The position numbers were made by a program, and so were the translations under genes. A DNA stretch of 64,000 nucleotides from Dehalococcoidia bacterium (GTDB lineage Bacteria > Chloroflexota > Dehalococcoidia > UBA2979): positions 37,476 to 101,475 of the forward strand of contig JBFWSN010000005.1 in NCBI GenBank assembly GCA_050248355.1. Direction: 5' to 3'. Positions within the stretch are counted from its first letter, which is position 1. Every line of letters begins with the position of its first letter. Below the pieces are notes generated by a model, which made no database searches, was not told the origin of the DNA, and was given only the letters and a program-made list of their open reading frames with translations. Positions 1-64,000 of the stretch are shown here, one piece after another.

Positions 1-247
1 GGACGAGGATCATCCAGCGTCTTCCGCCCTCGGGGTACTGGACATCGAGATGGACGGGGTAGCCTGCGGACTCGGAGGACATAGTCGCGGACATGGTGGC
101 CATCGGGCGCACCTCCTTTCGGACCGTGAAAACGTATCACTTCCGTTAAGGGCGTGGGCAGGGCCGTTCCGCATCTGTATCGGGGGAAGAACGGGCAGCG
201 GGGAGGTCGAACGGCCTCCCCGCTGTTGTCACGCGAACGGACGGGCG

Positions 248-508
248 TCAGGCGGTCTGGGCGAACCAGATCGACGGCTCCCCGGCGACGCCGGCGCCCG
301 CCATCGCACCGTGGAGCTCGGGACTCGCCGCGAAGGCCTGGGCCGCCTCGAGGGACGCGAACTCGTGCGTCACGGTGATGTCGTTCGGGTTGTCCGCGGC
401 GCGGTACACGGCGTGGCCCGTGACGCCGAGCCGAGCCTGGGTGGGGCCGAACTCGTCGTAGACCTTCCGCCATGCCGCGTAGTCCTGCACCTGATGTCGC
501 ACAAACAT
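248..508 (-). CDS. small conserved hypothetical protein, possibly a dimeric alpha+beta barrel; function unknown
   Basis: ORF 248..577 in the track; likely real start at the internal Met (MFVRHQVQDYAAW...). Compact, non-low-complexity composition. Divergent from the MarR gene. Confidence 0.4.
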   Translation of the reverse strand: MFVRHQVQDYAAWRKVYDEFGPTQARLGVTGHAVYRAADNPNDITVTHEFASLEAAQAFAASPELHGAMAGAGVAGEPSIWFAQTA

Positions 509-658
509 GATCGTCACGCTTCGCCTCCTTCTGCTGCGAATGACCGCGCATCCCTCGTACTCGGTGCGCTCGCGCATATTGCTTCATATATATCTGTCTT
601 GTCAACTACTGTCGGTGATGAAATTGCATTGTCTCATTTATATCGATAGGCTAGAGCC
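509..658. promoter_or_regulatory. AT-rich divergent intergenic region, probable promoters and MarR operator
   Basis: Locally AT-rich in a 68% GC genome: ...TTGCTTCATATATATCTGTCTTGTCAACTACTGTCGGTGATGAAATTGCATTGTCTCATTTATATCGATAGG... It contains a semi-palindromic GACAA/TTGTC arrangement and TATAT-type -10-like hexamers immediately upstream of the marR ATG. Confidence 0.35.
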
Positions 659-1132
659 ATGACAGGTACGGCACTGGGGACGGATGGGGCGTGGTTCGAT
701 TCCTGGCGGGGGATCGTGTTCACCCACGCGCGGGTGCTGGATGAGATCGGGCGCCGTCTCGAGGCGCACTCAGGGATCTCGCTCGCGTTCCTCGACGTGC
801 TGGGGCGGCTCTACGACGCCCCCGACCGCCGGCTACGGATGCAGGAGTTGCAGCGGCGGTCGTTGTTCACGCGCAGCGGTATGACACGGGTCGTGGACCG
901 GATCGAGGAGGCAGGGCTCGTCCAGCGCGAGCGAGTGCCCGGCGACCGCCGCGGGGTGTGGGTGGTCATCACGCCCGAGGGCGTCCGGACGTACGAGGCC
1001 GCGATGCGACGGCACACGCGAGACATCGAGGAGGTGTTTGGCGGAACGATGACTGAGGCCGAGCATCGAGCGGTCGGTGACGCGCTCTGGTGGGCGTGGC
1101 ACGACGAGGAGCCGGTGGCACCTTCGGAGTAG
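659..1132 (+). CDS. MarR family transcriptional regulator
   Basis: 157 aa with a winged-helix MarR-like core (..LAFLDVLGRLYDAPDRRLRMQELQRRSLFTRSGMTRVVDRIEEAGLVQRERVPGDRRGVWVVITPEG..). Confidence 0.85.
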   Translation: MTGTALGTDGAWFDSWRGIVFTHARVLDEIGRRLEAHSGISLAFLDVLGRLYDAPDRRLRMQELQRRSLFTRSGMTRVVDRIEEAGLVQRERVPGDRRGVWVVITPEGVRTYEAAMRRHTRDIEEVFGGTMTEAEHRAVGDALWWAWHDEEPVAPSE

Positions 1133-1178
1133 CCACCGACCTCGGAATCGAGGACGGCGGTCGAGGGTGCGAACCCGA

Positions 1179-1877
1179 CTATGCGCTGACGGGGACCGCA
1201 CCGAGGATCGAGAGCCAGATGGCGTTGCCATCCTCGCCGCCGAGGAGCGGGTCACAGGTCCGTTCGGGGTGGGGCATCATGCCGAGGACGTTGCGGCCCT
1301 CGGAGAGCACGCCCGCGATGTTGCGCAGCGACCCGTTCGGATTGGCCTCGGCGGTCACGTTTCCGGCGGCATCGGCGTACCGGAAGGCGACGCGGCCCGC
1401 GGCCTCGAGGGCGTCGAGCGTGGCTTCATCGGCGAAGTAGTTGCCTTCGCCGTGGGAGATGGGCACTTCGAGGACTCGGTCGCGGGCGATGCCTCGCGTG
1501 AACGGGGAGTCGTGCTCGGCCGCCACGAGGTGCGTGGGCTGGCAGCGGAACTGCAGCGAATCGTTGCGCATGAGCACGCCGGGAAGCAAGCCTGCCTCGC
1601 ACAGGATCTGGAAGCCGTTGCAAATGCCGACGACGAGGCCGCCGGCGTCGGCGTGATGGCGGACGGCATCCATCGCGGGTGAGAAGCGAGCAATAGCGCC
1701 GCAGCGGAGGTAGTCGCCGTATGAGAAGCCGCCGGGGAGGACGACGAGCTCGTCCGCGTCGAAGGGGGTGGCGTCGCGGTGCCAGACACGGCGCGAGTCA
1801 ATGCCCACGCGGCTGAGCGCGTAGACGCAGTCTCCGTCGCTCCAGGTGCCGGGAAAGACGAGGACGGCAGCGCGCAT
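1179..1877 (-). CDS. purQ: phosphoribosylformylglycinamidine synthase subunit PurQ (glutamine amidotransferase)
   Basis: Class I GATase motifs (GICNGFQ, catalytic Cys; HPER near the C-terminus). Start taken at the internal MRAAVLVFPG (cat at 1875-1877). The upstream part of track ORF 1179..2099 is Arg/Pro-rich and not coding. Confidence 0.9.
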   Translation of the reverse strand: MRAAVLVFPGTWSDGDCVYALSRVGIDSRRVWHRDATPFDADELVVLPGGFSYGDYLRCGAIARFSPAMDAVRHHADAGGLVVGICNGFQILCEAGLLPGVLMRNDSLQFRCQPTHLVAAEHDSPFTRGIARDRVLEVPISHGEGNYFADEATLDALEAAGRVAFRYADAAGNVTAEANPNGSLRNIAGVLSEGRNVLGMMPHPERTCDPLLGGEDGNAIWLSILGAVPVSA

Positions 1878-1923
1878 CGGAGCCTCCGAGATCGTTGCGA
1901 CCCCAGTATAGAAGCGCGCCCGG

Positions 1924-4173
1924 CTAGGGGCCGCCCTCGGGCGGGTCGGGGGGCCCGCCCGGGCCGGGGCCGGCCGGAAGCTGCGCGCGCGGGCGGGGGA
2001 GACGAGGCCAGCGCGGACCCTCGGAGTCGACCGTGTCGGCGAGCGGTACGCCGCGACGGCTGGCCAGCTCTCGGGCGGTGGGCTCCGGGTACTGGACACG
2101 TGGGTGGTAGACGGAGTTCAGGATCGAAGAATAGACGTCCGTGACGACTCGCAGGTCGCGCATCGAGATGGGACTCTCGTCGAACTGCCCTTCCTCGAGC
2201 CGTTCGCGGATCACGGCCTCGACGATGCTGCGAATGCGGTCGGCGGAGCGGTCGGCGGAAGCGCGGACGGTCGCCTCGGCCGAATCGGCAAGCATGACGA
2301 GGGCGGTCTCGCGGGACTGCGGCTTCGGGCCGGGGTAACGGAACATTTCCGGGTCGATGTCGGGGTCGATCGAGGCGGCGCGACGGTAGAAGTACGTGAC
2401 CAGGCGTGTGCCGTGGTGCTGGGGGATGAACTGCACGACGGCGTCGGGCAGGCCCTCGCGGCGCGCGATCTCAACGCCCGCGGTGACGTGTTGCAGGATC
2501 ACGCGGGTGCTCTGGAGCGGGTCGAGCGGCTGGTGCGGGCTCTCCTCGCCGCTGTTCTCGATGAAGAACGGCGGCGCCACGAGCTTGCCGATGTCGTGGT
2601 AGTAGGACCCGATGCGGACCAACAGCGGGTCTGCGCCGATGCGTTCGGCGGCGCGCTCGGCGAGGTTGCCGACGAGGATCGAGTGCTGGAAGGTGCCCGG
2701 CGCCTCGTCCTGCAGACGCCGGAGGAGCGGATGGCTGAGCTGCGTGAGCTCCATCAATTCGACGCGGGTGATGATGCCGAACGGCCGGCTAAACAGCACG
2801 AACACTCCGACGGCGATGAGGGCGGCGAGAACCCCGCTGACGCCGACGGCAACCGCCATCCAGAGGAGGTCGAGACTTCCGCGTTCGACCTCGACGAGCC
2901 ACACCATGAGGAGCGCGGCGCCGGCGGCGGCGCCCGAGGCGAGCCCGGCGACCAGATAGCGGTGCAGCCGCTCGGCTCGGGCGGCGACGTACACGCCGGC
3001 GAGCGAAGAGGCGGAGACGGTCAGGGCCAGCCTCGCGGTCTCGATCTCGCCGGCCGCGACCCCATGGCTCAGCGGGAGCATCACGGACGCGAACGCGGCG
3101 ATGACCGCGAGGAGCACCGAGAGCAGGATGCCGAGTCCGACATCGAGGAGGACGGCGGCAGCCATGGGCGCCGCGGCGACCGGCAGCGCGTACGCCACGA
3201 AATGGCGGTCCTGGTCGGGGAGCAGGACGGAGAGCGCAAGCTTCATCGCGAAGGCAGGCAGCACCAGCAACAGCACGAGCAGCGTCACGCGGCGCGCGCT
3301 CGCGAGCGATGCGGGCTGGGTGACGAGGACGTAGCCACCCACCGCGGTGCCCGCGACGGCAGCCAGGAGGGCGACGGCGAGGACGTCACTCACGCGGACA
3401 CCATCGACCTGTAACCCGGCCTCCTCGAGGAGTTCGATGTCGGCGGCGGTGAGCTGCTGGCCCTCGGTGACAAGGACATCGCCTCGCGCGCGGCTGACAT
3501 GCACGGGGGGCGTGCTCTGCCGGGCCTCGGCCCGGAGCGCGTTCGTGCGTGCGGAGTCCACGACAAGCGTCGAGACGATGTGCCCCGAGAGCAGCTCCGT
3601 GAGGGCCGAGATCTGGGCGGGTGACAGGAACGGCGAGAGGAAGCCCGAGACCTGTTCCCGCGCCAGGGGGAGGTCTCGCTCCTGGAGCGTGCCGGCTAGC
3701 GCGCGGCCCAGGGCGGCGGTGGCCTCGGTGACCATGGTGTCCCACTCGGCGGCAGTCGCGGAGGCGAACGTCGCCGCGGCGGATGGAGAGAGTTCGACAT
3801 CCCGGACGGCGCGTATGGCGCTCTCACGCGCGGAGGCCGCGAGGCCGGGCTCATCACGGATGCCGCGGATGGCGGACAGCTGGCTGTCGAGGAGCGTGAG
3901 CTGGCGGTCGCGGACCGTGGGGTCGAGGACGAAGACATCGGGGACGGCCGCCGCGGCCTCGGCGCGCACCTGCTCGGTGCGGATGGCGGAGTCGAATGAC
4001 AGCGCGCGAGGCGAGGTGAGCGTCCAGGGCGCGCGATCCCCCTCGGTCACATCGGTGCCGAGCGGGTACCACGGGAACACCGCCACCAGCACTCCAACGG
4101 CCACGATGAAGCCGAGGAAGAGGCTCGCGCCGCTGGAGAAACGGAAGGCCGGGGCAGGCGGGCGGGCTAGCAT
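1924..4173 (-). CDS. 7TM receptor with intracellular HD hydrolase (PgpH/YqfF-like HD phosphohydrolase, candidate c-di-AMP phosphodiesterase)
   Basis: 749 aa: N-terminal extracellular region, a multi-TM hydrophobic core, and a C-terminal HD domain (YYHDIGKL...HHG). Bacillus-like synteny with yqeY and rpsU. Confidence 0.85.
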   Translation of the reverse strand: MLARPPAPAFRFSSGASLFLGFIVAVGVLVAVFPWYPLGTDVTEGDRAPWTLTSPRALSFDSAIRTEQVRAEAAAAVPDVFVLDPTVRDRQLTLLDSQLSAIRGIRDEPGLAASARESAIRAVRDVELSPSAAATFASATAAEWDTMVTEATAALGRALAGTLQERDLPLAREQVSGFLSPFLSPAQISALTELLSGHIVSTLVVDSARTNALRAEARQSTPPVHVSRARGDVLVTEGQQLTAADIELLEEAGLQVDGVRVSDVLAVALLAAVAGTAVGGYVLVTQPASLASARRVTLLVLLLVLPAFAMKLALSVLLPDQDRHFVAYALPVAAAPMAAAVLLDVGLGILLSVLLAVIAAFASVMLPLSHGVAAGEIETARLALTVSASSLAGVYVAARAERLHRYLVAGLASGAAAGAALLMVWLVEVERGSLDLLWMAVAVGVSGVLAALIAVGVFVLFSRPFGIITRVELMELTQLSHPLLRRLQDEAPGTFQHSILVGNLAERAAERIGADPLLVRIGSYYHDIGKLVAPPFFIENSGEESPHQPLDPLQSTRVILQHVTAGVEIARREGLPDAVVQFIPQHHGTRLVTYFYRRAASIDPDIDPEMFRYPGPKPQSRETALVMLADSAEATVRASADRSADRIRSIVEAVIRERLEEGQFDESPISMRDLRVVTDVYSSILNSVYHPRVQYPEPTARELASRRGVPLADTVDSEGPRWPRLPRPRAQLPAGPGPGGPPDPPEGGP

Positions 4174-4201
4174 GAGCGGGTGCGCCGCGGACGCCGGGGA
4201 G

Positions 4202-4654
4202 TCATGTAGAAGAGGCTAGCATCTCCCGAACCAGGGCGTTGACTCGACCGCCCTCGGCGCGCCCCGCGACGCGTTTCATGAGCGGGCCCATTACCTTGCC
4301 GAGGTCGCCCGGACCGACGGCACCAGCCTCGGTGATCGCCTCGCGCACGAGGGTCTCGAGCTCCTCGTCCGTGAGGTCGGCCGGGAGATAGGAGGCGATG
4401 ATCGCGAGCTCCGCCTCCTCGTGGTCAACGAGGTCCTGCCGGCCGCCCGCGTGGTACTGCTCAATGGAGTCACGACGCTGGCGGGCCTCCCGCTGGAGTG
4501 CAGCGACGGCCTCCTGATCCGTGAGGTCGTGGCCGGCGGCGATGCGAGCGTAGTCGAGGGCAGCGATCAGCAGCCGGAGCGTGTCGCGCCGGCTGGCGTC
4601 CCCGGCGCGCCAGGCGGCGGTCATGTCATCCCGGATGGTCTGCACGAGTGGCAT
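4202..4654 (-). CDS. GatB/YqeY domain protein
   Basis: Start at the internal MPLVQTIRDDMTAAWRAGD. YqeY-like helical protein immediately upstream (minus strand) of rpsU, as in Bacillus. Confidence 0.8.
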   Translation of the reverse strand: MPLVQTIRDDMTAAWRAGDASRRDTLRLLIAALDYARIAAGHDLTDQEAVAALQREARQRRDSIEQYHAGGRQDLVDHEEAELAIIASYLPADLTDEELETLVREAITEAGAVGPGDLGKVMGPLMKRVAGRAEGGRVNALVREMLASST

Positions 4655-4702
4655 CGACGGGCCTCGAGAAAGCAGAACCCCGGCTGCGCCGGGGTCCACC
4701 AG

Positions 4703-4909
4703 TTAGCGCTGGCGCGCGGCCTGCGTGCGGATGGCCTTGCGCAGCTTGCGGATGCGGGCGGCTTCCTTCTTCTTGCGGCGTACGGAAGGCTTCTCGTAGT
4801 ACTCGTGCCGCCGGGCATCCGAGAGGATGCCATCCGCCTGGACGCGCTTGTTGAAGCGCTTGAGGGCGGACTCCAGGGATTCCATGTCTCCGACTTGAAC
4901 TTCGCTCAC
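4703..4909 (-). CDS. rpsU: 30S ribosomal protein S21
   Basis: [58 protein letters not shown] start at 4909 preceded by GGAGGAG. Confidence 0.85.
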
Positions 4910-4973
4910 TTCGTCTCCTCCACCTCCTTCCATCGGTCACCGCGGTCAACGCGGCGCGTCGCCCCGGACTTCG

Positions 4974-5003
4974 ATCGTAGGAGGGGTCTTCGAGCCGCGT
5001 CAA
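4974..5003 (-). promoter_or_regulatory. putative sigma-70-type promoter of rpsU (TTGACG-N18-TACGAT on the minus strand)
   Basis: The minus strand reads gtTTGACGcggctcgaagacccctccTACGATcg about 60 nt upstream of the rpsU GTG. Confidence 0.35.
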
Positions 5004-5021
5004 ACGCCCCGGGAGACGAGA

Positions 5022-5044
5022 CAGGAGACGCAACGCGTCTCCTG
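5022..5044 (-). terminator. hairpin terminator candidate at the end of the cytochrome bc operon
   Basis: Perfect 10-bp stem CAGGAGACGC / GCGTCTCCTG with a 3-nt loop. On the minus strand it is followed by UCUCGUCUCC, directly after the stop of the last small ORF (5068). Confidence 0.4.
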
Positions 5045-5067
5045 CGCTCCCGAACGCCGCCGCCGAT

Positions 5068-5211
5068 TTAGTCGGCCGAGGGCAGCACCTTCGGCTGGAG
5101 CTCCTCGAGGCCACGGCCGTCGATGTTCAGGTTGCAGTTGCCGGGCTTGATGCAGAGCACCTCGACACCGGACAGCTCGTCTTTGTAACGCTTACCGAGT
5201 GCAACAGCCAT
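5068..5211 (-). CDS. small desulforedoxin-like protein, degenerate paralog (47 aa), absent from the ORF track
   Basis: MAVALGKRYKDELSGVEVLCIKPGNCNLNIDGRGLEELQPKVLPSAD. Strong SD AGGGGGCAGG precedes the ATG. Paralogous to the adjacent 39-aa ORF (GKRY...G.L.C core), with the N-terminal CxxC replaced by D..S. Confidence 0.45.
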   Translation of the reverse strand: MAVALGKRYKDELSGVEVLCIKPGNCNLNIDGRGLEELQPKVLPSAD

Positions 5212-5223
5212 TGAACCTGCCCC

Positions 5224-5343
5224 CTACAGCTGAACGAGATCGGTGTTGTCGCAGCCGCGAAGTTCGCCCTCGCCACCACGAGTGACGATGAACTCAGCGT
5301 TGCAAACGGTGCAACGGTAGCGCTTGCCTGTGACTACGGGCAT
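5224..5343 (-). CDS. small desulforedoxin (Dx)-like metal-binding protein (39 aa), absent from the ORF track
   Basis: MPVVTGKRYRCTVCNAEFIVTRGGEGELRGCDNTDLVQL aligns with the desulforedoxin fold pattern (Y.C..C...V.V..GG..L.C). Strong SD AAGGGGGAA. Begins 64 nt after the cytochrome c stop. Confidence 0.5.
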   Translation of the reverse strand: MPVVTGKRYRCTVCNAEFIVTRGGEGELRGCDNTDLVQL

Positions 5344-5406
5344 TGTTCCCCCTTCGCCCACCCCTGGGCAGATTCCACGCCGCGGCCCGTGCGGACTCGC
5401 GTCGCC

Positions 5407-6333
5407 CTACTCCACGGACTTGATGTACTCCACGAGTGCCGCCACCTGGTCGTCGGTCAGGCTTGCGAATGCCGGCATCACGGGCGCGAACCCCTTTACG
5501 ATCTTCGCGCTGGGGTTCTTGATCGATTCCGTCAGGAACGCATCGTCGGCGGTCACGGTAGAGCCATCCGCGAGCTCCACTTGCGCGCCCGCGAGGCCCT
5601 TCCAAGTCGGGCCGGTGCTGTTCACGCCGGTGACGGTGTGGCAGCCGACGCAGCCGTTCGAGGTCGCAAGTTGCTTGCCCTGCGAGACGAGGTCGCTGCC
5701 GCCATCGGCGCCGGGCGTGCCGGTCGGCTCGGGCGTCCCAGTCGCGAACGGGTCGCGGCTGCGGAACGGCGCTGCCGTCTCAGCGTTGAACTGGCCGCAG
5801 TTCTTCTGGGTGACACCGGAGAGGCTAGCGGGATCGGCGAGGATGTCCTCCTCGGTCTGACCCGTCTCCTCATCGTGCTCGGCACCGATCTCGTGGAGCA
5901 CGTCCCAGTACCCGCCCGTGATCATCGTCACGATCTGGTTAATCTGAGTGTCAGACAGGGTCCCACCGAAGCGCTGACCCCACATTGGCATGAACGTGCC
6001 GGTGCGACCGCACGCGATGGTGTTGAAGAGGTAGTTCCGGATGTCAGTCGCCTGGCCGTCGGGCGTGGCGGGCAGGCCGAACTCGTTGTCCTCCTCGAGG
6101 ATCAGGTATGCGCCGCTGTTGAGGGCGGGTCCAATGTGCCCCTCGCCCTCGAGGCCGTGACAGCTGCGGCAGTTATTCACGAAGAGGCGCGCGCCGCGCT
6201 CGGCGATGCGCTCGTTGATCTCCTCGGTGGCGTGCACCTGGCGGTTGCTCTCGTTCAGCATGTAGCCGCCGAAGAGGAGGATGGACAGCAGCACCACGCC
6301 GATCATGATGTTGACTTGTTTGCTGGTGTTCAT
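5407..6333 (-). CDS. membrane-anchored di-haem cytochrome c of the bc complex
   Basis: Two CxxCH haem-binding motifs (CRSCH, CVGCH) plus an N-terminal TM helix. Last large gene of the b6-subunit IV-Rieske-cytochrome c operon. Confidence 0.85.
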   Translation of the reverse strand: MNTSKQVNIMIGVVLLSILLFGGYMLNESNRQVHATEEINERIAERGARLFVNNCRSCHGLEGEGHIGPALNSGAYLILEEDNEFGLPATPDGQATDIRNYLFNTIACGRTGTFMPMWGQRFGGTLSDTQINQIVTMITGGYWDVLHEIGAEHDEETGQTEEDILADPASLSGVTQKNCGQFNAETAAPFRSRDPFATGTPEPTGTPGADGGSDLVSQGKQLATSNGCVGCHTVTGVNSTGPTWKGLAGAQVELADGSTVTADDAFLTESIKNPSAKIVKGFAPVMPAFASLTDDQVAALVEYIKSVE

Positions 6334-6375
6334 CTTGCTGCCATTCCGCTTGCTTCGGCTGGTTCCGCGCGCTGC

Positions 6376-7068
6376 CTAGCTCGGCAGCTGCGGGTGCTGG
6401 ACGGCTCGTTGCGGGTTATTGACGCCGCCTGACTCGCGAGCGCCGGTGTTCACCGTGATGTTCCCGGCGCCATCGATGCTGATGGCCATGGTGTCCATCG
6501 AGCGGGGCGCGGGACCGAACACGCGCACGCCGGCCTTGGTGTAGGTAGAGCCGTGGCACGGGCAGCGGAACCAGCCCTGATCGCCCTCGTAGGTGAATTC
6601 GGGCCGCCAGGGTACCGTGCAACCGAGGTGCGGGCACTTGTGCCACAGGGCGAGGAGGCCGGCACCGCCGCCGGAACCGCCCAGGCGGGATTCGCCGGGA
6701 TCCAGGTTCACGAGGAAGAACTGGCCATCCGGGAAGTGCTTCGGGTCGCCGCCCAGCGGGTACTCGGAGACGTTGCCACCCGGCACCGGACCACCGAACC
6801 CCTTCACGTTGCGGGGGTAGAGATAGTCGAGCAAGAAGCCGACGGAGCCGAGGAGAGCGAGGCCAAGGCCACCGAGGAACGAGCCACGAATGAAGGTACG
6901 GCGGGAAACATCGGGGTCCTGGCGCGAGGCCTGAGCGCCCGGCACGGCCTGACCTGCGGCCTGCTGGGTGCGGCGGGTGGCGATCGCCTGGCGCCAGGCA
7001 TCGCCGCTCTCGCCGGCGGCCGGCGAAGCGCCGATGCCGGCGCCACTGCTGTCGGCTGCGTTCGTCAT
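6376..7068 (-). CDS. Rieske [2Fe-2S] iron-sulfur subunit of the cytochrome bc complex
   Basis: Rieske boxes CPHLGC...CPCHGS, Tat-type signal SRRTFIRGSF and a TM anchor. The track ORF starts with TTG at 7122; ATG at 7068 is preferred because it has a GAGGGGG SD. Confidence 0.9.
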   Translation of the reverse strand: MTNAADSSGAGIGASPAAGESGDAWRQAIATRRTQQAAGQAVPGAQASRQDPDVSRRTFIRGSFLGGLGLALLGSVGFLLDYLYPRNVKGFGGPVPGGNVSEYPLGGDPKHFPDGQFFLVNLDPGESRLGGSGGGAGLLALWHKCPHLGCTVPWRPEFTYEGDQGWFRCPCHGSTYTKAGVRVFGPAPRSMDTMAISIDGAGNITVNTGARESGGVNNPQRAVQHPQLPS

Positions 7069-7135
7069 CCCTGACGCCCCCTCAAGTGCTCGTCTCCACC
7101 GCCCGAGAGCGGTGACTGTCAAACGGCGCCCGCTC

Positions 7136-8017
7136 CTAAGAGACGGGCGTCTTCACCTCCCAGAACGGAAGGAGCTCCATGCCCTGACCTCGGAACGCGG
7201 TGCCGATGATGGTCATCAGGACGTACACCGCGATGAACCCGGAGAACTGGAGGATCATGTGGTCGCGCCTGGTCCGCGCAAGACCGACTTTCCAGGCGAC
7301 AGCGGACAGGATCAAAGGCAGACCGACCATCAACGAGACCGGAATGATCTGCTGCACGATCAACGCGGGAATGTTGACATCCAGGTCGATCGCGGGCAGC
7401 CCGAGGAGGTCCGTGCGAAGCACCTTCTCGCCGATCGGGACGGTACGCCAGCTCTCGGGCCAGGCGATTTCCTTGTCGAGTGCCGTGGCACTGCGGAGCC
7501 AGTTGAGCTTCGCAGGCCAGTCCGCCTCGGTGTTCCCGGTGAGCTTGGCCCAGAGGACGACGTGCTTGCCGCCGTCCCAGAAGATCAGGAGCAGCGTGCC
7601 GACGGTGCCGACGACAGCACCGACGACCGTGTTGGCGATGGCCCGCGGAGTGCCGAACCACTCGCCCTGCCCCTCGTTCGAGCGGTCGAAGTAGGGGATC
7701 GCGCCGAGGGCGACCAGGGCGACCGTGGGGACGATGACTCCGGCGAGGGCCGGGTGCATGTGGAGCAGCAGCTCCTGAAGGTTCAGGAAGTACCAAGGCG
7801 CCTTCGCGGGGTTCGGGGTGACCGTCGGGTTCGCGCGGTCGAGCAGGGGCGCGTTAATCGCGACGGACAGCGCGAAGATCGTGACCGTGAAGAGGACGGC
7901 GGCGATGAACTCGATGAATACGAGGTCGGGCCAGACGAGGAGTTCCTCGTCCCGCTGCCGCTTCGCGCGGCCGCGTACGGCCTGGGAGGCAGCCTGCTCC
8001 TGAGTCGCGGAGACCAT
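7136..8017 (-). CDS. cytochrome bc complex subunit IV (cytochrome b C-terminal-domain protein, PetD-like)
   Basis: 293 aa. The PetD/cyt b C-terminal-like core (PWYFLNLQELL..) sits immediately downstream of the split cytochrome b6 gene. Confidence 0.85.
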   Translation of the reverse strand: MVSATQEQAASQAVRGRAKRQRDEELLVWPDLVFIEFIAAVLFTVTIFALSVAINAPLLDRANPTVTPNPAKAPWYFLNLQELLLHMHPALAGVIVPTVALVALGAIPYFDRSNEGQGEWFGTPRAIANTVVGAVVGTVGTLLLIFWDGGKHVVLWAKLTGNTEADWPAKLNWLRSATALDKEIAWPESWRTVPIGEKVLRTDLLGLPAIDLDVNIPALIVQQIIPVSLMVGLPLILSAVAWKVGLARTRRDHMILQFSGFIAVYVLMTIIGTAFRGQGMELLPFWEVKTPVS

Positions 8018-8038
8018 CGATGTGTCCCTTCGCCTCGG

Positions 8039-8794
8039 CTACAGCGGCCGGGCCAGGCCGCCGTCGCGGCGGATGCGCCAGAAGTGCACGGCCATGAACA
8101 CCGCCGCGAGCAGCGGGAGCGCGATGACGTGCAGCGTGTAGAAGCGGATGAGCGCGGACGGGCCGACCTCGTAACCGCCGATGAGCGCGAAGCGGTTGGG
8201 TTCACCAAGGATGGGGGCGGATCCCACCATGTTGGTGCCGACGGTGATGGCCCAGAATGCGAGCTGGTCCCACGGCAGCAGGTAGCCCGTGAAGGAGAGC
8301 AGCAGCGTCAGGACGAGCAGTACGACGCCCACGACCCAGTTGAACTCCCGGGGCGGCTTGTACGCGCCCGTGTAGAACACGCGCATCATGTGCATGAGCA
8401 CCATGATCACCATGCCGTGCGCCATCCAGCGATGCATGTTGCGCATCAGGATGCCGAACCGGACATCCGTCTCCAGGCGAAGGATGTCCTCGTACGCTCG
8501 TTCGACCGAGGGCACGTAGTAGAACATCAACAGGACGCCGGAGATGGTCAGACCGAGGAAGAGGAAGAACGACAGCCCGCCGAGGCAGTACGTGTGCGTG
8601 ATCTTCACGTGAGTGCGATGGATACGGGTCGGGTGCAGGTGCAGGAAGACGTTCGTGGCGACGACCAGCATCTGGTTGCGCGGCGTGTTCGGGTAGCCGG
8701 ACCGGAAGATGGACCGCCAGAGCGTGTTATGGAACAGGATGTCGTACGCCCGGTCTCCCAGGCTGCGCGACTCCGGGCGCTCTCTCGTCGCCAT
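8039..8794 (-). CDS. cytochrome b6-type subunit (N-terminal cytochrome b, 4 TM, bis-His haem ligation)
   Basis: 251 aa with conserved cytochrome b motifs (...[40 protein letters not shown]..., [10 protein letters not shown]). A split b/subunit IV arrangement as in b6f/b6c complexes. Confidence 0.9.
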
Positions 8795-8829
8795 TCGATA
8801 CTCCTCGCCTACGGTGAGCTACCGAGGGC

Positions 8830-8937
8830 CTACGTCTCCCACCACTTGCCGAGCATCACCATGACGGCGAGTGAGGAGAAGATGGTGATTACGACACCAA
8901 CCAGCTCCAGCGTCTCGCCGACTTCACCGAAGATCAT
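8830..8937 (-). CDS. small hydrophobic single-TM protein (35 aa), candidate small subunit of the bc complex; absent from the ORF track
   Basis: MIFGEVGETLELVGVVITIFSSLAVMVMLGKWWET. ATG 35 nt upstream of the cytochrome b start, same strand, with one predicted TM helix. Confidence 0.4.
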   Translation of the reverse strand: MIFGEVGETLELVGVVITIFSSLAVMVMLGKWWET

Positions 8938-9018
8938 GGGTGATCCCCCCACGCTGGGAATCGGGGCGCAGGACGCACCGTTCCTGTTTTCACAAGCGCT
9001 CGGATACTAGCCAGCACC

Positions 9019-9780
9019 CTATGTAGCGTCAAGGAAAGTCCGCGGCGGGTCGGCGGGCGGTCGTGATACGCGCGGGACGCCTTTCGAACGGAGACGCCAG
9101 ATGCCGCGCAGATCCTCGGTCGCGGTCTTGACGATGTGGACCCGCGTGTCGGGGTCTTCGTCCCAGCGGACAGGAATCTCGTGGAGGCGGTAGCCGTTCT
9201 TCTGGGCGATGAGCAGCAGCTCTGAGTCGAAGAACCACTGCGTGTCCTTGACCAGCGGCACGATGGCCCTCGCGGCGTCGCGACGCATGGCCTTGAAGCC
9301 ACACTGCGCATCGGACACCTTGAGCCCCGCCAGCGTGCGCAGGATGAACACGTAGGACCGCGAGATGAACTCGCGCTTGAATGAGCGCTTCGTCTGCGAG
9401 CGCTTGTCGAGCCGCGTGCCGTAGGCCACATCCGCCTCGTCGTTCGTGAGTGGGTCGACGAGCTCGGGGATGTGCGCGATGTCCGTAGAAAGGTCGACGT
9501 CCATGTAGGCGACAACGTCGGCGGGCGAGGTGAGCCACGCGACGCGGAGCGCGATGCCGCGGCCCTTCGTCCCGATGTCGAGCGCGAGCACCTTGCCGCC
9601 GGTCTGCTCCTCGAGCTGACGGGCCACCTCGAGGGTGCCGTCGGTGGAAGCGTTGTTCGCGACCACGACGCGCCACTCGTGCTCAGGGTGGTGCTGGAGG
9701 TACCGCAGCAGCGTATCGACGCTGCCCGCGAGGACGTGCTCTTCGTTGTAGACGGGGATGACGAGGTCGACAGTTGCCAT
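9019..9780 (-). CDS. family 2 glycosyltransferase (dolichyl-phosphate mannosyltransferase-like)
   Basis: GT2 signature: LVIPVYNEE...DVDLSTD...CGFKAMRRD. Confidence 0.8.
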   Translation of the reverse strand: MATVDLVIPVYNEEHVLAGSVDTLLRYLQHHPEHEWRVVVANNASTDGTLEVARQLEEQTGGKVLALDIGTKGRGIALRVAWLTSPADVVAYMDVDLSTDIAHIPELVDPLTNDEADVAYGTRLDKRSQTKRSFKREFISRSYVFILRTLAGLKVSDAQCGFKAMRRDAARAIVPLVKDTQWFFDSELLLIAQKNGYRLHEIPVRWDEDPDTRVHIVKTATEDLRGIWRLRSKGVPRVSRPPADPPRTFLDAT

Positions 9781-9842
9781 GGCGCCATCCTACAGCGCTC
9801 GGAGGTAGTGTCCGAGCGGACGGCCCGCGCGGAGTCGAACGT

Positions 9843-11405
9843 TCAGTGGCGGAAGTGGCGGACTCCCGTCGTGCACAGGGCCAGGCCGAGCGCGTTCGCG
9901 GTGGTGACCGACTCCTCGTCGCGCAGGGAGCCACCCGGATGGACGGCGGCGACCACCCCGGCGGCCGCCGCGACCTCGAGGGAATCAGGGAACGGGAAGA
10001 AGGCGTCGGAGGCCATCACGGCCCCGCGAGCGAGTTCGCCGGCGCCGGCCGCCGCGAGGCGCGCGCTCTCGACGCGGTTCGGCTGGCCCGCGCCCATGCC
10101 GACGAGGACGCCGTCCTTCACGAAGACGATCGCGTTCGACCTTACGTGCCGGCAGACGGCCCAGGCGGTCCGCAGGTCGGTCAGCTCGGCCGGCGACGGC
10201 TGCCGGTCACTGACGACCTCGAACCCCGACTCCACGGACACATCGGCGTCCTGGACGAGGAGCCCGCCTCGGACCGCGCGGTACTCGAAGCGCTGTCGGT
10301 GAGGGTCGCCGAGAGGCACCTCGAGGATGCGCAAGTCCTTCGACTTCTTCTTCAGGTGATCGACAGCCGCCCGCTCGTACGACGGGACGATGACGATCTC
10401 GTAGAACATGCGCGCCTCCGTGAGGGGGCTGAGCACCTCTCGGAGGGCGGTGGCGAGGGACATATCGAGCGGGCGGTTGATGGCGACGATGCCGCCGTAC
10501 GCAGAGACCGGATCGCCCTGCCGGAGGGCGCGATCGTAGAGGGTGGCGAGGGGCTCCTCGCCGGTCGCGAAGCAGCAGGGATTGGTGTGCTTGATGATCG
10601 CAACCGCCGGCCGCGGGCAGTCGGCGACGAGATTGAAGGCGGCGTCGGCGTCCAGGAAGTTGGTGTAGGACATCCCCTTGCCGTGGTGCTGGACGTAGTC
10701 GCCGATGCCCTCGGCAGGCGTACGCACGGAGTCGAGGCGGTAGAGTGCAGCGCGCTGGTGGGGGTTCTCACCGTAGCGCAGCTGGTCCCCCGAACGGGTG
10801 AGGCCCACCGTGAGCTGGCCCGGAAAGGGATCCGCGTCGCCTCGCAGGTATTCGGCGATGGCGGTGTCGTAGTGCGCGACGTGCTGGAACGCCTTCGCGG
10901 CGAGCGCGCGGCGGGCAGCCTCGCCCAGACCGCCGGCGCGCAGAGCGTCAAGGACGGCTTCGTAGTCGGCGGGATCGACGACGGGGATCACCCATGGGTG
11001 GTTCTTGGCGGCGGCGCGGATCATCGTCGGGCCGCCGATGTCGATCTCCTCGAGCGCTTCGGGCAGCGAAACTCCGGGCCGCGCTACCGTCGCGATGAAC
11101 GGGTAGAGGTTGCCGACAACCATGTCGATGGGCTCGATGGCGTTGGCCTGCATATCGGCGGTGTCCCCGGCGTGGCCACGCCGGTAGAGGAGGCCGCCGT
11201 GCACCTTCGGGTGGAGCGTCTTCACGCGCCCGCCGAGCATCTCGGGCGACCCGGTGAGGTCGGCGACTGAAGTCACCGGGATGCCCGCCTCGGCGATCGC
11301 CGCCTGGGTGCCGCCCGTCGAGAACAGCTCCCAGCCGAGGTCATGCAGGCCGCGGGCGAAGCCGGTGATGCCGGTCTTTTCGTAGACGCTCAGAATCGCG
11401 CGCAT
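9843..11405 (-). CDS. purH: bifunctional AICAR transformylase / IMP cyclohydrolase
   Basis: 520 aa with an N-terminal MGS-like IMPCH domain (MRAILSVYEKTGI...) and a C-terminal AICARFT domain. Confidence 0.95.
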   Translation of the reverse strand: MRAILSVYEKTGITGFARGLHDLGWELFSTGGTQAAIAEAGIPVTSVADLTGSPEMLGGRVKTLHPKVHGGLLYRRGHAGDTADMQANAIEPIDMVVGNLYPFIATVARPGVSLPEALEEIDIGGPTMIRAAAKNHPWVIPVVDPADYEAVLDALRAGGLGEAARRALAAKAFQHVAHYDTAIAEYLRGDADPFPGQLTVGLTRSGDQLRYGENPHQRAALYRLDSVRTPAEGIGDYVQHHGKGMSYTNFLDADAAFNLVADCPRPAVAIIKHTNPCCFATGEEPLATLYDRALRQGDPVSAYGGIVAINRPLDMSLATALREVLSPLTEARMFYEIVIVPSYERAAVDHLKKKSKDLRILEVPLGDPHRQRFEYRAVRGGLLVQDADVSVESGFEVVSDRQPSPAELTDLRTAWAVCRHVRSNAIVFVKDGVLVGMGAGQPNRVESARLAAAGAGELARGAVMASDAFFPFPDSLEVAAAAGVVAAVHPGGSLRDEESVTTANALGLALCTTGVRHFRH

Positions 11406-11432
11406 TGCGGGTGACTCCTTCGTAAGGTGGGA

Positions 11433-12491
11433 CTAGATCGGAAGGCCGAGGACGCGGGGGGCATCCGGCCGCTGTTCGACGACTTCGCCGATGCGCCAGG
11501 CGCCCCCGAGAGCGGACTGCACCTCGGCGGCGTCCGCGGGGGAGACGGCGAGGATGATGCCGACGCCCATGTTGAACGTGCGGAACATCTCCGCAGGGGC
11601 GACGTTCCCGGCGCGCTGGATGAGTTCAAAGAGCGGCGGGACGAGCCAGGAGGCGGCGTCGACGCGCGCGCCGAGGTGATCCGGGAAGATGCGCGGGAGG
11701 TTGCCCGGAATGCCGCCGCCGGTGATGTGGGCGATGCCGTGCAGCTTCGGAAGGACCGGGCGCAGGACCTCGAGGTATGAGCGGTGGACGGCGAGGAGAG
11801 CGTCCCCGAGGGTGGCGCCGAGCTCCTCGTGGTGCTGCTCCAGAAGCGCGCGGTCGTGGCCGGCGCCGAGACCCTTGCCGATGCCGAACGCCTCGCGGAC
11901 GAGCGAGTAGCCGTTCGTGTGGAGGCCCGTGGAGGGCAGAGCGAGCAAGACGTCACCCGCCTCGATGCCGGACCCGTCGATGACAGCATCGCGCTCCACG
12001 ACGCCCACGATGAAGCCGGCGACGTCGAAGTCGCCCGCCTCGTACATGTCGGGCATGTCGGCGGTCTCCCCGCCGATGAGCGCGACGTGGTTCTCCTCAC
12101 AGGCCCTGCCCATGCCCGCGACCACCTCGACGCGCTGTTCCTGCGGCAGGTCGGCGGTGGCGAGGTAGTCGAGGAAGAAGAGCGGCTCCGCCCCGCTCGT
12201 CAGGATGTCGTTCACGCAGTGGTTCACGAGGTCCTGGCCGACGGTGTCGTAGCGCCCGGCGGCGATGGCGATGCGCAGCTTCGTGCCGACGCCGTCGGCG
12301 CTGCTGACGATGACGGGGTCGCGGTAGGCGCCGAGCTTAAAGAGGCCGGCGAACGGGCCGACGCCGCCCATCACCTCGGGGCGGGTGGCGCGGCGGGCGA
12401 TGTCGCGGTAGCGAAGGACGGTGGCCTCCGCGGCGTCGATGTCGACGCCGGAGCCGGCGTAGCTGAGGGAACGGTCGGGCGGCACGCTCAT
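11433..12491 (-). CDS. purM: phosphoribosylformylglycinamidine cyclo-ligase (AIR synthetase)
   Basis: 352 aa with the PurM N-terminal (GGVGPFAGLF) and C-terminal domains. Confidence 0.95.
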   Translation of the reverse strand: MSVPPDRSLSYAGSGVDIDAAEATVLRYRDIARRATRPEVMGGVGPFAGLFKLGAYRDPVIVSSADGVGTKLRIAIAAGRYDTVGQDLVNHCVNDILTSGAEPLFFLDYLATADLPQEQRVEVVAGMGRACEENHVALIGGETADMPDMYEAGDFDVAGFIVGVVERDAVIDGSGIEAGDVLLALPSTGLHTNGYSLVREAFGIGKGLGAGHDRALLEQHHEELGATLGDALLAVHRSYLEVLRPVLPKLHGIAHITGGGIPGNLPRIFPDHLGARVDAASWLVPPLFELIQRAGNVAPAEMFRTFNMGVGIILAVSPADAAEVQSALGGAWRIGEVVEQRPDAPRVLGLPI

Positions 12492-12561
12492 GGACGCGTC
12501 GAATCCTCGCGGGCTGCCGGGCGGGGAGCGCGCGAAAGCCGCGCCGCCCAGCGTATCCGGG

Positions 12562-14037
12562 TTAGCGGACGAGCGGAAGCGCGACGGGGGCGCGAGCCTC
12601 GGCCGGCGCCGACTCGAGGATGAACTTGTCGAGCTGGAGCGGGACTTCGCGCGGGTACTGGCCTGTGAAGCAGGCCGTGCACAGCGAGTCCTCGGACTGC
12701 CCGGTGGCCGCCGCAGTCGCCTCGATGGGGAGGTACCCGAGGGAATCCGCGCCGATGTGCTCGCAGATTTCCTCGGCCGTCCTGTACGAGGCGATCAACT
12801 CGCCGCGCGTCGCCATGTCGACACCGTAGAAGCACGGATCCTGGATGGGAGGCGACGTGATGCGCATATGCACCTCGAGGGCGCCTGCCCGGCGCAGCAT
12901 GGCGACCACACGCGGGGTAGTGGTGCCGCGGACAATCGTGTCGTCGACGACGACGACTCGCTTGCCGGCGAGGAGCTCGGGTAGCGGGTTGAACTTCAGC
13001 TGGACGCCACGGTCGCGAAGACGCTGGTCCGGCTGAATGAACGTACGTCCGACGTAGCGGTTCTTGACCAGCGCCTCGACGTAGGGAATGCCGGACTCCT
13101 GCGCGTAGCCGATCGCGGCGGCGGTGGCGGAGTCGGGGACACCGATGACGATGTCTGCCTCGACGGGATGCTCCCGCGCCAGGGCGGCGCCCATGCGCAT
13201 GCGCGCCTGGTACAGCAGCTGACCGCGCATCCGCGAGTCGGGACGCGCGAAGTACACGTACTCGAGGAGGCACAGCGCGGGGCGGAGCGGCTCGACGGGC
13301 TTCCACGACGTGATGCCGGTGGCGTCGAGGCGGACGACCTCGCCGGGCTCGACCTCGCGGAGGAACTTCGCACCGAGCTGGTCGAGGGCACACGTCTCGG
13401 AGGCGAGGACGAAGCCGCTGCCATTGAGCGTGCCGATGCAGAGCGGGCGGACGCCGTTCGGGTCGCGGACGCCGAAGACGGCGTCGCCGGTCAGGACGGC
13501 AAGGGAGTAGGCACCGTTGGCGCGGCGCATCATCTCGGCGAAGCGGTCTTCCCAGCCGGGGCCGGGCGCCGTGGCGAGAAGATGCGCGAGCACCTCGGAA
13601 TCGGTGGTGGTCTCGAAGGTGATGCCCTGCGCCTCGAGATCCTCGCGCAGGACATCGGCGTTCACGATGTTGCCGTTGTGGGCGAGGGCGAGACGGCGCA
13701 GGCCGTCGGTGACGATCGCGGGGTCGGGGAAGCGGTCCTCGACCAGCAAGGGCTGGATGTTGCACTCGATACTGGAGCCGGTCGTGGAGTAGCGGGTGTG
13801 GCCGATCGCCGCATGGCCAGTCAGGCCTTCGAGCTTCGCCTCGTCGAAGATCTGGGTGACGAGGCCCATCTCGGCGCAAACATGCAGCTCTTCGCCATCG
13901 GCGGTGGCGATCCCGGCCGACTCCTGCCCTCGATGCTGGAGCGCGTGGAGTCCGAAGAAGGTAAGCCGGGCTACGTCTTCACCCGGTGCGAAGACACCGA
14001 AGACGCCGCACTTCTCACGCAGGCTCGGGAATTGCAC
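12562..14037 (-). CDS. purF: amidophosphoribosyltransferase
   Basis: N-terminal nucleophile Cys (MQFPSLREKCGVFGVF), a type 2 GATase domain, a PRTase domain, and C-terminal Cys residues for a 4Fe-4S cluster. Confidence 0.95.
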   Translation of the reverse strand: MQFPSLREKCGVFGVFAPGEDVARLTFFGLHALQHRGQESAGIATADGEELHVCAEMGLVTQIFDEAKLEGLTGHAAIGHTRYSTTGSSIECNIQPLLVEDRFPDPAIVTDGLRRLALAHNGNIVNADVLREDLEAQGITFETTTDSEVLAHLLATAPGPGWEDRFAEMMRRANGAYSLAVLTGDAVFGVRDPNGVRPLCIGTLNGSGFVLASETCALDQLGAKFLREVEPGEVVRLDATGITSWKPVEPLRPALCLLEYVYFARPDSRMRGQLLYQARMRMGAALAREHPVEADIVIGVPDSATAAAIGYAQESGIPYVEALVKNRYVGRTFIQPDQRLRDRGVQLKFNPLPELLAGKRVVVVDDTIVRGTTTPRVVAMLRRAGALEVHMRITSPPIQDPCFYGVDMATRGELIASYRTAEEICEHIGADSLGYLPIEATAAATGQSEDSLCTACFTGQYPREVPLQLDKFILESAPAEARAPVALPLVR

Positions 14038-14094
14038 CCGATGCCACCCCCCGGTGTGAGCGCTGCTAGAGAGTGAGTGTACTCGCCGGACGAG

Positions 14095-14565
14095 TCAGAC
14101 GCGAGGCGGGGGCCCGGAGGTTTGCGCGTCCTCGGCGGAGCCGTCGTCGGGGAAGTCGAGCAGCCGCTGATGCTCGATCTTCGTGCAGCGGTCCATGACA
14201 ACCTGGAGGCCGGCGGCGCGGGCGCGCGCCGCTGCCTCCTCGTTCACAATCCCGAGTTGCAGCCAGACCGCCCGCGCGTGCGCCTCGATCGCGTCTTCGA
14301 CGACGGGCGGGACGTGCCCGGGGAGGCGAAATACGTCCACGATGTCGACCGGCTCGGGGAGGTCCTGAAGGCGGTCATAGACGGGCATGCCGAACACCTC
14401 GGTCTCATCCGGGTTGACCAGGTAGACCGTGTATCCAGCATCGATGAGGTAGCGCGTGACCTGATACGAAGGACGTGTGGGACGGCTCGAGATGCCGACC
14501 ACGGCGATCGTGCGGGCGTCGCGGAGCAGGCGGAGGGGCAACGTCAGACCGGCGTCGTCGGGCAT
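14095..14565 (-). CDS. CoA-binding domain protein (YccU-like)
   Basis: Start at the internal MPDDAG. CoA-binding Rossmann-like core (TIAVVGISSRPTRPSYQVTRYL...VYLVNP). Confidence 0.75.
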   Translation of the reverse strand: MPDDAGLTLPLRLLRDARTIAVVGISSRPTRPSYQVTRYLIDAGYTVYLVNPDETEVFGMPVYDRLQDLPEPVDIVDVFRLPGHVPPVVEDAIEAHARAVWLQLGIVNEEAAARARAAGLQVVMDRCTKIEHQRLLDFPDDGSAEDAQTSGPPPRV

Positions 14566-14566
14566 G

Positions 14567-15250
14567 TCAGGCCTCTCCGGGGGGCGGGGAGATGCGCCGG
14601 CTGCGACGGCGGCGGCGCGCGGGAGTCGCCGCGGTGACGCCCGTCGCGGCCACGTCAGGCGCTGGGACGGGGGCGAGGACGGCCTCAACGCCGGCCATGG
14701 CGGCCACGCGGTCGGCGAGACGGTTCGCGCGCTCCGCGCCGAGGTCGGCCAGCGCTCGCGCGGCCGCAACGGAGCCGACGGTGAGGCGCTTGTCGTTGTC
14801 CTTCACCATCACGACTTCCCACTGGACGATGTCCTGAACCTCGCCGCTGGCGAGTTCGTCGTCATAGTCGCTGGTCACCTCGATGTGCCTGATGCGGCGG
14901 AAGGGGACGAAGTCGACGGTGCCGATGCCCATGCCGAGGAAGCCCTGCTGCCACCTCGCGGACTGCTTCTTGCGCTCCATGAGGAAGCTGGACCCGATGG
15001 CGTTGTAGACGATGCCGAGGACGCCGACGGGCCCGAGGACGAGCGAGACGAGCAGAAGCAGCATCAACACCCAGAGCGGCAGCGAGTTCAGCCACAAGAC
15101 GATGGCGGCGACCGCGCCGAGCGCGAGCGCCAGTTCGAGGACCGGACCGAGCAACTGGCCCCGCGAAGGACGCACGGCGATCGAGTCCTCGCGGACGACG
15201 GCCACGGTGCGCTGCAGCGGGATGCGTTCAGCTGACATGCGGTCGCCCAT
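14567..15250 (-). CDS. hypothetical membrane protein (2 TM)
   Basis: Start taken at MGDRMSAERIP (cat at 15248-15250). Two hydrophobic helices followed by a soluble C-terminal domain. The upstream part of the track ORF is Arg-rich junk. Confidence 0.45.
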   Translation of the reverse strand: MGDRMSAERIPLQRTVAVVREDSIAVRPSRGQLLGPVLELALALGAVAAIVLWLNSLPLWVLMLLLLVSLVLGPVGVLGIVYNAIGSSFLMERKKQSARWQQGFLGMGIGTVDFVPFRRIRHIEVTSDYDDELASGEVQDIVQWEVVMVKDNDKRLTVGSVAAARALADLGAERANRLADRVAAMAGVEAVLAPVPAPDVAATGVTAATPARRRRRSRRISPPPGEA

Positions 15251-15272
15251 CGCTTTCAAGATGGAGCACGCT

Positions 15273-15309
15273 CGGGCCGTTTGCCCGCGCGCGTGCCGCC
15301 TCCCTATCA
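15273..15309 (+). promoter_or_regulatory. putative promoter TTGCCC-N18-TATCAT for the Trm112-like gene
   Basis: Hexamers found by eye in the 78-nt divergent intergenic region, about 20 nt upstream of the ATG at 15329. GGAGG SD at 15319-15323. Confidence 0.3.
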
Positions 15310-15328
15310 TCGCGCATTGGAGGTCTTG

Positions 15329-15538
15329 ATGCGCCGAGAGTTGATGGAGATCCTCGCATGCCCCGTCTGCAAGGGGCCGCTCACGCTCACGGCCGAGACG
15401 GTCGAGGGCGACGAGGTCATCGCGGGGACACTGCGCTGCGCGGCGTGCAACGAGGACTATCCGATCGAGGGCGGCATCCCGAACCTCTTGCCGCCCGAGA
15501 TGCGCCGCGCCATGGCGGCGGAGGCGGCACACTCATGA
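15329..15538 (+). CDS. Trm112-like protein (UPF0434/YcaR family)
   Basis: MRRELMEILACPVCKGPLTL...LRCAACNEDYPIEGGIPNLLPPE, the two CxxC pairs typical of Trm112. Confidence 0.7.
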   Translation: MRRELMEILACPVCKGPLTLTAETVEGDEVIAGTLRCAACNEDYPIEGGIPNLLPPEMRRAMAAEAAHS

Positions 15539-15738
15539 CACCAGAACGGTCACACCAGCTCGGGAAGGCGCTGATGGCGTTATCCCTGGTCCAGATGCTG
15601 CTGTTCCTGGTGGCAGCGATGCGACGCTCGTACGCGGCGCTGGCGATTCCCGTGTTCCTGGGGGTCGCACTCGTGTCGGCGCTCGGGTTCTGGGTCGGGT
15701 GGACGATGTCCGCCGCAGAGTGGGACGCCGAAGAGTAA
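15535..15738 (+). CDS. small membrane protein (67 aa, 2 TM), hypothetical
   Basis: Its ATG overlaps the Trm112 stop (ATGA). MTPERSHQLGKALMALSLVQMLLFLVAAMRRSYAALAIPVFLGVALVSALGFWVGW... Confidence 0.4.
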   Translation: MTPERSHQLGKALMALSLVQMLLFLVAAMRRSYAALAIPVFLGVALVSALGFWVGWTMSAAEWDAEE

Positions 15739-15844
15739 CCGCGTCCGGCTCGCCCCCCGAGCATCGCCCGTTCCAGTTCCTCGATCCGACGCCATTCCGT
15801 GTCGCGGGCTGCCCGAGGCCGTGCGCCGCGCCCGGAAAAGCGTC

Positions 15845-15928
15845 CGGCCCGACTGCTCCGCGCCTCATGGAGCAGTCGGGCCGGGACTGTGTGCGTTCGT
15901 CCTGCGCCTCATAGGCCGAACGCACTTC
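15845..15928. repeat. tandem pair of GC-rich hairpins with conserved loop GCGCCTCAT (minus strand AUGAGGCGC), downstream of sipW
   Basis: Hairpin 1: ccggcccgactgctcc-GCGCCTCAT-ggagcagtcgggccgg (perfect 16-bp stem). Hairpin 2: gtgcgttcg-tcct-GCGCCTCAT-agg-ccgaacgcac. They lie in the convergent intergenic region between 15738 and 16104. Confidence 0.5.
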
Positions 15929-16050
15929 CGCAGTATGGCAAACGGGGCGTTGCGCCGTCGTTCGCGTTTGGTTGCAGGACGGTTGCATTCGTGAATCCGG
16001 GCACAATTCCTTTACGCACTGCCCTGGCGGGCTCTCGGGCCTCCAGCACG

Positions 16051-16078
16051 CGAGAGCGGCCTCGATCGAGGCCGCTCT
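16051..16078 (-). terminator. perfect 28-nt palindrome / hairpin immediately downstream of sipW
   Basis: GAGAGCGGCCTCGATCGAGGCCGCTCTC forms a 12-bp stem with a GATC loop, 25 nt after the sipW stop. There is no U-tract, as is common in high-GC genomes. Confidence 0.4.
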
Positions 16079-16103
16079 CATTAGCGCTCCCCCACTCGGC
16101 GGA

Positions 16104-16634
16104 TCAGGCTGGAAGCGCGTCCTCGCGACGGCGCAGCGTGCGAACGATCGACACGAGCTCGAAGAGGATCACGAGCGAGCCCGGGACCACCGCCGCGGCG
16201 AGGTACCCCGCGGGAGACCGCATCCAGTGGGCGATGCTCCCGACGTACGGCACCTCGAAGAGGAAGCGACCGCGGACATTCCCGACGGGGACGGGCAGCG
16301 GGTCGGCGTCCGCGTTGTTGTCGCCCTTCGTCAGCAGCGAGGGGCTGTCTCCCGCGTAGCCCAGCACGCGGTGCGTGACCAGACCTCCCGAGCCGGAGTC
16401 GACAAAGGTGATGACGTCGCCGGGCTTCGCTTCGACGCCGGAGATGCGCTCGACGACGGCGACGCTGCCGTACTGGATGGCGGGTTCCATGCTCTGACCG
16501 GCAACGATGATGAACTGCCAGCCGAGGAGCCTCGGCGCGAGGGCGACGAAGACGAGTCCGGCGACGAGGCAGGCGAGCAGGCCGAGCGCGAGCCAGGAGA
16601 CCAGTCCGCTGATGAAACGAGCGAGCGTACGCAT
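16104..16634 (-). CDS. sipW: signal peptidase I, archaeal/eukaryotic type (SipW-like, S26B)
   Basis: N-terminal TM helix, catalytic region IIVAGQSMEP...VTHRV, and a C-terminal TM helix. Last gene of the operon with the two TasA-family proteins. Confidence 0.85.
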   Translation of the reverse strand: MRTLARFISGLVSWLALGLLACLVAGLVFVALAPRLLGWQFIIVAGQSMEPAIQYGSVAVVERISGVEAKPGDVITFVDSGSGGLVTHRVLGYAGDSPSLLTKGDNNADADPLPVPVGNVRGRFLFEVPYVGSIAHWMRSPAGYLAAAVVPGSLVILFELVSIVRTLRRREDALPA

Positions 16635-16657
16635 CGGAGTGCCTTTCTGCTGGACAG

Positions 16658-17545
16658 TCAGTAACCGGCGCCGGCGGGCGCCTCGAGGGTGGATTGCCCG
16701 TTCGGGCCGTTCAGGCGCAGGTTCTGGGAGCGCTCGTTGGTGATGCGCACGGCGAGGTAGGTGCCGCTCGGAAGCGCGACCTCGTTCGCGACGCGGAGCG
16801 TCAGGATGCGAGTGGCGCCGGACCCGTCGAGCCTGAAGCCGTCAGACTCGCTCGCGAGCGAAGTGAAGACGCCGTCACGGCAGATGCCGAGCTGGACGGT
16901 GTACGACACATTGCGCGAGGACGAGATGCCGGGGAAAGACAGGGTCGCGACATGGTCGCCGGCCGGTACCCGGGCTGCGCCCTCGGACGCTGGAGCGGCG
17001 AAGAGGACGCTGCTGTCCCTGCGGATCACGACGTTGCCATCCCCGGCGCCAGCTTGGAGCGACGCAGCGGCGGAACACACGCCTGGCGCTCCCGAGCGCA
17101 GCCGGAACGTCGGTATGCCGGATTGCTGCAGGGTGGCGGCGGCTGTCGCCGCCTGCGACCGCCACGAGTAGAGCGCGCTTTGGACGGAATAGCAGTGGAC
17201 GCCACCCGCGGCGGGCGCGTCGGTGGCGGTCAACGTGGTGGCCGTGAACGGCGAGCCGGGCAGCGCGGTGAACTCCCCGGGAGCGGAACAGTCGCCGCTC
17301 GCGCGCTGGACGATGAAGCTCGCGTTCGCGCCAGCGAGCGCATCCGGGTTGGTCCAGTCAAGGGTGACGGTCGCCCCGGATGTGGTGGCGATGAGGGCCG
17401 GGGTCTGCATGGTCTTCGCGGAGAAGGCGTTGACCGCGGTCTGCGTGCCGTCAGTGAAGCGGGCGGCGGTGGACTGCCCGACGGCAACCAGGAACAGCAC
17501 CTGCGCTGCGAGTCCAATGATGACGATGGCCTTGATTCCGCGCAT
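16658..17545 (-). CDS. secreted TasA/camelysin-family (SipW-cognate class) protein, paralog 2
   Basis: Start at the internal MRGIKAIVIIGLAAQVLFLVAVGQSTAARFTDGTQTAVNAFSA: a signal peptide followed by the A-A-R-F-T-D motif typical of SipW-cognate substrates. The upstream part of the track ORF is Arg/Pro-rich noncoding. Start coordinate by codon arithmetic (+/- a few nt). Confidence 0.7.
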   Translation of the reverse strand: MRGIKAIVIIGLAAQVLFLVAVGQSTAARFTDGTQTAVNAFSAKTMQTPALIATTSGATVTLDWTNPDALAGANASFIVQRASGDCSAPGEFTALPGSPFTATTLTATDAPAAGGVHCYSVQSALYSWRSQAATAAATLQQSGIPTFRLRSGAPGVCSAAASLQAGAGDGNVVIRRDSSVLFAAPASEGAARVPAGDHVATLSFPGISSSRNVSYTVQLGICRDGVFTSLASESDGFRLDGSGATRILTLRVANEVALPSGTYLAVRITNERSQNLRLNGPNGQSTLEAPAGAGY

Positions 17546-17609
17546 GGAAGCGACCTCGTGGGGCCTCGGATCCGGTGGGCGGATCCCGAGGCCCCTGGTA
17601 GCGAGTGGG

Positions 17610-18209
17610 CTAGTTGTTCGCCGTCTGCTCGGCGGTGAAGGTGAGGGTGGTCGTGGTGGCCGCGCCCTGGAACTCGTTTCCGGTCGCAATCGGGAGCGAC
17701 GCCTGGAGGCAGAGCACCTCGCTGCCGGCGGCGGCGAGCGAACGGTCACCGGATTGCGCGCCGGTGGCGACGTCACCGAACGCGGCCTTGCCGAGCGCGC
17801 CGTTGTAGGCGTACGTGGGCGACCCACTGAAGGCGGACGCGCCGCAGGAGCCGGCGTCGGCGACCTTCACAATCTTGAGCACGATCTGATCCGCGAGGTC
17901 CTTCTTGTTGTCGTTGGTCGAGGACGAGGTGAGCGCGTAGCGCAGACCGAGCGAGCCGGGGTTGCTGACCGTGACCGGCTTCGCGACGGAGTCGCCGGGG
18001 GCCATGTTCTCGAACGTGATGCTGGCCGAGACGTCGTCGGCGGGACCCTCGTTGTCGTCCTTGAGCTGGATGTCCAGGGTGCCGGTGTTGAACGTGTTGT
18101 CAGTGCTTGTGGCGGCGTCCGTGAAGACGGCACTGGTGGCGGCGGTGATCATGGCGGCAACCAGACCGATGACCGCCAGGCTCATGAAGACGCTGCGCTT
18201 CCCTTTCAT
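17610..18209 (-). CDS. tasA: TasA/camelysin family secreted protein (biofilm-fibre-like)
   Basis: MKGKRSVFMSLAVIGLVAAMITAATSAVFTDAATSTDNTFNTGTLDIQL...ENMAPGDSVAKPVTVSNPGSL...LKIVKV matches the TasA N-terminal signature. ATG at 18209 with a GGAGGAAG SD. Confidence 0.85.
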   Translation of the reverse strand: MKGKRSVFMSLAVIGLVAAMITAATSAVFTDAATSTDNTFNTGTLDIQLKDDNEGPADDVSASITFENMAPGDSVAKPVTVSNPGSLGLRYALTSSSTNDNKKDLADQIVLKIVKVADAGSCGASAFSGSPTYAYNGALGKAAFGDVATGAQSGDRSLAAAGSEVLCLQASLPIATGNEFQGAATTTTLTFTAEQTANN

Positions 18210-18256
18210 TGTTGCTTCCTCCAAGTGTGCTGCGAGTCGTTTGTTTGGGTGACTCG

Positions 18257-18339
18257 GGGGGACCGCCTCGCGCCTCTTTGAGGCGGTCCCCCGTCGTCTG
18301 GCACCCCCCGCCCCGCGCCTCATTGGGGCGGCGGGTGCC
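18257..18339. repeat. tandem pair of hairpins with the same conserved loop (GCGCCTCTTT / GCGCCTCAT) upstream of tasA
   Basis: Hairpin 3: gggggaccgcctc-GCGCCTCTTT-gaggcggtccccc (13-bp stem). Hairpin 4: ggcaccccccgcccc-GCGCCTCAT-tggggcggcgggtgcc (imperfect). Located between the response regulator stop (18509) and the tasA start (18209). Confidence 0.5.
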
Positions 18340-18508
18340 ATGGGATGAGTCTCGCGGCCGGCAGTTGCAGGCCCGTTATTCCAAACGTTGCGCGTCGGTT
18401 GCGATTCGTGAATGCGCGCACAAGCACAGACAGGGCGCCCAAGAGTCTCCCGGGCGACAGGCCTTCACCTGCGTCGATGCAGCAGACGAGCTGGCGGTAG
18501 GTCGGGGT

Positions 18509-19186
18509 CTACGGACGGAAGCGGTAGCCCACGGCGCGCACCGATTCGATGAGGCCGTCAGGGACGCCGGCACTGGCGAGCTTGCGGCGCAGGCGGTGGA
18601 TCACGAACTTGACCCGCTCCGCCCCGACCTCGGAGGGGTCGTTCCAGGCGCGCTCCAGCAATTGCTCTTCGGTCAGGACGTTCCCAGGGTGGCTGGCGAG
18701 GGCCTGCAGGACACGGAACTCGAGCGGCGTGAGCTGCAGCTCGGCGTCGCCGTAGAAGACACGGCGCTGGAGCAGGTCAAGGGCGAGGCCGCCCTGCTCG
18801 ATGGCGTCGCGCGACTCCGGGGAAGACGTGACGCGCCGGAGAATCGCGCGCACGCGGGCGACCAGTTCCTGCCCGCCGAACGGCTTCACCAGGTAGTCGT
18901 CGGCGCCCGCGTCCAGGCCCCGGACGCGGTCGGCCTCGAGGCCACGGGCGGTGAGCATGAGGACGGGGACGTTGCTCATGTCACGCAGCCGGTCGAGGGT
19001 CTGCCAGCCATCGAGTTCCGGCATGGCCACGTCCAGCAGCACAAGGTCGGGCGTGTCGGCGTGGAAGCGACGGAGGCCATCGCGACCGTTGGCCGCCTGG
19101 ACTACCTCATATCCGGCACGGGACAACATGAGAGCGACCGCCTGACGGATGTCGGCCTCGTCGTCGATGACCAGAATGCGGCTCAC
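18509..19186 (-). CDS. OmpR-family two-component response regulator
   Basis: GTG start at VSRILVIDDEADIRQ. Receiver domain (D..D...LLDVAMP..GW) plus a C-terminal winged-helix OmpR/PhoB DNA-binding domain (TPLEFRVLQAL...VGYRF). The start overlaps the HK stop (GTGA). Confidence 0.9.
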   Translation of the reverse strand: MSRILVIDDEADIRQAVALMLSRAGYEVVQAANGRDGLRRFHADTPDLVLLDVAMPELDGWQTLDRLRDMSNVPVLMLTARGLEADRVRGLDAGADDYLVKPFGGQELVARVRAILRRVTSSPESRDAIEQGGLALDLLQRRVFYGDAELQLTPLEFRVLQALASHPGNVLTEEQLLERAWNDPSEVGAERVKFVIHRLRRKLASAGVPDGLIESVRAVGYRFRP

Positions 19187-20649
19187 GAGGCGGCCTCGAG
19201 TGGCTCGCGGAGGAACGGGAGGCGGACCGTGGCGGTGGTGCCGGACGCGATGCTGCTCATCAGGTCGATGGAGCCGCCGTGGCGCTGGACGATGGCCCGT
19301 GCGATCGCCAGGCCGAGCCCCTGTCCGGGGATGCCGGTGGCCACCGCCTCCGCGCCGCGGGTGAACGGCTCGAAGGCTCCGCCCACCTCGGCGGGACGCA
19401 AACTGGCGCCGCTGTTCGTGACGGTGACGGTCCACGCGACGGCATCCACCGCGCAGCGGACGGCGATCGAGCCGCCGGATGGGGTGAACTTCACGGCGTT
19501 GCCGAGGAGGTTGTCGAAGAGCTGGCCGAGCCGGACCGGGTCGCCAGGAACGGGCGGGCCGTCCGTCAGCTCGCAGTCCAGGACGATGCCGGCCGCCGCG
19601 GCCCTGGGCCGCGCGAGGGTCACCGCGTCGCGGACCACTGCCGCGACGTTGACGCTCTCTTCAACAGCGTTGAACTCCTCGATCCCGGCGCCAAGGTAGA
19701 TGAGGTCCTCGACGAGGCGTTCGAGGCGGGCGACATTGCGCTCGATGACATCGAGGTAGCCGCCGACCTCGGCCGGGACGGCGGGGCTCGTCCGCGCCAG
19801 CTCGGTGAACATGGAGATGGCGGTGATGGGTGTGCGGAACTCGTGGGAGACGGAAGCCAGGAGCGTCTCGCGAGTCTGACGGCTCGCCTCATCGGCGCTG
19901 GCGTCACGCATGACGCCGACGAACACGGGGTCCTGGTGCTCGGGTGCGACGCGGCTAACGTGGAGGTCGAGCGGGAATTCGTCGCCGTCGGAGCACTGGC
20001 CGCGCAGGCGCAGCCAGTGGTTCAGCAGGCCGCGCCGGTCGATGCCGCCGAGGTACTGGTCGCGGAACTCTGGCGCCACCAGGCCGGTGACGGGAGACCC
20101 GATCACCTCGGCGGCCGTGTACCCGAACATCCGCTCAGCGGCGGGGTTGAAGCGGATGATCTCGCCGGCGGCGGAGGCGAGGACGATCGCGTCGGTCGAC
20201 TCCTCAACGACGCTGGCGAGCAGCCGCTCGCTCCGTTCGCGCTCGGTGATGTCGAAGGCCACGGCCAGGACGCCGGCGATTGTCCCCGCACGAATCAGCG
20301 GCTGCGACGAGAACTGGAACGTCGCCTGGCCGACGCTCATCTTCCCTTCGACGCTCCGGCCGGCCAGCGCCTGCCGCACGACGTCGAGCAGTCCGGGGTC
20401 GTTGGCGTGGAGATCCTCGTAGGAGCGGCCGACGAACTCGGCCGGCACGATGCCGAGGCCGCTGAGACCCCCGCCTTCCGCGAGGATGTACCGGCCTTCC
20501 GCATCGAGCGCGAAGAGCATGACCGGAAGGCGGTTCACGGCCTCGACGGCGATGGACGCCTCGATCATGCGCACCAGCGCGAGGTCGTCGACCTCGGGAA
20601 GACGGCTCAGCGCGTCGAAGACGAAGGAGCGATCGGCGTCAGGCTGCAC
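19183..20649 (-). CDS. PAS-domain sensor histidine kinase
   Basis: PAS/PAC domains, an HisKA H-box (SHEFRTPITAI) and an HATPase_c domain (N, G1 DNLLGNAVKF, G2 GQGLGLAIA). The true start is uncertain; it must lie below 20720, and a GTG near 20649 or ATG at 20568 are candidates. Confidence 0.8.
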   Translation of the reverse strand: MQPDADRSFVFDALSRLPEVDDLALVRMIEASIAVEAVNRLPVMLFALDAEGRYILAEGGGLSGLGIVPAEFVGRSYEDLHANDPGLLDVVRQALAGRSVEGKMSVGQATFQFSSQPLIRAGTIAGVLAVAFDITERERSERLLASVVEESTDAIVLASAAGEIIRFNPAAERMFGYTAAEVIGSPVTGLVAPEFRDQYLGGIDRRGLLNHWLRLRGQCSDGDEFPLDLHVSRVAPEHQDPVFVGVMRDASADEASRQTRETLLASVSHEFRTPITAISMFTELARTSPAVPAEVGGYLDVIERNVARLERLVEDLIYLGAGIEEFNAVEESVNVAAVVRDAVTLARPRAAAAGIVLDCELTDGPPVPGDPVRLGQLFDNLLGNAVKFTPSGGSIAVRCAVDAVAWTVTVTNSGASLRPAEVGGAFEPFTRGAEAVATGIPGQGLGLAIARAIVQRHGGSIDLMSSIASGTTATVRLPFLREPLEAAS

Positions 20650-20719
20650 GTACGCATGATTTAACCCCACGGCGACGGATGCAATGGGGGCGTCGGGAGA
20701 GCATGTACGGCCGGGCGGG

Positions 20720-21481
20720 TCAGGGCCGCGCGCGACTGAGTGCGCCCTCCACCTCGGGGTGCTCGCGCTCGAGGCGGGTCGTGCGGATCGGGTTGCCCTC
20801 GCGGGTTTCCTCGTACGCCTGGACAAGCACGCCGCGCTCGACGAGGCGATTCATCACCACGTCGACGATCGAGGGGTCGATGCGATTCGCCGGGTGGCGG
20901 ACGTAGCCGGCGGCGTCGCGGAACGTCGGCAGGTAGCCCTCGTAGCGCGAGTCTTCGTACTTGACGAGGGCGCGGATGATGGCCTCTTCGTCCGCGGGCG
21001 TGATCTCGGCGAGCTCGAGGGGATCCTCGGAGCCTGCAGCCTCGACGAGGTCGCGGCTGACCGAGCCGGGGACGCCGGCGACGACGACCTGCTTGTCGAA
21101 CCGGTAGCGCAGGCGGGCGACGACGCGCACGTAGTCGCTGTCGCCGGCCATGAGCACGAACGTGCTGATCGTGGGACGATCCTGCGCGGTCTCGTACATG
21201 TCCAGGCCGAGGTTCATATCGACGGTCGACTGAGTGACCTCGCCACGCACCTTGGCCGGGCAATGGAACGGCTCGATGTTGGCGTTGCGGAAGCTGGTCT
21301 CCATCGAGCGGAAGAGGTCCGTGCCGAAGTCGGCGTACACGCGGGCGAAGGCGATGGGGCCGTAACGCCTCGCGTGGGCGATGAGGCGGCCGGGGTTGGG
21401 CTGCTGGCCGAAGGACTTGTGAAGCGACGTGGCGACGTTCTCGAGGTCGATGAAGAGGGCGACCTCGTCCCGACGCAGCAT
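20720..21481 (-). CDS. NYN-domain (LabA-like) protein
   Basis: MLRRDEVALFIDLENV...FVLMAGDSDYVRVV is the NYN/LabA PIN-like nuclease fold, with an extra C-terminal domain. Confidence 0.75.
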   Translation of the reverse strand: MLRRDEVALFIDLENVATSLHKSFGQQPNPGRLIAHARRYGPIAFARVYADFGTDLFRSMETSFRNANIEPFHCPAKVRGEVTQSTVDMNLGLDMYETAQDRPTISTFVLMAGDSDYVRVVARLRYRFDKQVVVAGVPGSVSRDLVEAAGSEDPLELAEITPADEEAIIRALVKYEDSRYEGYLPTFRDAAGYVRHPANRIDPSIVDVVMNRLVERGVLVQAYEETREGNPIRTTRLEREHPEVEGALSRARP

Positions 21482-21547
21482 GTAAACCTCCGCAAGAGGG
21501 CTCTGAAGGCCGCGAACTCCGCGGCGACTAGAGGATAGCGGGCAGGC

Positions 21548-22072
21548 TTACGGCCGCCACCAGCCGGGGCCCGCGAGCACCTCGATGCCCGGGGGATCGA
21601 CCTCATCGAGGAGGTCGCGGGCGGTGCGGTGAAGGAGGGGGTGCTCGATGTCGGGGGTCACCTCGGCGAGCGGGACGAGGACGAACGCACGCTCGTGGAG
21701 GCGGAGATGGGGGACCGTGAGATCGGGGTCGTCGATGACTTCGCCTTCGATGAGCAGGATGTCGATGTCGACGGGGCGGGGGCCGTTGCGGACGGTGCTG
21801 AAGTCCCGTCCGCGCTCCGCCTCGATGCGCTTGCAGAGGCGGAGCAGCGCGTGCGCATCGAGGGCGGTGCGCGCCTCGACGGCGATGTTGACGAAGCGGG
21901 GCTGATCCTCGATGCCCCAGGGCGGCGTCTCGTAGACAGACGAGACCGCCTCGATGGCGACGCCCGCGGCCTCGAGGGCATCGAGCGCGGCGCGCAGGTG
22001 GGCGGTGCGGTCACCGAGGTTGCCGCCCAGGGCGAGCCAGACCCGGCGCTCGTGATCTGCTCGTGTGGTCAT
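21548..22072 (-). CDS. folK: 2-amino-4-hydroxy-6-hydroxymethyldihydropteridine pyrophosphokinase (HPPK)
   Basis: 174 aa: LALGGNLGDR...YETPPWG...DIDIL...HLRLHERAFVLVPL. Confidence 0.9.
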   Translation of the reverse strand: MTTRADHERRVWLALGGNLGDRTAHLRAALDALEAAGVAIEAVSSVYETPPWGIEDQPRFVNIAVEARTALDAHALLRLCKRIEAERGRDFSTVRNGPRPVDIDILLIEGEVIDDPDLTVPHLRLHERAFVLVPLAEVTPDIEHPLLHRTARDLLDEVDPPGIEVLAGPGWWRP

Positions 22073-22923
22073 CGGGGCGGGCTCCAGCCGCGGACGACGG
22101 CGTCCGCCATACTCGCGACATCGGCCATGGCGCGGACATCGTGGACTCGCACAATGTCCACGCCGGCCTGCACAGCGAGGGCGACCGTGGCGGCGGTGCC
22201 CCAGAGGCGGTCGTCCTCGGTGCGGTCGAGCACAAGGCCCAGCGTCGATTTGCGGGACGTGCCGAGAAGCAACGGGCGGCCGACGCCGCGCAGCTCGGCG
22301 AGGCGTCGCAGCAACTCGAGGTTCTGCGCGGGCTGCCAGCCAAAGCCGAAGCCAGGGTCGAGGATGAGCATCCGCTCGTCGACGCCGGCGTCGCGGGCCA
22401 GCCGGAGCGACTCCTCGAAAGCCGCGCGGACGTCGGCGATCACATCGCCCGTCGAGGGGCGGCCACGCTGGTTGTGCATGAGCACGGCAGGCCGTCCGGA
22501 GGCGGCGAGCGCCGCCGCCATGCGGGCGTCGCCGCGCAGGCCGTTCACATCATTCAGAGCGTCCGCGCCCGCCTCGAACGCCCGCGTGGCGACCTCCGCC
22601 TTCGACGTGTCGACGGACAGCGGCACGTCGACGGCCGCGCGGACGGCGCGCAGGACCGGGCCGAGGCGGGCCCACTCCTCCTCGGCGGTCACGACCGCGG
22701 CGCCCGGGCGGGTGGACTCCGCACCGAGATCGAGGAGGTCGGCACCGTGCTCGACCATGCGGGCGGCCTGCTCGGCGGCGCGCGCGGGATCGAGGACGCC
22801 GTCGCCGGAGAACGAGTCGGGGGTGACGTTGAGGATGCCCATGACGTAGGTGCTCGCACCCCACGCGAACGTGCGGCCGCCGATGCGGATGGGGGCGGGG
22901 CAGGGCGGACAGTCGGGGGCCAT
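22069..22923 (-). CDS. folP: dihydropteroate synthase
   Basis: GILNVTPDSFSGDG...LLDLGAESTRPGA... pterin-binding TIM barrel. Overlaps folK by 4 nt. Confidence 0.9.
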   Translation of the reverse strand: MAPDCPPCPAPIRIGGRTFAWGASTYVMGILNVTPDSFSGDGVLDPARAAEQAARMVEHGADLLDLGAESTRPGAAVVTAEEEWARLGPVLRAVRAAVDVPLSVDTSKAEVATRAFEAGADALNDVNGLRGDARMAAALAASGRPAVLMHNQRGRPSTGDVIADVRAAFEESLRLARDAGVDERMLILDPGFGFGWQPAQNLELLRRLAELRGVGRPLLLGTSRKSTLGLVLDRTEDDRLWGTAATVALAVQAGVDIVRVHDVRAMADVASMADAVVRGWSPPR

Positions 22924-22933
22924 CGAGACCAGC

Positions 22934-23371
22934 CTACACGACCTCGATCGGCTCCTCGATGACGTGGGGAGTCTCGCGGACGATGCGCCAGGCGCGGACA
23001 GACGGCGGCTCCTCCGCCAGCGACACGAGGATGTAATAGGCCTCCGGGTACATGAAGAGGCCGCTCTCGATCTCGCCGGGAGGGAAGAATGCCTGGCGGA
23101 TGTCGGTCATCGAGGGACGCGCCTCGGACGCGACGTGGGAGTGGTAGATCGCGAACAGCTGCTCGCCAGACTCGTCGCGCTGCCGCTCCAGGCGGGCCAC
23201 TTCGAGGCCGTCCATCTCGTAGCGGTACGGGCTGGCAGTGGTGTTCTTGACGCGGTGGACGGCGATCGGGACGCCATCGCGTGAATGGACCATGCCGCAG
23301 GCCTCATTGGGGAGATCGTCCCGGGCGTGGGCGACCATCTCGTCGATCAGGGCGCGAGGAATGCGCGGCAT
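22934..23371 (-). CDS. JAMM/MPN+ metalloprotease (Mec+-like, CysO/MoaD C-terminal peptidase)
   Basis: JAMM motif E...HSHVASEARPSMTD. Start at the internal MPRIPRALIDEM with a GGGAG SD. Sits in the sulfur-carrier island. Confidence 0.8.
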   Translation of the reverse strand: MPRIPRALIDEMVAHARDDLPNEACGMVHSRDGVPIAVHRVKNTTASPYRYEMDGLEVARLERQRDESGEQLFAIYHSHVASEARPSMTDIRQAFFPPGEIESGLFMYPEAYYILVSLAEEPPSVRAWRIVRETPHVIEEPIEVV

Positions 23372-23449
23372 CGTGACTCCCGAGTCGTGCGCGGCCATGT
23401 GGGCTCGATTGTGCGGCGCGGGAGCGCTGCTCGCCACGGTCTGCGGGCG

Positions 23450-23923
23450 TCAGGTGTCCCGACAGGCGTCGTGCGCAGATGGCCAGGGCTCGGCGTTGTC
23501 GAGCACCTCGAAGCAGTCGTCCGAGATCGGAACCTGGACGATGACGATCTCGGGGCCGGACCTGGTCGTGCCCCGGCCGAGCACGACGCCCTCCGCGGGT
23601 ACGCCCGTGCAGAGGCCTTCCGACGTGAGCGTGACTCCGTCCGGTGGCCGGCACTCGGCGGGGGGGACGAAGCCGACTGACGCGGCGTACTTCGAGGGGA
23701 TGACCTCGATGCGGAACATGCGGAACCCTGAACTCGTGCGGTAGGTGGCATAGACCAGCGCCGAGGAACCATCGGCGGATGGCTCGCCCGGCGTACCAGC
23801 GATCACCTCGGGAGTGACGGCCGAGGGACTGCGATCGGGGGTGGTGAACGAGAGACCGGCGGCGAAGGCTGCGAGGAGGATGAACAACCCCAGGCCGACG
23901 ACGACGACCGCGCCCGGCTTCAT
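23450..23923 (-). CDS. membrane-anchored secreted protein with 4 conserved Cys, unknown function (paralog A)
   Basis: 157 aa. N-terminal TM/signal anchor and a conserved core ADGSSALVY...YAASVGFVPPAECRPPDG...IVIVQVPI..CF.VL....WPS..D.CR shared with the adjacent paralog. Confidence 0.5.
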   Translation of the reverse strand: MKPGAVVVVGLGLFILLAAFAAGLSFTTPDRSPSAVTPEVIAGTPGEPSADGSSALVYATYRTSSGFRMFRIEVIPSKYAASVGFVPPAECRPPDGVTLTSEGLCTGVPAEGVVLGRGTTRSGPEIVIVQVPISDDCFEVLDNAEPWPSAHDACRDT

Positions 23924-24079
23924 CGGCTATCCCTCACAGGATCCTTTTCCCGCCCACGTACAGAGGCCGCCCGTCGGTCATGCCGGCGGGGTGCGGCATC
24001 CTCATCCGGGCGGTGGCGTGTAGCGATGCCGGCTCGATTGTCAGGTGCCAGAGCGCTGGTCGCCACGACTCCGGGCGAG

Positions 24080-24550
24080 TCAGGACTCGCGGCAGCCGTC
24101 GAGCTCGGAGGGCCAGCGGTCGCCCTCCTTCAGTACGTCGAAACAGCGCGCGAAGATCGGAACCTGCACGATGACCAGGGCGTGACCGGAACTCAGCGTA
24201 CCGCTTCCGACGACCTCGCCGGCGGCGGGGATCCTGGCGCACGGCCCCTCGGCGAGGAGCGCTGCGTCCTGATCAGGGAGGCAGCCGGCGGGCGGCACGA
24301 AGCCGACGGAGGCAGCGTAGTCCGCCGCGACCAGCTGGAGGCCGAACAGGCGAAGCCCGGCGTTGGTGCGAAGCGTGCCATACACGAGCGCCGAGGAGCC
24401 ATCGGCAGGCGGTTCGGCCGGGCCATCGACGGCCGTGGCGGGTCCGCTTCCAGACGAGGTCTCAGTGCCGGTTACGGTGACGCCCGCGGCGAGCAGCCCA
24501 CCGATGACCACCACCACCAGCCCGACGACGATGATCGCCCCGGACTTCAT
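24080..24550 (-). CDS. membrane-anchored secreted protein with 4 conserved Cys, unknown function (paralog B)
   Basis: Start at the internal MKSGAIIVVG, also 157 aa. About 45% identical to paralog A over the whole length, with the same four Cys. Confidence 0.5.
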   Translation of the reverse strand: MKSGAIIVVGLVVVVIGGLLAAGVTVTGTETSSGSGPATAVDGPAEPPADGSSALVYGTLRTNAGLRLFGLQLVAADYAASVGFVPPAGCLPDQDAALLAEGPCARIPAAGEVVGSGTLSSGHALVIVQVPIFARCFDVLKEGDRWPSELDGCRES

Positions 24551-24575
24551 CGCGAGGACGGGCCTGCTGCTTCTC

Positions 24576-24962
24576 TCACGTCCACTGCTGCGCTTCGCCG
24601 TCGTCGATGCAGGCCGCGCCCGCAAGGCGCATGCGGAGAAAGTTGAAGCTGGCGGGCTCGATCACCAGATGCTCGACCCAGTGGGCGCGCTCGGCCTCGG
24701 GGAGACGATCGATGAGGTCCTCGAACGGCACTTGCACCTCGGTGTCCTCGGCGGCGATGCCGACATCGAGCGACCATCTGCCCGGGAACGACACGCGGCC
24801 GACGGTGCGCGTGCGGATGAGACTCGCGCCTCGCTCGCGGTAGCGGTCCATGACGGAGGCCTGGAAGCGGAGAATCAGGCGGCCCGAGTCCTTCGACGCG
24901 AAGGCGCGGGTCAGCAGCAGACGCTGCAGCGCCGCGGTGACGGCCGCCTGGTCCTCATCCAT
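24576..24962 (-). CDS. hypothetical protein
   Basis: 128-aa ORF with balanced composition, same strand as its neighbours. No motif recognised. Confidence 0.4.
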   Translation of the reverse strand: MDEDQAAVTAALQRLLLTRAFASKDSGRLILRFQASVMDRYRERGASLIRTRTVGRVSFPGRWSLDVGIAAEDTEVQVPFEDLIDRLPEAERAHWVEHLVIEPASFNFLRMRLAGAACIDDGEAQQWT

Positions 24963-24984
24963 TCCTGCCCCCCGGCCTCGCGGG

Positions 24985-25809
24985 CTACTTCTCGACGGGA
25001 ACGCCGATCAGCGAGCCATACTCGGTCCAGGAGCCATCGTAGTTCTTCACATCGCTGTAGCCGAGGATGTGCTTCAGCACGAACCAGGTGTGCGACGAGC
25101 GCTCACCAATGCGGCAGTAGGCGATGGTAGGCGTGCCCTCCTGGACGCCCGCATCCCCGTAGAGGGTCTTGAGGTCCTCGGGCGACCTGAACGTGCCGTC
25201 CTCATTGACGGCGCGCGCCCAGGGAATGTTCTTCGCGCCGGGGATGTGGCCGGCGCGCTGCGCGGTCTCCGTCATGCCGGGTGGGGCGATGATCTCGCCG
25301 TTGTACTCGGCCGGGCTACGGACATCGACGAGCTGGCTCGCGGCGCCGCCGACGGCCTGCAGCACCTCGTCGCGCTGGGCGCGCAGGGCCGGATTCGCGT
25401 CCTTCGCGGCGTAGCTCGTGGTCGGGTAGCTCGGTACGTCGGTAGTCGTGGGGCGGCTGTCGGCCATCCACTTCAGCCGGCCGCCGTCCATGAGCGAAGC
25501 ATGCTCGTGGCCGTACAGCTCGAGGAGCCACAACGCGTACGCAGCGAACCAGTTGTTGTTGTCGCCGTAAAGCACGACGTGCGTGTCGTTGTTGATGCCC
25601 GAGGCGCTCAACAGCTCCTCGAGGCCAGCCTTCGAGATGATGTCGCGCTGGACCTGGTCCTGGAGCTGCGTGGTCCAGTTCCAGCCCACGGCGCCCTCGA
25701 TGTGGCCCGTGCCGTACGCCTCAGTGTCGACGTCGACCTCGACGAGGCGCACGTTGGGGTCCCCGCTGTGCTCGGCGACCCAGTCAACGGTGACGAGTTT
25801 GTCGGTCAT
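24985..25809 (-). CDS. thiosulfate / 3-mercaptopyruvate sulfurtransferase (tandem rhodanese domains)
   Basis: Two rhodanese domains with active-site CRIGERS in the second. Strong SD AGGAGGAAG. Confidence 0.85.
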   Translation of the reverse strand: MTDKLVTVDWVAEHSGDPNVRLVEVDVDTEAYGTGHIEGAVGWNWTTQLQDQVQRDIISKAGLEELLSASGINNDTHVVLYGDNNNWFAAYALWLLELYGHEHASLMDGGRLKWMADSRPTTTDVPSYPTTSYAAKDANPALRAQRDEVLQAVGGAASQLVDVRSPAEYNGEIIAPPGMTETAQRAGHIPGAKNIPWARAVNEDGTFRSPEDLKTLYGDAGVQEGTPTIAYCRIGERSSHTWFVLKHILGYSDVKNYDGSWTEYGSLIGVPVEK

Positions 25810-25928
25810 GACTTCCTCCTGAGTGGACTCGCGATCTGCGGGTTCTACCGGTGCGGCTCCCTCGCGGGGAGCAGTGTAGCCAACTCCATGCGGCGTGGTG
25901 CGCGGAGCCCGCTACCACCACAGCCCCG

Positions 25929-26864
25929 TTACCACCACAGCTTGGTGCCGACGTCCTCCTCGATGTTGTCGTAATCCTGGGTCCAGAGGCCGGACGAAAG
26001 GTACTTCCAGCCGCCGTCCGCGAGGAGACAGACGATGTGACCCTCGTCCATGCGCTCGGCCACCTTCTGGGCGGCGCGGACGGCCGCGCCGCTCGAGATG
26101 CCGGCGAAGACGCCGGCCTTCGCGGTCAACTCGCGCGTCGTACGGAACGACGTGCGGGAGTCAACGACGATGCGGCCGTCGAGGACGGACTCATCCAGGA
26201 CGGGCGGGATGTAACCCTCCTCGAGGCTGCGCAGCCCCTGCACGAGGTCGCCTGGATGGGGCGCGGCAGCGACGATGCGCACGTTCGGGTTGTGCTCCTT
26301 GAGCCGGCGGCCGACCCCGGTGAGGGTGCCGCCGGTGCCGAGGCCGGCGACGAAGACGTCGACTTCGGGGCAGTCGGCGATGATCTCCGGTGCTGTGGTC
26401 TCGTAGTGGGCACGCGGGTTGTCGCGATTTTCGTACTGGAACGGCATGAACCAGTCCGGGTGCTCGGCGTGGACCTGCCGCGCCATCTCGACGGACCCGT
26501 TGGTGCCGAGGTCGCCGGGGGAGTAGATGATCTCGGCGCCGAACGCGCGCAGGATCTCGACACGCTCCGGGCTGACGGCGTCCGGCATGACCACCTTCAC
26601 GGGGTAGCCTCGGAGCTGGCCGATCATGGCCAGGGCGATACCGGTGTTGCCGGACGTGGGCTCTAGGATGGTCTGGCCGGGACGCAGCCGCCCCTCGCGC
26701 TCCGCGGACTCGACCATGTACTTCGCGATCCGGTCCTTGACCGAGCCGGTGGGGTTCTGGCCCTCGAGCTTCACGTAGATGTGCACGGAGGGCTTCGGCG
26801 AGAGCACAGCGACCTCGACGAGCGGCGTGTTGCCGACCATGTCGAGCATGCTGCGGTAGAGCAT
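25929..26864 (-). CDS. cysM: cysteine synthase B-like (CysM, likely CysO-thiocarboxylate dependent)
   Basis: PLP fold type II: GNTPLVE...[10 protein letters not shown]...TSGNTG...GLGTGGT. Start at the internal MLYRSMLDMVGNTPLV. Lies 10 nt after the cysO stop. Confidence 0.85.
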   Translation of the reverse strand: MLYRSMLDMVGNTPLVEVAVLSPKPSVHIYVKLEGQNPTGSVKDRIAKYMVESAEREGRLRPGQTILEPTSGNTGIALAMIGQLRGYPVKVVMPDAVSPERVEILRAFGAEIIYSPGDLGTNGSVEMARQVHAEHPDWFMPFQYENRDNPRAHYETTAPEIIADCPEVDVFVAGLGTGGTLTGVGRRLKEHNPNVRIVAAAPHPGDLVQGLRSLEEGYIPPVLDESVLDGRIVVDSRTSFRTTRELTAKAGVFAGISSGAAVRAAQKVAERMDEGHIVCLLADGGWKYLSSGLWTQDYDNIEEDVGTKLWW

Positions 26865-26874
26865 CGGGTGCGTC

Positions 26875-27150
26875 CTAGCCGCCAGCGAGGGCGGGCAGGA
26901 TGGAGACCTGGTCGCCGTCCTTGAGCGCCGTGTCCGCGCCGCCGAGGTAGCGGATGTCCTCGTCATTCAGGTAGATGTTCACGAAGCGGTGGAGCTGTCC
27001 GGAGCCGTCCATGATCTGCGAGCGAAAGCCGGGGTAGCGGCGCTCGATGTCCTCAATGAGCTCGGCGACCGTCGAGCCGTCGGCGGCGAACTGACGCTGA
27101 CCGTCGACGGCCTTTTGAATCACTGACGTGACATGCACCTGCACCGACAA
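26875..27150 (-). CDS. cysO: sulfur carrier protein CysO/MoaD/ThiS family (beta-grasp, C-terminal GG)
   Basis: ...IEDIERRYPGFRSQIMDGSGQLHRFVNIYLNDEDIRYLGGADTALKDGDQVSILPALAGG*. Start is uncertain: TTG at 27150 or GTG at 27144 follows an AGAGGGGG SD. Confidence 0.75.
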   Translation of the reverse strand: MSVQVHVTSVIQKAVDGQRQFAADGSTVAELIEDIERRYPGFRSQIMDGSGQLHRFVNIYLNDEDIRYLGGADTALKDGDQVSILPALAGG

Positions 27151-27237
27151 AGCAGCCCCCTCTTCGCTGGTCGTGTCCGGCGCCGCGCGTGGCGGCGAGG
27201 TCCGGGGCGCACTACCGACGCCCCGGACCATCCTGTA

Positions 27238-28398
27238 CTAGTGGTGGGCGGCCCCCGTCGCGCCGGGCGCGACGAGCGGGGGCGAGCCGCAGAACTGGTC
27301 GTAATCGATGAGCTCCGTGACCGTCGGGTGGTCGCCGCAGAGCGGGCACTCCGGGTCACGGCGCAGCTTCATGGTGCGGAACTCCATCGTCAACGCGTCG
27401 ACGAGGAGGAGGCGCCCGACGAGGGGCTGGCCGATATCGAGCACCTGCTTGAACACCTCGGTGGCCTGGATCGAGCCGATGATGCCGGTGATCGCGCCCA
27501 GGACGCCGGCCTCTGCGCAGGACGGCACGAGGCCGGGGGGCGGCGGCGTCGGGTAGAGGCAGCGGTAGCAGCCCTGACCGGGCTTGAAGACGGTCGCCTG
27601 GCCGTCGAAGAGCAGGATGGAGCCATCGACGAGCGTCTTGCCGAGCAGGTAGCAGGCGTCGTTCACGAGGTAGCGCGTGGCGAAATTGTCCGCGCCGTTC
27701 ACGACGTAGTCGTAGTCGCGGATGATCTCCATCGCGTTGTCCGAGGTGATGGGGGCCTCATGCTGGCGCACGGTGACATGCGGGTTGTAGGCGTTCAGCG
27801 TCTCGACGGCGGACTGCATCTTCGTCTTGCCGACATCCTCGGTCTGGTGGAGCAGCTGCCGCTGGAGGTTCGAGAGGTCGACGGTGTCGAACTCGACGAT
27901 GCCGACCGTGCCCACGCCGGCGAGCGCAAGGTAGATCGCGACGGGAGAGCCGAGACCGCCCGCGCCGACGATGAGGACCTTCGCGTTGCGGAGCTTGCGC
28001 TGCCCGGTGGGCCCGACCTGGCCCATGATGATGTGCCGCGAGTAGCGCATGACTTCGTCGGGCGAGAGGGCGGCCGGGTTGCCGGCCGGCGTGTGCCCAT
28101 TCGTGGCGCCGTCGGCGTCCGGGGCGCCGCCCGCGAGCGCGGGGATGACCGCGACCTGGTCACCGTCGGCGACCGTGGTGTCCGTGCCGGAGAGGTCGTG
28201 AATTTCCTGGTTGTTCACGTAGATGTTGATGTGCGCCGGGATGGTGCGCTCGCGGTCGTAGACAAGGTTGCCGAAGCCCGGGTAGCGCTCGTCGACGGCG
28301 TCGAGCACTTCGGCGACGTTGCGGCCCTCGACCGACACATACTCATGGTTCTGCGTCAGACGCCGGAATGGCGAGGGGATGTAGACGCTCACGGCCAT
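27238..28398 (-). CDS. MoaD/CysO-like beta-grasp domain fused to an E1-like ThiF/MoeB adenylyltransferase
   Basis: Residues 1-91 form a MoaD-like domain ending ..VAVIPALAGG. A linker and the ThiF/MoeB domain follow (VLIVGAGGLGSPVAIYLALAGVG, catalytic CYRC, zinc CxxC at ECPLCG). Confidence 0.85.
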   Translation of the reverse strand: MAVSVYIPSPFRRLTQNHEYVSVEGRNVAEVLDAVDERYPGFGNLVYDRERTIPAHINIYVNNQEIHDLSGTDTTVADGDQVAVIPALAGGAPDADGATNGHTPAGNPAALSPDEVMRYSRHIIMGQVGPTGQRKLRNAKVLIVGAGGLGSPVAIYLALAGVGTVGIVEFDTVDLSNLQRQLLHQTEDVGKTKMQSAVETLNAYNPHVTVRQHEAPITSDNAMEIIRDYDYVVNGADNFATRYLVNDACYLLGKTLVDGSILLFDGQATVFKPGQGCYRCLYPTPPPPGLVPSCAEAGVLGAITGIIGSIQATEVFKQVLDIGQPLVGRLLLVDALTMEFRTMKLRRDPECPLCGDHPTVTELIDYDQFCGSPPLVAPGATGAAHH

Positions 28399-28433
28399 GG
28401 GGAAGTCCCTTTCGCTCTCGAATGCTCGATACG

Positions 28434-29372
28434 TTACAGCGCCACGCTGAGGTAGCGCTCGCCGGTATCACACAACATGGTGACGACGCGCTTGCCGGGC
28501 CCGAGGGCTTCGGCGACCTGGATTGCCGCCCAGACGTTTGCGCCGGAAGAGATGCCGACGAGCAGGCCTTCCTCGCGCGCGAGGCGCTTGGTCATCGCGT
28601 AGGCATCTTCGTCGCCCACGCTGATGATCTCGTCATACACCTCGCGGTTCAACACGCCCGGGACGAAGGAGGCGCCGATGCCCTGGATGCCATGCAGGCC
28701 GGCGCGACCGCCCTGGAGCACCGGCGCGCGGGCGGGCTCGACGGCCACGATGCGCGCGGGGACGCGCGCGTTGCGCAGCACTTCGCCTACGCCGGTGATG
28801 GTGCCGCCGGTACCGACCCCCGCGACGAAGGCGTCGAGCCGACCCTGGGTGGCCTCGACGATCTCGGGGCCGGTGGTGCGCCGGTGGATCTCGGGGTTGG
28901 CCGGATTGTCGAACTGCTGCGGCATGAAGTAGCCGCGCTCACGGGCCAGCTCCTGCGCCGTGAAGACGGCTCCAGTCATGCCCTCGATGGCCGGTGTCAG
29001 GATCAGCTCGGCGCCGAAGCGCTCGAGCAGACGACGGCGCTCGATGCTCATGTCCTCCGGCATGGTGAGGATCAGCCGGTAGCCCTTGCGGGCGCACACC
29101 ATGGCGAGGCCGATGCCGGTATTGCCGGAGGTCGGCTCGACGAGGGTGTCGCCGGGCTGGATACGGCCGGCGCGTTCCGCCTCCTCGATCATCGAGAGGG
29201 CAATGCGGTCCTTCACGGAGCCGGCCGGGTTGCGCGCCTCGAGCTTGCCGAGGACCTCGACGCCAGCCGGGGCGATGCGGCTCAGGCGCACGAGCGGCGT
29301 CGCCCCGATCAGCTCGAGGACGGAGTCCGCGATGAGCGGGGTCGCGAGGGGGTGCGCCTCCGGGACGGTCAT
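28434..29372 (-). CDS. cysK: cysteine synthase A (O-acetylserine sulfhydrylase)
   Basis: IGATPLV...[13 protein letters not shown]...[10 protein letters not shown]...GVGTGGT. Start at the internal MTVPEAHPL (cat at 29370-29372). Confidence 0.9.
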
Positions 29373-29388
29373 TCTGTCTCTCTCGCCT

Positions 29389-29832
29389 TCAGATCGAGTA
29401 GCTCGCGACGGCGGAGCGCAGGCGCTCGCGCTCGCGGGCGGCCAGGTCAGCCAGCGACACGGCGGCAAGCCGCGCGCGCATGTCATCGTAGATTTCGCGC
29501 CAGACCCACTGCTGGGCGCAGACGGAATGCGGCTCTCCGGAGTCGTCATCCTCGAGGCAGGGCATCGGGGCGAGCGAGCCTTCGAGGCTCTCGAGGACGT
29601 GCAGCAGACAGATCTCCTCGGGCGGCCGGGTGAGCTGATGGCCGCCGCCCGGGCCACGGGTGCTGCGCACGAACCCGTCACGGCGAAGCTGCGCGAGCAG
29701 GTGGTCGAGGTAGGACTCGGGGATGTGCTGACGGCGGGCGATCTCGGTGCGCTGCACCGGACCTTCGCTGCCGTACATGGCGAGGTCGATCAGCGCGCGC
29801 ACGCCGTAATCGCCCTTGGTACCGATGTGCAT
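29389..29832 (-). CDS. Rrf2 family transcriptional regulator (CymR/IscR-like)
   Basis: Start at the internal [18 protein letters not shown], the Rrf2 N-terminal wHTH. It lies directly downstream (same strand) of cysK and neighbours a second winged-helix gene on the other side, consistent with Cys-metabolism regulation. Confidence 0.8.
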
Positions 29833-30037
29833 GCCCCGCGCCTCTAATTCACGACTAACTTGGTCAAGATCATAGCACGCGACGAGCGGCGCTGCGCTCA
29901 CCCGCATCACCGAACAGCGAACGTGATGGCGTGGACGTGCGCCGCCCGCCGGCTCGGGCGCGCATCGTGTGGCAGCGTGCGGGACGAGCGAGTAGTCTCT
30001 CCCGCACCTCAGACGCAGGCGGACGGATATCCGATTC

Positions 30038-30340
30038 ATGAATCAGCCACCGCAGTGGACGTTCCTCACCAACCATGCGCATGTCCTGCTGTGCATCGCA
30101 CGCGACCCCACGGTGCGGCTGCGCGACGTGGCGGAGGCGGTGGGGATCACAGAGCGCGCGACGCAGCGCATCGTGCAAGAGCTGGAGGCCGAGGGGTACC
30201 TCGAGCATGAGCGGGTCGGGCGGCGCAACTACTATCGCCTGCATCAGCAGCGTCCGTTGCGCCATCCGCTGGAGCGCGAACATCGGGTGGCGGAGCTGCT
30301 CGCGGCGATCGGGGCCCCGCAGCTGGCAGCAACGCCATGA
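30038..30340 (+). CDS. small winged-helix DNA-binding protein (MarR/ArsR-like)
   Basis: 100 aa: LLCIARDPTVRLRDVAEAVGITERATQRIVQELEAEGYLEHERVGRRNYY. Divergent from the Rrf2 gene. Confidence 0.5.
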   Translation: MNQPPQWTFLTNHAHVLLCIARDPTVRLRDVAEAVGITERATQRIVQELEAEGYLEHERVGRRNYYRLHQQRPLRHPLEREHRVAELLAAIGAPQLAATP

Positions 30341-30379
30341 GGGCACGCCGCCGTTAGCGAGACAACTGCGCGCGAGGCG

Positions 30380-31303
30380 TCAGTTCACCGACAGCGGTCC
30401 CGAGTCGTAGACCACGAAACGCACGTTCCCGGAGGGGAATGTGATTGCGACGTGATGGTCATTCGAGGGCGTTGTCCGCGCGGTCGCGCTGACCACCGCG
30501 CCGAGGTCGCCGTGACACGTCACCTCGATCGTCAGCGTACGTGTGGGCGTCAGGATGTCCTCGTACACGACCGTCCCAGTCTTGTCCGCTTCTTCTGACC
30601 GGTACTTGAACTTGAATGCCTGCACTGAACCGCCGCCATTAATGCCATCCGGCGGATCCCCGGGGCCCCACCTGTTCCCATCGGGCGGGTCCTTCGACCG
30701 CAGCTGGAACGACCGGTTCGTGTAGTTTTCGAGGGCAATGACGCAATGATTGAACGTAGTGTCGATGAACAGCTCGGCTTCGGTGAAGTCGTCCGCCAGT
30801 GACCCGACTTCGGCGAGACCGAGATCTTGCAGCGAACCGGGCAACTCCTCCAGTAGGTCGGCATCGAACGTCATGGTCGCGGCGGAGGGGTCGTACGTTG
30901 GGTTGGTGAGTTCGAGCGGCAGGGTGACGCGCGAGTTGCCGGCGGTCGTCGCCACCAGCGCCGCATTCGGAGGCGGAATGTCCGCCTCCCAGACGTCGGA
31001 CAGCATCCGCGCAGGATCCATGGTGCCCGCATCTCGCTCGGGCCGGTCGCTGAAGTACGTACTTCGAGGCGCAACGTCACGCAACTCCAGCGTGAAGGTC
31101 CCGTCTCCGAGGTCGCGCAGCGTCCCCCCACTCGCCGTCTGCACGAAGAGGTAGCTCCCGGGGGAGGCCGACGCCTCGGCGGTCGCCGCAGCCGGCTCGC
31201 CGTCTCCGAGGCCAAACGGGTTGGCAAGATACGTGACCAGCAACAGCCCCACCGCGACCAGCAGCAGCGCGGAGGGCAGCAGCCATCGAGCGTTAGCGCG
31301 CAT
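30380..31303 (-). CDS. secreted hypothetical protein (N-terminal signal/TM)
   Basis: 307 aa with an N-terminal hydrophobic segment (MRANARWLLPSALLLVAVGLLLVTYLA) and a balanced soluble domain. No recognised motif. Confidence 0.5.
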   Translation of the reverse strand: MRANARWLLPSALLLVAVGLLLVTYLANPFGLGDGEPAAATAEASASPGSYLFVQTASGGTLRDLGDGTFTLELRDVAPRSTYFSDRPERDAGTMDPARMLSDVWEADIPPPNAALVATTAGNSRVTLPLELTNPTYDPSAATMTFDADLLEELPGSLQDLGLAEVGSLADDFTEAELFIDTTFNHCVIALENYTNRSFQLRSKDPPDGNRWGPGDPPDGINGGGSVQAFKFKYRSEEADKTGTVVYEDILTPTRTLTIEVTCHGDLGAVVSATARTTPSNDHHVAITFPSGNVRFVVYDSGPLSVN

Positions 31304-31397
31304 CGCCGGAAAGTATAGCAGGGGTCCGGAGGCGTCCCGGAGCCGCAGCGACCCGTGCGGAGACGGCCCAGCGGCCAGGTCGGCTCACCTCCTTCGT

Positions 31398-31427
31398 TTG
31401 AGCCACGCTTCATGACCTTGGTATGCT
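31398..31427 (+). promoter_or_regulatory. putative promoter TTGAGC-N18-TATGCT
   Basis: Found in the divergent intergenic region upstream of the 31524 gene. Confidence 0.3.
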
Positions 31428-31523
31428 CGGGCACGGACGGCTGCTATGCATGTCGTGAATCACTGAGCGCTCCTCGGCGTCCGTCGTGGCGGGCGAGGTG
31501 GCGCAGACCGGAAGGATGCCCGC

Positions 31524-31817
31524 GTGCTGCACATGATCGTGAACACCCACAACCCGCAGGACTGCGTCTTCCGAGGCGACGCCGAGAGCGAGGCGATGCG
31601 AGGCGCCCTGCGGAGATTCCACGACGTGGCTCGCGAGCATGGGATCGAGCCCCAGGGGACGTGGATGAGCCGCGCGGCGCATGAGATCTTCCTGCTCGTT
31701 GAGGCGCCGAACGTGCACGCGATCGAAGGCATCCTCGTCGAGGCGGGCCTCGTGGGACTCACCCGGAGCCAGGTGCTGCCGGTGCTCCCGGCCTCAGAGG
31801 TGATCGGCGTCGGTTAA
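31524..31817 (+). CDS. small hypothetical protein (97 aa)
   Basis: MLHMIVNTHNPQDCVFRGDAESEAMRGALRRFHDVAREHGIEPQGTWMSRAAHEIFLLVEAPNVHAIEGILVEAGL. Protein-like composition, no motif recognised. Confidence 0.45.
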   Translation: MLHMIVNTHNPQDCVFRGDAESEAMRGALRRFHDVAREHGIEPQGTWMSRAAHEIFLLVEAPNVHAIEGILVEAGLVGLTRSQVLPVLPASEVIGVG

Positions 31818-32605
31818 CCTCCCAGGGCCGGGTGGTCCCAGTCCGGTTCCCGCTTCTCGAGAAACGCGCGCTTGCCCTCGATGAGGTCGGTGGAGACGGC
31901 GGAGTGCTCCACGATCTCGCGCCAGGCGACATCGAGCGCTTCGTCCAGCGGCAGGTGTTTCGTCTGCCAGAGGACGCGCGTCGCGCGCTGTACGCCCTGC
32001 GGTGACTTCGAAGCGATGATCTCCGCATAGCGGTGAGCGATTGGCATCAGCTCGGCTGCCGGTACGACCTCGGTCACGAGGCCGGCGGCAAGGGCGGTCC
32101 GCGCGTCCGTGCGGTCGCTGAGACCGAGCAGGATCATGCGCATGACCGCCATCGGCGGCAGGCGGCGGGCGTAGATCATCGGCTCCTCGAGCGGGACCAT
32201 GCCGCGGTCGACGTGGGGGTCGAAGAACGTCGCATGGTCGGCGGCGATCGCGAGCTCGCACTCGCCGATCCAGTAGGCGGCGCCGCCAGCCGCGAGGCCG
32301 TTCACGGCGACGATCACGGGCTTGTAGCACTCGTTGCCCTTCGCGGTCATGCGCGCGATCCAGGGCCGCGTGACCAGCGGATCGCCGTCGGGCGTCGCGG
32401 CGACATCGACCCCCGAGGAGAAGGCGCGGTGACCCGCCCCGGTCAGGATTGCGACGCGCACCGCCGGGTCGTCACGCACCTCGGACCAGGCGCGGCTGAG
32501 CTCGAACGACATCTGTTCGTTGAAGGCGTTCAAGCGCTCGGGGCGGTTGAGCGTGATCGTGGCGACGTGGCCGTCCCGCTCAAAGCGAATTGTCTCGAAG
32601 TCCAT
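31814..32605 (-). CDS. enoyl-CoA hydratase/isomerase (crotonase) family protein
   Basis: ITLNRPERLNAF...VAILTGAG.AFSSGVD...PVIVAVNGLAAGGA crotonase fold. Confidence 0.85.
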   Translation of the reverse strand: MDFETIRFERDGHVATITLNRPERLNAFNEQMSFELSRAWSEVRDDPAVRVAILTGAGHRAFSSGVDVAATPDGDPLVTRPWIARMTAKGNECYKPVIVAVNGLAAGGAAYWIGECELAIAADHATFFDPHVDRGMVPLEEPMIYARRLPPMAVMRMILLGLSDRTDARTALAAGLVTEVVPAAELMPIAHRYAEIIASKSPQGVQRATRVLWQTKHLPLDEALDVAWREIVEHSAVSTDLIEGKRAFLEKREPDWDHPALGG

Positions 32606-32898
32606 CGCGCACCTCCTCCGGCCCGGCGGGCAGGGATGCTAGCACGACGGCGACGCGTACTGACGGGGGGAAGGTAAGAGCGACCCGGGGTGGGCCGCTC
32701 TTGTCGTGCGCTCCGGAATCCTCGTTGGCCGCGAGCCAGGCCGAAGCCGCGGGGCGCGATGATGTTGCGCTGGATGCCACCGCGCCGCGTGGGCGCGAGT
32801 AGCGCGCTCGCCGCGCCCGTGATCTTCGCCAGTCTGTCGCGTTGGCGCGGCCGTGCGCGCAGTTCGCGTAGTCCGCGTGGTCCTTGTGCCGGCGGAGC

Positions 32899-33174
32899 CT
32901 ACCCGCCCGCCACAGCAGGGACGATGGAGACCTCGTCGCCCTCCTTAAGGGCGCTGTCGAGGCCGCTCAGGAAGCGCACGTCCTCGCCGTTCACGTACAC
33001 GTTGACGAAGCGGCGCAACGAGCCGGAGTCGTCGCACAGGCGCTCGCGCATGCCCGGAAACTCGGTCTCGAGGTGCTGAACGAGCTCACCGAGGGTCGCG
33101 CCCTGGCCGGGTACCGTGTCGCGGTCGCCGGTGAGCGTGCGCAGCGGGGTGGGGATCTTCACGTTGATGGGCAT
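32899..33174 (-). CDS. MoaD/ThiS-family sulfur carrier protein (MetO-like), C-terminal GG
   Basis: Start at the internal MPINVKIPTPLRTL...FVNVYVNGEDVRFLSGLDSALKEGDEVSIVPAVAGG*. Last gene of the operon with the ThrC-like enzyme. Confidence 0.75.
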   Translation of the reverse strand: MPINVKIPTPLRTLTGDRDTVPGQGATLGELVQHLETEFPGMRERLCDDSGSLRRFVNVYVNGEDVRFLSGLDSALKEGDEVSIVPAVAGG

Positions 33175-33209
33175 CGGTCTGCAGTCTCCGTCCGTTCGCT
33201 GATTGGGGG

Positions 33210-33455
33210 TTAACCCTCGACGACGTCGCCGAGGAGCGGGTCGACTCGTACGCCTTTGGCCTCGGCCCAATGGATGCCGCGCTCGATCTCCTCCGGCTCG
33301 CCCTCGAGCTCGAGGACGACCCAGCCGACCTGCTCGTCGACATCCGCCATCCGGATGTTGGTAACGATGCGGAACTCGTGGCCGAGCTGGTAGATGAACG
33401 GCTCCCGGATAAGCTGCGGCTCAAAGGTGAAGCGGACGCGCTTCGTGGCCATCAT
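33210..33455 (-). CDS. small NIL/ferredoxin-fold-like protein (81 aa)
   Basis: MMATKRVRFTFEPQLIREPFIYQLGHEFRIVTNIRMADVDEQVGWVVLELEGEPEEIERGIHWAEAKGVRVDPL. Its start overlaps the ThrC-like stop (ATGA), implying translational coupling. Confidence 0.5.
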   Translation of the reverse strand: MMATKRVRFTFEPQLIREPFIYQLGHEFRIVTNIRMADVDEQVGWVVLELEGEPEEIERGIHWAEAKGVRVDPLLGDVVEG

Positions 33456-34708
33456 GCACCTCCCACGCCGGCGCCGACCGCCTCGCGGCTGGCCAGCGCT
33501 TCATCGAACGAGGCCTGGTTCGCGGAGACGCGAAGCGGTGCGGTGAGCTTGCCCTGCACCGCCTCGATGGTCTTGAGGCCGCCGCCGGTGATGAAGGCGA
33601 CCGTTTCCTCGCCGCGGCGGATGGCGCCACTCTCGACGAGCCGCTTGAGGCACGCGATAGTCACGCCGCCGGCGGTCTCGGCGAAGATACCCTCCGTTTC
33701 GGCGAGGAGCTTCACGCCCTCGACGATCTCATCGTCGGTCGCGGCTTCGGACCCGCCCTGCGTCTCCTCCATCACCTTGAGTGCATAGTACCCGTCCGCG
33801 GGATTGCCGATGGCGAGTGAGCGGGCGATGGTGTTGGGCTTCTGCGGCACGAAGTTCAGCGTGTGGTTCTCGAAGGCGGTAGTGATCGGCGAACAGCCGC
33901 GCGCCTGCGCCCCCGACATGCGGGTGTGCGGCTCCTCGATGAGGCCGGCCTTGTGGAACTCCTGAAAGCCCTTCCAGATCTTGGTGAAGAGGGAGCCCGA
34001 GGCCATCGGGGACACAACGTGATCCGGGGCACGCCAGCCGAGTTGCTCGGCGACCTCGTAGGCGAGAGTACGGGATCCCTCGGCGTAATAGGGGCGGACG
34101 TTGATGTTCACGAAGGCCCACCGGCGCGAGCCGGCAACCTCGGTGCAGAGGCGGTTCACGTCGTCGTACGAACCGTCGACCATCACGAGGGTGGGGTCGT
34201 AGATCGCGCTCCCAACGACCTTGCCCTCCTCGAGGTCGTGCGGAATGAAGACGTAGGCCGGCATACCCGCAGCGGCGGCGTGCGCCGACACCGAGTTGGC
34301 GAGGTTGCCGGTGCTCGCACAGGCCATCGCCTCGAAGCCGAACTGGCGCGCACGGGCGATGGCGATGCTGACCACTCGGTCCTTGAACGACCAGGTGGGG
34401 TTCACCGTGTCGTTCTTGATCCAGAGCGTGTCGAGGCCGAGGCGCTTCGCCAGGCGGTCGGCGCGAATGAGCGGCGTGTACCCCGTGCCGAGGTCGACCC
34501 GGTAGTCCGGGTCGCACGGGAGGAAGGGCGCGTAGCGCCAGATGGTGGGCGGCCCGGCCTCGATGGAGTCACGGGAGACCGCCTCACGGATGCCCTCGAG
34601 GTCATAGGCGACTTCGAGGGGCCCGAAGCAGAACTCGCAGGAGAAGATGGGGTTGAGTGGGTACTCACGACCGCACTCGCGACAGCGCAGGGCGGATTCA
34701 AACGACAT
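33452..34708 (-). CDS. threonine-synthase-like PLP enzyme with N-terminal zinc ribbon (MetM-like candidate O-phosphohomoserine sulfhydrylase)
   Basis: 418 aa: N-terminal C-x2-C...C-x2-C ribbon and the PLP lysine motif SFKDR in a ThrC fold. Co-operonic with a MoaD-GG carrier and a NIL-like protein, and preceded by a SAM-I-like riboswitch. Confidence 0.85.
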   Translation of the reverse strand: MSFESALRCRECGREYPLNPIFSCEFCFGPLEVAYDLEGIREAVSRDSIEAGPPTIWRYAPFLPCDPDYRVDLGTGYTPLIRADRLAKRLGLDTLWIKNDTVNPTWSFKDRVVSIAIARARQFGFEAMACASTGNLANSVSAHAAAAGMPAYVFIPHDLEEGKVVGSAIYDPTLVMVDGSYDDVNRLCTEVAGSRRWAFVNINVRPYYAEGSRTLAYEVAEQLGWRAPDHVVSPMASGSLFTKIWKGFQEFHKAGLIEEPHTRMSGAQARGCSPITTAFENHTLNFVPQKPNTIARSLAIGNPADGYYALKVMEETQGGSEAATDDEIVEGVKLLAETEGIFAETAGGVTIACLKRLVESGAIRRGEETVAFITGGGLKTIEAVQGKLTAPLRVSANQASFDEALASREAVGAGVGGA

Positions 34709-34894
34709 CGTGTGGACTCCGGCGCGCCCGCTGGCGGGCGGCGTACTCGAACGCTGAGTGGTGCGTGGTGCAGGCCCGAGCCGCTAGGAGCGGTCGGGCC
34801 GTGGCATCGCCATGGCGCGCATCGAGGCGGCCCGTGCGGGCGAGGTGCTGAAGGGGCAGATGAGGTCAGTCGACATGTCTGGGGACGCCTTCGA

Positions 34895-35012
34895 TTTCAT
34901 CTCTCCCGGCGCGACGCCGCCGGGCCGGAATTGGCACCGTACCCACCCGGGCGAGGGGCGGCTCGGTTGCCGTGGTTTCACAGGGCCGACGCCCTCCACC
35001 ACTCTGGATGAA
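34895..35012 (-). promoter_or_regulatory. SAM-I (S-box) riboswitch aptamer in the 5-prime UTR of the ThrC-like gene
   Basis: The minus strand reads UUCAUCCAGAGUGGUGGAGGGCGUCGGCCCUGUGAAACCACGGCAACC...GGGUGGGUACGGUGCCAAUUCCGGCC...GCCGGGAGAGAUGAA. This matches the S-box blocks AGAGnGGnGGAGGGA, GGCCC-AUGAAACC, GGCAACC, GGUGCuAAuUCC and the P1-closing GAGAGAUGA. The ATG is about 185 nt downstream, with GGAG close to it. Confidence 0.75.
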
Positions 35013-35150
35013 CCGCACGAGTGGTCGTGCGTGCAGAGAGGCTAGAAGGCGGCGAGGCGTTCTGTCAATTGAAGCGTCCCGCCGGGCGTTTCGCCCGGGA
35101 GTAGTATGCGGACGCCTCGAAGCGAGGCCGGGCGAGGAAGGAGTTCCGCG

Positions 35151-36065
35151 ATGGCGATCCAGGTCGGGGACATGTTCCACGTGATCCACATGTACGACGA
35201 GCTGGGCCCGCTCGACGAGTGGTACGACAAGATCTTCGCGGTGAAGCGGAGCATGCATGGGAACTACAGCGAGGTGGAGAAGCGAGACGCCTCGCTGGCG
35301 TTCATCGCGGACTTCTGCATGGAGCCAATGGCGCCCTCGTACCGGGTGGAGGGCGCCGAGGAGATGCCCGTGGGGCGGTTCCACCGGCGCTTCGGGAACC
35401 GACTGCACTCGGTAGCGTGGTACATCGACGGCGGCTTTGCAGAGCTGTTCGGCAAGCTCAAGGACGGCGGTGTGCGGCTCTTCACCGACGGCGGTGGAGC
35501 GGCGACGTCGGCGGACAACCTTGTGGCCGCGGCGTTCACGCATCCCCGTGACACGGGCTGCCAGTGGGAACTCATGCCGCGCCGTGAGGGGATGAGCATC
35601 GGGACGGGCGCCATCCCGGGCTACGACGAGCGCTTCTGGCCAGAGGAGCACCCGCTGGGCATCGTGCCCCGCGCCTGGCACATCACGATGGCGGTGAACG
35701 ACCTCGAGCGAGGCAAATCGAGGTACGTGGACTTCCTCGACGGGCGGCTGCTGCACGAGGAAGAGAACCCGGCCTCGCGGACCCGCAGCGCGTTCATCGC
35801 CGTGGGAACGACGACCGTCATCGAAGTCGCGACGCCACTCGACTCGGATAGCCTGCTGGCGCGGGACCTCGAGCAGAACGGCGACATCATCCACTCGGTG
35901 ACGTGGGGCGTGAAGGACGTGGCGAAGGCCGCGCAGTTCCTGCGGGCGAATGGCGTGGGAGTCGAGGAACGGACGGCAGACACCTACCTGATGGACCCCG
36001 CCGACTCGTTCGGCGCGGTCATGTACGTGAGCCAGCGGCGCATCCCCGGTGACTCGCGCAGCTGA
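35151..36065 (+). CDS. two-domain VOC (glyoxalase/extradiol dioxygenase-like) family protein
   Basis: Start at the internal MAIQVGDMFHVIHMYD. Two beta-alpha-beta-beta-beta modules carry conserved His/Glu (HVIHM.., HITMAV..E). The overlapping antisense ORF 34866..35894 is Arg-rich and rejected. Confidence 0.75.
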   Translation: MAIQVGDMFHVIHMYDELGPLDEWYDKIFAVKRSMHGNYSEVEKRDASLAFIADFCMEPMAPSYRVEGAEEMPVGRFHRRFGNRLHSVAWYIDGGFAELFGKLKDGGVRLFTDGGGAATSADNLVAAAFTHPRDTGCQWELMPRREGMSIGTGAIPGYDERFWPEEHPLGIVPRAWHITMAVNDLERGKSRYVDFLDGRLLHEEENPASRTRSAFIAVGTTTVIEVATPLDSDSLLARDLEQNGDIIHSVTWGVKDVAKAAQFLRANGVGVEERTADTYLMDPADSFGAVMYVSQRRIPGDSRS

Positions 36066-36071
36066 AGGAGC

Positions 36072-36332
36072 CTACGTACGGCCCTCGATGTGCGTGCCGG
36101 CGTCGAGGGCCGATGTTACCGCGCGAAGGTTGATCGGAGCGCGCGTCACGACGGCGCCATCGACCGCAATGACGGGGATTTCGAAGACATAGCGGCGTGC
36201 GAGGTCGTCGTCGGAGTGGATGTCGACGACGCGCAATGTGAACACGTGCGAGCGCCGGAGCGCTTCGAGTGCGGCCTCGGCGTCCTCGCAGAGATGGCAC
36301 CCGGGTTGGCCGTAGAGGACGACCTCGGGCAT
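36072..36332 (-). CDS. glutaredoxin-like protein (thioredoxin fold, CxxC)
   Basis: MPEVVLYGQPGCHLCEDAEAAL...FEIPVIAVDG. Confidence 0.7.
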   Translation of the reverse strand: MPEVVLYGQPGCHLCEDAEAALEALRRSHVFTLRVVDIHSDDDLARRYVFEIPVIAVDGAVVTRAPINLRAVTSALDAGTHIEGRT

Positions 36333-36341
36333 TTGCAGCCG

Positions 36342-37211
36342 CTATCCGCCGCGCCGCGCCGCGGCCGGCCGCGGTACGGCCGAGCGCTCGGGCTGCGACT
36401 GGAGTGGCCGGGGTGGCTGCTTCGCGAAGTACCAGATCGCGGGGACCGACGCCAGGATCACCAGCAGCGAGACGACCTGCGGCGTGCGCAGCGGCGTGCC
36501 GAGGACCTCCTCGGAATCGATACGCAAATAAGTGACGAGAAAGCGCATGACCGCGTATCCGACCAGAAAGACGAAGAACGTCAGGCCGGGGCGGTCGCGG
36601 AAGACGCGGAGCAGCGCGTAGAACAGCAAGCCGAGGATGACGAGGTCGGCGAGCATCTCGTACGTCGTTGCCGGATGGTGCGCGCCAACCTGCAACGAGT
36701 GCGTGAACGCGGGCGAATCAGGGTGGGTGTACAGCACGCCCCACGGGAGATCGGTCGCGCGAGCCAGATGCTCGCCGTTGACGAGGTCACCGAGGCGACC
36801 GATCGCCATGCCGAGGATGGCGCCAAACGCCGCGATGTCGAGCCCGCGCGCGATCGGGTACTTCCTCCATAGCGCAAAGAGGACGGCGCCGATGATGCCA
36901 CCGAGCACGGCACCCCAAATGGAGATGCCGCCCTCGTTGATCTTGAAGATCTCCCCCACGTTGCTGCCGTAGAAGTCCCAGTGCTCGGCAACGAAGAGCG
37001 CGCGAGCGCCCACGATGCCACTCGGCACCCCCACGAGCGCGAGCGTATAGGCCTGGTCGGGGTCGTATCCCACGACGCGGGCCATGCGGAGCGACAGTTG
37101 CACTCCGGCAAGAATGCCGATGGCGGTGAAGAGCCCATGCCAGGTGAGCAGGAACCCGCCGATCGTCGTGATGTTCGGGCTCCAGCCGATCTCGATGGTC
37201 AGTGGAGGCAA
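36342..37211 (-). CDS. lgt: prolipoprotein diacylglyceryl transferase
   Basis: Polytopic membrane protein with Lgt signature motifs (GGISIWG, HPATTYE, 7 TM). Confidence 0.9.
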   Translation of the reverse strand: MPPLTIEIGWSPNITTIGGFLLTWHGLFTAIGILAGVQLSLRMARVVGYDPDQAYTLALVGVPSGIVGARALFVAEHWDFYGSNVGEIFKINEGGISIWGAVLGGIIGAVLFALWRKYPIARGLDIAAFGAILGMAIGRLGDLVNGEHLARATDLPWGVLYTHPDSPAFTHSLQVGAHHPATTYEMLADLVILGLLFYALLRVFRDRPGLTFFVFLVGYAVMRFLVTYLRIDSEEVLGTPLRTPQVVSLLVILASVPAIWYFAKQPPRPLQSQPERSAVPRPAAARRGG

Positions 37212-37277
37212 CGCAAGCTCCGTCCTCGGTGGGCCTTCTCATGCTACTAGAGCGGAGGGCGGGCCGCTGCGCGGAGG

Positions 37278-38057
37278 CTATCCCGCGGTGAACAGCCGCG
37301 TGTACAGCGTGCGCACGACGGCCGGAGCGAGATCCTGGCCGAGGAAGCCGGCGGCGACGCGCACCTCGGCGTGAAGGTGGATCTCCGTGCCCGGGGCCTC
37401 GATGGACTCGGGCGTGCCGGACTCCCCGACGCCACCGAGCTGCTGACCCTGGCGCACCCGCACACCGACCGCGATGCCGGAGGCAATCGACGTCAGGTGG
37501 CAGTATCGCGTCACCACGCCCTGGCCGTGATCGACCCACACCTGACGGCCGCGATACGCGTCCAGGACATCCGGGGGTGTGGTGCCGGCGGCGGCCGTGT
37601 CGGCACGCAGCTTCGCGAGGACCGCCGGTGTCAGTTCCTCGTAGCCGAGATCGGCGCGAATGACGGCGCCATCCAGCATGGCGAGGACGGCGGTCCCCTT
37701 CGCAATGGGAGCGCACGCGAGGCCCGGATAGAAGTCGACGCCCTCGTGAACGCCCATGCGGTACGTCCGGGGGGCATTCGGCATCAGGTTGTCACTGTCG
37801 GGAAGACAGGCGCCCGCGATCGGGAATGCGAAGCCATTGAGGTCATCGAGGCGAAGGCGAGCCGGCGCCGTGGAAGCGGCGAGCGTCGCCGTCGCGGTCG
37901 CCGGAGGGATGGCGGGCGTGGACGGGCCCTCGGCGGTCGGGGTGCCGATCGTGACATCCCCGGTCGAGGCCGCGCCATCTTCGCCATCGTCACCGCACGC
38001 GGCGACGGCGAACGGCAGAGCGAGCCCGAGGGTGAGCAGGCGGCGGCGGGTGAACAT
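37278..38057 (-). CDS. M23 family metallopeptidase lipoprotein
   Basis: Start at the internal MFTRRRLLTLGLALPFAVAACG (lipobox VAAC). LytM motifs HEGVDF...HLHAEV. Confidence 0.8.
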   Translation of the reverse strand: MFTRRRLLTLGLALPFAVAACGDDGEDGAASTGDVTIGTPTAEGPSTPAIPPATATATLAASTAPARLRLDDLNGFAFPIAGACLPDSDNLMPNAPRTYRMGVHEGVDFYPGLACAPIAKGTAVLAMLDGAVIRADLGYEELTPAVLAKLRADTAAAGTTPPDVLDAYRGRQVWVDHGQGVVTRYCHLTSIASGIAVGVRVRQGQQLGGVGESGTPESIEAPGTEIHLHAEVRVAAGFLGQDLAPAVVRTLYTRLFTAG

Positions 38058-38121
38058 GAGATCAGGATTGGGAGGTGATGCCCGCAGCGTCAAACGGCGG
38101 GATGCGCCGCGCGGTGCGGAG

Positions 38122-38886
38122 TCACGGGTTCCGGCGCCCTCGCCGCCGCGCGACCGCCGCAGCGGCCTCGTGCGCACGCTGGGCGTACGCGTCCGGGGGA
38201 AGCGGGTCGAGCGTGACGTCCGGCCCGTAACGGTGCCGCAGGGCAGCGAGGATCAGGCGGTCCGTCACGCTCGGGTTCTTCGGCAGCAACGAACCGTGCA
38301 GATAGGTCCCGATCGCCTCGCGGTACACGGCGCCCTCGGTGCCATCGTCGCCGTTGTTGCCGTAGCCGTGGCGGACGCGAGCGAAGGGGCGGGCGCCTGG
38401 CCCGAGGTAGGTGCGTCCCCCGTGGTTCTCGAAGCCGACGACCTCGCCGAAGCCGGACGCATCTGCCAGGACGTCTCCGATGCAGCGCGGGGCGCCCGGG
38501 GCCGGCGCGACGGTCGTGACATCGAAGATGCCGACGCCGGGAAGCTCCTCGCCCTCGGCTGTGCGGTAGAAGTGGCCGAAGAGCTGGAAGCCACCGCAGA
38601 CAGCGAGCATGGCGACATCGTCCTCGGCCCAGTCTCGGAGGCGCACGCCCTTCCCCGCGAGGTCGGCGGCGATCCGTCGCTGCTCCTGATCCTGCCCACC
38701 GCCGATGAGGACCAGGTCGGCGTCCGCGGGCAGCTCGTCCCCGATGCCTGAAGCCGTTACCTCGCACACGATGCCGTACTGACGGCAGCGCGCACGCAGT
38801 GCGATCAGGTTCCCCCGGTCTGCGTAGATGCTCATCACCTCGGGGTACAGCGTCACGACCCGGATCGTGCGCCGCGGGTCGATCAC
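38122..38886 (-). CDS. gatD: lipid II isoglutaminyl synthase glutaminase subunit GatD (CobQ-like GATase)
   Basis: GTG start at 38886 overlaps the murT stop (GTGA). Core VVTLYPEVMSIYADRGNLIAL...CGGFQLFG...H. Confidence 0.85.
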   Translation of the reverse strand: MIDPRRTIRVVTLYPEVMSIYADRGNLIALRARCRQYGIVCEVTASGIGDELPADADLVLIGGGQDQEQRRIAADLAGKGVRLRDWAEDDVAMLAVCGGFQLFGHFYRTAEGEELPGVGIFDVTTVAPAPGAPRCIGDVLADASGFGEVVGFENHGGRTYLGPGARPFARVRHGYGNNGDDGTEGAVYREAIGTYLHGSLLPKNPSVTDRLILAALRHRYGPDVTLDPLPPDAYAQRAHEAAAAVARRRGRRNP

Positions 38887-40286
38887 GGCGCATCCTCCCA
38901 GTAATGCCCGCCGCCCGAGAGGCTTGCCAGCAGTTCGCGGACCTCGAGCATCGCCGTGTACGTCGCCACGATCTCCAGCCGTCCGCCGGGCGGTGTCGCG
39001 AGGAGCGCCGTCTCGAGGGCCGCGCGCGTGTCTGTGCTCACGGCCGCAGGTTCGATCCCGGCGAGGGCGAAGCGGAGGGCGAGGTCCTCGGCGCGGCGGC
39101 CGGAGACGACCAGCTTGCCCACAAGGCCGACGAGGCGCTCCACGTCCGCGTCGTAGATCCACGACACATCGCGTCCATCCTGGATGCCGTCATTGAGCAT
39201 CGCAAGGATGGTCAGCGGCGGCCAGGCCGCCTCGAGCGCGCGGAACACCTCGTTGAGCCCGGTGGGATTCTTCGCGAGGAGGAGACGCACGGTGCGGCCC
39301 TCCACGTGGAAGCGCTCCTGGCGGCCGAAGGCTGGGCCCGACGCAGCGAGGGCGCGCGCGGTCGCTTCGATCGAGAGCCCAAGTGCGTGCGCCCCCGCCG
39401 CAGCAGCGAGCGCGTTGTACACGGAATAGAGACCGGCAAGTGGCGTCGCGACCGGGACGCGCCGCTCGCCGATCACGAGGTCGAACTGCGTCTCCTCTGC
39501 GCCCAGGTGGACGCGCTCGGCGACGACGGACGGCGCCGGACGACGGCGCTCGCAGCCGCGGCAGCGCCAGACGCCGACGTGGCCCATGTAGATGGCGTCA
39601 TACGCGTACGTGGAACCGCAGCGGCAGAATCGGGCGTCGGTGGCGTGCTCCGGCGCGGGGAGCGACACCGCGGAGTCCTGGATGCCGAACCCGACGACCT
39701 CGCCGCGCGTGTCCTCCTGGAGCTGTGCGACCGACGGGTCGTCGACGTTCAGGACGAGCGTCGACGTGGCGCCGGGACCGCTGACGGCGGCACGCCAGCC
39801 GGCCGCGATCGAGTCGACCTCACCGTAGCGGTCGAGCTGGTCGCGGAACAGGTTGAGGAACAACGCCACGCGTGGATGGAGGCGGGGCGCCAGTAGCGGC
39901 CAGTGCGCCTCGTCGACCTCGAAGACGCCGAGGCGCCGCTCGGCGTCGCGCACACCGCCGCCGCTGCCGATGGCGTCGACAAGCGCGCTGACGATGCCTC
40001 GTTCGAGGTTGGAGCCGGAGCGATTGGCGAGCGGGCGCAGGCCGGCGCCGCGCGCGACGGCCGAGAGCAGGTGGGCGGTGGTGGTCTTGCCGTTGGTGCC
40101 GGTGACGGTCACCACTCCGTGGCCGAGCAGGAGGGCCGCGGACTCGACGATGCTGGGAGCGAGGCGGGCGGCGATGAGCCCCGGGAGCGCCGTGCCGCCG
40201 CCCCGACCCAGGCCGCGGACGACCTGTCCGGCGGCTCGGCCGGCGAGCAACGCGCCTCGTTCGCGGGGGCCGAAGCCGGGGGCCAT
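38883..40286 (-). CDS. murT: lipid II isoglutaminyl synthase ligase subunit MurT (Mur ligase family)
   Basis: Start at the internal MAPGFGPRERGALLAGRAAGQVVRGLGRGGGTALPG, then the Mur ligase P-loop VTGTNGKTTT and a C-terminal DUF1727-like region. Confidence 0.85.
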   Translation of the reverse strand: MAPGFGPRERGALLAGRAAGQVVRGLGRGGGTALPGLIAARLAPSIVESAALLLGHGVVTVTGTNGKTTTAHLLSAVARGAGLRPLANRSGSNLERGIVSALVDAIGSGGGVRDAERRLGVFEVDEAHWPLLAPRLHPRVALFLNLFRDQLDRYGEVDSIAAGWRAAVSGPGATSTLVLNVDDPSVAQLQEDTRGEVVGFGIQDSAVSLPAPEHATDARFCRCGSTYAYDAIYMGHVGVWRCRGCERRRPAPSVVAERVHLGAEETQFDLVIGERRVPVATPLAGLYSVYNALAAAAGAHALGLSIEATARALAASGPAFGRQERFHVEGRTVRLLLAKNPTGLNEVFRALEAAWPPLTILAMLNDGIQDGRDVSWIYDADVERLVGLVGKLVVSGRRAEDLALRFALAGIEPAAVSTDTRAALETALLATPPGGRLEIVATYTAMLEVRELLASLSGGGHYWEDAP

Positions 40287-40361
40287 GGGAGAACTCGGCT
40301 CTCGAACGCAGACGCGCGGCACGAGGCCGCGCGTCGTCAACTCACGATGGAAGCGTGCCGG

Positions 40362-40580
40362 CTAGCCGGAGCTGGACCCGTCCTTCGCGCCGCCCGACGA
40401 GGCAGCCCCCGCTGCGGGGGGCGCGTCCGAGGAGTCATCCGGGCGGCCCGCCTCGCTGCGGAACTCACGAATGCCGCGGCCGAGCGCGCCGCCCATGTCG
40501 GCGACGCGACTCGCGCCGAACACCAGCGCGAGGATCACCAGAACGATCAACAGTTCCTGCCAGCCGAGGCTACCGAGCAT
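40362..40580 (-). CDS. tatA: twin-arginine translocase protein TatA/E (copy 1)
   Basis: MLGSLGWQELLIVLVILALVFGASRVADMGGALGRGIREFRSEAG: a TM helix, an amphipathic helix and an acidic tail. Confidence 0.8.
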   Translation of the reverse strand: MLGSLGWQELLIVLVILALVFGASRVADMGGALGRGIREFRSEAGRPDDSSDAPPAAGAASSGGAKDGSSSG

Positions 40581-40612
40581 GCATGCGCTCCTTCATGAGT
40601 GGACAGCCGGCG

Positions 40613-40837
40613 TCAGCCGTTGCGCGTCGAGGTCTCCCCGGACTTGGTGCCCGTCGCTGTCTTGTCCTTGTCATGATCCTTGTCATCGGAGGAGTCCGAA
40701 CTGCCGGCCTCCTGGCGGAACTCGCGGATGCCGCGCCCGAGCGCGCCGCCGAGGCCCGCAACCCTCGATGCGCCGAAGATCAGCGCGAGGATGACGAGGA
40801 TGATGAGGAGCTCTTGCCAACCGAGACTACCGAGCAT
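40613..40837 (-). CDS. tatA: twin-arginine translocase protein TatA/E (copy 2, tandem duplicate)
   Basis: MLGSLGWQELLIILVILALIFGASRVAGLGGALGRGIREFRQEAG. About 90% identical to copy 1 over the first 45 aa, with a divergent tail. Confidence 0.8.
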   Translation of the reverse strand: MLGSLGWQELLIILVILALIFGASRVAGLGGALGRGIREFRQEAGSSDSSDDKDHDKDKTATGTKSGETSTRNG

Positions 40838-40993
40838 CGGTGTGTCCTTCCCGGCGGATGTGCGCCGTCAGACGATCGTAACACCCCGCGTCGCACGGTA
40901 CAGCGCAGGCAACAGGCGTACCAGCGGTACGCCCGTTCGTGCGCTGCGGATTTGAAGAGATGGGTTCGCGGCCGGAGAGTCCGGCGGGGGCGG

Positions 40994-41308
40994 TTAGCCT
41001 GTGACGCGCTCGATGAAGACTTCCATCACGCCGCCGCAGATCTTGTCCTCGCCTTCGACGGGCTCGGTGAGGTCGACGACGACGACGCGCGGCTGGCCGT
41101 CGGCCATCGTCTCCATGGCCTCCTGCCAGACCTCGGCCTCCCCGCAGCCACCGCCGATGGTGCCACTGAAGGTGCCGTCGGGCCGGAGCAGCAGGTGGGC
41201 GCCCGGACCTCGGGGGGTGGACCCACGGGTTGCGGCGACCGTCGCGAGGACACGCGGTTGACCGGCCTGCTGCGCTTCACGGATTTCGGCAAAGAGTTCG
41301 CGAGACAT
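40994..41308 (-). CDS. XdhC/CoxI-family N-terminal domain protein (molybdoenzyme maturation accessory)
   Basis: 104 aa: ...LATVAATRGSTPRGPGAHLLLRPDGTFSGTIGGGCGEAEV. Preceded by a TATAAT -10 box and a GGGAG SD. Confidence 0.7.
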   Translation of the reverse strand: MSRELFAEIREAQQAGQPRVLATVAATRGSTPRGPGAHLLLRPDGTFSGTIGGGCGEAEVWQEAMETMADGQPRVVVVDLTEPVEGEDKICGGVMEVFIERVTG

Positions 41309-41680
41309 CGTCGCTCCCTGTCCCAGGTACCTTGTGATTATAGCCGTACTGACGTCGCCGCGGTTGGCCGCGAGGCGAGAGATCCGCCGGCCCGGCTACG
41401 CCGTATCTATCAGTGACACCACGAGGGGCTGGGGGTGTTAGATAGCACAAGGGCCGATTACTCGGCCCTTGTGCCCCAGAGGGATACCCCCGAGATGCAA
41501 CCGTGCGCAACACCTCGGCAGGGGCTGGCGATGTGTCAGCGTCCGGGGTGACTTACCCCATCAGCTAGGTCAGCATAACACAACGGATCAAGGGGTTTAC
41601 GTCGCGTTTTCGCGAGCGTTCCCCTCGTTTACGTCGTGCGAGGGACGTGTTCGTACGCGGGTGTCAGCACGTGCATTGGA
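41309..41680. other. 370-nt non-coding, hairpin-rich spacer between two xdhC-like genes (candidate structured RNA or regulatory region)
   Basis: No credible ORF in it. A perfect 11-bp hairpin cacaagggccg-attactc-cggcccttgtg lies at 41446-41473. A nested GGGG...CGCGUUUUCGCG...CCCC structure lies at 41591-41635, with a direct repeat cgtaaac. On the minus strand ggcTATAATcac sits about 30 nt before the 41308 ATG. Confidence 0.3.
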
Positions 41681-42529
41681 TTATGTAGCTTCGGCTGCGC
41701 GGCGGCTCGTGATCGTCGAGAGCATGCGTCCGGTGCCGCCTTTTCGGATCAGGACGATCTCCGCGAGGATCGCGAGCGCGATCTCCTCGGGCGTCTCGGC
41801 GTTGATGTCGAGGCCGATCGGGGTGTGGACCCGCGCGAGGTCATCCGCGCTGTAGCCCTCGTCGCGGAGCTGCTGCAGCACGGTCGCCGTGCGGCGGCGG
41901 CTGCCGATCATGCCGAGGTACGCGGGGCCCCTCGAGACGGTATGGCGGAGCGCGAGCGCGTCCTGCATGTGACCGCGCGACACGAGCACGATGAACGTGG
42001 TGTGGTCGATGCGCGTCCCGTCGAGCTCCTCGGCGATGTCGCCGCACATCACTTCTTCAGCCATTGGGAAGCGCTCCGGGTTGGCGAACTCGGGACGGTC
42101 ATCGAGGACCGCGATCGAGAAACCGACGATCGCGCCGATCCGCGCGATGGAGAGGCCGACGTGTCCGCCGCCGACGACGAGCAGCCGAGCGGGCGCCTCG
42201 AACAGTTCGACCATGAGCTGGGCGTCGCCGGGCCGCGACTGGTGGCGGCGCTTGACGACACCGCCCTCGTGGTGGACCCAGAGCGTCTGGGCCGGGATGC
42301 GGGGAAACGCCTCGTACGCTTCGAGGCCGGCGGCAGCGACCGTGGCGTCGACGTCGGGGTCGATGCCTCCGACGGTCGAGCCGTCACGGTGGACGAGCAG
42401 CTTGGCGCCGGCTGGCAGGCCAAGCTCGCCGCCGTTCACGACCGTCGCGACGACAACGGAGGGCCCGCCCCCGAGGGCCTCCTCAATCTCACCCATGATC
42501 TGCATGCGTGTCTCGACATCGTTGGTCAT
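41681..42529 (-). CDS. XdhC family protein (xanthine dehydrogenase / CO dehydrogenase accessory factor, two-domain)
   Basis: XdhC_CoxI N-domain plus a Rossmann-like C-domain (LLVVGGGHVGLSIARIGAIVGF). ATG at 42529 with a GGAGGAG SD. Confidence 0.8.
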   Translation of the reverse strand: MTNDVETRMQIMGEIEEALGGGPSVVVATVVNGGELGLPAGAKLLVHRDGSTVGGIDPDVDATVAAAGLEAYEAFPRIPAQTLWVHHEGGVVKRRHQSRPGDAQLMVELFEAPARLLVVGGGHVGLSIARIGAIVGFSIAVLDDRPEFANPERFPMAEEVMCGDIAEELDGTRIDHTTFIVLVSRGHMQDALALRHTVSRGPAYLGMIGSRRRTATVLQQLRDEGYSADDLARVHTPIGLDINAETPEEIALAILAEIVLIRKGGTGRMLSTITSRRAAEAT

Positions 42530-42608
42530 CGCGGCTCCTCCGCGGGGAATCATACGGCGGGAGTGCCGAGGCGGGGGGCGGCGGTGGCTGACTTCCAGAA
42601 CGCACCGG

Positions 42609-42980
42609 CTAGCCCGGGGCCACCGCCGCCAGGTGCTCCTTGATCACCTCGTGCGGCACAAGACGCACCAGCAACCACAACACGAGGGCGACGGCGAGGA
42701 TGTCGTCGAGCTGGCCGATGACGGGGATAAAGTCGGGTATCACGTCGATGGGGAAGGCGAGATAGGCGGCGAGGGCCAGCGGCAGCCAGCGCGCGACGCG
42801 GGGGACGCGGCGGTCGCGGGCGATGGCGCGAGCGACCTCGAAGCGCTGGCGCCAGGTGAGGCACTGCAGCGCTGCGAGGGTAGCGCAAGCGAAGCGGTCG
42901 CGCCGGAGCTGGAACGCGGCGGCGGCCGCCGCCAGCAGGAATGCGAGAGCGACGAGGAGCAGCCAGAGCCACCAGGGCAT
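42609..42980 (-). CDS. DUF1232 (YkvA-like) membrane protein
   Basis: Start at the internal MPWWLWLLLV. Motif PIDVIPDFIPVIGQLDD. Confidence 0.7.
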   Translation of the reverse strand: MPWWLWLLLVALAFLLAAAAAAFQLRRDRFACATLAALQCLTWRQRFEVARAIARDRRVPRVARWLPLALAAYLAFPIDVIPDFIPVIGQLDDILAVALVLWLLVRLVPHEVIKEHLAAVAPG

Positions 42981-43014
42981 GCGGCGTCTCCTCGATACGT
43001 CCTTTCGCGGCGCC

Positions 43015-44106
43015 TCAAACGTTGAAGAGGATGTTGAGGACGTCGCCATCCTGCACGACGTACTGCTTGCCCTCGGTGCGGAGGCGGCCGCGCTTCTTCA
43101 GCTCGGCGACCGAGCCCGCCTCAGCAAGCTCGTCCCAGCGCGCAACCTCGGCGCGGATAAAGCCGCGTTCGAGGTCGGAGTGGATCTTGCCGGCGGCCTC
43201 GGGGGCGCTGGCGCCTCGGCGGACGGTCCAGGCGCGACACTCGTCGTCGCCAGCGGTGAGGAACGACTGCAGGCCGAGCAGCGAGTAGGCGGCCTGGATC
43301 GCACGGTCGAGGGGCGACACCTCGGGGAGGCCGAGGTCGCGTCGAAACTCCTCGGCTTCGGCGGGCTCGAGCCCGGCCAGCTCGGCTTCCACCTTCGCGC
43401 ACAGTGCGGCTACGGCGACGCCGGGGCCGCCGTAGCGGGCGGCGTATTCGGCCTCGACCGTCTCGATGCGGTCGAGGTCGGCCTCGCCGACGTTGACGAC
43501 GAGCAGTACCGGGAGCGCGGTGACGAACTGGTAGGCGGCGAGCTGGCGGCGCTCGTCCTCGGTCAGGTCGAGTGAGCGGATGCCACGGCCCGCCTCGAGC
43601 TCCGTCTGGAGGCGCTGGAGGAGCGCCCGGTCGACCTCGAGCCGGCCGCGGTCGGCGGCTTTCATCGAGCGCATTTCGGCATCGATGCGGCCGAGGCGGC
43701 GCTCGATCAGGCCGAGGTCGGCGAAGGCCAGCTCGAGGTCGAGCGACTCGATATCGCGGGCTGCATCGACGCTGCCTTCGGGGTGGGGCACCGCCTCGTC
43801 CTCGAAGGCGCGGGCGACGTGGACGAGGGCGTCGAGACCGGCGATCTCGGCGAGGAAACGGTTGCCGGGGCCCTCGGCGCCGAAGCCGGCGACGGGGTAG
43901 TCCACCCAGCGGATCTCGGCGTAGGTCGTCTTCTTTGGGTGGAAGACGGCGGCGAGGGCGTCGACACGGGAGTCGGGGACCCGAGCGATGCCGACGTTCG
44001 GCTCCTGCTGTGACGAATAGGCGCCGACCTGGGCGCTGCCTCGTGTGACGGCGTTGAAGAATGAGGTCTTGCCCGAGCGCGCGAGGCCGATGATGCCGAT
44101 GTCCAT
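43015..44106 (-). CDS. ychF: redox-regulated ATPase YchF (Obg-like ATPase)
   Basis: Start at the internal MDIGIIGLARSGKTSFFNAVT. G1-G4 motifs, and a C-terminal TGS domain ending GDVLNILFNV. Confidence 0.95.
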   Translation of the reverse strand: MDIGIIGLARSGKTSFFNAVTRGSAQVGAYSSQQEPNVGIARVPDSRVDALAAVFHPKKTTYAEIRWVDYPVAGFGAEGPGNRFLAEIAGLDALVHVARAFEDEAVPHPEGSVDAARDIESLDLELAFADLGLIERRLGRIDAEMRSMKAADRGRLEVDRALLQRLQTELEAGRGIRSLDLTEDERRQLAAYQFVTALPVLLVVNVGEADLDRIETVEAEYAARYGGPGVAVAALCAKVEAELAGLEPAEAEEFRRDLGLPEVSPLDRAIQAAYSLLGLQSFLTAGDDECRAWTVRRGASAPEAAGKIHSDLERGFIRAEVARWDELAEAGSVAELKKRGRLRTEGKQYVVQDGDVLNILFNV

Positions 44107-44184
44107 GGCGTCAGTGTCGGAGGCCGCCGGTGCGGGGGCAAGGCGGCGCAACGAGTATCCTCGGTGCGGTCCGAGGAGCAGCGC

Positions 44185-44586
44185 ATGGACAAGAAGCCGA
44201 CCACGCTCGACGAATACCTCGCAACCGTGCCGGAGGAGTTCCGGGCGGCGCTCGAGGAGCTGCGACAGCAGATCCGCGGCGTCGTGCCGGACGCGACCGA
44301 GGGCGTGGCGTACGGCCTCGCGGCGTTCAAGTACCGGGGGAAGCCACTGGCGTACATCGGAGCGGCGAAGCGGCATTGCGGGCTGTACGGCATGGACGCG
44401 ACCGGCTTCGAGGAGCCATTGGCGGGGTACGAGGTGTCCAAGGGGACGATCCGCTTCGTGCCACCGCAGACGCTACCGCCCGCGGTGGTCGAGGGGATGA
44501 TCCGGCGGCGGGCGGCCGAGATCGACGCGGACGCGCCGACGCGAAAGACGAAGAAGGGCGCTCGGGACGAACCCAGTCCGCCGTAG
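44185..44586 (+). CDS. DUF1801 (YdhG-like) domain protein
   Basis: Start at the internal MDKKPTTLDEYLATVPEEFRAALEELRQ...GVAYGLAAFKYRGKPLAYIGAAKRHCGLY. Confidence 0.6.
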   Translation: MDKKPTTLDEYLATVPEEFRAALEELRQQIRGVVPDATEGVAYGLAAFKYRGKPLAYIGAAKRHCGLYGMDATGFEEPLAGYEVSKGTIRFVPPQTLPPAVVEGMIRRRAAEIDADAPTRKTKKGARDEPSPP

Positions 44587-44616
44587 CGACGGCTATGCTC
44601 CTCGCGGGACACTCCC

Positions 44617-45639
44617 ATGCGCCTCAGGAGGAGCCTCATGCCCGGCCGAAGAACCAATCCCCCGCCTCGAATCGCGACGAACGAGATCCGGAACAAGCGC
44701 CACCGAGTGCCCCGGGTGGAGCAGCAGGCCCAGCGCGAGATGCGCAACCGTCGTCTGACGCTCCTCGATGCGACGCAGGAGCGCATCGCGGTGACGCGCA
44801 CAGGCTCCGATGCTCAGCGGCGGCTGCGCGAGGAGCTTGTCCGTCGATTCTCCGGGGAGCCCTCGGACCTCGAGCGGTACGTGGGCGACGCCATCGCGGA
44901 ATACGCGTCCGGCTTCGACCGCGCAATCCTGTATGAATGGCCCGACGGCATCTTCGATAGGTACTGGCCGGACGTCGTGCTGGAGCCGCCGCCCCCGCCC
45001 GACGGAGAGTTCTGGTGGGCGAGCACCGACTGGCACACGCAGCGAGGGATCACCGCGGACTTCCTCACGGACGGGCTGCACTTCTGGGGGTTCGCGGCGT
45101 ACCGAGACGACCCGCTGATCAGCTTCAGCGCGGGGGCGGTCTCGCACTTCGAGCTCCACGCGAACCGCCGGCCGCACTCGAACGTGGGGCGTTGGGCGTC
45201 GCTGCCAGCGATCGATCTCATCGGCCGCATCGAAGGGATGACCGGCTTCTACCACTGGCTGTACGCCGCCGACGACAAGTGGGCGAAATGCTGGTTGGTG
45301 TTGCGGCAGACGGCGTATCAACTCGTGCCGCATGACTTCGGGGTGCCGGGGATGCACGCAGTGCCTCAGGCCGTCGTCGTCGCGGAACGGGTGGACCGGC
45401 GGACGTTGATCGACGAGGAGAACAACAGCCGCTTCGTCGACGCGTTCCTGCCGGGGTTCACGCCCATGCCCGCTGTGGAGTTCGGCCTCGTCAACCCGAA
45501 CCTCTCGGTATGGGTCGACCTCGAGGTGCGCTTCGACATGCAGCTCGAGGGGTGGTCGCAGCTGGTCTTCAGCCCCGAGCAGAACCCGATGGGGTCTGTG
45601 GTGCTGCGGACGCCGCAGTGGCGGATCCAGGCACTCTAG
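44617..45639 (+). CDS. hypothetical protein (340 aa)
   Basis: Long ORF with balanced, Trp/Phe-rich composition. No recognisable motif. The start may be the second Met (44638). Confidence 0.45.
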   Translation: MRLRRSLMPGRRTNPPPRIATNEIRNKRHRVPRVEQQAQREMRNRRLTLLDATQERIAVTRTGSDAQRRLREELVRRFSGEPSDLERYVGDAIAEYASGFDRAILYEWPDGIFDRYWPDVVLEPPPPPDGEFWWASTDWHTQRGITADFLTDGLHFWGFAAYRDDPLISFSAGAVSHFELHANRRPHSNVGRWASLPAIDLIGRIEGMTGFYHWLYAADDKWAKCWLVLRQTAYQLVPHDFGVPGMHAVPQAVVVAERVDRRTLIDEENNSRFVDAFLPGFTPMPAVEFGLVNPNLSVWVDLEVRFDMQLEGWSQLVFSPEQNPMGSVVLRTPQWRIQAL

Positions 45640-45758
45640 CGGCGCGGCGGCAATCCGGACGCAAGACGTATGACTCGCAGTGGGCACGGCGGGCGAGCCG
45701 ACACCACATGTCGTGTGCTGCACGAGGATCGCGCGTAAGAGCGACCTGGGAGGCGCGG

Positions 45759-46208
45759 TCACCCTGCCCACTTCGGCAGCTTCGCCTTCGGCACCGCGTC
45801 GTAGTAGGCGATGTAGGGCTTCACATCAAGGACGGGGGTGCCATCCACAAGGTCGAGGCCTTCGAGGAGGAGCGCGTCGCCCTCGATGCCTCGCAGCCGG
45901 CAGACGGTGAAGGAGACGGGGTTGGGGCGGGCGCCGCCACGGAGGGCAAGCGCGCCCTGGAGCGGGAGGCGTTCGTCGCCGGCCGGGTAGGCCTGAAGGC
46001 GGGCACGCAGCTCATCGGGGATCCGGTCGAGCCAGCCTAGGACGATGACGTGCGAATAGTCGCGCAGGCCGAGGAGAGCGGCCCCGAGGCCCTCGCGGAG
46101 GCGGACCTCGCTGCGGACGTGCGACCAGTCCTGGCGAGCAACATCGTGCTCGCTGTTCGCGACATGGCCGATGGGCGTCAAGCGGATGTCGTAGGTCATG
46201 GACGGCAT
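45759..46208 (-). CDS. TsaA/YaeB (TrmO-like) family methyltransferase
   Basis: ...LTPIGHVANS...RLREGLG.L..L.DYSHVIVLGWLD...LLEGLDLVDGTPVLDVKPYIAYYD matches the UPF0066/TrmO fold. The start is among MPSMTYD. Confidence 0.8.
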   Translation of the reverse strand: MPSMTYDIRLTPIGHVANSEHDVARQDWSHVRSEVRLREGLGAALLGLRDYSHVIVLGWLDRIPDELRARLQAYPAGDERLPLQGALALRGGARPNPVSFTVCRLRGIEGDALLLEGLDLVDGTPVLDVKPYIAYYDAVPKAKLPKWAG

Positions 46209-46357
46209 TGTAGCCGCGCCGGCTGACCCGCTTCCGGCATCGGCGCCACGCTCTGGCACGCCCCGCGTAGAGACCGAAACGGGCCGATCCAGCGACATGG
46301 CGAGCGCTTTGAGCGCATCGCGACCGCCTTCGCGGCGGGGCTGGGGGCACAGGCGGC

Positions 46358-46368
46358 TGTGCTAGAAT
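46358..46368 (+). promoter_or_regulatory. putative extended -10 promoter (TGcTAGAAT) upstream of gyrB
   Basis: gctgTGcTAGAATagagg lies about 125 nt upstream of the gyrB ATG. No good -35 was found. Confidence 0.3.
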
Positions 46369-46494
46369 AGAGGTCGTGGCAGGGGCGTCGCGGCAGCGAC
46401 CGTTCCGCCATGCTCGCGACTTTCCCCGTCGCGATGAGCATGGGCGCTGGTGCGATGCGGCGACCCGGTATGTGAGACGGTTGAGCGAGGACGC

Positions 46495-48432
46495 ATGACG
46501 ACGACCGCACGCAGGGCGGATGGCACGAACGCGCAGAACGGCGAGTACACCGCGGCCAATATCCAGGTGCTGGAAGGCCTCGAGGCCGTCCGCCGACGTC
46601 CGGGCATGTACATCGGTTCGACGGATCAACGCGGCCTGCACCACCTGATCTACGAGATCGTCGACAACGCCGTCGACGAGGCGATGGCCGGCTTCTGCGA
46701 CCGCGTCGAGGTCATCATTCAGCCCGACGGCAGCGTGAGCATCGAGGACAACGGGCGCGGCATCCCGGTCGACCGGCACGAGAAGACCGGTCTCTCCGCC
46801 CTCGAGACGGTGCTGACCGTCCTGCACGCCGGCGGGAAGTTCGGCGGCGGCGGGTACAAGGTATCCGGCGGTCTGCACGGCGTCGGCGCCTCCGTGGTGA
46901 ACGCGCTCTCCGAGGACCTCACGGCCGAAGTCGCGAAGGACGGCGCCCTCTATCGCCAGTCGTACCGTCGAGGGGCGCCTACGGGTGACATCGAGAAGGT
47001 GCGCGGCCAGAAGCCGGAGCACAACGGCACGAAGATCTCCTTCAAGCCGGACTCCGAAATCTTCGAGACGCTTGACTACGACTTCGCAACGCTCGCGGCG
47101 CGCTTTCGCGAAATGGCGTACCTGACCAAGGGCTTGTGGATCCAGTTCATCGACCTGCGCGGCGATGGGCAGGAGCAGAACTTCTACTTCGACTCGGGCA
47201 TCGAGGCGTATGTCCGGCACGTGAACCGAGGCCGCAACGCGCTGCACGCGGACCCGATCGTGATCCAGGGCGAGCGCGACAACATCTCGATCGAGGTCGC
47301 GCTGCAGTACAACGCCTCATTCAGCGAGTCGGTGCACTCCTTCGCGAACTGCATCAACACCATCGACGGCGGGAGCCACATGACGGGCTTCCGCTCCGCG
47401 CTCACGCGCGCGCTGAACGACTACGCGCGGCGCGCGAAGCTCCTCAAGGACGACGACGCGAACCTCTCCGGCGACGATGTGCGCGAAGGGCTGTCCGCGG
47501 TCATCAGCGTGAAGCTCCCGGAGCCGCAGTTCGAGGGCCAGACGAAGACCCGCCTCGGCAGCCCCGAGGTGAAGGGGCTCGTCGACTCCCTGGTGGCCTC
47601 GAGCTTGAACACCTACCTGGATGAGAACCCGAGCGTGGGACGTCGCATCATCGAGAAGGCGCTCACAGCCTCGCGAGCCCGCGAGGCTGCCCGCAAGGCG
47701 CGCGACCTGGTGCAGCGCAAAGGCGTCCTCGAGGGCTCTATGCTGCCGGGCAAGCTGGCGGACTGCTCCGAGTCGAACCCGGAGTACTCGGAGATCTATC
47801 TCGTTGAGGGTGAATCGGCGGGCGGCTCGGCGAAGAGCGCCCGCGACCGGCGGACGCAGGCGATCCTGCCGTTGCGAGGCAAGATCCTGAACGTGGAGAA
47901 GGCGCGCCTCGACAAGATGCTCGCGCACGAAGAGATCCGCATCCTGATCACGGCCCTCGGCACGGGCTTCGGCGACGACTTCGACATCGCGAAGCTGCGC
48001 TATGGCAAGGTCATCATCATGACCGACGCCGATGTCGACGGAGCGCACATCCGGACGTTGCTGCTGACCTTCTTCTACCGCTTCATGCCTGAACTGATCG
48101 AACATGGTCACCTCTACATCGCGCAGCCGCCGCTCTACAGCGCGCAGCAGGGCCGCAATGTGACCTGGCTGTTCAGCGACGTCGAGCGGGAAGCCTACTT
48201 CTCGGTGGAGCGCAAGAACGTGAACGTCCAGCGTTACAAGGGCCTCGGGGAGATGAACCCGGACCAGCTGTGGACGACGACGATGGACCCGACGACCCGT
48301 TCCCTGCTCCAGGTCGAGATCAACGACGCTGAGCGGGCGGATGAGCTGTTCACGAAGCTGATGGGCGACGAGGTGCCACCTCGGAAGTCGTTCATCATGA
48401 CGCACGCGCTCTCCGCGACGCTGGACGTCTAG
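46495..48432 (+). CDS. gyrB: DNA gyrase subunit B
   Basis: GHKL ATPase (EIVDNAVDEAMAG...DNGRGIP), a transducer domain, a Toprim domain (EGESAGGSAK...DADVDGAHI) and a C-terminal tail. 645 aa from the ATG at 46495 with a GAGGA SD. Confidence 0.95.
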   Translation: MTTTARRADGTNAQNGEYTAANIQVLEGLEAVRRRPGMYIGSTDQRGLHHLIYEIVDNAVDEAMAGFCDRVEVIIQPDGSVSIEDNGRGIPVDRHEKTGLSALETVLTVLHAGGKFGGGGYKVSGGLHGVGASVVNALSEDLTAEVAKDGALYRQSYRRGAPTGDIEKVRGQKPEHNGTKISFKPDSEIFETLDYDFATLAARFREMAYLTKGLWIQFIDLRGDGQEQNFYFDSGIEAYVRHVNRGRNALHADPIVIQGERDNISIEVALQYNASFSESVHSFANCINTIDGGSHMTGFRSALTRALNDYARRAKLLKDDDANLSGDDVREGLSAVISVKLPEPQFEGQTKTRLGSPEVKGLVDSLVASSLNTYLDENPSVGRRIIEKALTASRAREAARKARDLVQRKGVLEGSMLPGKLADCSESNPEYSEIYLVEGESAGGSAKSARDRRTQAILPLRGKILNVEKARLDKMLAHEEIRILITALGTGFGDDFDIAKLRYGKVIIMTDADVDGAHIRTLLLTFFYRFMPELIEHGHLYIAQPPLYSAQQGRNVTWLFSDVEREAYFSVERKNVNVQRYKGLGEMNPDQLWTTTMDPTTRSLLQVEINDAERADELFTKLMGDEVPPRKSFIMTHALSATLDV

Positions 48433-48440
48433 CGCCCTCG

Positions 48441-48914
48441 ATGCCGCCCGGCGCGCGCTCCGCGATCGAGCCGGCCGGGGGGCGCGGCCTCTTCGTCGAG
48501 TTCGACACGGATGAACCGTGTCCATTCGGCTTCCTCGGCGACCCGACTGTCGTGCTGTTCTTCATCTCCTGGGCGTTCAGCATGCGCTTCGGCGGGATGC
48601 ACGAGCTTGCACAGGCGGCGCTGCACATGCAGCGCAAGCATCGAGTGGACCTGAAGCCGCTGCTGACCTACGCCGACCGCGACGCCGAGTCCGACGACGA
48701 TCGCCGCGAACTGGATCGCGCCTGGCAAGAGGCGGCGCCCCTCGCGGCGTCCGCACGTGCTGTCGCGACGGCCCTCGAATCGGGTGACGCGGAGCTGCGG
48801 CAGCTGACGGCCGGCTACGAGGAACTGGCGCCGCGGCTGCGCGAGCTGGCGGCTATATGCGACTGGGCCGCCTCGCGGGGCGCGGGAGTACGGCTGTCGT
48901 TCTGGCTGGAGTGA
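48441..48914 (+). CDS. hypothetical protein (157 aa)
   Basis: ORF directly after gyrB. Acidic, helical composition, no motif recognised. Confidence 0.45.
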   Translation: MPPGARSAIEPAGGRGLFVEFDTDEPCPFGFLGDPTVVLFFISWAFSMRFGGMHELAQAALHMQRKHRVDLKPLLTYADRDAESDDDRRELDRAWQEAAPLAASARAVATALESGDAELRQLTAGYEELAPRLRELAAICDWAASRGAGVRLSFWLE

Positions 48915-48996
48915 GCTGAAGCTCGATGTACCGCGGGGGCTGCCATGGCCCTGACCCGTCTTTGTCTGCACTGACGCCTCGTGCCACGATGGCTGC

Positions 48997-49695
48997 ATGA
49001 GTGAGGCGCGGCGCGGGAGCGAGTACGAGCGGTGGCTCGCGGGGCGCGATCCCCACTCCGCGGTGATCCGCTGGGTGATGAGCGCACCCGGGCAATGGGC
49101 CGTCAACAGCCCGCTGATGAAGCTGCCTGAGAACCTCGCGCTGAGGCGGGAGCAGCGCTGGCTCGATGTCGGATGCGGACGCGGGGCGCTGCTCCGCCTG
49201 GTAGACCAGCGGGTTGGGTTCGCGACGCCGCCCACGGGCGTCGACTTCTCGATGCAGGCGCTCCGCCTCGCGAGGCGTGATGCCCAGAAGCACGGTCACG
49301 AGGTGCGGCTCACAGGCGGGACGGCGACAGCGCTGCCATTTCGAGACCGGTCGTTCGACCTCATCACCAGCGGCTACCTGATGAAGCACCTAACGGAGGA
49401 CGAGCTCGACACGTTCCTCTCCGAGGTGCGCCGCGTGCTGACGGGAGGCGGGCTGGCGTTGCTATGGGAGTTCGCGCCCAGCGGGAGCGCGCGCCTCGAC
49501 GCGTGGAACCGCCGCGTGCTCGGGCCGCGCGTCCACGACCCGATGCTGCGCAGCACCTCGACGCTGCTCCAGCACGCCGAACGAGCGGGCTTCGAGTTCG
49601 CCCGCGATGCCATCCTGCGGCCATTCCTTTTCCCGCCGATCCCGCGCGCGTCGATCCTTGTCGGCCGGGCGCCCGAAGGCTGGCAGTCAGGCTAG
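48997..49695 (+). CDS. class I SAM-dependent methyltransferase
   Basis: Motif I LDVGCGRG, and a motif post I / II pattern (DLITSGYLMKHL). Confidence 0.8.
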   Translation: MSEARRGSEYERWLAGRDPHSAVIRWVMSAPGQWAVNSPLMKLPENLALRREQRWLDVGCGRGALLRLVDQRVGFATPPTGVDFSMQALRLARRDAQKHGHEVRLTGGTATALPFRDRSFDLITSGYLMKHLTEDELDTFLSEVRRVLTGGGLALLWEFAPSGSARLDAWNRRVLGPRVHDPMLRSTSTLLQHAERAGFEFARDAILRPFLFPPIPRASILVGRAPEGWQSG

Positions 49696-49696
49696 T

Positions 49697-50305
49697 TCAG
49701 CGGTACAGCCCGAGCTCGTCGATCACCGCGCGCACCCCCTCGGGCAGCAGGACCGCCGTCGAACGTCCGGTGGCTACGCGCTCCCGGAGGTCAGTCGAGG
49801 AGACCTCGAGGGGTGGCATCGGGACAATATTCACGCGGTCCACGATGTCGGGAAAGCGAGCGCGCACCCTGGAGGGGATGACGGGTACGCCGGGCAGACG
49901 CCAGACGAGCGCGAGCCGCGCCGCCGCGAGCAGCCGATCTGGCTCATGCCAGTTCGGCATGTCCGCCAGGGCGTCGTCGCCGGCGATGAACCACCAGTCG
50001 ACGTCGTCTCCCGCCTCCCGCAGGAGCTGCTCCATCGTGTCCGCCGAATACGAGGGGCCGCCACGCTCGACCTCGACGGTACAGACCTCCGCCCACAACA
50101 GCGGGTCGAGCGCGGCGCGCAGCATGCGCAGCCGGACGGCAGCGGGAGTGACGTCGCGGTCCGCCTTCCGCCAGGGGTCGCCGGCGGGCACGAAGAGCAC
50201 GCGGTCGAGTGCGAGCTCGTGCCTGGCGGCGGCGCCCACCGCGAGGTGAGCAATGTGCGGCGGGTCGAATGTACCGCCGAGGACGCCGGCCCTCACACGC
50301 CCCAT
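49697..50305 (-). CDS. nadD: nicotinate-nucleotide adenylyltransferase
   Basis: Start at the internal MGRVRAGVLGGTFDPPHIAHL ((H/T)xGH motif). ...SSTDLRERV. Confidence 0.9.
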   Translation of the reverse strand: MGRVRAGVLGGTFDPPHIAHLAVGAAARHELALDRVLFVPAGDPWRKADRDVTPAAVRLRMLRAALDPLLWAEVCTVEVERGGPSYSADTMEQLLREAGDDVDWWFIAGDDALADMPNWHEPDRLLAAARLALVWRLPGVPVIPSRVRARFPDIVDRVNIVPMPPLEVSSTDLRERVATGRSTAVLLPEGVRAVIDELGLYR

Positions 50306-51564
50306 TCCACCTCGACGTCGCCGATGCGGATACGTTCTCCCGGCCGCACCTTCAAGCGATCCAGGGCGCGGCCGACACCCAGCTTGCGTAGACGGTCGAA
50401 CAGCTCCTGGCGGGCCTCGAAGTCCGCCAGATTGAGGGTGCTGGCAAGCCACTCCGGGGTGTTGCCGGTGACGACCGCCGTGCCGTCCTCGGCGCGCGCT
50501 GCCTCGAAGCGCTGACGGCGAGGCTCCGGCTGGAGCACGGGAAGTGGTGGTGCCTCCGCTTCGTGCGCGCGTAGGTCCTGGAGCAGCCGCCAGGCGCGCT
50601 GAGCGAGCTCCTGGGTGCCTTCTCGGGTAGCCGCGGAAATGGGCAGCCAGGCCGCTCCCTCTGCCTCGAGAGCGTCTCCCAGGGCGGCCGCGCGCTCCCG
50701 CGCCTCCGCGTCGTCGATCTTGTTGAGCGCGACCACTTGAGGTTTCGCCGCGAGACCGTGCCCGAAGGCCGACAACTCCGCGTCGATGAGATCGCGGTCG
50801 GCCGCGGGATCCTCACGCGTCATGTCGAGGACGTGCACCAGCACCCGCGTGCGCTCAATGTGGCGCAGAAACTCGTGGCCGAGGCCGACGCCCTGGCTGG
50901 CGCCCTCAATGAGGCCGGGCATGTCGGCGGCCACGAAGGTGTCGTAGCCCACCTCGACCACGCCCAGCTCGGGTTCGAGGGTTGTGAACGGGTAAGGAGC
51001 GACCTTTGGCGTGGCCGCCGACCAGGCGCGCAGGAGCGTGGACTTGCCGGCGTTAGGCAGCCCGACGAGCCCGACATCCGCGAGCAGCTTCAGCTCAAGG
51101 CGGAGCGGGCGCCGGTCCCCCTCGCTGCCCCATTGCGCGAAGCGGGGCGTCTTTCGGGTGGGGGTGGCGAAGCGCTTGTTTCCCCAGCCCCCCCGGCCGC
51201 CGCGAGCGACCACGACGCGCTTACCGTCGACATCGAGGTCGGCGATGGCCTCTGCGCCCTCGGCGTCCTCATCTCCGGTCCAGACGACCGTTCCCACCGG
51301 CAGGCGAAGCTCGAGTGCGCGGGCCGAAGCCCCGCGACGCTGGTTCGGACCGCCGCGACCACCATCGTCAGCCTTGAACGTCTGCCCTTCGCGAATGTGA
51401 CGAAGGGTCGAGTAAGACCGGTCGGCGATGAACACCACGTCGCCGCCCCGGCCTCCGTCGCCACCGTCCGGGCCGCCGCGCGGCACGAACTTCTCGCGAT
51501 GGAAGGACACGGCGCCGTCACCTCCTCGACCGGCCGCGACCTCGATGGATGCCTGGTCGATCAT
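50293..51564 (-). CDS. obg: GTPase Obg/CgtA
   Basis: Gly-rich Obg fold (GGDGGRGGDV), a G domain (GLPNAGKST, DMPGLIEGA, NKID) and a C-terminal OCT-like domain. Confidence 0.95.
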   Translation of the reverse strand: MIDQASIEVAAGRGGDGAVSFHREKFVPRGGPDGGDGGRGGDVVFIADRSYSTLRHIREGQTFKADDGGRGGPNQRRGASARALELRLPVGTVVWTGDEDAEGAEAIADLDVDGKRVVVARGGRGGWGNKRFATPTRKTPRFAQWGSEGDRRPLRLELKLLADVGLVGLPNAGKSTLLRAWSAATPKVAPYPFTTLEPELGVVEVGYDTFVAADMPGLIEGASQGVGLGHEFLRHIERTRVLVHVLDMTREDPAADRDLIDAELSAFGHGLAAKPQVVALNKIDDAEARERAAALGDALEAEGAAWLPISAATREGTQELAQRAWRLLQDLRAHEAEAPPLPVLQPEPRRQRFEAARAEDGTAVVTGNTPEWLASTLNLADFEARQELFDRLRKLGVGRALDRLKVRPGERIRIGDVEVEWGV

Positions 51565-51905
51565 CGGCCGGGCGCTCTTGTGGATGGATGTACAGGTGCC
51601 TTGAGATTCATGGGTCGATCCATCGTAGGAGACAAGTCGTCGTAGTAGGGGTGTTGGTCGTGTGGATGCAGCTACGACGCAGATTCGGTGTCAGATGTGG
51701 AATCCGCTGTCTGCGCCGTCTGTGTATGTGGACAGTTGCACCGGAGTCTTCGCCAGGCGCTCGAGTGCGTTTCTCCATGTTTCCGCGACAGGAGGTTCTC
51801 CTCAAGCCAGCACAGCTACATCCGCTGGATATCGACGCAGATGTCAACAGTAAAGAGGCATACGAGTATGCAATTGATCGCGCCGACGGGATGTGGGTAA
51901 GGGGT
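51565..51905. other. candidate oriC segment: cluster of DnaA-box-like 9-mers plus an AT-rich stretch, downstream of dnaA
   Basis: TGTGGATGG (51579), TGTGGATGC (51661), TGTGGAATC (51707), TGTGGACAG (51729), TGTGGGTAA (51891) against the TGTGGATAA consensus. AT-rich element cagatgtcaacagtaaagaggcatacgagtatgcaattgat at 51836-51880. Confidence 0.45.
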
Positions 51906-53273
51906 TTAAGCGACCTGGCGAGCGCGGTCGATCAGCTCACGCAGGCTGCCGATGTCTCGCTTCGTCTCGGGGTCGACGACGAGGGAGCGCTCCATCTTCC
52001 GCCAGCCGTGGTGAACCGTGGAGTGGTCGCGGCCCCCGAGCGCGGCGCCGATCTCGACGAGTGAGCGCTGGGCCAGCTCGCGCATGAGGTACATCGAGAT
52101 CTGGCGAGGGTAGGCGACGCGCTTTTCGCGGCTCTTTGAGAGCAGCGCGTCGCGGTCAATCCCGAAGTATCGGCAGACGACGTCCATGATGAGCTCGGGA
52201 GACGGCGGGAGACGTGGCTCGTCGGGCTGTAGCGATGCCAGCGCCGACTGTACGAGCTCCGTCGTCAGCGGTTCGCCCGTGAGCCGCGAGTACGCGAGGA
52301 CACGCGTGAGCGAGCCCTCCAGCTCGCGGATGTTGTTCGTGTACCGGGCGGCAATGAGCTGGAAGACCTCATCCGGCACGCGGGCGCGCTGGTCGCGTGC
52401 CTTTGCCTGCAGGATGGCGACTCGCGTCTCCATGTCGGGCGCCTGGATGTCGGCGATCATGCCCCACTCGAACCGCGTGCGCAGGCGCTCCTCGATCTGC
52501 GGGATGAGCGCCGGGCTCTTGTCCGAGGTGATGACGATCTGCTTCGCGTCCTCGTAGAGCTCGTTGAAGGTGTGGAAGAACTCCTGCTGAGTCTGCTCCT
52601 TGCCGGCGATGAACTGGATGTCATCGATCAGCAGCACGTCGGCGGAGCGGTAGCGCGCGCGGAATTCCTCCTGCTTGCGTTGCTGGATGGCGGTGATGAG
52701 CTGGTTGGTGAACTGCTCGGCCGAGAGGTACACGACGCGCAGCCCCTCCTCCATCGTGCGATGGCCGATCGCCTGGAGCAGGTGCGTCTTGCCCAGACCG
52801 GCCGCGCCATAGAGGAACAGCGGGTTGTAGAGCCGTCCCGGCTCGGCGGCCACGCCCTCGGCGGCGGCGAACGCGAGACGGTTGGCTGGACCGACGATGA
52901 AGTGGTCGAACGTGTAGCGCTCACGCAGGCGGGGACGTGGAAAGAGTGGTCCGGGCGCGACATGTTCCGCGAACCCCTGAAGCGCCGGCGTCGGCTCCTC
53001 AGCCCGTGCGCGGAGGGTCTCGAAGCGGATGTCGACAGGCTGCGCCGCAAGCTCGGTGAGGGTCCGGACGATCAGGGGGCGCAGGCGCTTCTGGATCCAC
53101 TCCGTGACGAACTCGGACCGTGTACCGACCACGAGCGCGCCGTTCTCGAAGCGCAGGCCCTCGGTCCCCTCGAGCCACGTGTCAAAGTTCGCCCGTGACA
53201 CATGCTGCGCGAGGTGACGGAGGGCCTGTTGCCAGAGGTCGACGGGGTCGCCAAGGGCCGCGTCACTGCGCAC
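51906..53273 (-). CDS. dnaA: chromosomal replication initiator protein DnaA
   Basis: AAA+ Walker [17 protein letters not shown], sensor motifs, and a C-terminal DnaA box-binding HTH ([17 protein letters not shown]). The track ORF begins with TTG at 53333. GTG at about 53273 is preferred because it is preceded by GGGAG and the conserved DLWQQAL follows. Confidence 0.9.
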
Positions 53274-53319
53274 GAGGGCTCCCACTACCGTGGCGGAGGT
53301 ACGCGCGATGCCGTCCCGC

Positions 53320-53645
53320 GACCGCAGGCACAATCATCCACAAACGTTTGTAACGTGTGGATATCGGAGCTATCGCTAGGTGGACAGACGCCTATCCCCG
53401 CAAGGGGTCGCTTGGTTGGTTGTTAATGCACTATCAGGTCAGATCACCGGCTCATGCCGCATCGAGCTGGCGTTTTCGGACCGGGGCGGACGATAGCATT
53501 GCCCGAGAATGCCGATCAAGCAGCTTATGTGTAGTCCAGATGAATTTCCTTGGAATACCAAGGGAAGCGGTCTCTCGGCGCCGCTGTGTATAATCGCCGG
53601 CACCCCGGTTTCGAGGGCACGCGCTCCCAACTCGGACGCTGGACG
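53320..53645. other. dnaA upstream region with DnaA-box-like motifs and AT-rich/palindromic elements (second part of the candidate origin)
   Basis: TCATCCACA (53327) and TGTGGATAT (53355) are each 1 mismatch from the consensus. TGGACAGAC, palindrome ttccttggaataccaaggga, and gtgTATAATcg -10 boxes before coaX. Confidence 0.4.
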
Positions 53646-54434
53646 ACCATGACGACGCCTTCGCTCCTGCTCGCGATCGACATCGGCAACACGAGCATCG
53701 CCATTGGCCTCTACGACCGTGAGAAGCTCGCCGCCACGTTTCGCATCGCCACCGATCAAGAGAACCTCCCGGACGAGTATGCCATGCTCGTCCTCTCGCT
53801 TCTGCGTACCCGGGACATCGACCCGACGCACGTCGGATCCGCGATCATCTCCTCGACGGTGCCGCCGCTGCTCCTGACGTTTGGCGAGGTCTGCCGGAAC
53901 TACTTCCACGTCGAGCCCCTGACCGTCGGGACGGGCGTCCGGACGGGCGTCCGGGTCCGCTACGATAATCCGCGCGAGGTGGGCGCGGACCGCATTCTGC
54001 ACGCGGTGGCCGCGCTCGCGAAGTACGACCCTCCGCTGATCATCGTCGACCTCGGTACGGCGCTCGTCTTCGACGCGGTGTCCCGCGAGGGCGACTACCT
54101 CGGCGGCGCGATCTCACCCGGCATCAACATCGCCGCGCAGGCGCTCTTCAGCCGGGCCGCGATGCTTCGGCGCGTCAGCATCGAACGCCCCTCGACGGGG
54201 TCGGTGATCGGCAAGAACACCGTGCACGCGATCCAGTCCGGCCTGTTCTTTGGCTACGCCGACATGATCCACGGCATGGTGCGTCGGTTCAAAGCGGAGA
54301 TCGGCGAGGACGCCACCGTGATCGCGACGGGCGGATACGCCCCGATCCTGATCGACGAAATGGACTGCATCGACCACGTGGAGCCCGACCTCAACCTCGA
54401 GGGCCTGCGCCTGGTGCACGAGGCGAACCGGTGA
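53646..54434 (+). CDS. coaX: type III pantothenate kinase
   Basis: Start at the internal MTTPSLLLAIDIGNTSIAIGLYD. ASKHA fold motifs (DLGTALVFD, ATGGYA). Confidence 0.9.
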   Translation, partial: TMTTPSLLLAIDIGNTSIAIGLYDREKLAATFRIATDQENLPDEYAMLVLSLLRTRDIDPTHVGSAIISSTVPPLLLTFGEVCRNYFHVEPLTVGTGVRTGVRVRYDNPREVGADRILHAVAALAKYDPPLIIVDLGTALVFDAVSREGDYLGGAISPGINIAAQALFSRAAMLRRVSIERPSTGSVIGKNTVHAIQSGLFFGYADMIHGMVRRFKAEIGEDATVIATGGYAPILIDEMDCIDHVEPDLNLEGLRLVHEANR

Positions 54435-55636
54435 GCGGTCCGCTCGCCGGACGCCGCGTCGTGCTCGGCGTGTCGGGGTCGATCGCCTCTTACAAGGCGG
54501 CGGAGCTGTGCAGCCGCCTCGTGCAGGAGGGAGCGCACGTCGAGGTCGTGATGACGTCCGGGGCCACCGAGTTCATCGCTCCGCTCTCGTTTCGCGCTCT
54601 CACCGGCCGGCGGCCGTACATCGACCTGTACCGCGACGGCAACGAGGGGGAGAGCCACGTCGAGCTGGCGCGGCGCGCGGACCTGATGCTCATCGCACCG
54701 GCATCGGCCTCGACGCTGGCGCGGCTCACGCACGGGCTGGCCGAAGACTTCGTCTCGCTGACTGCGATCGCGACGCAGGCGCCGGTGCTGGTCGCCCCGG
54801 CCATGGACAGTCAGATGTGGGAGCACCCGGCGGTGCAGGCAAACCGGGCGACGCTCGAGGAACGCGGCGTGCAATTCCTCGGACCGGTTTCCGGGCGGCT
54901 GGCGTCGGGCCGGAGCGGCTCGGGCCGGCTGATGGAGCCCGCTGAGATGGTCGAGCATGTGAAGGCCCGCCTCGGGCGCGAGCATGGCGACCTCGCCGGC
55001 CGGACGGTCGTCGTCTCCGCGGGCGGCACGCGCGAGGCGATCGACCCGGTGCGCTACGTGGGCAACCGCTCCAGCGGCAAGATGGGGTATGCCCTCGCGG
55101 AGGCCGCGCGCGACCGCGGCGCCTCGGTGGTGCTGGTGACATCCGCGGGGCTGCCGAAGCCCGCGGCCATCGAGGTGGTGTCCGTGGAGTCGGCGGCGGA
55201 GATGCTGGACGCCGTGCAGACGGCGTGTAAGCGCGCTGACGCACTGATCATGGCTGCGGCCGTGGCGGACTACCGCCCGGCGGAAGCCGCCGACCAGAAG
55301 CTCAAGAAGGTGGCCGGGCAGTCCGGCCGCACCATCGAGCTGGTCGAGACGACGGACATCATCGCCTCGGTGCAGGGCGAGCGCCTCGTGAAGGTTGCCT
55401 TCGCGGCCGAGACGCAGGATCTCCTGGAGAATGCACAGAAGAAGCTCGCCTCGAAGGGGGCCCGGTTCGTCGTCGCCAACGACGTTACGGCCGCTGACGC
55501 CGGGTTCGCCGTGGACACGAACCGCGTGACCATCCTCGACGACCAGGGCGGACGCGAAGCACTACCCCTGATGATGAAGTACGACGTCGCATGGCGCGTC
55601 CTGGACCGCGTGGTGGCCCTGCTGCCGGTGCGGTAG
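54431..55636 (+). CDS. coaBC: bifunctional phosphopantothenoylcysteine decarboxylase / phosphopantothenate-cysteine ligase
   Basis: N-terminal flavoprotein domain (VLGVSGSIASYKAAEL) and C-terminal CoaB domain (VVVSAGGTREAIDPVRYVGNRSSGKMG). Overlaps the coaX stop. Confidence 0.95.
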   Translation: MSGPLAGRRVVLGVSGSIASYKAAELCSRLVQEGAHVEVVMTSGATEFIAPLSFRALTGRRPYIDLYRDGNEGESHVELARRADLMLIAPASASTLARLTHGLAEDFVSLTAIATQAPVLVAPAMDSQMWEHPAVQANRATLEERGVQFLGPVSGRLASGRSGSGRLMEPAEMVEHVKARLGREHGDLAGRTVVVSAGGTREAIDPVRYVGNRSSGKMGYALAEAARDRGASVVLVTSAGLPKPAAIEVVSVESAAEMLDAVQTACKRADALIMAAAVADYRPAEAADQKLKKVAGQSGRTIELVETTDIIASVQGERLVKVAFAAETQDLLENAQKKLASKGARFVVANDVTAADAGFAVDTNRVTILDDQGGREALPLMMKYDVAWRVLDRVVALLPVR

Positions 55637-55653
55637 TCGCGCCCGCCCCGGGG

Positions 55654-57834
55654 CTACGGCTCGGGGTCGGGCTCGTGGATGACCAGGGCGACCGGCCCCG
55701 TCGCACGTGTGAGCGCGACCTGCACACCGGTGCCCGCACGTTGCAGCCGGATGTCCGCTCGTGCGTCCGCAACCTCGAGACCGGTGATCGTGAGGTCGTC
55801 GAGGAACGAGGGGAGTGCGGGCTCCGCGAAGTGCACGGTGCGGCGCTCGGCGTCTACACACAGGCCGAGGCTCGCGTCGAGCAGCATGAACACGGCCCCG
55901 GCGGCCCACGCCTGCGGGAGGCATGCAACCGGGTACTGCGTGGGCCCCTGGCCGTCGCGGCGTTCGAAGCCGCAGAACAGCTCCGGCATGCGCTGCAGAT
56001 CGAGGTGGCGGACCGCGTCGAACTGCGCGTGGAGTAACGTCATCGCCTCAGCGCGGAAGCCGTACGCGCTTAAGCCACCAGCGATGAGCGCGTTGTCGTG
56101 GGGCCAGACCGAACCGTTGTGGTAGGACATCGGGTTGAAGCGCACCGTCCCCTGCGCCAGCGTGCGGACGCCCCATCCGCTGAAGAGCTTCGGGTCGAGG
56201 AGCGAGCGAGCGAGGCCGGCCGCGCGCGCCGGCGAGACGATGCCGCTGAAAAGCCCATGGCCGGGATTCGATGTCTCGACGAGGCAGGGCCGCTTGGCGC
56301 CGTCGAGGGCCAGCGCGTAGCCCCCGAGGTCATCGTCCCAGAACCCCTCGTCGAAACGTCGGCGGAGGCGTGCCGCCTGACGGGCCTGCTCCCGCGCGAG
56401 GGGACGGTCGCCTCGTACGCGGGCAAGGCGGGCCATCGCTCGCCGGGCGGCGAAGACGTACCCCTGCACCTCGCACAGCGCGATGGGGCCCTCGGCGAGG
56501 GCGCCATCCACGTGGAACACCGAGTCGAACGAGTCCTTCCAGCCCTGGTTGACCAGGCCATGCTCGGTCGAGGCCTGATACTCGACGAAGCCGTCGCCGT
56601 CCGGGTCACCGGGGCCGTCGATCCACTCGAGGGCCGCGCGCAGGTGGGGCCAGAGCGTTTCGATCAGCGCGTGGTCGCCCGTGCGCCGGAAGTAGGCATC
56701 CGCGAGCACGATGAACAGCGGCGTGGCGTCCACGCTCCCGTAGTAGCGGGCGAACGGGATCTCGCCCAGGGCCGCCATCTCGCCGCCTCGAGCCTCGTGC
56801 AGGATCTTCCCCGGCGCGGCGTCGCTCGCCGGATCGGAGGCTGTCGCCTGCGTCGCTGCGAGGTAGCGGAGCACGCCAGCGCTGAGCGCGGGGTGATAGG
56901 TAAGGGTCTCGAGGGCGGTGACGATGCCGTCGCGCCCGAAGGGGGCGCTGTACCACGGCACGCCCGCATACACGTAGGGTCCCGTGGGCGTCTCGGTGCC
57001 CATCATGCGGATGTCCGCGGCCGAGCGGTCGAGCCACTCGTTGAACTGGTCGTTCGAGGTCGTGACGCGCGCCCACTCGCCTTCGGCGGCGGCGGCCTCC
57101 TCGTGCGACTCGCCGCGGGCGGCGGCGAAGGTGAGCGCCGGGGTGGCGCTCGCGTCGGGCGACTCCTGTATGCACGACACGGTGAGCTCCACCGCGCGCG
57201 TCTCGCCCGGTCCGAGGAACAGCCAGAAGACGGCGCGCTCCTCATCGAGCGACGACGGCGGCGGGTCGAAGCGAAGGGTCGTGCCGCGCACCCGACCGTC
57301 CAGGCCCCCGTATCGGAGCTGCACGATGTCGTCCGCGACATCGTTGGGCAGGTAGCGACCACGCCGGCGCCTCGATGTGCCCCGCACTTCGAAGACGTCG
57401 CGGAAATCGGCATCGAACTCCCAGGTGAGGCTCACGGCCGCTGACGTCATGCCGTAGTTCGCCACCTCGAGGCGCTCGTAGCAGGCCGCCCCGAAAAGCA
57501 GCTTCGACCGCAGCAGATGGATGGTGTCCTGCGGGCACAGCCCTCCCTCGTCTCCAGGGAGCTCCGGATTCGTCATATCGACGACCAGCGCTGCGTTGTC
57601 GGCGGTGATGCCGGAACTGAGCAGGAGGGGGCGGACCCCGTTAATGCGCAGGACGAGGTGAGACAGGTGACGGGTGCCCTCGTGGTAGAGGCCGCGGTCG
57701 CCCGTCTCCGCAGGCTGGATGTCCCCAAAGCGATCACAGACGACGAAGGTCTCGCCGTGCTTCAAGACACGACTGTGGTCTTCCGAGGCGGTCGGATGGA
57801 TGTGGATGAGGTGCTCGTCGGCGCTGGTGTTCAT
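55654..57834 (-). CDS. glycogen debranching enzyme (amylo-alpha-1,6-glucosidase, GDE_C family)
   Basis: 726 aa: GDE N-terminal beta-sandwich and an (alpha/alpha)6 catalytic domain (...GYVFAARRAMARLA..., GWGVRTLA, SYHNGSVWPHDNA). Confidence 0.85.
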   Translation of the reverse strand: MNTSADEHLIHIHPTASEDHSRVLKHGETFVVCDRFGDIQPAETGDRGLYHEGTRHLSHLVLRINGVRPLLLSSGITADNAALVVDMTNPELPGDEGGLCPQDTIHLLRSKLLFGAACYERLEVANYGMTSAAVSLTWEFDADFRDVFEVRGTSRRRRGRYLPNDVADDIVQLRYGGLDGRVRGTTLRFDPPPSSLDEERAVFWLFLGPGETRAVELTVSCIQESPDASATPALTFAAARGESHEEAAAAEGEWARVTTSNDQFNEWLDRSAADIRMMGTETPTGPYVYAGVPWYSAPFGRDGIVTALETLTYHPALSAGVLRYLAATQATASDPASDAAPGKILHEARGGEMAALGEIPFARYYGSVDATPLFIVLADAYFRRTGDHALIETLWPHLRAALEWIDGPGDPDGDGFVEYQASTEHGLVNQGWKDSFDSVFHVDGALAEGPIALCEVQGYVFAARRAMARLARVRGDRPLAREQARQAARLRRRFDEGFWDDDLGGYALALDGAKRPCLVETSNPGHGLFSGIVSPARAAGLARSLLDPKLFSGWGVRTLAQGTVRFNPMSYHNGSVWPHDNALIAGGLSAYGFRAEAMTLLHAQFDAVRHLDLQRMPELFCGFERRDGQGPTQYPVACLPQAWAAGAVFMLLDASLGLCVDAERRTVHFAEPALPSFLDDLTITGLEVADARADIRLQRAGTGVQVALTRATGPVALVIHEPDPEP

Positions 57835-57863
57835 GGGCGTCCGAGGAGGGAGAGCGTGTGTCG

Positions 57864-58967
57864 TCAGGACGCCAGAGGCGTGGCTTCCGCCGCCGGGCCC
57901 GCGCGTCCGGCGATGACCTCACGATAGACACGCAGGTAATCGAGCGCCATCCGGCGCGCCGTGAAGCGCTCCTCGAAGGCCCTCCGGGCGCGCGATCGGT
58001 CGAGGGCGCACGCGGCCGCGGCGGCGCGCACGGCGTCCTCGATGTTGTCGACGATGAACCCCGACACGCCCTGCTCGATGACTTCAGGGACGGCGCCGCT
58101 GCGATAGGCCACAACTGGGGTGCCGCATGCCATCGCCTCGATCATGACCATGCCGAAGGGTTCGGCCCAGTCGATTGGGAACAGCAGCGCGCGCGCGTTG
58201 CCCAGGAAGTCCTGCTTCTCGGCTTCACCGATCTCGCCGATGAACTCGATCAGCGGGTCGGCGAATCGCGGCTCGATCACCTCCCGGAAGTACTGGCGGT
58301 CGGCCACGGCGACCTTTGCGGCAATGCGTAACGGGATGCCGATGCGTCGCGCGATCTCGATGGCGCGGTCCGGCCGCTTCTCCGGCGAGATGCGGCCGAG
58401 GAACGCAAGGTAGCCGCCCCGACCCTCCCCGCGGTGGTACAGAAGCTCCGGAAGGCCGTGCAGCACGGCGCCGGCCCAGTTCGCCTGGGGCAGTGGCCGC
58501 TGCTGATCCACGGACACCGATACGACCGGGATATCCGCGAACTCTCGATAGAGCGGCTGCAACTCGGCGTGGTCGAGACGGCCGTGCAGCGTCGTGACGT
58601 GAGGCGTACGGAGCCGGCGGGCGAGCGGGAAGTGGAGGTAGTCCGTGTGGAAGTGGATGAGGTCGAACTCGGCAGCGCGCTGCGCGACTTGCTCGAGCAT
58701 CAGGATGTGAGGCGCCGTTTCCTCGATGACCGTGCCGTCGAGGCGCAACGCACGTCGCCCGATGGCGACGTGGCGGGCGCGGGTGATCGAGTCCCCGCTG
58801 GCAAACAACGTCACGTCATGGCCGAGGGCGAGCAACTCGTCCGTGAGGTAGGCGACGATGCGCTCGGTGCCGCCGTAGAGCAGCGGCGGGACACGTTCGA
58901 ACAACGGCGCGACCTGCGCGATCCTCACTCCGCCGCTCCAGTCGCCACCTGTCGCCCCGCTGCCCAC
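57864..58967 (-). CDS. GT4 family glycosyltransferase (group 1)
   Basis: GT-B fold with the EX7E-type motif EPFGMVMIEAMACGTPVVAYRSGAVPEVI. Confidence 0.85.
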   Translation of the reverse strand: MGSGATGGDWSGGVRIAQVAPLFERVPPLLYGGTERIVAYLTDELLALGHDVTLFASGDSITRARHVAIGRRALRLDGTVIEETAPHILMLEQVAQRAAEFDLIHFHTDYLHFPLARRLRTPHVTTLHGRLDHAELQPLYREFADIPVVSVSVDQQRPLPQANWAGAVLHGLPELLYHRGEGRGGYLAFLGRISPEKRPDRAIEIARRIGIPLRIAAKVAVADRQYFREVIEPRFADPLIEFIGEIGEAEKQDFLGNARALLFPIDWAEPFGMVMIEAMACGTPVVAYRSGAVPEVIEQGVSGFIVDNIEDAVRAAAAACALDRSRARRAFEERFTARRMALDYLRVYREVIAGRAGPAAEATPLAS

Positions 58968-59043
58968 TGTAGCAAGGCAGACTAGGCGGTTCCGTGGGGC
59001 GGGCAGCGCTACTCCTCGCGAGGCCGGGGGCGGCGCGCGCGAT

Positions 59044-60540
59044 TCAGCGCGCGCGGCCGAGCACGAAGTGCACGAGGGTGCGCACGGGCGCGCCCGTGCT
59101 CCCTTTCACGAGGATTCCCTTCTCCGCCGTCGAGTCCGAGACCGCGGCGATGTCCAGGTGCGCCCAGGGCGTGTCGTGCGCGAAGCGCTCGAGGAACTTC
59201 GCGGCCGTGATCGAGCCGGCGGAGGGCCCGCCCGTGTTCTTGATGTCGGCCACGTCCGACTTGATCAGGTCGAAGTACTCCGCATCGAGCGGCATCCGCC
59301 AGAGCCGCTCGCCCGCCGTCGCAGCCGCCCGCTCGAGGTCTGCGAAGAGACGGTCGTTGTTGGCGAATGTGCCGATGCGGACGTTGCCCAGGGCGATGTT
59401 CATCGCGCCGGTGAGGGTGGCGACATCGACGAGCACCGAGCAGCGCTCGCGGCGCGCGTAGGCGAGGCCGTCAGCGAGCACGAGCCGACCCTCGGCGTCG
59501 GTGTTCAGCACCTCGATGGACTGGCCGTCCATGGCGTAGACGACGTCGCCTGGCTTGGTGGCAGAGCCGCTGGGCATATTCTCGGTGCAGGGCGCGATGG
59601 CGAGCACGTTGACCTCGGGACCGAGGCGGGCGATGGCCTCCATCGCGCCGATCACGGCGGCTGCGCCGGTCATGTCTCCCTTCATCCGCTCCATCCCCGC
59701 GGCGGGCTTGATGGAGATGCCCCCGGTGTCGAAGGTGATGCCCTTGCCGATCAGGCCGATGGGGCGCGCCCGGCCGCCGTTGCGGTACCGCAGCACGATG
59801 AACTTCGGCGGCTGTACCGAGCCATTCGCGACGCTGAGGTACGAACCCATGCCGAGGCGTTCGGCCTCCGCGCGCTCGATGATGGTGCACTCGAGGCCGG
59901 TCGCTGCGGCGACGGCCTGCGCGCGCTCGGCGACGATGGTGGGCGTCATCAGGTTCGCGGGCTCATTGGCCAGGTCGCGCGTCAGGTTCGTCGCGTCGGC
60001 GAGGATGCCGCCGGCTTCCACGCCTCGCTCGATTGCCGCGAGGCGCCGCGTGGCACCCTCGACCAGGGTGATCGAGTCGACGGAGCCTCGAGGACGGTCC
60101 TCGGACCGCGTGTGGTGGCGGTCGAATCGGTACAGGCCCAGGAGCACGCCTTCAGCGAGAGCGCGTCCGGCGGCTTCGGCGTCGAGGTCATCCGTCTGCT
60201 GGAGGCTGATCGCCACCGACTTCGCGTCGAGCCCTCGCAATGCGCGCCCAAGGTTGCCGGCGCGGGTGCGGACGCCGTCGACCGTCTGTGCCTCTGGCTT
60301 TCCCGTCCCGTGGACGACGACGCGCTTCGCGGGGATGCGGCCGAGGGATGCGACCGCGGTGACCTCGCCGGTGCGGCCGGCGATCAGGCCGTCGCGGAGC
60401 ATCGCGGTGATCGCGCCGTCGAGCGCCGCGTCCACCTGCGCTACCGGGCCGCTGAGGCGAGTGGCGCCCTCTGCGACTTCGACGACGAGGGTCTCGACCT
60501 GCTGCTCGGCCAGGTTGCCGGCGACCGCACGCACTTCCAT
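59044..60540 (-). CDS. pepA: leucyl aminopeptidase (M17)
   Basis: NTDAEGRLVLADGLAYA M17 signature, with N- and C-terminal M17 domains. Confidence 0.95.
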   Translation of the reverse strand: MEVRAVAGNLAEQQVETLVVEVAEGATRLSGPVAQVDAALDGAITAMLRDGLIAGRTGEVTAVASLGRIPAKRVVVHGTGKPEAQTVDGVRTRAGNLGRALRGLDAKSVAISLQQTDDLDAEAAGRALAEGVLLGLYRFDRHHTRSEDRPRGSVDSITLVEGATRRLAAIERGVEAGGILADATNLTRDLANEPANLMTPTIVAERAQAVAAATGLECTIIERAEAERLGMGSYLSVANGSVQPPKFIVLRYRNGGRARPIGLIGKGITFDTGGISIKPAAGMERMKGDMTGAAAVIGAMEAIARLGPEVNVLAIAPCTENMPSGSATKPGDVVYAMDGQSIEVLNTDAEGRLVLADGLAYARRERCSVLVDVATLTGAMNIALGNVRIGTFANNDRLFADLERAAATAGERLWRMPLDAEYFDLIKSDVADIKNTGGPSAGSITAAKFLERFAHDTPWAHLDIAAVSDSTAEKGILVKGSTGAPVRTLVHFVLGRAR

Positions 60541-60747
60541 GCTCTGACTCCGTTCTCTCCGTCGCGGGGCGCCCCTCGCGATGTGCTGGCGGGAGCATAG
60601 TGACCGAGGTCGCAGGCCCGCAAACAGATGTTGTCCCGGGGCCGGCGCCCCCAGGTTGGTCGCAACCGAACGCTACAATGGCACTTCACGAATCGGAGAG
60701 AAGGCAGGACGCTCCCCGTGCCACTGCGTCGCCGGCTCGCTCGCTTC

Positions 60748-61554
60748 ATGCTGCGTGCCACGAGCCCGCAACGGCGGGGCGTGGGCTGGTGGGACATGTC
60801 CGAGGTTGCGCTGGTGGCGCTCGGCTTCCTGCTCTACTTCTTGGTCCGCGGCGCTCCGGCCGACCGCACCGAGGACGCGCTCAGGCATGCCCGCTGGATC
60901 GTGGACCTCGAACGCGCGACGGGCACGTTCATCGAGCCACAGGTGCAGGAATGGGTGCTAAGTTCGGGCATCCTCTGGCGCATCATGAACTTCGTCTACT
61001 TCTGGTTCGACTTCCCGCTCATCGTTGGCGTCGGCCTGTTCATGTTCTTCCGTAGCCGAAATCACTACACGCTGCTGCGGGACTCGTTGTTGCTCTCCGG
61101 CGGCATCGCGCTCCTCATCTACTACACGTTCCCCGTTGCTCCGCCGCGTTTCCTGACCGAGCTGGGCTTCGTCGACACGCTCGAGGTCTACTCGAACCTG
61201 TCGTACCAGGCGCAGTCCATGCAGCCGTTTGTGAACCCCTACGCCGCCGTGCCCTCGCTGCACGTTGGGTGGTCGGCGCTCCTCGTCTATGTCGTCGTCC
61301 GTGCCACGCCGAACGCGCTCGCTCGCGCCGCCGTGGTGGCCGTGTTCGTGCTGCAAAGCATCGCGGTCGTGGGGACCGGCAACCACTTCGTGTTCGACGG
61401 GCTGGCCGGCCTCGTCGTGTGCGCGGCGGGGCTCGCCATGGCTCTCTGGCTGCAGTGTGTCGGCTACCCGGCGGCCCGAGTTTGGCTCGCTATCCGCGCC
61501 CATGCGGGACCGGGCCGCAAGCGACGGCGGGCGCGCGAGGTGAGCACCGAGTAG
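60748..61554 (+). CDS. PAP2-superfamily membrane protein (inositolphosphotransferase/AUR1-like phosphatase fold)
   Basis: Six TM helices with PAP2 motifs ...PSLHVGWS... and ..HFVFD. The start is uncertain (Met at 60748 or 60796); the upstream part of the track ORF is Arg-rich. Confidence 0.7.
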   Translation: MLRATSPQRRGVGWWDMSEVALVALGFLLYFLVRGAPADRTEDALRHARWIVDLERATGTFIEPQVQEWVLSSGILWRIMNFVYFWFDFPLIVGVGLFMFFRSRNHYTLLRDSLLLSGGIALLIYYTFPVAPPRFLTELGFVDTLEVYSNLSYQAQSMQPFVNPYAAVPSLHVGWSALLVYVVVRATPNALARAAVVAVFVLQSIAVVGTGNHFVFDGLAGLVVCAAGLAMALWLQCVGYPAARVWLAIRAHAGPGRKRRRAREVSTE

Positions 61555-61557
61555 GCG

Positions 61558-63246
61558 ATGGACGACGAGGCACTGGGCCACCTCGCTCGCGGCCAGGATG
61601 AACTGCGTCGCTGGGACTGGGTGTCGGCGCGCCGGGCCTTCGAGCGGTCTGTAGCGATCGAAGACTCACCCGAAGCGCAGGAGGGGCTGGCGCGGGCCTG
61701 TGGCTGGCTGCACGACGAGCGGTGCATGCAGCATTGGGAGCGCGCGTTTCAACTCTACCGGCAACGGGGCGACGCGCCCCGCGCGGCCATGGCCGCGGTC
61801 TGGCTGGCGAACGACCTCGTGGACTTTCGTGGCGCGGTGGCGGTCGCCGACGGATGGGTCTCGCGCGCACGCCGGCTGCTCGACGACCTCGAGCCGAGGG
61901 CCGAGCACGCCTGGCTCGCCCTGTGGGATGCGGCGGCCGCGCTCATGGGAGTCAACGACCCGGCTGGCGCGATCGAGGCGGCCCGCCGCGCTATCGCGCT
62001 CGCGCGTCAGTTTGGCGTCGCGGATGTCGAGTTCACGGCCATGGCCATCGAGGGCCTCGCGCTGGTCAGCCAGGGCGGCATCAGCGAAGGCATGCGCCTG
62101 GTCGATGAGGCCGCGGCCGCGACGGTCGCCGGCGACGTCGATAACCCGAACATGCGCATGACGATCCTCTGCTCGCTCATGGATGCGTGCGACCGTGCAC
62201 GGGACTACGAGCGTGCCTCGCAATGGTCGGCCCGGATCCACGAGGTAGCTCGGCAGTGGGGCGCCGAGGAGGTGTTCTCGGCATGCCGCCCCCACTACGC
62301 GGTCGTGCTGACCTGGCATGGCGCGTGGACGGAGGCTGAGGCGCAGCTCACCGCCGCCGTGCGTGAGCTCAGCGCCATCCGGCCCGCCATGGCCATTGAG
62401 GGCGTGGTCCGTCTGGCGGAGCTGCGGATGCTCCAGGGACGTCACGAGGAAGCGGCGGCGCTCTTCGCGGGCGTCGAGCACGAGCCGCTGGCGCAGCTGG
62501 GCCGGGGGCGGCTGGCTCTCGAAGGGGGCGACTCCTCGATGGCGGTGGAGCTGGCCGAGCGATACCTGCGGCGCATTCCCATGGAGGACCGCATGGAGCG
62601 CGTGGGCGGTCTCGACCTCCTCGTACGGGCGCAGATCGCGGCCGGCCAGGCAACACAGGCTCGGGAGCCCGCCGCCGAGCTGCGGGCGATCGCGGATGCC
62701 ACCGGCGCACCGTTGCTGCGGGCCGCCGCCTGTGCCTCGGAAGGGCTGTTGGCCGCTGCGGCGGGCGAGCACGAGGTTGCTCGCCGCGCCTTCGAGGAGT
62801 CGGTGGACTGCTATGGCGCTGCCCACGCGCCCTTCGAAACCGCGCGGGTGCGGCTGGATCTGGCCCGCGAGCTCGATCTCGCCGGCTACCGGACCTCGGC
62901 GCTGCGTGAGGTCGAATCCGCGCTCACGACGTGCATCGAACTAGGGGCGCAGGGCGAGGCAGCCCGTGCACGGATGCTCCTCGCGGAGCTGGCGCGACAG
63001 CCCGCGTCCGAAGCGCGGGAGCGTGCCGCCGACGCCGGGCTGACCGGACGCGAGGTGGAGATCCTGCGGCTGATCGCCAGCGGTCTTAGCAACCGGGCGA
63101 TCGCCGACGAGCTGGTGCTCAGCGTGCGCACCGTGGAGCGGCATATCTCCAACGTCTACGGCAAGCTGGGCGTCGATGGGCGGACGGCGAGAGCGGCCGT
63201 GACCGCGCACGCGTTTCGCATGGGGCTGCTTCCGCCTTCAGTCTGA
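61558..63246 (+). CDS. LuxR-family transcriptional regulator with N-terminal TPR-like helical repeats
   Basis: C-terminal LuxR HTH (LTGREVEILRLIASGLSNRAIADELVLSVRTVERHISNVYGKLGV) with about 480 aa of Ala/Leu-rich helical repeats upstream. Confidence 0.8.
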   Translation: MDDEALGHLARGQDELRRWDWVSARRAFERSVAIEDSPEAQEGLARACGWLHDERCMQHWERAFQLYRQRGDAPRAAMAAVWLANDLVDFRGAVAVADGWVSRARRLLDDLEPRAEHAWLALWDAAAALMGVNDPAGAIEAARRAIALARQFGVADVEFTAMAIEGLALVSQGGISEGMRLVDEAAAATVAGDVDNPNMRMTILCSLMDACDRARDYERASQWSARIHEVARQWGAEEVFSACRPHYAVVLTWHGAWTEAEAQLTAAVRELSAIRPAMAIEGVVRLAELRMLQGRHEEAAALFAGVEHEPLAQLGRGRLALEGGDSSMAVELAERYLRRIPMEDRMERVGGLDLLVRAQIAAGQATQAREPAAELRAIADATGAPLLRAAACASEGLLAAAAGEHEVARRAFEESVDCYGAAHAPFETARVRLDLARELDLAGYRTSALREVESALTTCIELGAQGEAARARMLLAELARQPASEARERAADAGLTGREVEILRLIASGLSNRAIADELVLSVRTVERHISNVYGKLGVDGRTARAAVTAHAFRMGLLPPSV

Positions 63247-63378
63247 CCGCCGGTCTGCGTGTTCACCGACATGCCCGCCGAAGAGTTGGGGGTGGAGTTG
63301 CGCGTCCGCACGGATGGGCCGGCAGCGACCCGCGCCGAACATGCGTGCCGAGGAGAGTGGTCGCGGAAGGAGACGGCG

Positions 63379-63870
63379 ATGACGACGCAAGAGCAGACCG
63401 ACATGGTGGCGCAGATGTTCCCGTTGCCCGACGGGGCGAAGCGGCTCCAGTGGTTCGTGGGGGAGTGGACGCTGAGCGGGACGCTGCAGATGGGCGAGGA
63501 CACCCTGCCTATCAGCGGGGACTGGTCGATGACGCCGGCGGCCGGCGGCTGGGGGGTGCGGTCGCATCTCGAGGGGACGATCGAGGGCTTCGGCGCGATG
63601 CTCGAGGACGACCTGCTCGGGTTCGACCAGGAGACCGGCCTGGTCCATCTCTATAGCCTGACCAACACCGGCAACGTGCACGACCACACCGGGCCGTGGC
63701 GCGAGGACGGCGATGTTGACCTCGTATGTGAGGGCACGCAGCAGGGGCAGCCGTATCGCGAGGAGATCGAGCTGCGCTGCGATGGCGACCGCCGGTTCAC
63801 TGTACGCGCGGTGGAACGCGTCGGCGGCGAGGTGACATCGGTGATGGTGGCGACGCTGACCCGTAAGTAG
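63379..63870 (+). CDS. hypothetical protein (DUF1579-like beta-rich domain)
   Basis: Start at the internal MTTQEQTDMVAQMFPLPDGAKRLQWFVGEWTLSGT. The upstream part of the track ORF is likely non-coding. Confidence 0.5.
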   Translation: MTTQEQTDMVAQMFPLPDGAKRLQWFVGEWTLSGTLQMGEDTLPISGDWSMTPAAGGWGVRSHLEGTIEGFGAMLEDDLLGFDQETGLVHLYSLTNTGNVHDHTGPWREDGDVDLVCEGTQQGQPYREEIELRCDGDRRFTVRAVERVGGEVTSVMVATLTRK

Positions 63871-64000
63871 GCGCCTGCCCCGGGCGAGGCGGCGCGGTCG
63901 CCGTCTCGTCCGGGCATCGTTGCTCGATGGTTGGGGGCTGTGCTAGCGTGAACGCACGCTCTCTTGACTCGCGGTGATCGCAGCGGGGCGTCGTGCCGGT

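Follow-up and report, generated by a model that had tools for sequence, protein, structure and literature searches.

Two small tandem genes, ORF1 and ORF2, were found at the 3' end of a Rieske/cytochrome b (bc) operon in a Dehalococcoidia genome, encoding paralogous proteins of desulforedoxin (Dx) type in which the cysteine ligands of the metal site are partly (ORF1) or wholly (ORF2) missing. The DNA analysed (the window) is a stretch of 64,000 nucleotides. When one genome per GTDB species was scanned, 385 species had a relative of ORF2. In these widespread, uncultured Dehalococcoidia the Dx fold occurs in two strictly conserved neighbouring genes of the respiratory bc operon. The reading that best explains all the data, to which we give somewhat better than even credence, is that the two products would form a cytoplasmic Dx-like heterodimer, serving as an accessory or assembly partner of the bc complex and not as an obligatory electron carrier.

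The gene pair and its coding status

The features of the locus are listed in Table 1. The earlier note on this DNA had described two tandem mini-ORFs, each preceded by its own Shine-Dalgarno sequence; the coordinates and peptides found here matched those that it quoted, and both Shine-Dalgarno sequences were present.

Table 1. Features of the bc operon region in window coordinates
Feature	Position	Strand	Remarks
ORF1	5343..5224	minus	39 aa, MPVVTGKRYRCTVCNAEFIVTRGGEGELRGCDNTDLVQL; Cys11, Cys14 and Cys31 are three of the four Dx ligands
ORF2	5211..5068	minus	47 aa, MAVALGKRYKDELSGVEVLCIKPGNCNLNIDGRGLEELQPKVLPSAD; Dx fold (predicted), none of the four ligand Cys, PKVLPSAD tail
Shine-Dalgarno of ORF1	5354-5346	minus	AAGGGGGAA; read from the sequence
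Shine-Dalgarno of ORF2	5225-5216	minus	AGGGGGCAGG; overlaps the TAG stop of ORF1
GC-rich hairpin 3' of ORF2	5044-5022	minus	CAGGAGACGC-GTT-GCGTCTCCTG; 10 bp stem, GTT loop, no U-tract
Cytochrome b, b6-type N-terminal half	8039..8794	minus	PF00033, E 2.5e-45
Cytochrome b C-terminal part, subunit IV/PetD-like	7136..8017	minus	PF00032, E 8.2e-7
Rieske iron-sulfur protein	6376..7122	minus	PF00355, E 1.2e-6; CPHLGC…CPCHGS motifs; coordinates of the longest ORF, true start codon uncertain
Dihaem cytochrome c, N-terminal membrane anchor	5407..6333	minus	two CxxCH; PF00034 E 2.4e-19, PF13442 E 1.6e-17
Promoter-like site TTGACG-17-TAGTAT	9004..9032	minus	candidate operon start; consensus match only
Promoter-like site TTGACG-18-TACGAT	4974..5003	minus	between hairpin and rpsU; consensus match only
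rpsU	4933-4703		downstream of ORF2; followed by yqeY and the gene of a 7TM-HD protein
Single-transmembrane mini-ORF	8830..8952	minus	~35-40 aa, …MIFGEVGETLELVGVVITIFSSLAVMVMLGKWWET; just upstream of cytochrome b

In relatives the arrangement was constant. An ORF1 homologue lay immediately upstream of ORF2, always in this order, in 80 of the 80 Dehalococcoidia species loci examined, and in all 80 the pair directly followed the cytochrome c gene of the Rieske/cytochrome b operon, with a Shine-Dalgarno run of GGAGG/GGGGG type before each ORF. The gap between the two ORFs was 9-20 nt in 73 of 81 sequences and the stop codon of ORF1 often fell within the Shine-Dalgarno sequence of ORF2, an arrangement typical of translational coupling. 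In the window the two ORFs also share one frame, separated by TAG and four codons; programmed read-through from ORF1 into ORF2 was rejected, since most other loci have a gap whose length is not divisible by three.

The substitution pattern was that of coding DNA under constraint. Pairwise dN/dS was about 0.13 for ORF2 and 0.18-0.29 for ORF1, and the variability of ORF2 was 0.29 at third codon positions versus 0.07 and 0.03 at first and second positions. ORF2 kept an identity of 76-100% across loci where that of cytochrome c was only 33-60%. Judged from these comparisons, both ORFs are almost certainly real protein-coding genes under purifying selection. It is hardly credible that they are fortuitous, made of G-runs and open frames in GC-rich intergenic DNA: many spurious ORFs do arise in high-GC DNA and gene finders seldom call ORF1, but frames, lengths, motifs and start contexts were kept in 80/80 loci, dN/dS was well below 1, the AF2 models were confident with a specific known fold, and thousands of homologues exist in the wider family. 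This reading is already refuted by the comparative data. Region 4500-9300 gave no Rfam match above noise, which also speaks against fortuitous ORFs and led to the rejection of an RNA element.

The earlier note had called both frames unannotated, which is true of public records only in part. A homologue search with ORF2 returned 113 clusters, in which it is called as a 47-aa "hypothetical protein" in many Dehalococcoidia/Chloroflexota MAGs, while the search with ORF1 returned only 7 clusters, because gene callers seldom annotate such short ORFs. The query in the latter case was a 45-aa GTG-extended frame, and the conservation of ORF1 was read from the DNA loci instead.

Relationship to desulforedoxin and state of the metal site

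A search of both peptides with the desulforedoxin model PF06397 gave a divided result. ORF1 matched with an E-value of 1.9e-4 and 21.5 bits, below the gathering score of 23; ORF2 gave no match to this model at E <= 1, and neither ORF2 nor its family matched any Pfam model. Within the ORF1 family 26 of 42 members matched PF06397 (best E 5.8e-7). Compared as profiles, the two families proved homologous along their full length (hhalign probability 94.9%, E 4.6e-8), and the predicted structure of ORF2 adopted the desulforedoxin fold. In addition, an exhaustive HMMER search started from the ORF2 profile yielded 490 representatives, including P0125 (E 2e-18), a 90-aa fusion of two full Cys4 domains with a C-terminal QPKVLPSAD, and P0136 (E 3.4e-13), which resembles ORF2, is 47 aa long and has the complete C-x2-C…C-C pattern. 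These Cys-complete orthologues from the same locus scored above the threshold of 23 (P0125 42.7 bits, P0136 34.0 bits, together with P0260 at 25.8 bits), and for P0136 desulforedoxin was the best PDB sequence match, aligned without gaps. Since the ORF2 profile finds P0125 and P0136, which pass PF06397, and since ORF1 and ORF2 are homologous by profile comparison, common ancestry with bona fide members of PF06397 is very likely for both proteins; the Dx fold is equally likely. A PDB sequence search with the ORF1 profile itself returned short-motif noise only (C2H2 fingers, streptavidin), with desulfoferrodoxin (Dfx) at E 0.34.

The ligand positions were assigned by gapless alignment with Dx. 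At the four positions ORF1 has C11, C14, no ligand and C31, while ORF2 has D11, S14, I30 and D31, so that the pattern C-x2-C … C-C is absent from both. In this respect the reading of a Dx-like 39-aa product with three of the four cysteines, and of a 47-aa paralogue with D and S at the first two, was borne out. Across the 80 loci the CxxC of ORF1 was invariant, and the third ligand was Cys, shifted by one position in the clade of the window (…LRGC… here, commonly …LRCG… elsewhere), or His (seven loci); therefore ORF1 probably still binds a metal. ORF2, by its residues at these positions, cannot bind metal in the Dx manner. A basic GKRY motif was invariant in both proteins, as was the C-terminal PKVLPSAD tail in ORF2. 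The sequence threshold and the Cys4 site are missed while fold and ancestry are common, and ORF1 and ORF2 are thus degenerate derivatives of Dx, not members of the family in the functional sense.

Zinc-ribbon models were also compared. The ORF1 family gave sub-threshold or weak matches to PF08271 (TFIIB zinc ribbon) in 23 of 42 members. The two CxxC/CxxH knuckles of PF08271 and PF09723 were not found in ORF1, which has one CxxC and a single Cys/His, and the vicinal CC seen in the Cys-complete orthologue is a signature of desulforedoxin and not a second CxxC knuckle. As a side observation, generic zinc-ribbon models are matched by the ORF1 family about as often as PF06397.

Desulforedoxin itself, for which we take the Desulfovibrio gigas protein (PDB 1DXG/1CFW; Pfam PF06397, TIGR00319) as the reference, is a dimer in which each chain binds one Fe at a distorted tetrahedral Cys4 site. 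It is a textbook model of a metal site, known mainly from anaerobic sulfate reducers, and to our knowledge its own function is unknown. The likeness to the present proteins consists of the gapless alignment with a common scaffold, G-x2-Y-K…G…G-x-L…G-x2-M (assigned partly by eye), and of the dimeric state of Dx, whose two identical chains have their counterpart in the paired or fused domains found here. The differences are that ORF1 has three of the four cysteines and ORF2 none, that two distinct chains or a fusion take the place of a homodimer, that ORF2 bears an extra invariant tail of nine residues (QPKVLPSAD), and that the host is an aerobic-type Dehalococcoidia with the genes in a bc operon and not a sulfate reducer.

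A second known relative is the N-terminal Dx-like domain of desulfoferrodoxin or 2Fe superoxide reductase (SOR) (PDB 1DFX, 2JI1). The alignment of P0136 extends through …CC..M.LM… and on into the linker of Dfx. A precedent for ligand loss is the class III SOR of Treponema pallidum, whose Dx-like domain has lost cysteines and iron and kept the fold. ORF1 and ORF2, however, lack the SOR catalytic domain and end after the tail, and their genomic context is respiratory and not one of oxidative stress.

Other forms of the pair occupy this locus elsewhere in the class. L089/L091 represent a lineage of Dehalococcoidia in which two Cys-complete Dx genes follow the bc genes, namely VANQVGKRYQCTKCGTEMIVTKGGEGSMSCCDQPMEQKK (uncalled) and the 47-aa P0279, with an extra cupredoxin gene adjoining them. 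In Tepidiformaceae-type Dehalococcoidia (L086-088) a single 100-aa fusion (P0299) occupies the identical locus, composed of an ORF1-like domain without CxxC and an ORF2-like domain with the PKVLPSAD tail. The lineage of the window (Cys3 + Cys0) is an intermediate between Cys4 + Cys4 and the fusion without CxxC; along this series the loss of cysteines was stepwise, and in some lineages the two genes became fused. Conservation extends to the two-domain Dx scaffold, GKRY in both halves and the tail, and not to the metal sites. Such a natural series, from Cys4 + Cys4 through Cys3 + 0 to a metal-free fusion, offers material for the study of how a redox mini-protein turns into a structural module.

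Probable pairing of the two proteins and proposed link with the bc complex

Desulforedoxin in its classical form is made of two like chains, the two paralogues here are always adjacent and apparently coupled, and natural single-chain fusions recur; for these reasons ORF1 and ORF2 probably form a pseudo-symmetric Dx-like heterodimer, with a packing that would resemble that of the Dx dimer. Two-domain fusions are the commonest form across the wider family. The P0299 fusion was modelled as a single compact unit (pLDDT 87.4, pTM 0.74), in which the central strands were longer than in the model of isolated ORF2 and one domain superposed on Dx at 0.8 A. A Foldseek search of this 100-aa fusion against the PDB gave no significant full-length match; a meaningful match, to Dx, was seen for the single domain only. 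An inter-subunit metal site made of the three cysteines of ORF1 and Cys26 of ORF2 is not claimed, since the variants in the 80 loci showed no covariation between the ligand positions of the two proteins.

The position of the pair bears on its partner. ORF1 starts 17-138 nt after the stop codon of cytochrome c (median 84.5, 78 loci). In the loci examined, breaks of synteny were confined to the stretch from ORF2 to rpsU, and the stretch from cytochrome c to ORF1 was never interrupted: the insertions found 3' of ORF2 were a 512-aa amidohydrolase-like gene (L032), additional mobile-element genes (L053), DJC28_CD (L086, L099) and two reverse-strand ORFs (L089). In four loci (L099-102) rpsU was absent and the pair still followed cytochrome c. 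A consensus scan of the region gave three promoter-like sites versus 0.4 expected from shuffles; none lay between cytochrome c and ORF1, and the one before rpsU is likely the start of the next transcription unit, rpsU-yqeY, by its sequence. The spacing, the breaks on the downstream side only, the loss of rpsU and the positions of the promoter-like sites support the view that the pair belongs to the bc transcription unit and would be co-transcribed with it. The co-transcription with the cytochrome genes proposed in the earlier note therefore agrees with the placement of the pair at the 3' end of the operon, with no promoter-like site before ORF1 and with a hairpin and a promoter-like site before rpsU.

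The same note had called this hairpin a clean terminator. The hairpin is there, while the terminator scan did not call it, as it has no U-tract, and its stability is not outstanding (-26.7 kcal/mol, z only -1.71; an equally good fold was reached by 9 of 200 shuffles). In 45% of the 80 loci the 70 nt that follow ORF2 folded with z < -2. The hairpin probably ends the transcript or stabilises its 3' end.

Gene order that is fixed throughout one bacterial class may be due to inheritance rather than function, and the whole block from cytochrome b through cytochrome c, ORF1, ORF2, rpsU and yqeY to the 7TM-HD gene keeps its order throughout the class. The pair might accordingly be unrelated to the bc complex and act as a housekeeping module of zinc-ribbon type, for example in ribosome or RNA binding, with rpsU-yqeY or alone, its position being inherited. 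The invariant basic GKRY motif in both proteins, the weak similarity to the ribosomal and transcriptional zinc ribbons S27e, L37ae and TFIIB, and the unrelated contexts of distant relatives would agree with such a role. The pattern of synteny breaks disfavours it, with unrelated insertions always placed between ORF2 and rpsU and the pair kept after cytochrome c where rpsU is gone, and so do the hairpin and promoter-like site that part ORF2 from rpsU in the window. We regard this housekeeping role as unlikely. The functional link of the pair to the bc complex, judged from gene order, is rated as evenly poised.

Neither ORF1 nor ORF2 has a signal peptide or a hydrophobic segment, so both are placed in the cytoplasm. 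A soluble electron carrier of rubredoxin type, with an Fe centre in ORF1 and exchanging electrons with the bc complex on its cytoplasmic face or with another partner, was considered next to the heterodimer with a structural role. The CxxC of ORF1 present in 80/80 loci with a third ligand of Cys or the conservative His, the lineage with both genes in full Cys4 form beside an extra cupredoxin gene, and the Fe(Cys)4 site that the Dx fold classically binds would all suit a carrier. However, all four ligand cysteines are missing from ORF2, a site with three ligands would be unusual among redox centres of Fe(Cys)4 type, and Dx-type potentials near 0 mV fit poorly to a high-potential bc chain. Without signal peptides the two proteins cannot reach the cytochrome c side of the membrane. 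P0299, without CxxC, still keeps the locus, the GKRY motifs and the tail; therefore the conserved function can do without the metal site. Because orthologues have lost cysteines, a dedicated electron carrier is disfavoured, and we consider it quite improbable. Among the functions offered in the earlier note, that of electron carrier is thus the least likely as a conserved role, given orthologues that range from Cys4 + Cys4 to no CxxC, and an assembly factor or a peripheral subunit fits better.

The favoured mechanism, a heterodimer acting on the bc complex, could be as follows. The two would be expressed as the last genes of the Rieske/cytochrome b operon, with the translation of ORF2 coupled to that of ORF1, and the products would assemble into a heterodimer mimicking the classical Dx homodimer. 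ORF1 would keep a partial metal site of CxxC and one Cys or His; the heterodimer would carry at most one metal centre, because ORF2 lacks all four ligand cysteines, and this centre, if occupied, would probably be structural (Zn or Fe). The invariant tail QPKVLPSAD-COOH of ORF2 may act as a docking peptide, and the heterodimer could dock through this tail and/or the paired GKRY surfaces to the cytoplasmic side of the Rieske/cytochrome b complex or to an assembly intermediate. Its role might be that of a peripheral accessory subunit or of a biogenesis or regulatory factor of the bc complex, and it would not be an obligatory electron carrier.

Small partners of this kind, bound to large energy-converting redox complexes of the membrane or encoded together with them, are known elsewhere: cytochrome oxidase has the Zn-binding COX5B, photosystem II the rubredoxin RubA, and formate dehydrogenase FdhE. 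Like these, ORF1/ORF2 would be small soluble Cys-knuckle proteins on the cytoplasmic or matrix side, with a role by analogy structural or in assembly rather than catalytic. They differ in having no kinship of sequence or fold beyond the metal knuckle. ORF1 and ORF2 are candidates for new accessory components of a poorly studied bc complex; the finding of the pair alone settles no long-standing question. Literature searches brought to light no biochemical or structural study of a bc complex from Dehalococcoidia, nor anything on these proteins, their tail motif or small subunits of Dehalococcoidia bc complexes.

Wider family and a membrane mini-ORF

A profile built from diverse members found at least 7,748 proteins. 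Most of them are two-domain "hypothetical proteins" of about 101 aa from Acidimicrobiia and other Actinobacteria, with K-x-LPSSD at the C-terminus and without a Pfam domain. No bc genes and no consistent neighbour were found beside the LPSSD-type fused relatives in eight loci. Because the neighbours of distant relatives vary and include no bc genes, the module of Dx fold and tail is taken to be generic and the bc association specific to Dehalococcoidia. Tentatively, and with considerable doubt, ORF1, ORF2 and the fused relatives might constitute an undescribed superfamily of at least 7,700 proteins without a Pfam or NCBIfam model, largely consisting of metal-free pseudo-dimeric Dx-fold modules with an invariant C-terminal tail, [KR]-x-LP-S-[SA]-D, as docking or adaptor device, which in Dehalococcoidia would have become a new peripheral subunit on the cytoplasmic side, or an assembly factor, of the Rieske/cytochrome b complex. 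A large unannotated family and two systematically missed small genes should be added by annotation pipelines.

As raw counts uncorrected for background, AMP-binding genes lay within about 3 kb of the gene in 3 of 7 Acidimicrobiia loci, and genes of acyl-CoA metabolism were frequent near LPSSD-type relatives.

The small subunits PetG, PetL, PetM and PetN of b6f/b6c complexes resemble ORF1 and ORF2 in being very small and, putatively in the case of ORF1 and ORF2, associated with a Rieske complex with split cytochrome b. They are single transmembrane helices, however, whereas ORF1 and ORF2 are hydrophilic beta-proteins, and the transmembrane mini-ORF at the other end of the operon is the better analogue of the Pet subunits. 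This mini-ORF gave no NCBIfam match and is a possible small membrane subunit. If the proposed roles are true, the pair and this mini-protein would add unrecognised small components to the bc complex. By tblastn, the transmembrane mini-ORF immediately precedes the cytochrome b gene in 81 of 82 loci.

Retained cysteines and reading frame of the ORF1/ORF2 pair

The cytochrome b and S21 proteins of L003, a comparison locus, were 100% identical to those of the window, and the C-terminus of ORF1, the 39-aa desulforedoxin (Dx)-like product, was markedly unlike between L003 (5872-5988; …DLRCGDDALEQL) and the window (5224-5260; …ELRGCDNTDLVQL). The C-terminal third of ORF1 evolved rapidly, yet one Cys stayed within a residue of the same position. 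The cysteines retained in most bc-linked forms were the third-ligand Cys of ORF1 and the loop Cys (PG-x-C) of the 47-aa ORF2, and not the CxxC pair. The former was replaced by His in seven loci, and the latter was missing from four variants with a loop insertion, while both equivalents (of Cys31 and Cys26) were still found in P0299, a fusion of ORF1-like and ORF2-like domains that is devoid of CxxC.

ORF1 and ORF2 share a reading frame in the window, with only TAG and four codons between them (5212-5226, minus strand; …VQL*GAGSMAVA…), and in other lineages domains of the two types were naturally fused into a single chain. Conserved read-through is unlikely, because in most loci the length of the gap between ORF1 and ORF2 was not divisible by three.

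Other genes in and around the bc operon

Of the 82 loci bearing cytochrome b, 81 had, directly 5' of that gene, a conserved mini-ORF (about 35-40 aa; …MIFGEVGETLELVGVVITIFSSLAVMVMLGKWWET) whose product has a single transmembrane helix. It had no match in NCBIfam, and gene finders called only some of its copies. By analogy with PetG/L/M/N, its product is a candidate for a small, membrane-embedded subunit of the bc complex.

The cytochrome c of the operon was modular between lineages, with fusion to LysM repeats, to a C-terminal domain resembling cupredoxin, or to both (528-619 aa); that of the window was the plain dihaem form of 308 aa, and in L089 a separate cupredoxin gene came next after cytochrome c. 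In several lineages the ORF1/ORF2 pair was followed by a DJC28_CD (DUF1992, DnaJ-C28-like) gene, which was absent from the window, where the spacing from ORF2 to rpsU was just 134 nt.

Coordinates of features in the window and in comparison loci
Feature	Locus	Position	Strand	Remark
Transmembrane mini-ORF	window	8830-8952	minus	directly 5' of cytochrome b
Homologue of mini-ORF	L086	2847-2966
Homologue of mini-ORF	L089	2377-2499
Modular cytochrome c	L071	3933-5762
Modular cytochrome c	L086	5276-6862
Modular cytochrome c	L089	5091-6774
Modular cytochrome c	L099	3840-5699
ORF1 Cys31	window	5251-5253		third-ligand Cys
ORF2 Cys26	window	5134-5136		loop Cys
DJC28_CD gene	L086	7384-7884
DJC28_CD gene	L099	6231-6725
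DJC28_CD gene	L071	about 5957-6691

Distant LPSSD-type family

A large family of two-domain, mostly Cys-poor Dx-fold proteins of about 101 aa ending in LPSSD, with no fewer than 7,700 members, occurs in Acidimicrobiia and other Actinobacteria, and Pfam has no model for it. Eight loci were inspected (L081, L083, L085, L092-L095 and L097), and acyl-CoA-metabolism genes, namely AMP-binding ligase, enoyl-CoA hydratase, thiolase/ChsH2 and acyl-CoA dehydrogenase, were present in the flanks of six, as a raw count. In L083 the LPSSD-type gene and a molybdopterin oxidoreductase gene overlapped at the stop codon of the latter.

Follow-up and report, generated by a model that had tools for sequence, protein, structure and literature searches.

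The window, the whole 64-kb stretch of DNA analysed here, very probably encodes the synthesis of cysteine and, through a nearby operon, of homocysteine, with sulfur being passed on ubiquitin-like carrier proteins, as judged from its genes. Mycobacterium and Streptomyces are known to have a carrier-protein sulfur pathway. The distinctive feature of the present cluster is a carrier fused to its activating E1 enzyme. The best overall explanation, which we regard as likely, is a thiocarboxylate cysteine cluster that would be linked in function to a homocysteine operon of like chemistry under SAM control.

Organization of the cluster

Every gene that an earlier note had listed at 22934–29832 was found there by domain searches, on the minus strand and with high third-position GC, and the ends of this interval are the JAMM stop (22934) and the Rrf2 start (29832), as the note had them.

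29389–29832, minus strand: Rrf2-family transcription regulator, first gene of the cluster (PF02082, 4e-36; TIGR00738, 121 bits)
28434–29372, minus strand: CysK-type O-acetylserine sulfhydrylase (TIGR01139 cysK equivalog, 444.8 bits against a cut-off of 350.95)
27238–28398, minus strand: carrier–E1 fusion (ThiS+ThiF), 386 aa (PF02597 at residues 7–91, PF00899 at residues 119–352)
28126–28398, minus strand: beta-grasp carrier part of the fusion, residues 1–91, ending in AGG
28075–28125, minus strand: linker of the fusion, residues 92–108
27238–28074, minus strand: ThiF/MoeB-type adenylyltransferase part of the fusion
26875–27150, minus strand: CysO-type sulfur carrier of the ThiS family, 91 aa, ending in AGG-stop
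25929–26864, minus strand: CysM, putative M. tuberculosis-type (O-phosphoserine/CysO-thiocarboxylate) cysteine synthase (PALP; structure matches)
24985–25809, minus strand: two-domain rhodanese, CysA/SseA-type thiosulfate sulfurtransferase (structure matches)
24576–24962, minus strand: unkC, conserved hypothetical protein
24080–24550, minus strand: unkB, membrane-anchored four-Cys protein
23450–23923, minus strand: unkA, membrane-anchored four-Cys protein, paralog of unkB
22934–23371, minus strand: Mec+-like JAMM/MPN+ metallopeptidase (PF14464 Prok-JAB, 5.9e-20; the ORF runs to 23437)

In the proposed pathway, the C-terminal glycine of a carrier would be adenylated by the ThiF/MoeB-type E1, and the acyl-adenylate would be converted to a thiocarboxylate by the stand-alone rhodanese, which would take its sulfur from thiosulfate or some other persulfide source. 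In Mycobacterium, this conversion is the job of the rhodanese domain fused to MoeZR. CysM would then condense CysO-thiocarboxylate with O-phosphoserine, and the JAMM peptidase would release cysteine and regenerate CysO. In the nearby operon, a ThrC-like enzyme would make homocysteine from O-phosphohomoserine and a MetO-like carrier under a SAM riboswitch. CysK would add the ordinary route from O-acetylserine and sulfide, and regulation of the cluster would fall to the Rrf2 protein. The third carrier is encoded as the N-terminal part of the E1 polypeptide, and a cut by the JAMM peptidase after Gly91 would separate it, its GG end now free, from the mature E1. The genes, domains, catalytic and diagnostic residues, riboswitch and synteny are direct evidence, from which we infer the enzymatic steps and the pairing of carriers with enzymes.

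The earlier note had proposed a CysO-thiocarboxylate route with CysM, JAMM peptidase, E1 and rhodanese, alongside CysK and an Rrf2 protein. Homology, diagnostic residues and the conserved order of the genes support this core; the note's descriptions of the carriers as closely similar, of the regulator as CymR-like and of the locus as an island do not hold. The last term is misleading because the neighbours are housekeeping genes near dnaA and gyrB, i.e. core chromosome. Among related loci (numbered L001 and so on), six in Chloroflexota share the order Rrf2–CysK–fusion–CysO–CysM, and L001 and L006 keep the complete order from the ThrC-like gene through folK.

CysO, CysM, rhodanese and JAMM peptidase

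CysO starts with TTG behind the ribosome-binding site GAAGAGGGGG. Among solved structures, M. tuberculosis CysO (3dwg_C) matches it best, at 1.4e-24, with Amycolatopsis 4n6e_B second, and its clade is sister to these actinobacterial proteins in a neighbour-joining (NJ) tree. The GG end and the spacing of 10 nt to a CysM-type gene downstream, both noted earlier, were confirmed, the distance from the CysO stop to the CysM start being exactly 10 nt, and the order CysO-then-CysM recurs in L001–L006 and L048. CysM scores 346.7 bits against TIGR01136 (cut-off 344); its top solved structure is M. tuberculosis CysM (3dwg/3dki, 287 bits), the next match reaching 252 bits and enterobacterial CysM about 234 bits. 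It retains an Arg220 equivalent in the loop LRSLEEG, shows a seven-residue deletion when compared with CysK and extends into a long C-terminal tail that ends in LWW, all three of which are also found in Chloroflexota CysM orthologs. By these features the window CysM is classed as the M. tuberculosis type, not the enterobacterial one.

The catalytic motifs of the JAMM protein, E1, rhodanese and PLP enzymes, including CysK, are all intact. The JAMM motif reads E23-x-C-G and H77-S-H-x7-S-x2-D90, and among solved structures the bacterial JAMM proteins 2kks and 2kcq come closest. Both the JAMM and rhodanese genes occupy equivalent positions in L001 and L006; the former also adjoins the fusion in L008 and L013, and the latter is adjacent in L011. 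The rhodanese, with the active-site loop CRIGERS, aligns end to end with its top solved-structure match, M. tuberculosis CysA2 (3aax, 1.2e-100), and also matches 3hwi. This stand-alone protein would be the persulfide donor. Only the closest relatives and L011 carry a rhodanese in the cluster, a point against the best explanation.

Three ORFs between the rhodanese and JAMM genes (unkC, unkB and unkA) were absent from the earlier note. UnkB, which is 48% identical to UnkA, had no family match and is annotated as a gene in GCA_050181055.1; both genes are missing from the syntenic loci L001 and L006, and unkB probably lies outside the pathway.

The carrier–E1 fusion

The E1 part of the fusion keeps GAGGLG, two CxxC motifs and SCAEAGV. 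A MoeZ-like architecture was ruled out: the domain search found no rhodanese domain in the fusion protein, and the MoeZ model aligns only at model positions 11–275 of 392. The best NCBIfam match of the E1 is the MoeB model, at 385.7 bits under a cut-off of 449. This match would suit a reading in which the E1 and the beta-grasp proteins serve mainly molybdenum cofactor, thiamine or tRNA thiolation and CysK and CysM, as an ordinary duplication, use free sulfide or thiosulfate; so would the XdhC genes in the window, from which it follows that the organism uses molybdenum cofactor, and the multifunctionality of such E1 enzymes, for which M. tuberculosis MoeZR is given as an example (in PMC3227635). 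We consider this reading highly improbable: no gene for MoaE, ThiG or a tRNA thiolase is present in the window, the three carriers all resemble CysO-like structures more than MoaD or ThiS, CysM is of the M. tuberculosis type, close linkage to cysteine synthases and JAMM recurs across phyla, and the operon of another carrier is preceded by a SAM riboswitch.

The fusion is conserved across Chloroflexota, and similar fusions stand beside cysteine synthase and JAMM genes in other phyla. Of 120 listed homologs, 116 have a printed stretch that covers the domain junction, and about 115 of these keep the internal AGG (IPAxAGG), one having AAG. The linker right after it is hypervariable in length and sequence among the listed homologs and is predicted to be disordered, residues 88–111 having pLDDT below 50 in the AlphaFold2 model. 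The conservation of the internal GG and the variable, predicted-disordered linker are themselves direct evidence. A nearly invariant AGG next to a freely varying linker is the pattern expected of a processing site, and we infer that the JAMM peptidase cuts the fused carrier free of the E1. Many stand-alone carriers in related loci have 1–24 residues beyond GG and therefore need trimming, and ThiS–ThiF–rhodanese triple fusions occur in L010, L011 and L022.

Fusions of a ubiquitin-like domain to ThiF and operons combining carrier, E1, JAB peptidase and cysteine synthase have been described (Iyer, Burroughs and Aravind 2006, types 4c–4e, PMC1779556). The window resembles these systems in both respects. 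In the 4c operons, however, with Chloroflexus among those listed, the E1 is fused to rhodanese, and the fused ThiF proteins belong to thiamine operons, one Pelobacter case excepted; neither a conserved internal GG with a variable linker nor a pairing with M. tuberculosis-type CysM was reported there. The same authors concluded that a fused ubiquitin-like domain co-occurring with free ThiS has a non-carrier role and is not released. The window likewise pairs its fusion with a free CysO.

The fused domain might never be released, serving the E1 for docking, autoinhibition or regulation, so that sulfur would be carried by the free CysO and MetO-like proteins alone. A free CysO lies directly downstream of the fusion in L001–L005 as in the window, and no JAMM gene was found within 10 kb of the cluster in L002–L005, which also counts against the best explanation. 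We nevertheless hold permanent fusion to be unlikely, since the AGG is almost invariant while the adjoining linker is free to vary. Moreover, no carrier other than the fused one was detected beside the cysteine synthase and JAMM genes in the stretches examined at L007 and L008 (about 10–11 kb, one side) and L013 (10 kb each side), and in L006 the same carrier and E1 are two genes, split inside the linker.

CysK and the Rrf2 regulator

CysK has the PLP lysine in SVKDR, the TSGNTG loop and a canonical active-site loop; with its equivalog score above the cut-off, its description as a classical CysK is borne out. It adjoins the carrier–E1 gene, fused or split, in L001–L007 and L013. Each synthase might then have its own carrier (fused carrier–CysK, CysO–CysM and MetO-like carrier–ThrC-like enzyme), CysK being carrier-dependent and free sulfide bypassed. 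CysK adjoins the E1 in all seven Chloroflexota loci with a fused or split carrier but in none of the nine with an unfused E1, and L007 consists of Rrf2–CysK–fusion with no CysO or CysM. In the Moorellaceae locus L013, a single translationally coupled operon encodes a sulfite reductase, the fusion, a CysK-type synthase (65% identical) and a JAMM protein, and the L013 fused carrier groups with the Chloroflexota fused clade (NJ tree). Even so, we rate such one-to-one pairing as unlikely: the window CysK is canonical, and the adjacency may be the inherited gene order of one lineage rather than functional coupling. We know of no CysK-type enzyme that uses a protein thiocarboxylate.

The Rrf2 gene is upstream of CysK or the E1 in most Chloroflexota loci, and likewise in L011 and L035. 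The protein was tried as CymR and as IscR and rejected as either, scoring 91.6 bits against a NCBIfam cut-off of 195 and 94.4 against 207, respectively; the label 'CymR-like' is thus dropped. It is without the middle Cys of the three-Cys motif kept by most orthologs.

The homocysteine operon and the sharing of enzymes

A MetM/MetO-like operon had been noted 3 kb away. It is real, and its homocysteine reading is strengthened by a SAM riboswitch, previously missed, in front of it.

34894–35014, minus strand: SAM riboswitch (S-box), leader of the ThrC-like operon (RF00162)
33452–34708, minus strand: ThrC-like PLP enzyme with N-terminal zinc ribbon, candidate MetM-type homocysteine synthase (PALP, 3.3e-68)
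33210–33455, minus strand: stand-alone NIL-domain protein (PF09383, 5.1e-14)
32899–33174, minus strand: MetO-like sulfur carrier, 91 aa, GG end (PF02597, 1.4e-21; SAMP1, 68.6 bits)

The riboswitch covers the full model with 76.9 bits (gathering score 44.4; E 2.6e-16), and L006 has an orthologous one (63.7 bits) ahead of its own ThrC-like gene. The ThrC-like protein has two CxxC motifs at residues 9–27 and the PLP motif SFKDR; it scores 279 bits against TIGR00260, and its NCBIfam name would be plain threonine synthase, a point against the best explanation. The first 4 nt of the NIL gene overlap the end of the ThrC-like gene, the carrier is 3.07 kb from the Rrf2 gene, and the trio recurs in L001, L006 and L079. 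The riboswitch in front of the operon supports a MetM/MetO-type homocysteine route as its probable function.

The three carriers had been called closely similar to one another. Their pairwise identity is 33–43%, and they form three old orthologous clades in the NJ tree, the MetO-like carrier having its own. The idea that a shared E1 and JAMM may serve both cysteine and homocysteine synthesis fits the single E1 and single JAMM gene in the 64-kb window, the contiguity of the two operons in L006 (about 450 bp between) and a precedent in Streptomyces, where Mec and MoeZ are stated to serve MetO (Hasebe et al. 2024, via bioRxiv 10.1101/2024.10.14.618325). Further E1, JAMM or carrier genes may lie outside the 64 kb, and in the Nitrospirales locus L079 two E1 genes surround the ThrC-like operon, which speaks against the best explanation.

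Comparison with known systems

The window resembles the M. tuberculosis system (Mec+/CysO/CysM, Rv1334–1336, with MoeZR) in the GG-ended CysO immediately upstream of CysM, the Arg220 loop and C-terminal tail of CysM, the intact JAMM motif, and a ThiF-type E1 and rhodanese activity that would supply the thiocarboxylate. It differs in its E1, which lacks a C-terminal rhodanese and begins with a carrier domain, in having the rhodanese as a protein of its own with two domains and a CysA2-like sequence, in including CysK and an Rrf2 regulator, and in its host, a member of the Chloroflexota. The ClpS and helical-protein genes of the actinobacterial operon (Iyer et al. 2006, PMC1779556) were not seen in the window.

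The S. albulus MetM/MetO system, compared here by gene context and published descriptions (Hasebe et al. 2024, AEM 90:e01247-24, via bioRxiv 10.1101/2024.10.14.618325 and PMC12172450), likewise has a ThrC-like enzyme beside a sulfur carrier behind a SAM riboswitch, the latter reported for metM in PMC12172450. There, the carrier depends on the E1 and JAMM that serve cysteine synthesis, as would that of the window. In contrast, the window has a stand-alone NIL gene between enzyme and carrier, and its carrier ends directly in GG and thus needs no trimming.

Wolinella HcyS and Pseudomonas QbsE are GG carriers with extra C-terminal sequence that must be cut for activity by a JAMM peptidase, HcyD and QbsD, respectively. 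M. tuberculosis MoaX is described as another GG carrier that has to be cut to become active (in PMC4326299). The fused carrier would similarly be made with a C-terminal extension and cleaved, although here the extension is a whole E1 enzyme. In Thermus thermophilus TtuB/TtuC/TtuD, several carriers share a single E1 that lacks a rhodanese domain and is helped by a separate rhodanese-like protein. The window shares the rhodanese-less E1, the separate rhodanese and the several carriers with this system, which, unlike that proposed here, thiolates tRNA and cofactors and not amino acids.

Gene content and relation to the mycobacterial route

The cluster at 22934-29832 is a well-supported member of the carrier-dependent systems of cysteine and homocysteine synthesis. 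It represents a defined and conserved variation in architecture, in which a carrier is fused to the E1 with a putative JAMM cut site, the rhodanese is a separate protein of the CysA type, and CysK and Rrf2 are included in the cluster. Twelve minus-strand genes run head to tail from 29832 down to 21548 with gaps of -4 to 156 nt, gene calling with a third-position GC filter leaving one clear gene per locus. All domains named in the earlier note are borne out by Pfam and NCBIfam, its outer coordinates coincide exactly with the stop of JAMM and the start of Rrf2, and the spacing of 10 nt that it gave between CysO and CysM is correct. CysO, which ends in AGG-stop, starts from a TTG codon preceded by a good ribosome-binding site.

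Genes from 29832 down to 21548, in order (all on the minus strand; unkC, unkB and unkA are working names)
29389-29832, minus, Rrf2 protein
minus, CysK
27238-28398, minus, ThiS+ThiF fusion
minus, CysO
minus, CysM
minus, two-domain rhodanese
24576-24962, minus, unkC (conserved hypothetical protein)
24080-24550, minus, unkB
23450-23923, minus, unkA
minus, JAMM
minus, folP
minus, folK

Arg220 of Mycobacterium tuberculosis CysM binds the phosphate of O-phosphoserine. The window CysM is a fold-type II PLP enzyme (PALP, 2.1e-72; SVKDR at residues 41-45 and TSGNTG at 70-75), and its best match among all solved structures is M. tuberculosis CysM (3dwg/3dki, 287 bits), followed by 2egu (252 bits) and enterobacterial CysM (2bht/2jc3, about 234 bits). 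When aligned with M. tuberculosis CysM and 30-odd synthases from related loci, its loop LRSLEEG falls on LRNMDEG, and thus an equivalent of Arg220 is present. This loop is common to all CysM orthologs of the M. tuberculosis type in the loci, CysK having a 7-residue insertion at the same place. The long C-terminal tail, absent from CysK, ends in EEDVGTKLWW as against ALEGQLW in M. tuberculosis, and both loop and tail are also found in the Chloroflexota orthologs of CysM. By these marks the window CysM is of the M. tuberculosis type, and it is predicted to use O-phosphoserine and CysO-thiocarboxylate. The best structure match of CysO is M. tuberculosis CysO (1.4e-24), followed by an Amycolatopsis CysO-like carrier (4n6e_B). 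The zinc motif of JAMM is intact (EACG at residues 23-26 and HSHVASEARPSMTD at 77-90, in the pattern E...HSHx7Sx2D), and Prok-JAB is matched at 71.7 bits against a cut-off of 25. The rhodanese contains two Rhodanese stretches, with the active-site Cys loop CRIGERS at residues 232-238, and aligns end to end with M. tuberculosis CysA2 (3aax, 1.2e-100); its two domains and Cys loop are those of a thiosulfate sulfurtransferase of the CysA/SseA type. From the CysM and CysO matches and the catalytic motifs present, each activity of the Mec+/CysO/CysM/MoeZR pathway therefore has a credible counterpart in the cluster, activity and substrate choice being predictions. Protein-thiocarboxylate synthesis of cysteine and homocysteine would thereby reach beyond Actinobacteria to Chloroflexota, where the hosts are almost all uncultured and where "MoeB", "cysteine synthase" and "threonine synthase" are the labels given by automatic annotation.

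A third class of cysteine-synthase-like enzyme, in which an LKHM loop replaces the Arg220 loop and the C-terminal tail is missing, is encoded in other phyla alongside carrier, E1 and JAMM.

Third-class cysteine-synthase-like genes in related loci
L011, 8614-9492
L018, 1575-2447
L031, 8592-9479
L035, 10613-11488

The carrier-E1 fusion

The E1 domain of the fusion keeps GAGGLG, the zinc motifs CYRC and CPLC and a loop cysteine in SCAEAGV, and it aligns with E. coli MoeB (1jw9). Identity with MoeZ was ruled out, there being no rhodanese match and no C-terminal rhodanese domain, and the model NF005902 being covered only at positions 11-275 of 392, with 368.7 bits against a cut-off of 647. This E1 would work like MoeZ, yet it is no member of the MoeZ family. 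The nearest solved structures to the N-terminal beta-grasp domain are CysO-like carriers. Among the 120 homologs listed, which are at least 69% identical to the window fusion (no identity is listed for P0008), the carrier domain closes with an almost invariant IPAxAGG, one copy having AAG, and this motif is followed by 5-40 residues of free length and sequence before the conserved start of E1. AlphaFold2 folds both domains and gives residues 88-111 a pLDDT below 50, the model (mean pLDDT 73.7) informing on disorder of the linker only and not on relative placement of the domains. A conserved GG with a freely varying tether behind it would have the look of a processing site. To our knowledge, adenylation of a carrier requires a free C-terminal carboxylate. 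From the conserved GG, the variable tether and this requirement, we therefore infer that JAMM of the cluster cuts the fusion after Gly91.

A comparative genomics study of 2006 notes ubiquitin-like domains fused to E1 enzymes, and likewise operons of carrier, E1, JAB peptidase and cysteine synthase (PMC1779556). A literature search found no experimental study of a carrier-E1 fusion. In the fusion, a sulfur carrier is synthesized in one chain with the enzyme that activates it, which makes it a clean case for testing, and the conserved GG as a putative cut site, together with a JAMM peptidase in one cluster, would be a bacterial counterpart to ubiquitin-precursor processing.

Comparison across genomes

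A scan for relatives of the fusion, with one genome per species, returned 80 loci (numbered L001 and so on), onto which the window proteins were mapped. The order Rrf2-CysK-fusion-CysO-CysM is kept in the Chloroflexota loci L001-L006, and in L001 and L006 the conserved order spans everything from the ThrC-like operon through folK. In L006, the cysteine and ThrC-like operons are only about 450 bp apart, and carrier and E1 are separate genes, split inside the linker with an ATGA overlap. No carrier other than the fused one was detected in L007 and L008 (about 10-11 kb on one side) or in L013 (10 kb on each side). The last of these loci, from Moorellaceae bacterium AZ2, contains a compact, translationally coupled operon (8781-12419) that encodes a small sulfite reductase (NIR_SIR) together with a ThiS-ThiF fusion, a CysK-type synthase and JAMM. 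ThiS-ThiF-rhodanese triple fusions occur in metagenome-assembled genomes (MAGs) of Gemmatimonadota (L010, 8201-9724; L011, 9986-11425) and Ruminococcus (L022, 3823-5277), all keeping the internal GG. Several free carriers of related loci extend 1-24 residues beyond GG and would need C-terminal trimming. Collectively, these gene orders, the split in L006, the sole fused carriers, the triple fusions and the trimming argue that the fused carriers are real substrates of their own E1, and that rhodanese is the sulfur-donating partner of this E1 family. Two points go the other way: the JAMM gene is absent within 10 kb in L002-L005, and in a second Dehalococcoidia group Rrf2 and CysM accompany an unfused E1 that has no carrier in its neighbourhood.

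In other Dehalococcoidia (L009, L012, L015-L017, L019, L020 and L029), an unfused E1 is followed by CysM of the M. tuberculosis type, with an Rrf2 gene preceding E1 in L012, L015-L017 and L020. No carrier, CysK or JAMM was detected there in flanks of at most 10 kb per side (the contigs of L015 and L029 being only 5.6 kb long), and the carriers must be encoded elsewhere. In many free carriers of related loci, a single residue (Q, A, S, I or L) follows GG and would have to be trimmed off; the two free carriers of the window end directly in GG.

Free carriers with one residue past GG
L002, 11183-11515
L003, 11077-11391
L004, 3324-3662
L006, 6890-7216
L006, 10411-10689
L031, 9971-10276

The putative methionine operon

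A full-length SAM riboswitch (RF00162; 34894-35014, minus strand, 76.9 bits), which is the sole Rfam family matched in the whole window, lies directly upstream of the gene for a ThrC-like enzyme with an N-terminal zinc ribbon (33452-34708), followed by a stand-alone NIL protein and a GG carrier (32899-33174). The same arrangement is found upstream of the ThrC-like gene in L006 (5079-5205, 63.7 bits); in L001, no SAM riboswitch was found at the gathering threshold. The trio of ThrC-like enzyme, NIL protein and carrier also occurs in the Nitrospirales locus L079, and the NIL protein is a conserved third gene of this operon in Chloroflexota and a Nitrospirales MAG. It might bind methionine or SAM, or help to handle sulfur.

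Stand-alone NIL genes
window, 33210-33455, minus
L001, 5555-5800
L006, 6644-6886
L079, 12390-12626

According to summaries of Hasebe et al. (2024), MetM of S. albulus is a threonine-synthase homolog behind a SAM riboswitch (PMC12172450), and MetO is a sulfur carrier dependent on Mec and MoeZ (bioRxiv 10.1101/2024.10.14.618325). The window operon fits this second-hand description, in that a threonine-synthase-like PLP enzyme adjoins a GG carrier and a SAM riboswitch lies upstream, as reported for S. albulus metM. The proposal of the earlier note that one set of E1 and JAMM serves both cysteine and homocysteine synthesis is therefore reasonable, and a precedent for it already exists. When the metabolism of these MAGs is reconstructed, the riboswitch-preceded ThrC-like gene should accordingly not be entered as a threonine synthase.

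Three carriers and their possible enzymes

All three carriers match PF02597, two of them ending in GG-stop and the third having GG at residues 90-91 of the fusion, and they are predicted to form thiocarboxylates. They had been described as closely similar to one another; pairwise identity is only 33-43%. In a neighbour-joining tree, which is only indicative for such short sequences, each carrier groups with its positional orthologs of other genomes, and so they are old paralogs; the window CysO is sister to actinobacterial CysO proteins.

Among Chloroflexota, CysK adjoins E1 in every one of the seven loci where the carrier is fused or split, and in none of the nine whose E1 is unfused. In L007 and L013, CysK accompanies the fusion, and CysO and CysM are missing. 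Sulfur might therefore pass from the fused carrier to CysK, which we regard as rather unlikely. The adjacency may equally be an inherited gene order, and the window CysK looks entirely canonical (TIGR01139 at 444.8 bits against a cut-off of 350.95, with the canonical 12-letter active-site loop). An improbable extension of sulfur donation to CysK is that a single E1, made as a carrier-E1 polyprotein that JAMM must cut, charges all three of these old paralogs. Each would then serve one PLP sulfhydrylase only, the fused carrier supplying the CysK-type enzyme, CysO supplying CysM and the MetO-like carrier supplying the ThrC-like enzyme. If this were true, cysteine and homocysteine would be made only via protein thiocarboxylates in this lineage and a canonical-looking CysK would be carrier-dependent; free sulfide as the substrate of CysK-type enzymes would then be an assumption to revisit.

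Rrf2 and the unk proteins

The regulator had been called CymR-like. With 91.6 bits against the cut-off of 195 for NF047409, its membership goes no further than the Rrf2 superfamily, and it is far below the IscR threshold of NCBIfam as well. An IscR-like three-Cys motif is kept by most of the Rrf2 orthologs that precede this cluster elsewhere; its middle Cys is absent from the Rrf2 of the window and of L006, where the iron-sulfur ligand set may have been lost or changed.

Between the rhodanese and JAMM genes lies that of unkC, a protein of 128 aa belonging to a family almost confined to Chloroflexota (86 representatives among 1.84 billion proteins) with an invariant ACIDDGE motif. Its AlphaFold2 model is confident (mean pLDDT 82.8) and has no fold match in the PDB; two database matches of unkC have a rhodanese domain in the same ORF. 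unkA and unkB, which sit between unkC and JAMM and are absent from the otherwise syntenic L001 and L006, are paralogs with 48% identity, each having a single N-terminal membrane anchor and four conserved Cys. No family match was found for either.

Chromosomal setting

The setting is core chromosome with housekeeping neighbours rather than the "island" of the earlier note. A mobile island was ruled out by the even base composition (G+C of the window about 69%), by the neighbouring dnaA, gyrB, pur genes and folP/folK, and by the folP/folK synteny in L001 and L006. Other window genes are obg, coaBC, those of a cytochrome bc complex and XdhC. A Dehalococcoidia MAG encodes a protein with 98% identity to the fusion, and GCA_050181055.1 encodes one with 100% identity to unkC. 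Within the window, tblastn found no second E1 or JAMM and no further carrier, and no CysE or sulfate-assimilation gene was seen. Promoter and terminator matches in 21400-35200 were no more numerous than in shuffled sequence.

With gyrB (46450-48432, plus strand) and dnaA (51906-53333, minus strand) no more than about 20 kb from the cluster, the replication origin is probably nearby. Over the whole window, cumulative GC skew climbs steadily, with no turning point. At 16104-18341 on the minus strand, a signal-peptidase-like gene lies beside those of proteins with a SipW-dependent signal peptide and weak similarity to TasA, which may constitute a secretion pair of the biofilm-matrix type.

Follow-up and report, generated by a model that had tools for sequence, protein, structure and literature searches.

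A tandem pair of predicted membrane-anchored four-cysteine proteins encoded in a sulfur-carrier operon of a Dehalococcoidia bacterium

We find that two adjacent genes of a Dehalococcoidia bacterium, here called A and B, are tandem paralogues that lie within a cysteine/folate operon and belong to a family of small proteins with a conserved four-cysteine domain. The explanation that best accounts for all observations jointly, and to which we give a probability of about 0.6, is that the pair represents a tandem-duplicated, outward-facing and membrane-tethered four-cysteine barrel, carried as accessory cargo in the operon and serving a binding or structural role in the envelope. According to this explanation, one gene was duplicated in place together with the leader and the beginning of the JAB gene that follows it, and both copies were retained. 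Each copy would keep a short positive N-terminus in the cytoplasm and use one hydrophobic helix as its anchor, from which an acidic, Pro/Thr/Ser-rich linker would project a compact beta-barrel of about 105 aa outside. Genes of the family otherwise occur one at a time in many unrelated neighbourhoods; in one Dehalococcoidia clade, the operon that runs from Rrf2 to FolK would have received a copy, as accessory cargo, in a slot whose content varies. A and B are probably co-transcribed with this operon, but they probably take no part in the sulfur-carrier pathway, which is cytoplasmic. As a default reading, they would most likely act, on the envelope side, as modules stabilised by disulfides and with a binding or structural role.

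The two open reading frames lie on the same strand of the window, by which we mean the whole 64-kb stretch of DNA that was analysed (Table 1). Their products align over the full length with 48% identity (BLASTP, E 1e-43), which is far beyond chance and agrees with the preliminary description of the locus, where they had been called tandem paralogues. Both had been given there as 157-aa proteins; this is correct for A, whereas B has 156 aa when read from the orthologue-supported start codon. The mechanical open reading frame of B extends to a TTG at 24625, and the ATG at 24550 was chosen, as the orthologues start with MKSGA. The shared core motif quoted for the pair proved essentially right, apart from its element 'C.P.D', which does not hold, and from the string IVIVQVPI, found in A but replaced by LVIVQVPI in B. 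The database entries identical to A and B (P0001 and P0007) are both annotated as 'hypothetical protein' and come from one Dehalococcoidia MAG. A six-frame search of the whole window with the family profile found no third copy, and a scan for promoters and terminators around A and B gave nothing useful.

Table 1. Coordinates of the genes and features discussed, in the window and, for other contents of the slot between hyp127 and JAB, in other loci
Feature	Sequence	Position	Strand	Remarks
Rrf2	window	29392-29832	minus	
CysK	window	28437-29372	minus	
ThiS-ThiF fusion (E1)	window	27238-28398	minus	
ThiS/MoaD-type carrier (CysO)	window	26878-27144	minus	
CysK/M-type enzyme (CysM)	window	25932-26864	minus	
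Two-domain rhodanese	window	24985..25809	minus	PF00581, E 5e-32, two stretches
128-aa conserved hypothetical (hyp127/hyp128)	window	24576..24962	minus	88 homologues
Gene B	window	24080..24550	minus	156-aa paralogue adjoining the 128-aa hypothetical gene; identical to P0007
Gene B, residues about 49-156, four-cysteine ectodomain	window	24083..24406	minus	from alignments
Relic of JAB leader and first JAB codons in the B-to-A spacer (duplication scar)	window	23972..24077	minus	local alignment
Gene A	window	23450..23923	minus	157-aa predicted bitopic protein, paralogue adjoining JAB; identical to NCBI MAG protein P0001
Gene A, residues 4-23, predicted N-terminal transmembrane helix (signal anchor or uncleaved signal peptide)	window	23855..23914	minus	AlphaFold2 helix; hydropathy 2.73; net charge +2 before, -2 after
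Gene A, residues 50-157, predicted four-cysteine beta-barrel ectodomain	window	23453..23776	minus	strands 55-64, 78-85, 112-119, 125-133; C91, C105, C137, C154
Authentic A-to-JAB leader and JAB start (ATG at 23371)	window	23341..23449	minus	JAB orthologue aligns from 23371
JAB/JAMM (Mec+-like)	window	22934..23371	minus	PF14464 (Prok-JAB), E 6e-20; 95% identical to 146-aa L003 orthologue
ORF resembling DUF559-type endonuclease by eye (slot cargo)	L036	about 4400-4890		
ORF resembling DUF559-type endonuclease by eye (slot cargo)	L050	about 3810-4420		
482-aa ORF without Pfam match (slot cargo)	L016	7194-8642		also in L017
Another ORF (slot cargo)	L059	about 4343-4889		

Membrane segment and ectodomain

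The best 19-residue window of A and B has a mean Kyte-Doolittle hydropathy of 2.7-3.0, and among 61 aligned relatives the corresponding value averages 2.75 with a minimum of 2.08. On average, the residues that precede the helix have a net charge of +1.5 and the 25 residues that follow it one of -2.5, and the segment before the helix is the more positive one in 61/61 relatives. This charge distribution predicts an N-in, C-out orientation; with a single N-terminal hydrophobic helix and the more positive side at the N-terminus, the proteins are predicted to be bitopic and of type II, in line with the earlier proposal of an N-terminal membrane anchor with the domain outside. They are not lipoproteins, as no sampled member has a cysteine before residue 84 and a lipobox is therefore lacking. 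Helix and ectodomain are joined by an acidic, predicted disordered linker of some 25-30 residues, in which Pro, Thr, Ser and Glu are frequent and which has low confidence in the AlphaFold2 model.

Alternatively, the N-terminal segment could be a cleavable Sec signal peptide, in which case the four-cysteine domain would be released as a soluble secreted protein. Cleavage would be consistent with the short positive start of A, with the roughly 15 hydrophobic residues of its core and with AFA|AG as a site at residues 19-23, as well as with the disorder of the linker that follows, but the A-x-A site is kept neither in B (LLA|AG) nor across the family. Furthermore, the hydrophobic stretch as a whole spans about 20 residues and is modelled as one continuous helix, and the small residues of this helix (G10, A21, A22 and G23) are invariant in the close clade. 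We consider cleavage unlikely, while granting it an appreciable chance, and favor the membrane-tethered form; a secreted form, if real, leaves the main picture unchanged.

A and B contain exactly four cysteines each. In the alignment of 61 relatives, C91, C105, G116, C137 and W147 (numbering of A) are invariant, while G71, G112, G118, G123, V129, P148 and C154 are conserved in at least 90%, and 60/61 members have exactly four cysteines, so that the conservation of the four cysteines suggested from the two sequences extends to the family. Structure prediction of the soluble domain had been proposed as a check, and it gives a confident beta-barrel: the AlphaFold2 model of A built from the 61-sequence alignment has a mean pLDDT of 86.7 and a pTM of 0.70, with pLDDT above 90 over residues ~50-157, a domain of about 105 aa. 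In addition to the strands listed in Table 1, a helix (135-140) and a few short strands are modelled. This model supersedes an earlier one made from 10 sequences, for which the pLDDT was 70.5.

The two halves of the ectodomain resemble each other. In a profile-profile comparison, the N-terminal half (50-106) aligns with the C-terminal half (107-157) with an hhalign probability of 72% and an E-value of 3.3e-5; the alignment pairs C91 with C137 and C105 with C154, and in one relative (P0218) the motif DC...GDxWP....C is found in both halves. The barrel seems to be made of two copies of one unit, a beta-hairpin with a cysteine-closed loop, and we infer two putative disulfides, C91-C105 and C137-C154. 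The cysteine loops hold the most conserved motifs of the family, FVPPxGC and GDxWPSxxxxC, and the two loops would probably form the functional face.

Distribution of the family and its place in the operon

The family is larger than the pair suggests. Word-index searches with A and B returned only about 10 clusters, whereas an exhaustive profile search finds 136 cluster representatives at E <=1e-3 and 63 at <=1e-10, nearly all of 150-165 aa (the clusters, about 136, are defined at 50% identity), and the reading of A and B as orphans is therefore rejected. Two long repeat proteins with marginal profile matches, the FG-GAP protein P0228 and the FMN_bind repeat protein P0233, are false positives. 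The few named members come almost all from Dehalococcoidia/Chloroflexota MAGs, with one labelled Fimbriimonadia, and a profile scan of genome contigs with the A1 alignment found one species representative. The cluster of the Fimbriimonadia-labelled protein includes P0238 (L011 8001-8465), which lies among hypothetical genes and adjoins genes for a DDE transposase, PrgI, TraC and TraG-like conjugation proteins, a setting that may point to the family being transferred horizontally on occasion.

That no known domain could be recognised in A and B continues to hold now that a profile assignment has been looked for. For A and B, neither Pfam nor NCBIfam yields a match at E <=0.1, and no Pfam model matches any of the 61 relatives at E up to 0.01; among the same relatives NCBIfam yields no credible match, the one case being a member whose match to a DamX model (E 0.0097) barely passes the cut-off for reporting. 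PHROGs and PADLOC contain no match to the family, sequence and profile searches of the PDB return only non-significant matches (E 0.2-0.9), and fold searches of the PDB nothing significant. The family is thus covered by no curated library and is an ordinary 'hypothetical' family that can now be better described. Its signature (four cysteines, the WP motif and the internal repeat) together with the confident model suffices to seed a domain-of-unknown-function entry, and the family definition can help to direct structural studies of the Dehalococcoidia envelope, about which little is known.

In the window, the genes of the operon are, in the direction of transcription, Rrf2, CysK, ThiS-ThiF, CysO, CysM, rhodanese, hyp128, B, A and JAB, followed by FolP, FolK and an NYN-domain protein. 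A and B had been placed between the JAMM protease and the rhodanese of a sulfur-carrier island, and the Pfam matches of the flanking genes (PF14464 and PF00581) bear this out; the rhodanese resembles 3-mercaptopyruvate sulfurtransferase, below the cut-off of that family. The gaps are short, with 25 nt from hyp128 to B and about 78 nt from A to JAB, and relatives with as little as about 43% identity (P0099) still have the gene in this slot. As the position is kept so far and the gaps are short, co-transcription is plausible, and some clade-specific functional coupling of A/B to the operon is conceivable. Compared with L003, which together with L007 is one of two related MAG contigs with an orthologous A/B pair, B is 85% and A 89% identical, most of the neighbours are 94-98% identical, and only FolK and a 295-aa hypothetical protein (both 87%) fall in the same range as A and B. 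The lower conservation of A and B fits faster-evolving, surface-exposed accessory proteins.

Several further features of this region were observed. The E1 consists of an N-terminal ThiS/MoaD-like domain and a ThiF/MoeB domain without a C-terminal rhodanese, and the separate two-domain rhodanese is encoded downstream. A second sulfur-carrier set is found upstream (window 32902-33452, minus strand; L003 1-1388; L004 813-2665), with a PLP enzyme of 418-425 aa, an 80-aa NIL-domain protein and a 91-aa ThiS-type carrier, and may represent a thiocarboxylate-dependent homocysteine or methionine route. At 30380-31303 (minus strand), in a 1.2-kb stretch between a MarR-like gene and a 97-aa hypothetical gene, the window has a 307-aa ORF with an N-terminal hydrophobic segment where L003 has about 290 nt; this ORF looks like another lineage-specific envelope protein. 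An acyl-CoA dehydrogenase gene lies between ThiS and enoyl-CoA hydratase in L003 (1470-2699) and just upstream of the hydratase in L001; no tblastn match to it was found in the window at an E cut-off of 1e-8, and the gap there (32605-32902) measures about 300 nt.

How closely the family is tied to the sulfur-carrier island was assessed in 50 metagenomic loci, retrieved with a profile of the 128-aa protein and scanned with profiles of the A/B family, hyp127, JAB and rhodanese. Both hyp127 and JAB are present in 43 of the 50 loci, in nearly all of them in the order rhodanese, hyp127, JAB. An A/B-type gene is found in one of these 43 (L065, a near-identical relative) and is missing from 42. Three longer contigs from other Dehalococcoidia (L004-L006) keep all other genes of the operon, and in these hyp127 abuts JAB. 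Insertions recur between hyp127 and JAB, and other loci have other cargo in this slot (Table 1). In about ten neighbourhoods of the wider family that were inspected, six more distant members lie in unrelated settings, namely with HpaB/HAD/Rieske genes (L008), GT2/radical SAM/CofC genes (L009, L010), a conjugative element with transposase and type IV secretion genes (L011), thioesterase/hydrolase/luciferase-like genes (L012), MerR/glyoxalase/thioesterase genes (L014) and ACPS/YjeF genes (L015). Co-occurrence with CysO/Mec+ systems, which the preliminary description had put forward as a check, thus does not extend beyond one clade, and as the linkage is confined in this way, the neighbourhood says little about the function of A and B.

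Within that clade, A and B could still form an extracytoplasmic arm of the cysteine pathway that uses the sulfur carrier, with the Rrf2 repressor regulating them together with CysO, CysM and JAB and the four cysteines serving, for example, to capture or reduce external thiosulfate or polysulfide, or to sense envelope thiol oxidation. The location of the pair on the same strand with short gaps within the operon speaks for this, as do the retention of the position in relatives to 43% identity, the purifying selection on both copies described below, and the fact that the four cysteines are invariant or nearly so. On the other hand, the gene is missing from nearly all of the related islands surveyed and also from L004-L006, the more distant members never adjoin sulfur genes, and the domain is predicted to lie outside the membrane while all of its putative partners are cytoplasmic. 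The spacings of the cysteines, 13-20 and 16-17 residues, are not those of CxxC-like redox motifs, and the operon itself includes the unrelated FolP, FolK and NYN genes and has a slot that takes other cargo. We find such an arm improbable. We likewise regard as a long shot, and quite speculative, the idea that the ectodomain is a new pseudo-symmetric barrel fold, built by duplication of a hairpin and a disulfide loop, that was recruited in this clade and then duplicated as the outward partner of the thiocarboxylate route to cysteine under Rrf2 control, where it might, for instance, sense or bind oxidised sulfur compounds at the surface or respond to thiol stress in the envelope. A direct role of A/B as a component of the CysO/CysM/Mec+ pathway is not supported, as the family does not generally co-occur with the carrier, the E1 and JAB in the islands surveyed and the domain is predicted to lie outside the cytoplasm in 61/61 cases. 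We favor the reading of A and B as accessory cargo, and point out that their place in a sulfur-carrier operon should not be taken as their function.

The gene next to B deserves more attention in this respect. It had been listed as a third hypothetical gene and is real and conserved, with further copies at, for instance, L001 9598-9981 and L004 8001-8384. Its product has an invariant C-I-D-D-G motif near the C-terminus and invariant W63, W95 and W127; it lacks a membrane segment, and searches of Pfam, NCBIfam and the PDB gave no match to it. This 127-128-aa protein is the constant unknown of the operon. It is a better candidate than A/B for a new component of CysO-type cysteine synthesis, and a better target for the study of this route in Chloroflexota.

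Duplication in place and coding status

The spacer between B and A records how the pair arose. Directly downstream of the B stop codon, about 105 nt align with the stretch that follows the A stop codon, which comprises the JAB leader and the first JAB codons, including the JAB GATGCCGC start. The alignment score in the window is 35, against a mean of 9.8 for shuffled sequences (sd 1.6, z 15), and L003 carries the same relic of the JAB leader (z 24). As this relic lies in the B-to-A spacer, the duplicated unit consisted of the gene together with the leader and 5' end of JAB, and was copied in place. A and B are thus the product of a tandem duplication on the spot, which predates the split of the lineage of the window from L003 and L007. 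The number of copies in the hyp127-to-JAB slot is zero in L004-L006, one in L001, L002, L016, L017, L065 and the contig of P0099, and two in the window, L003 and L007. In a neighbour-joining tree, which carries no support values, the B clade falls outside a group formed by A and all single-copy forms; either B was lost in the single-copy genomes, or B is the faster-evolving copy.

Comparison of A and B with their orthologues in L003 and L007 (dS for A/B 0.45-0.6) gives dN/dS values of 0.12 (A) and 0.18-0.19 (B), which show both to be real genes under purifying selection. Although DNA with the 69% GC of the window yields many long spurious ORFs (58 are listed in 9 kb) and the ribosome-binding site of B is weak, it is hardly credible that A and B are chance open frames or decaying pseudogenes, a reading refuted by these dN/dS values, by the constant length of the proteins across the 136 representatives, by the confident AlphaFold2 fold and by the invariant cysteines and tryptophan.

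Comparison with known systems

Several known families of envelope and redox proteins were considered as relatives of the ectodomain. A thioredoxin-fold oxidoreductase of the DsbA, TlpA or ResA type is rejected by the missing CxxC spacing, the all-beta model and the absence of a Pfam match. The lysozyme inhibitors MliC, PliC and PliI are rejected as well, since no true member of the family has a Pfam match; PliI was matched only by the false-positive P0228. DUF2500/YhhM (PDB 3q6c) is also a small beta-barrel, with a sequence identity to the A/B family of 12%, but membership is rejected, as none of the 61 members matches PF10694 or another Pfam model. To our knowledge, DUF2500/YhhM does not share the conserved cysteine pattern of the family. 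Small pseudo-symmetric six-stranded beta-barrels of the RIFT type are found in riboflavin synthase, in the FAD-binding domain of ferredoxin reductases and siderophore-interacting proteins, in the N-terminal domain of the F1-ATPase and in domain II of translation factors (PMC11258233). The RIFT-type barrel is among the closest known folds that we considered for the ectodomain, with no significant match in the fold searches of the PDB.

With regard to the operon, the closest comparison is the protein-thiocarboxylate cysteine pathway of mycobacteria. We know of no membrane-anchored four-cysteine component in the CysO/CysM/Mec+ pathway as described, and mycobacterial MoeZR has a rhodanese domain of its own. 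In Mycobacterium tuberculosis, the CysO/CysM/Mec+ pathway is encoded by a mec-cysO-cysM operon and works with MoeZR (PMC3227635, PMC8280819). Like that system, the window encodes a ThiS/MoaD-type carrier, a CysK/CysM-type PLP enzyme, a ThiF/MoeZ-type E1, a JAB protease and a rhodanese function; unlike it, the window has an E1 with an N-terminal ThiS domain and supplies the rhodanese as a separate protein.
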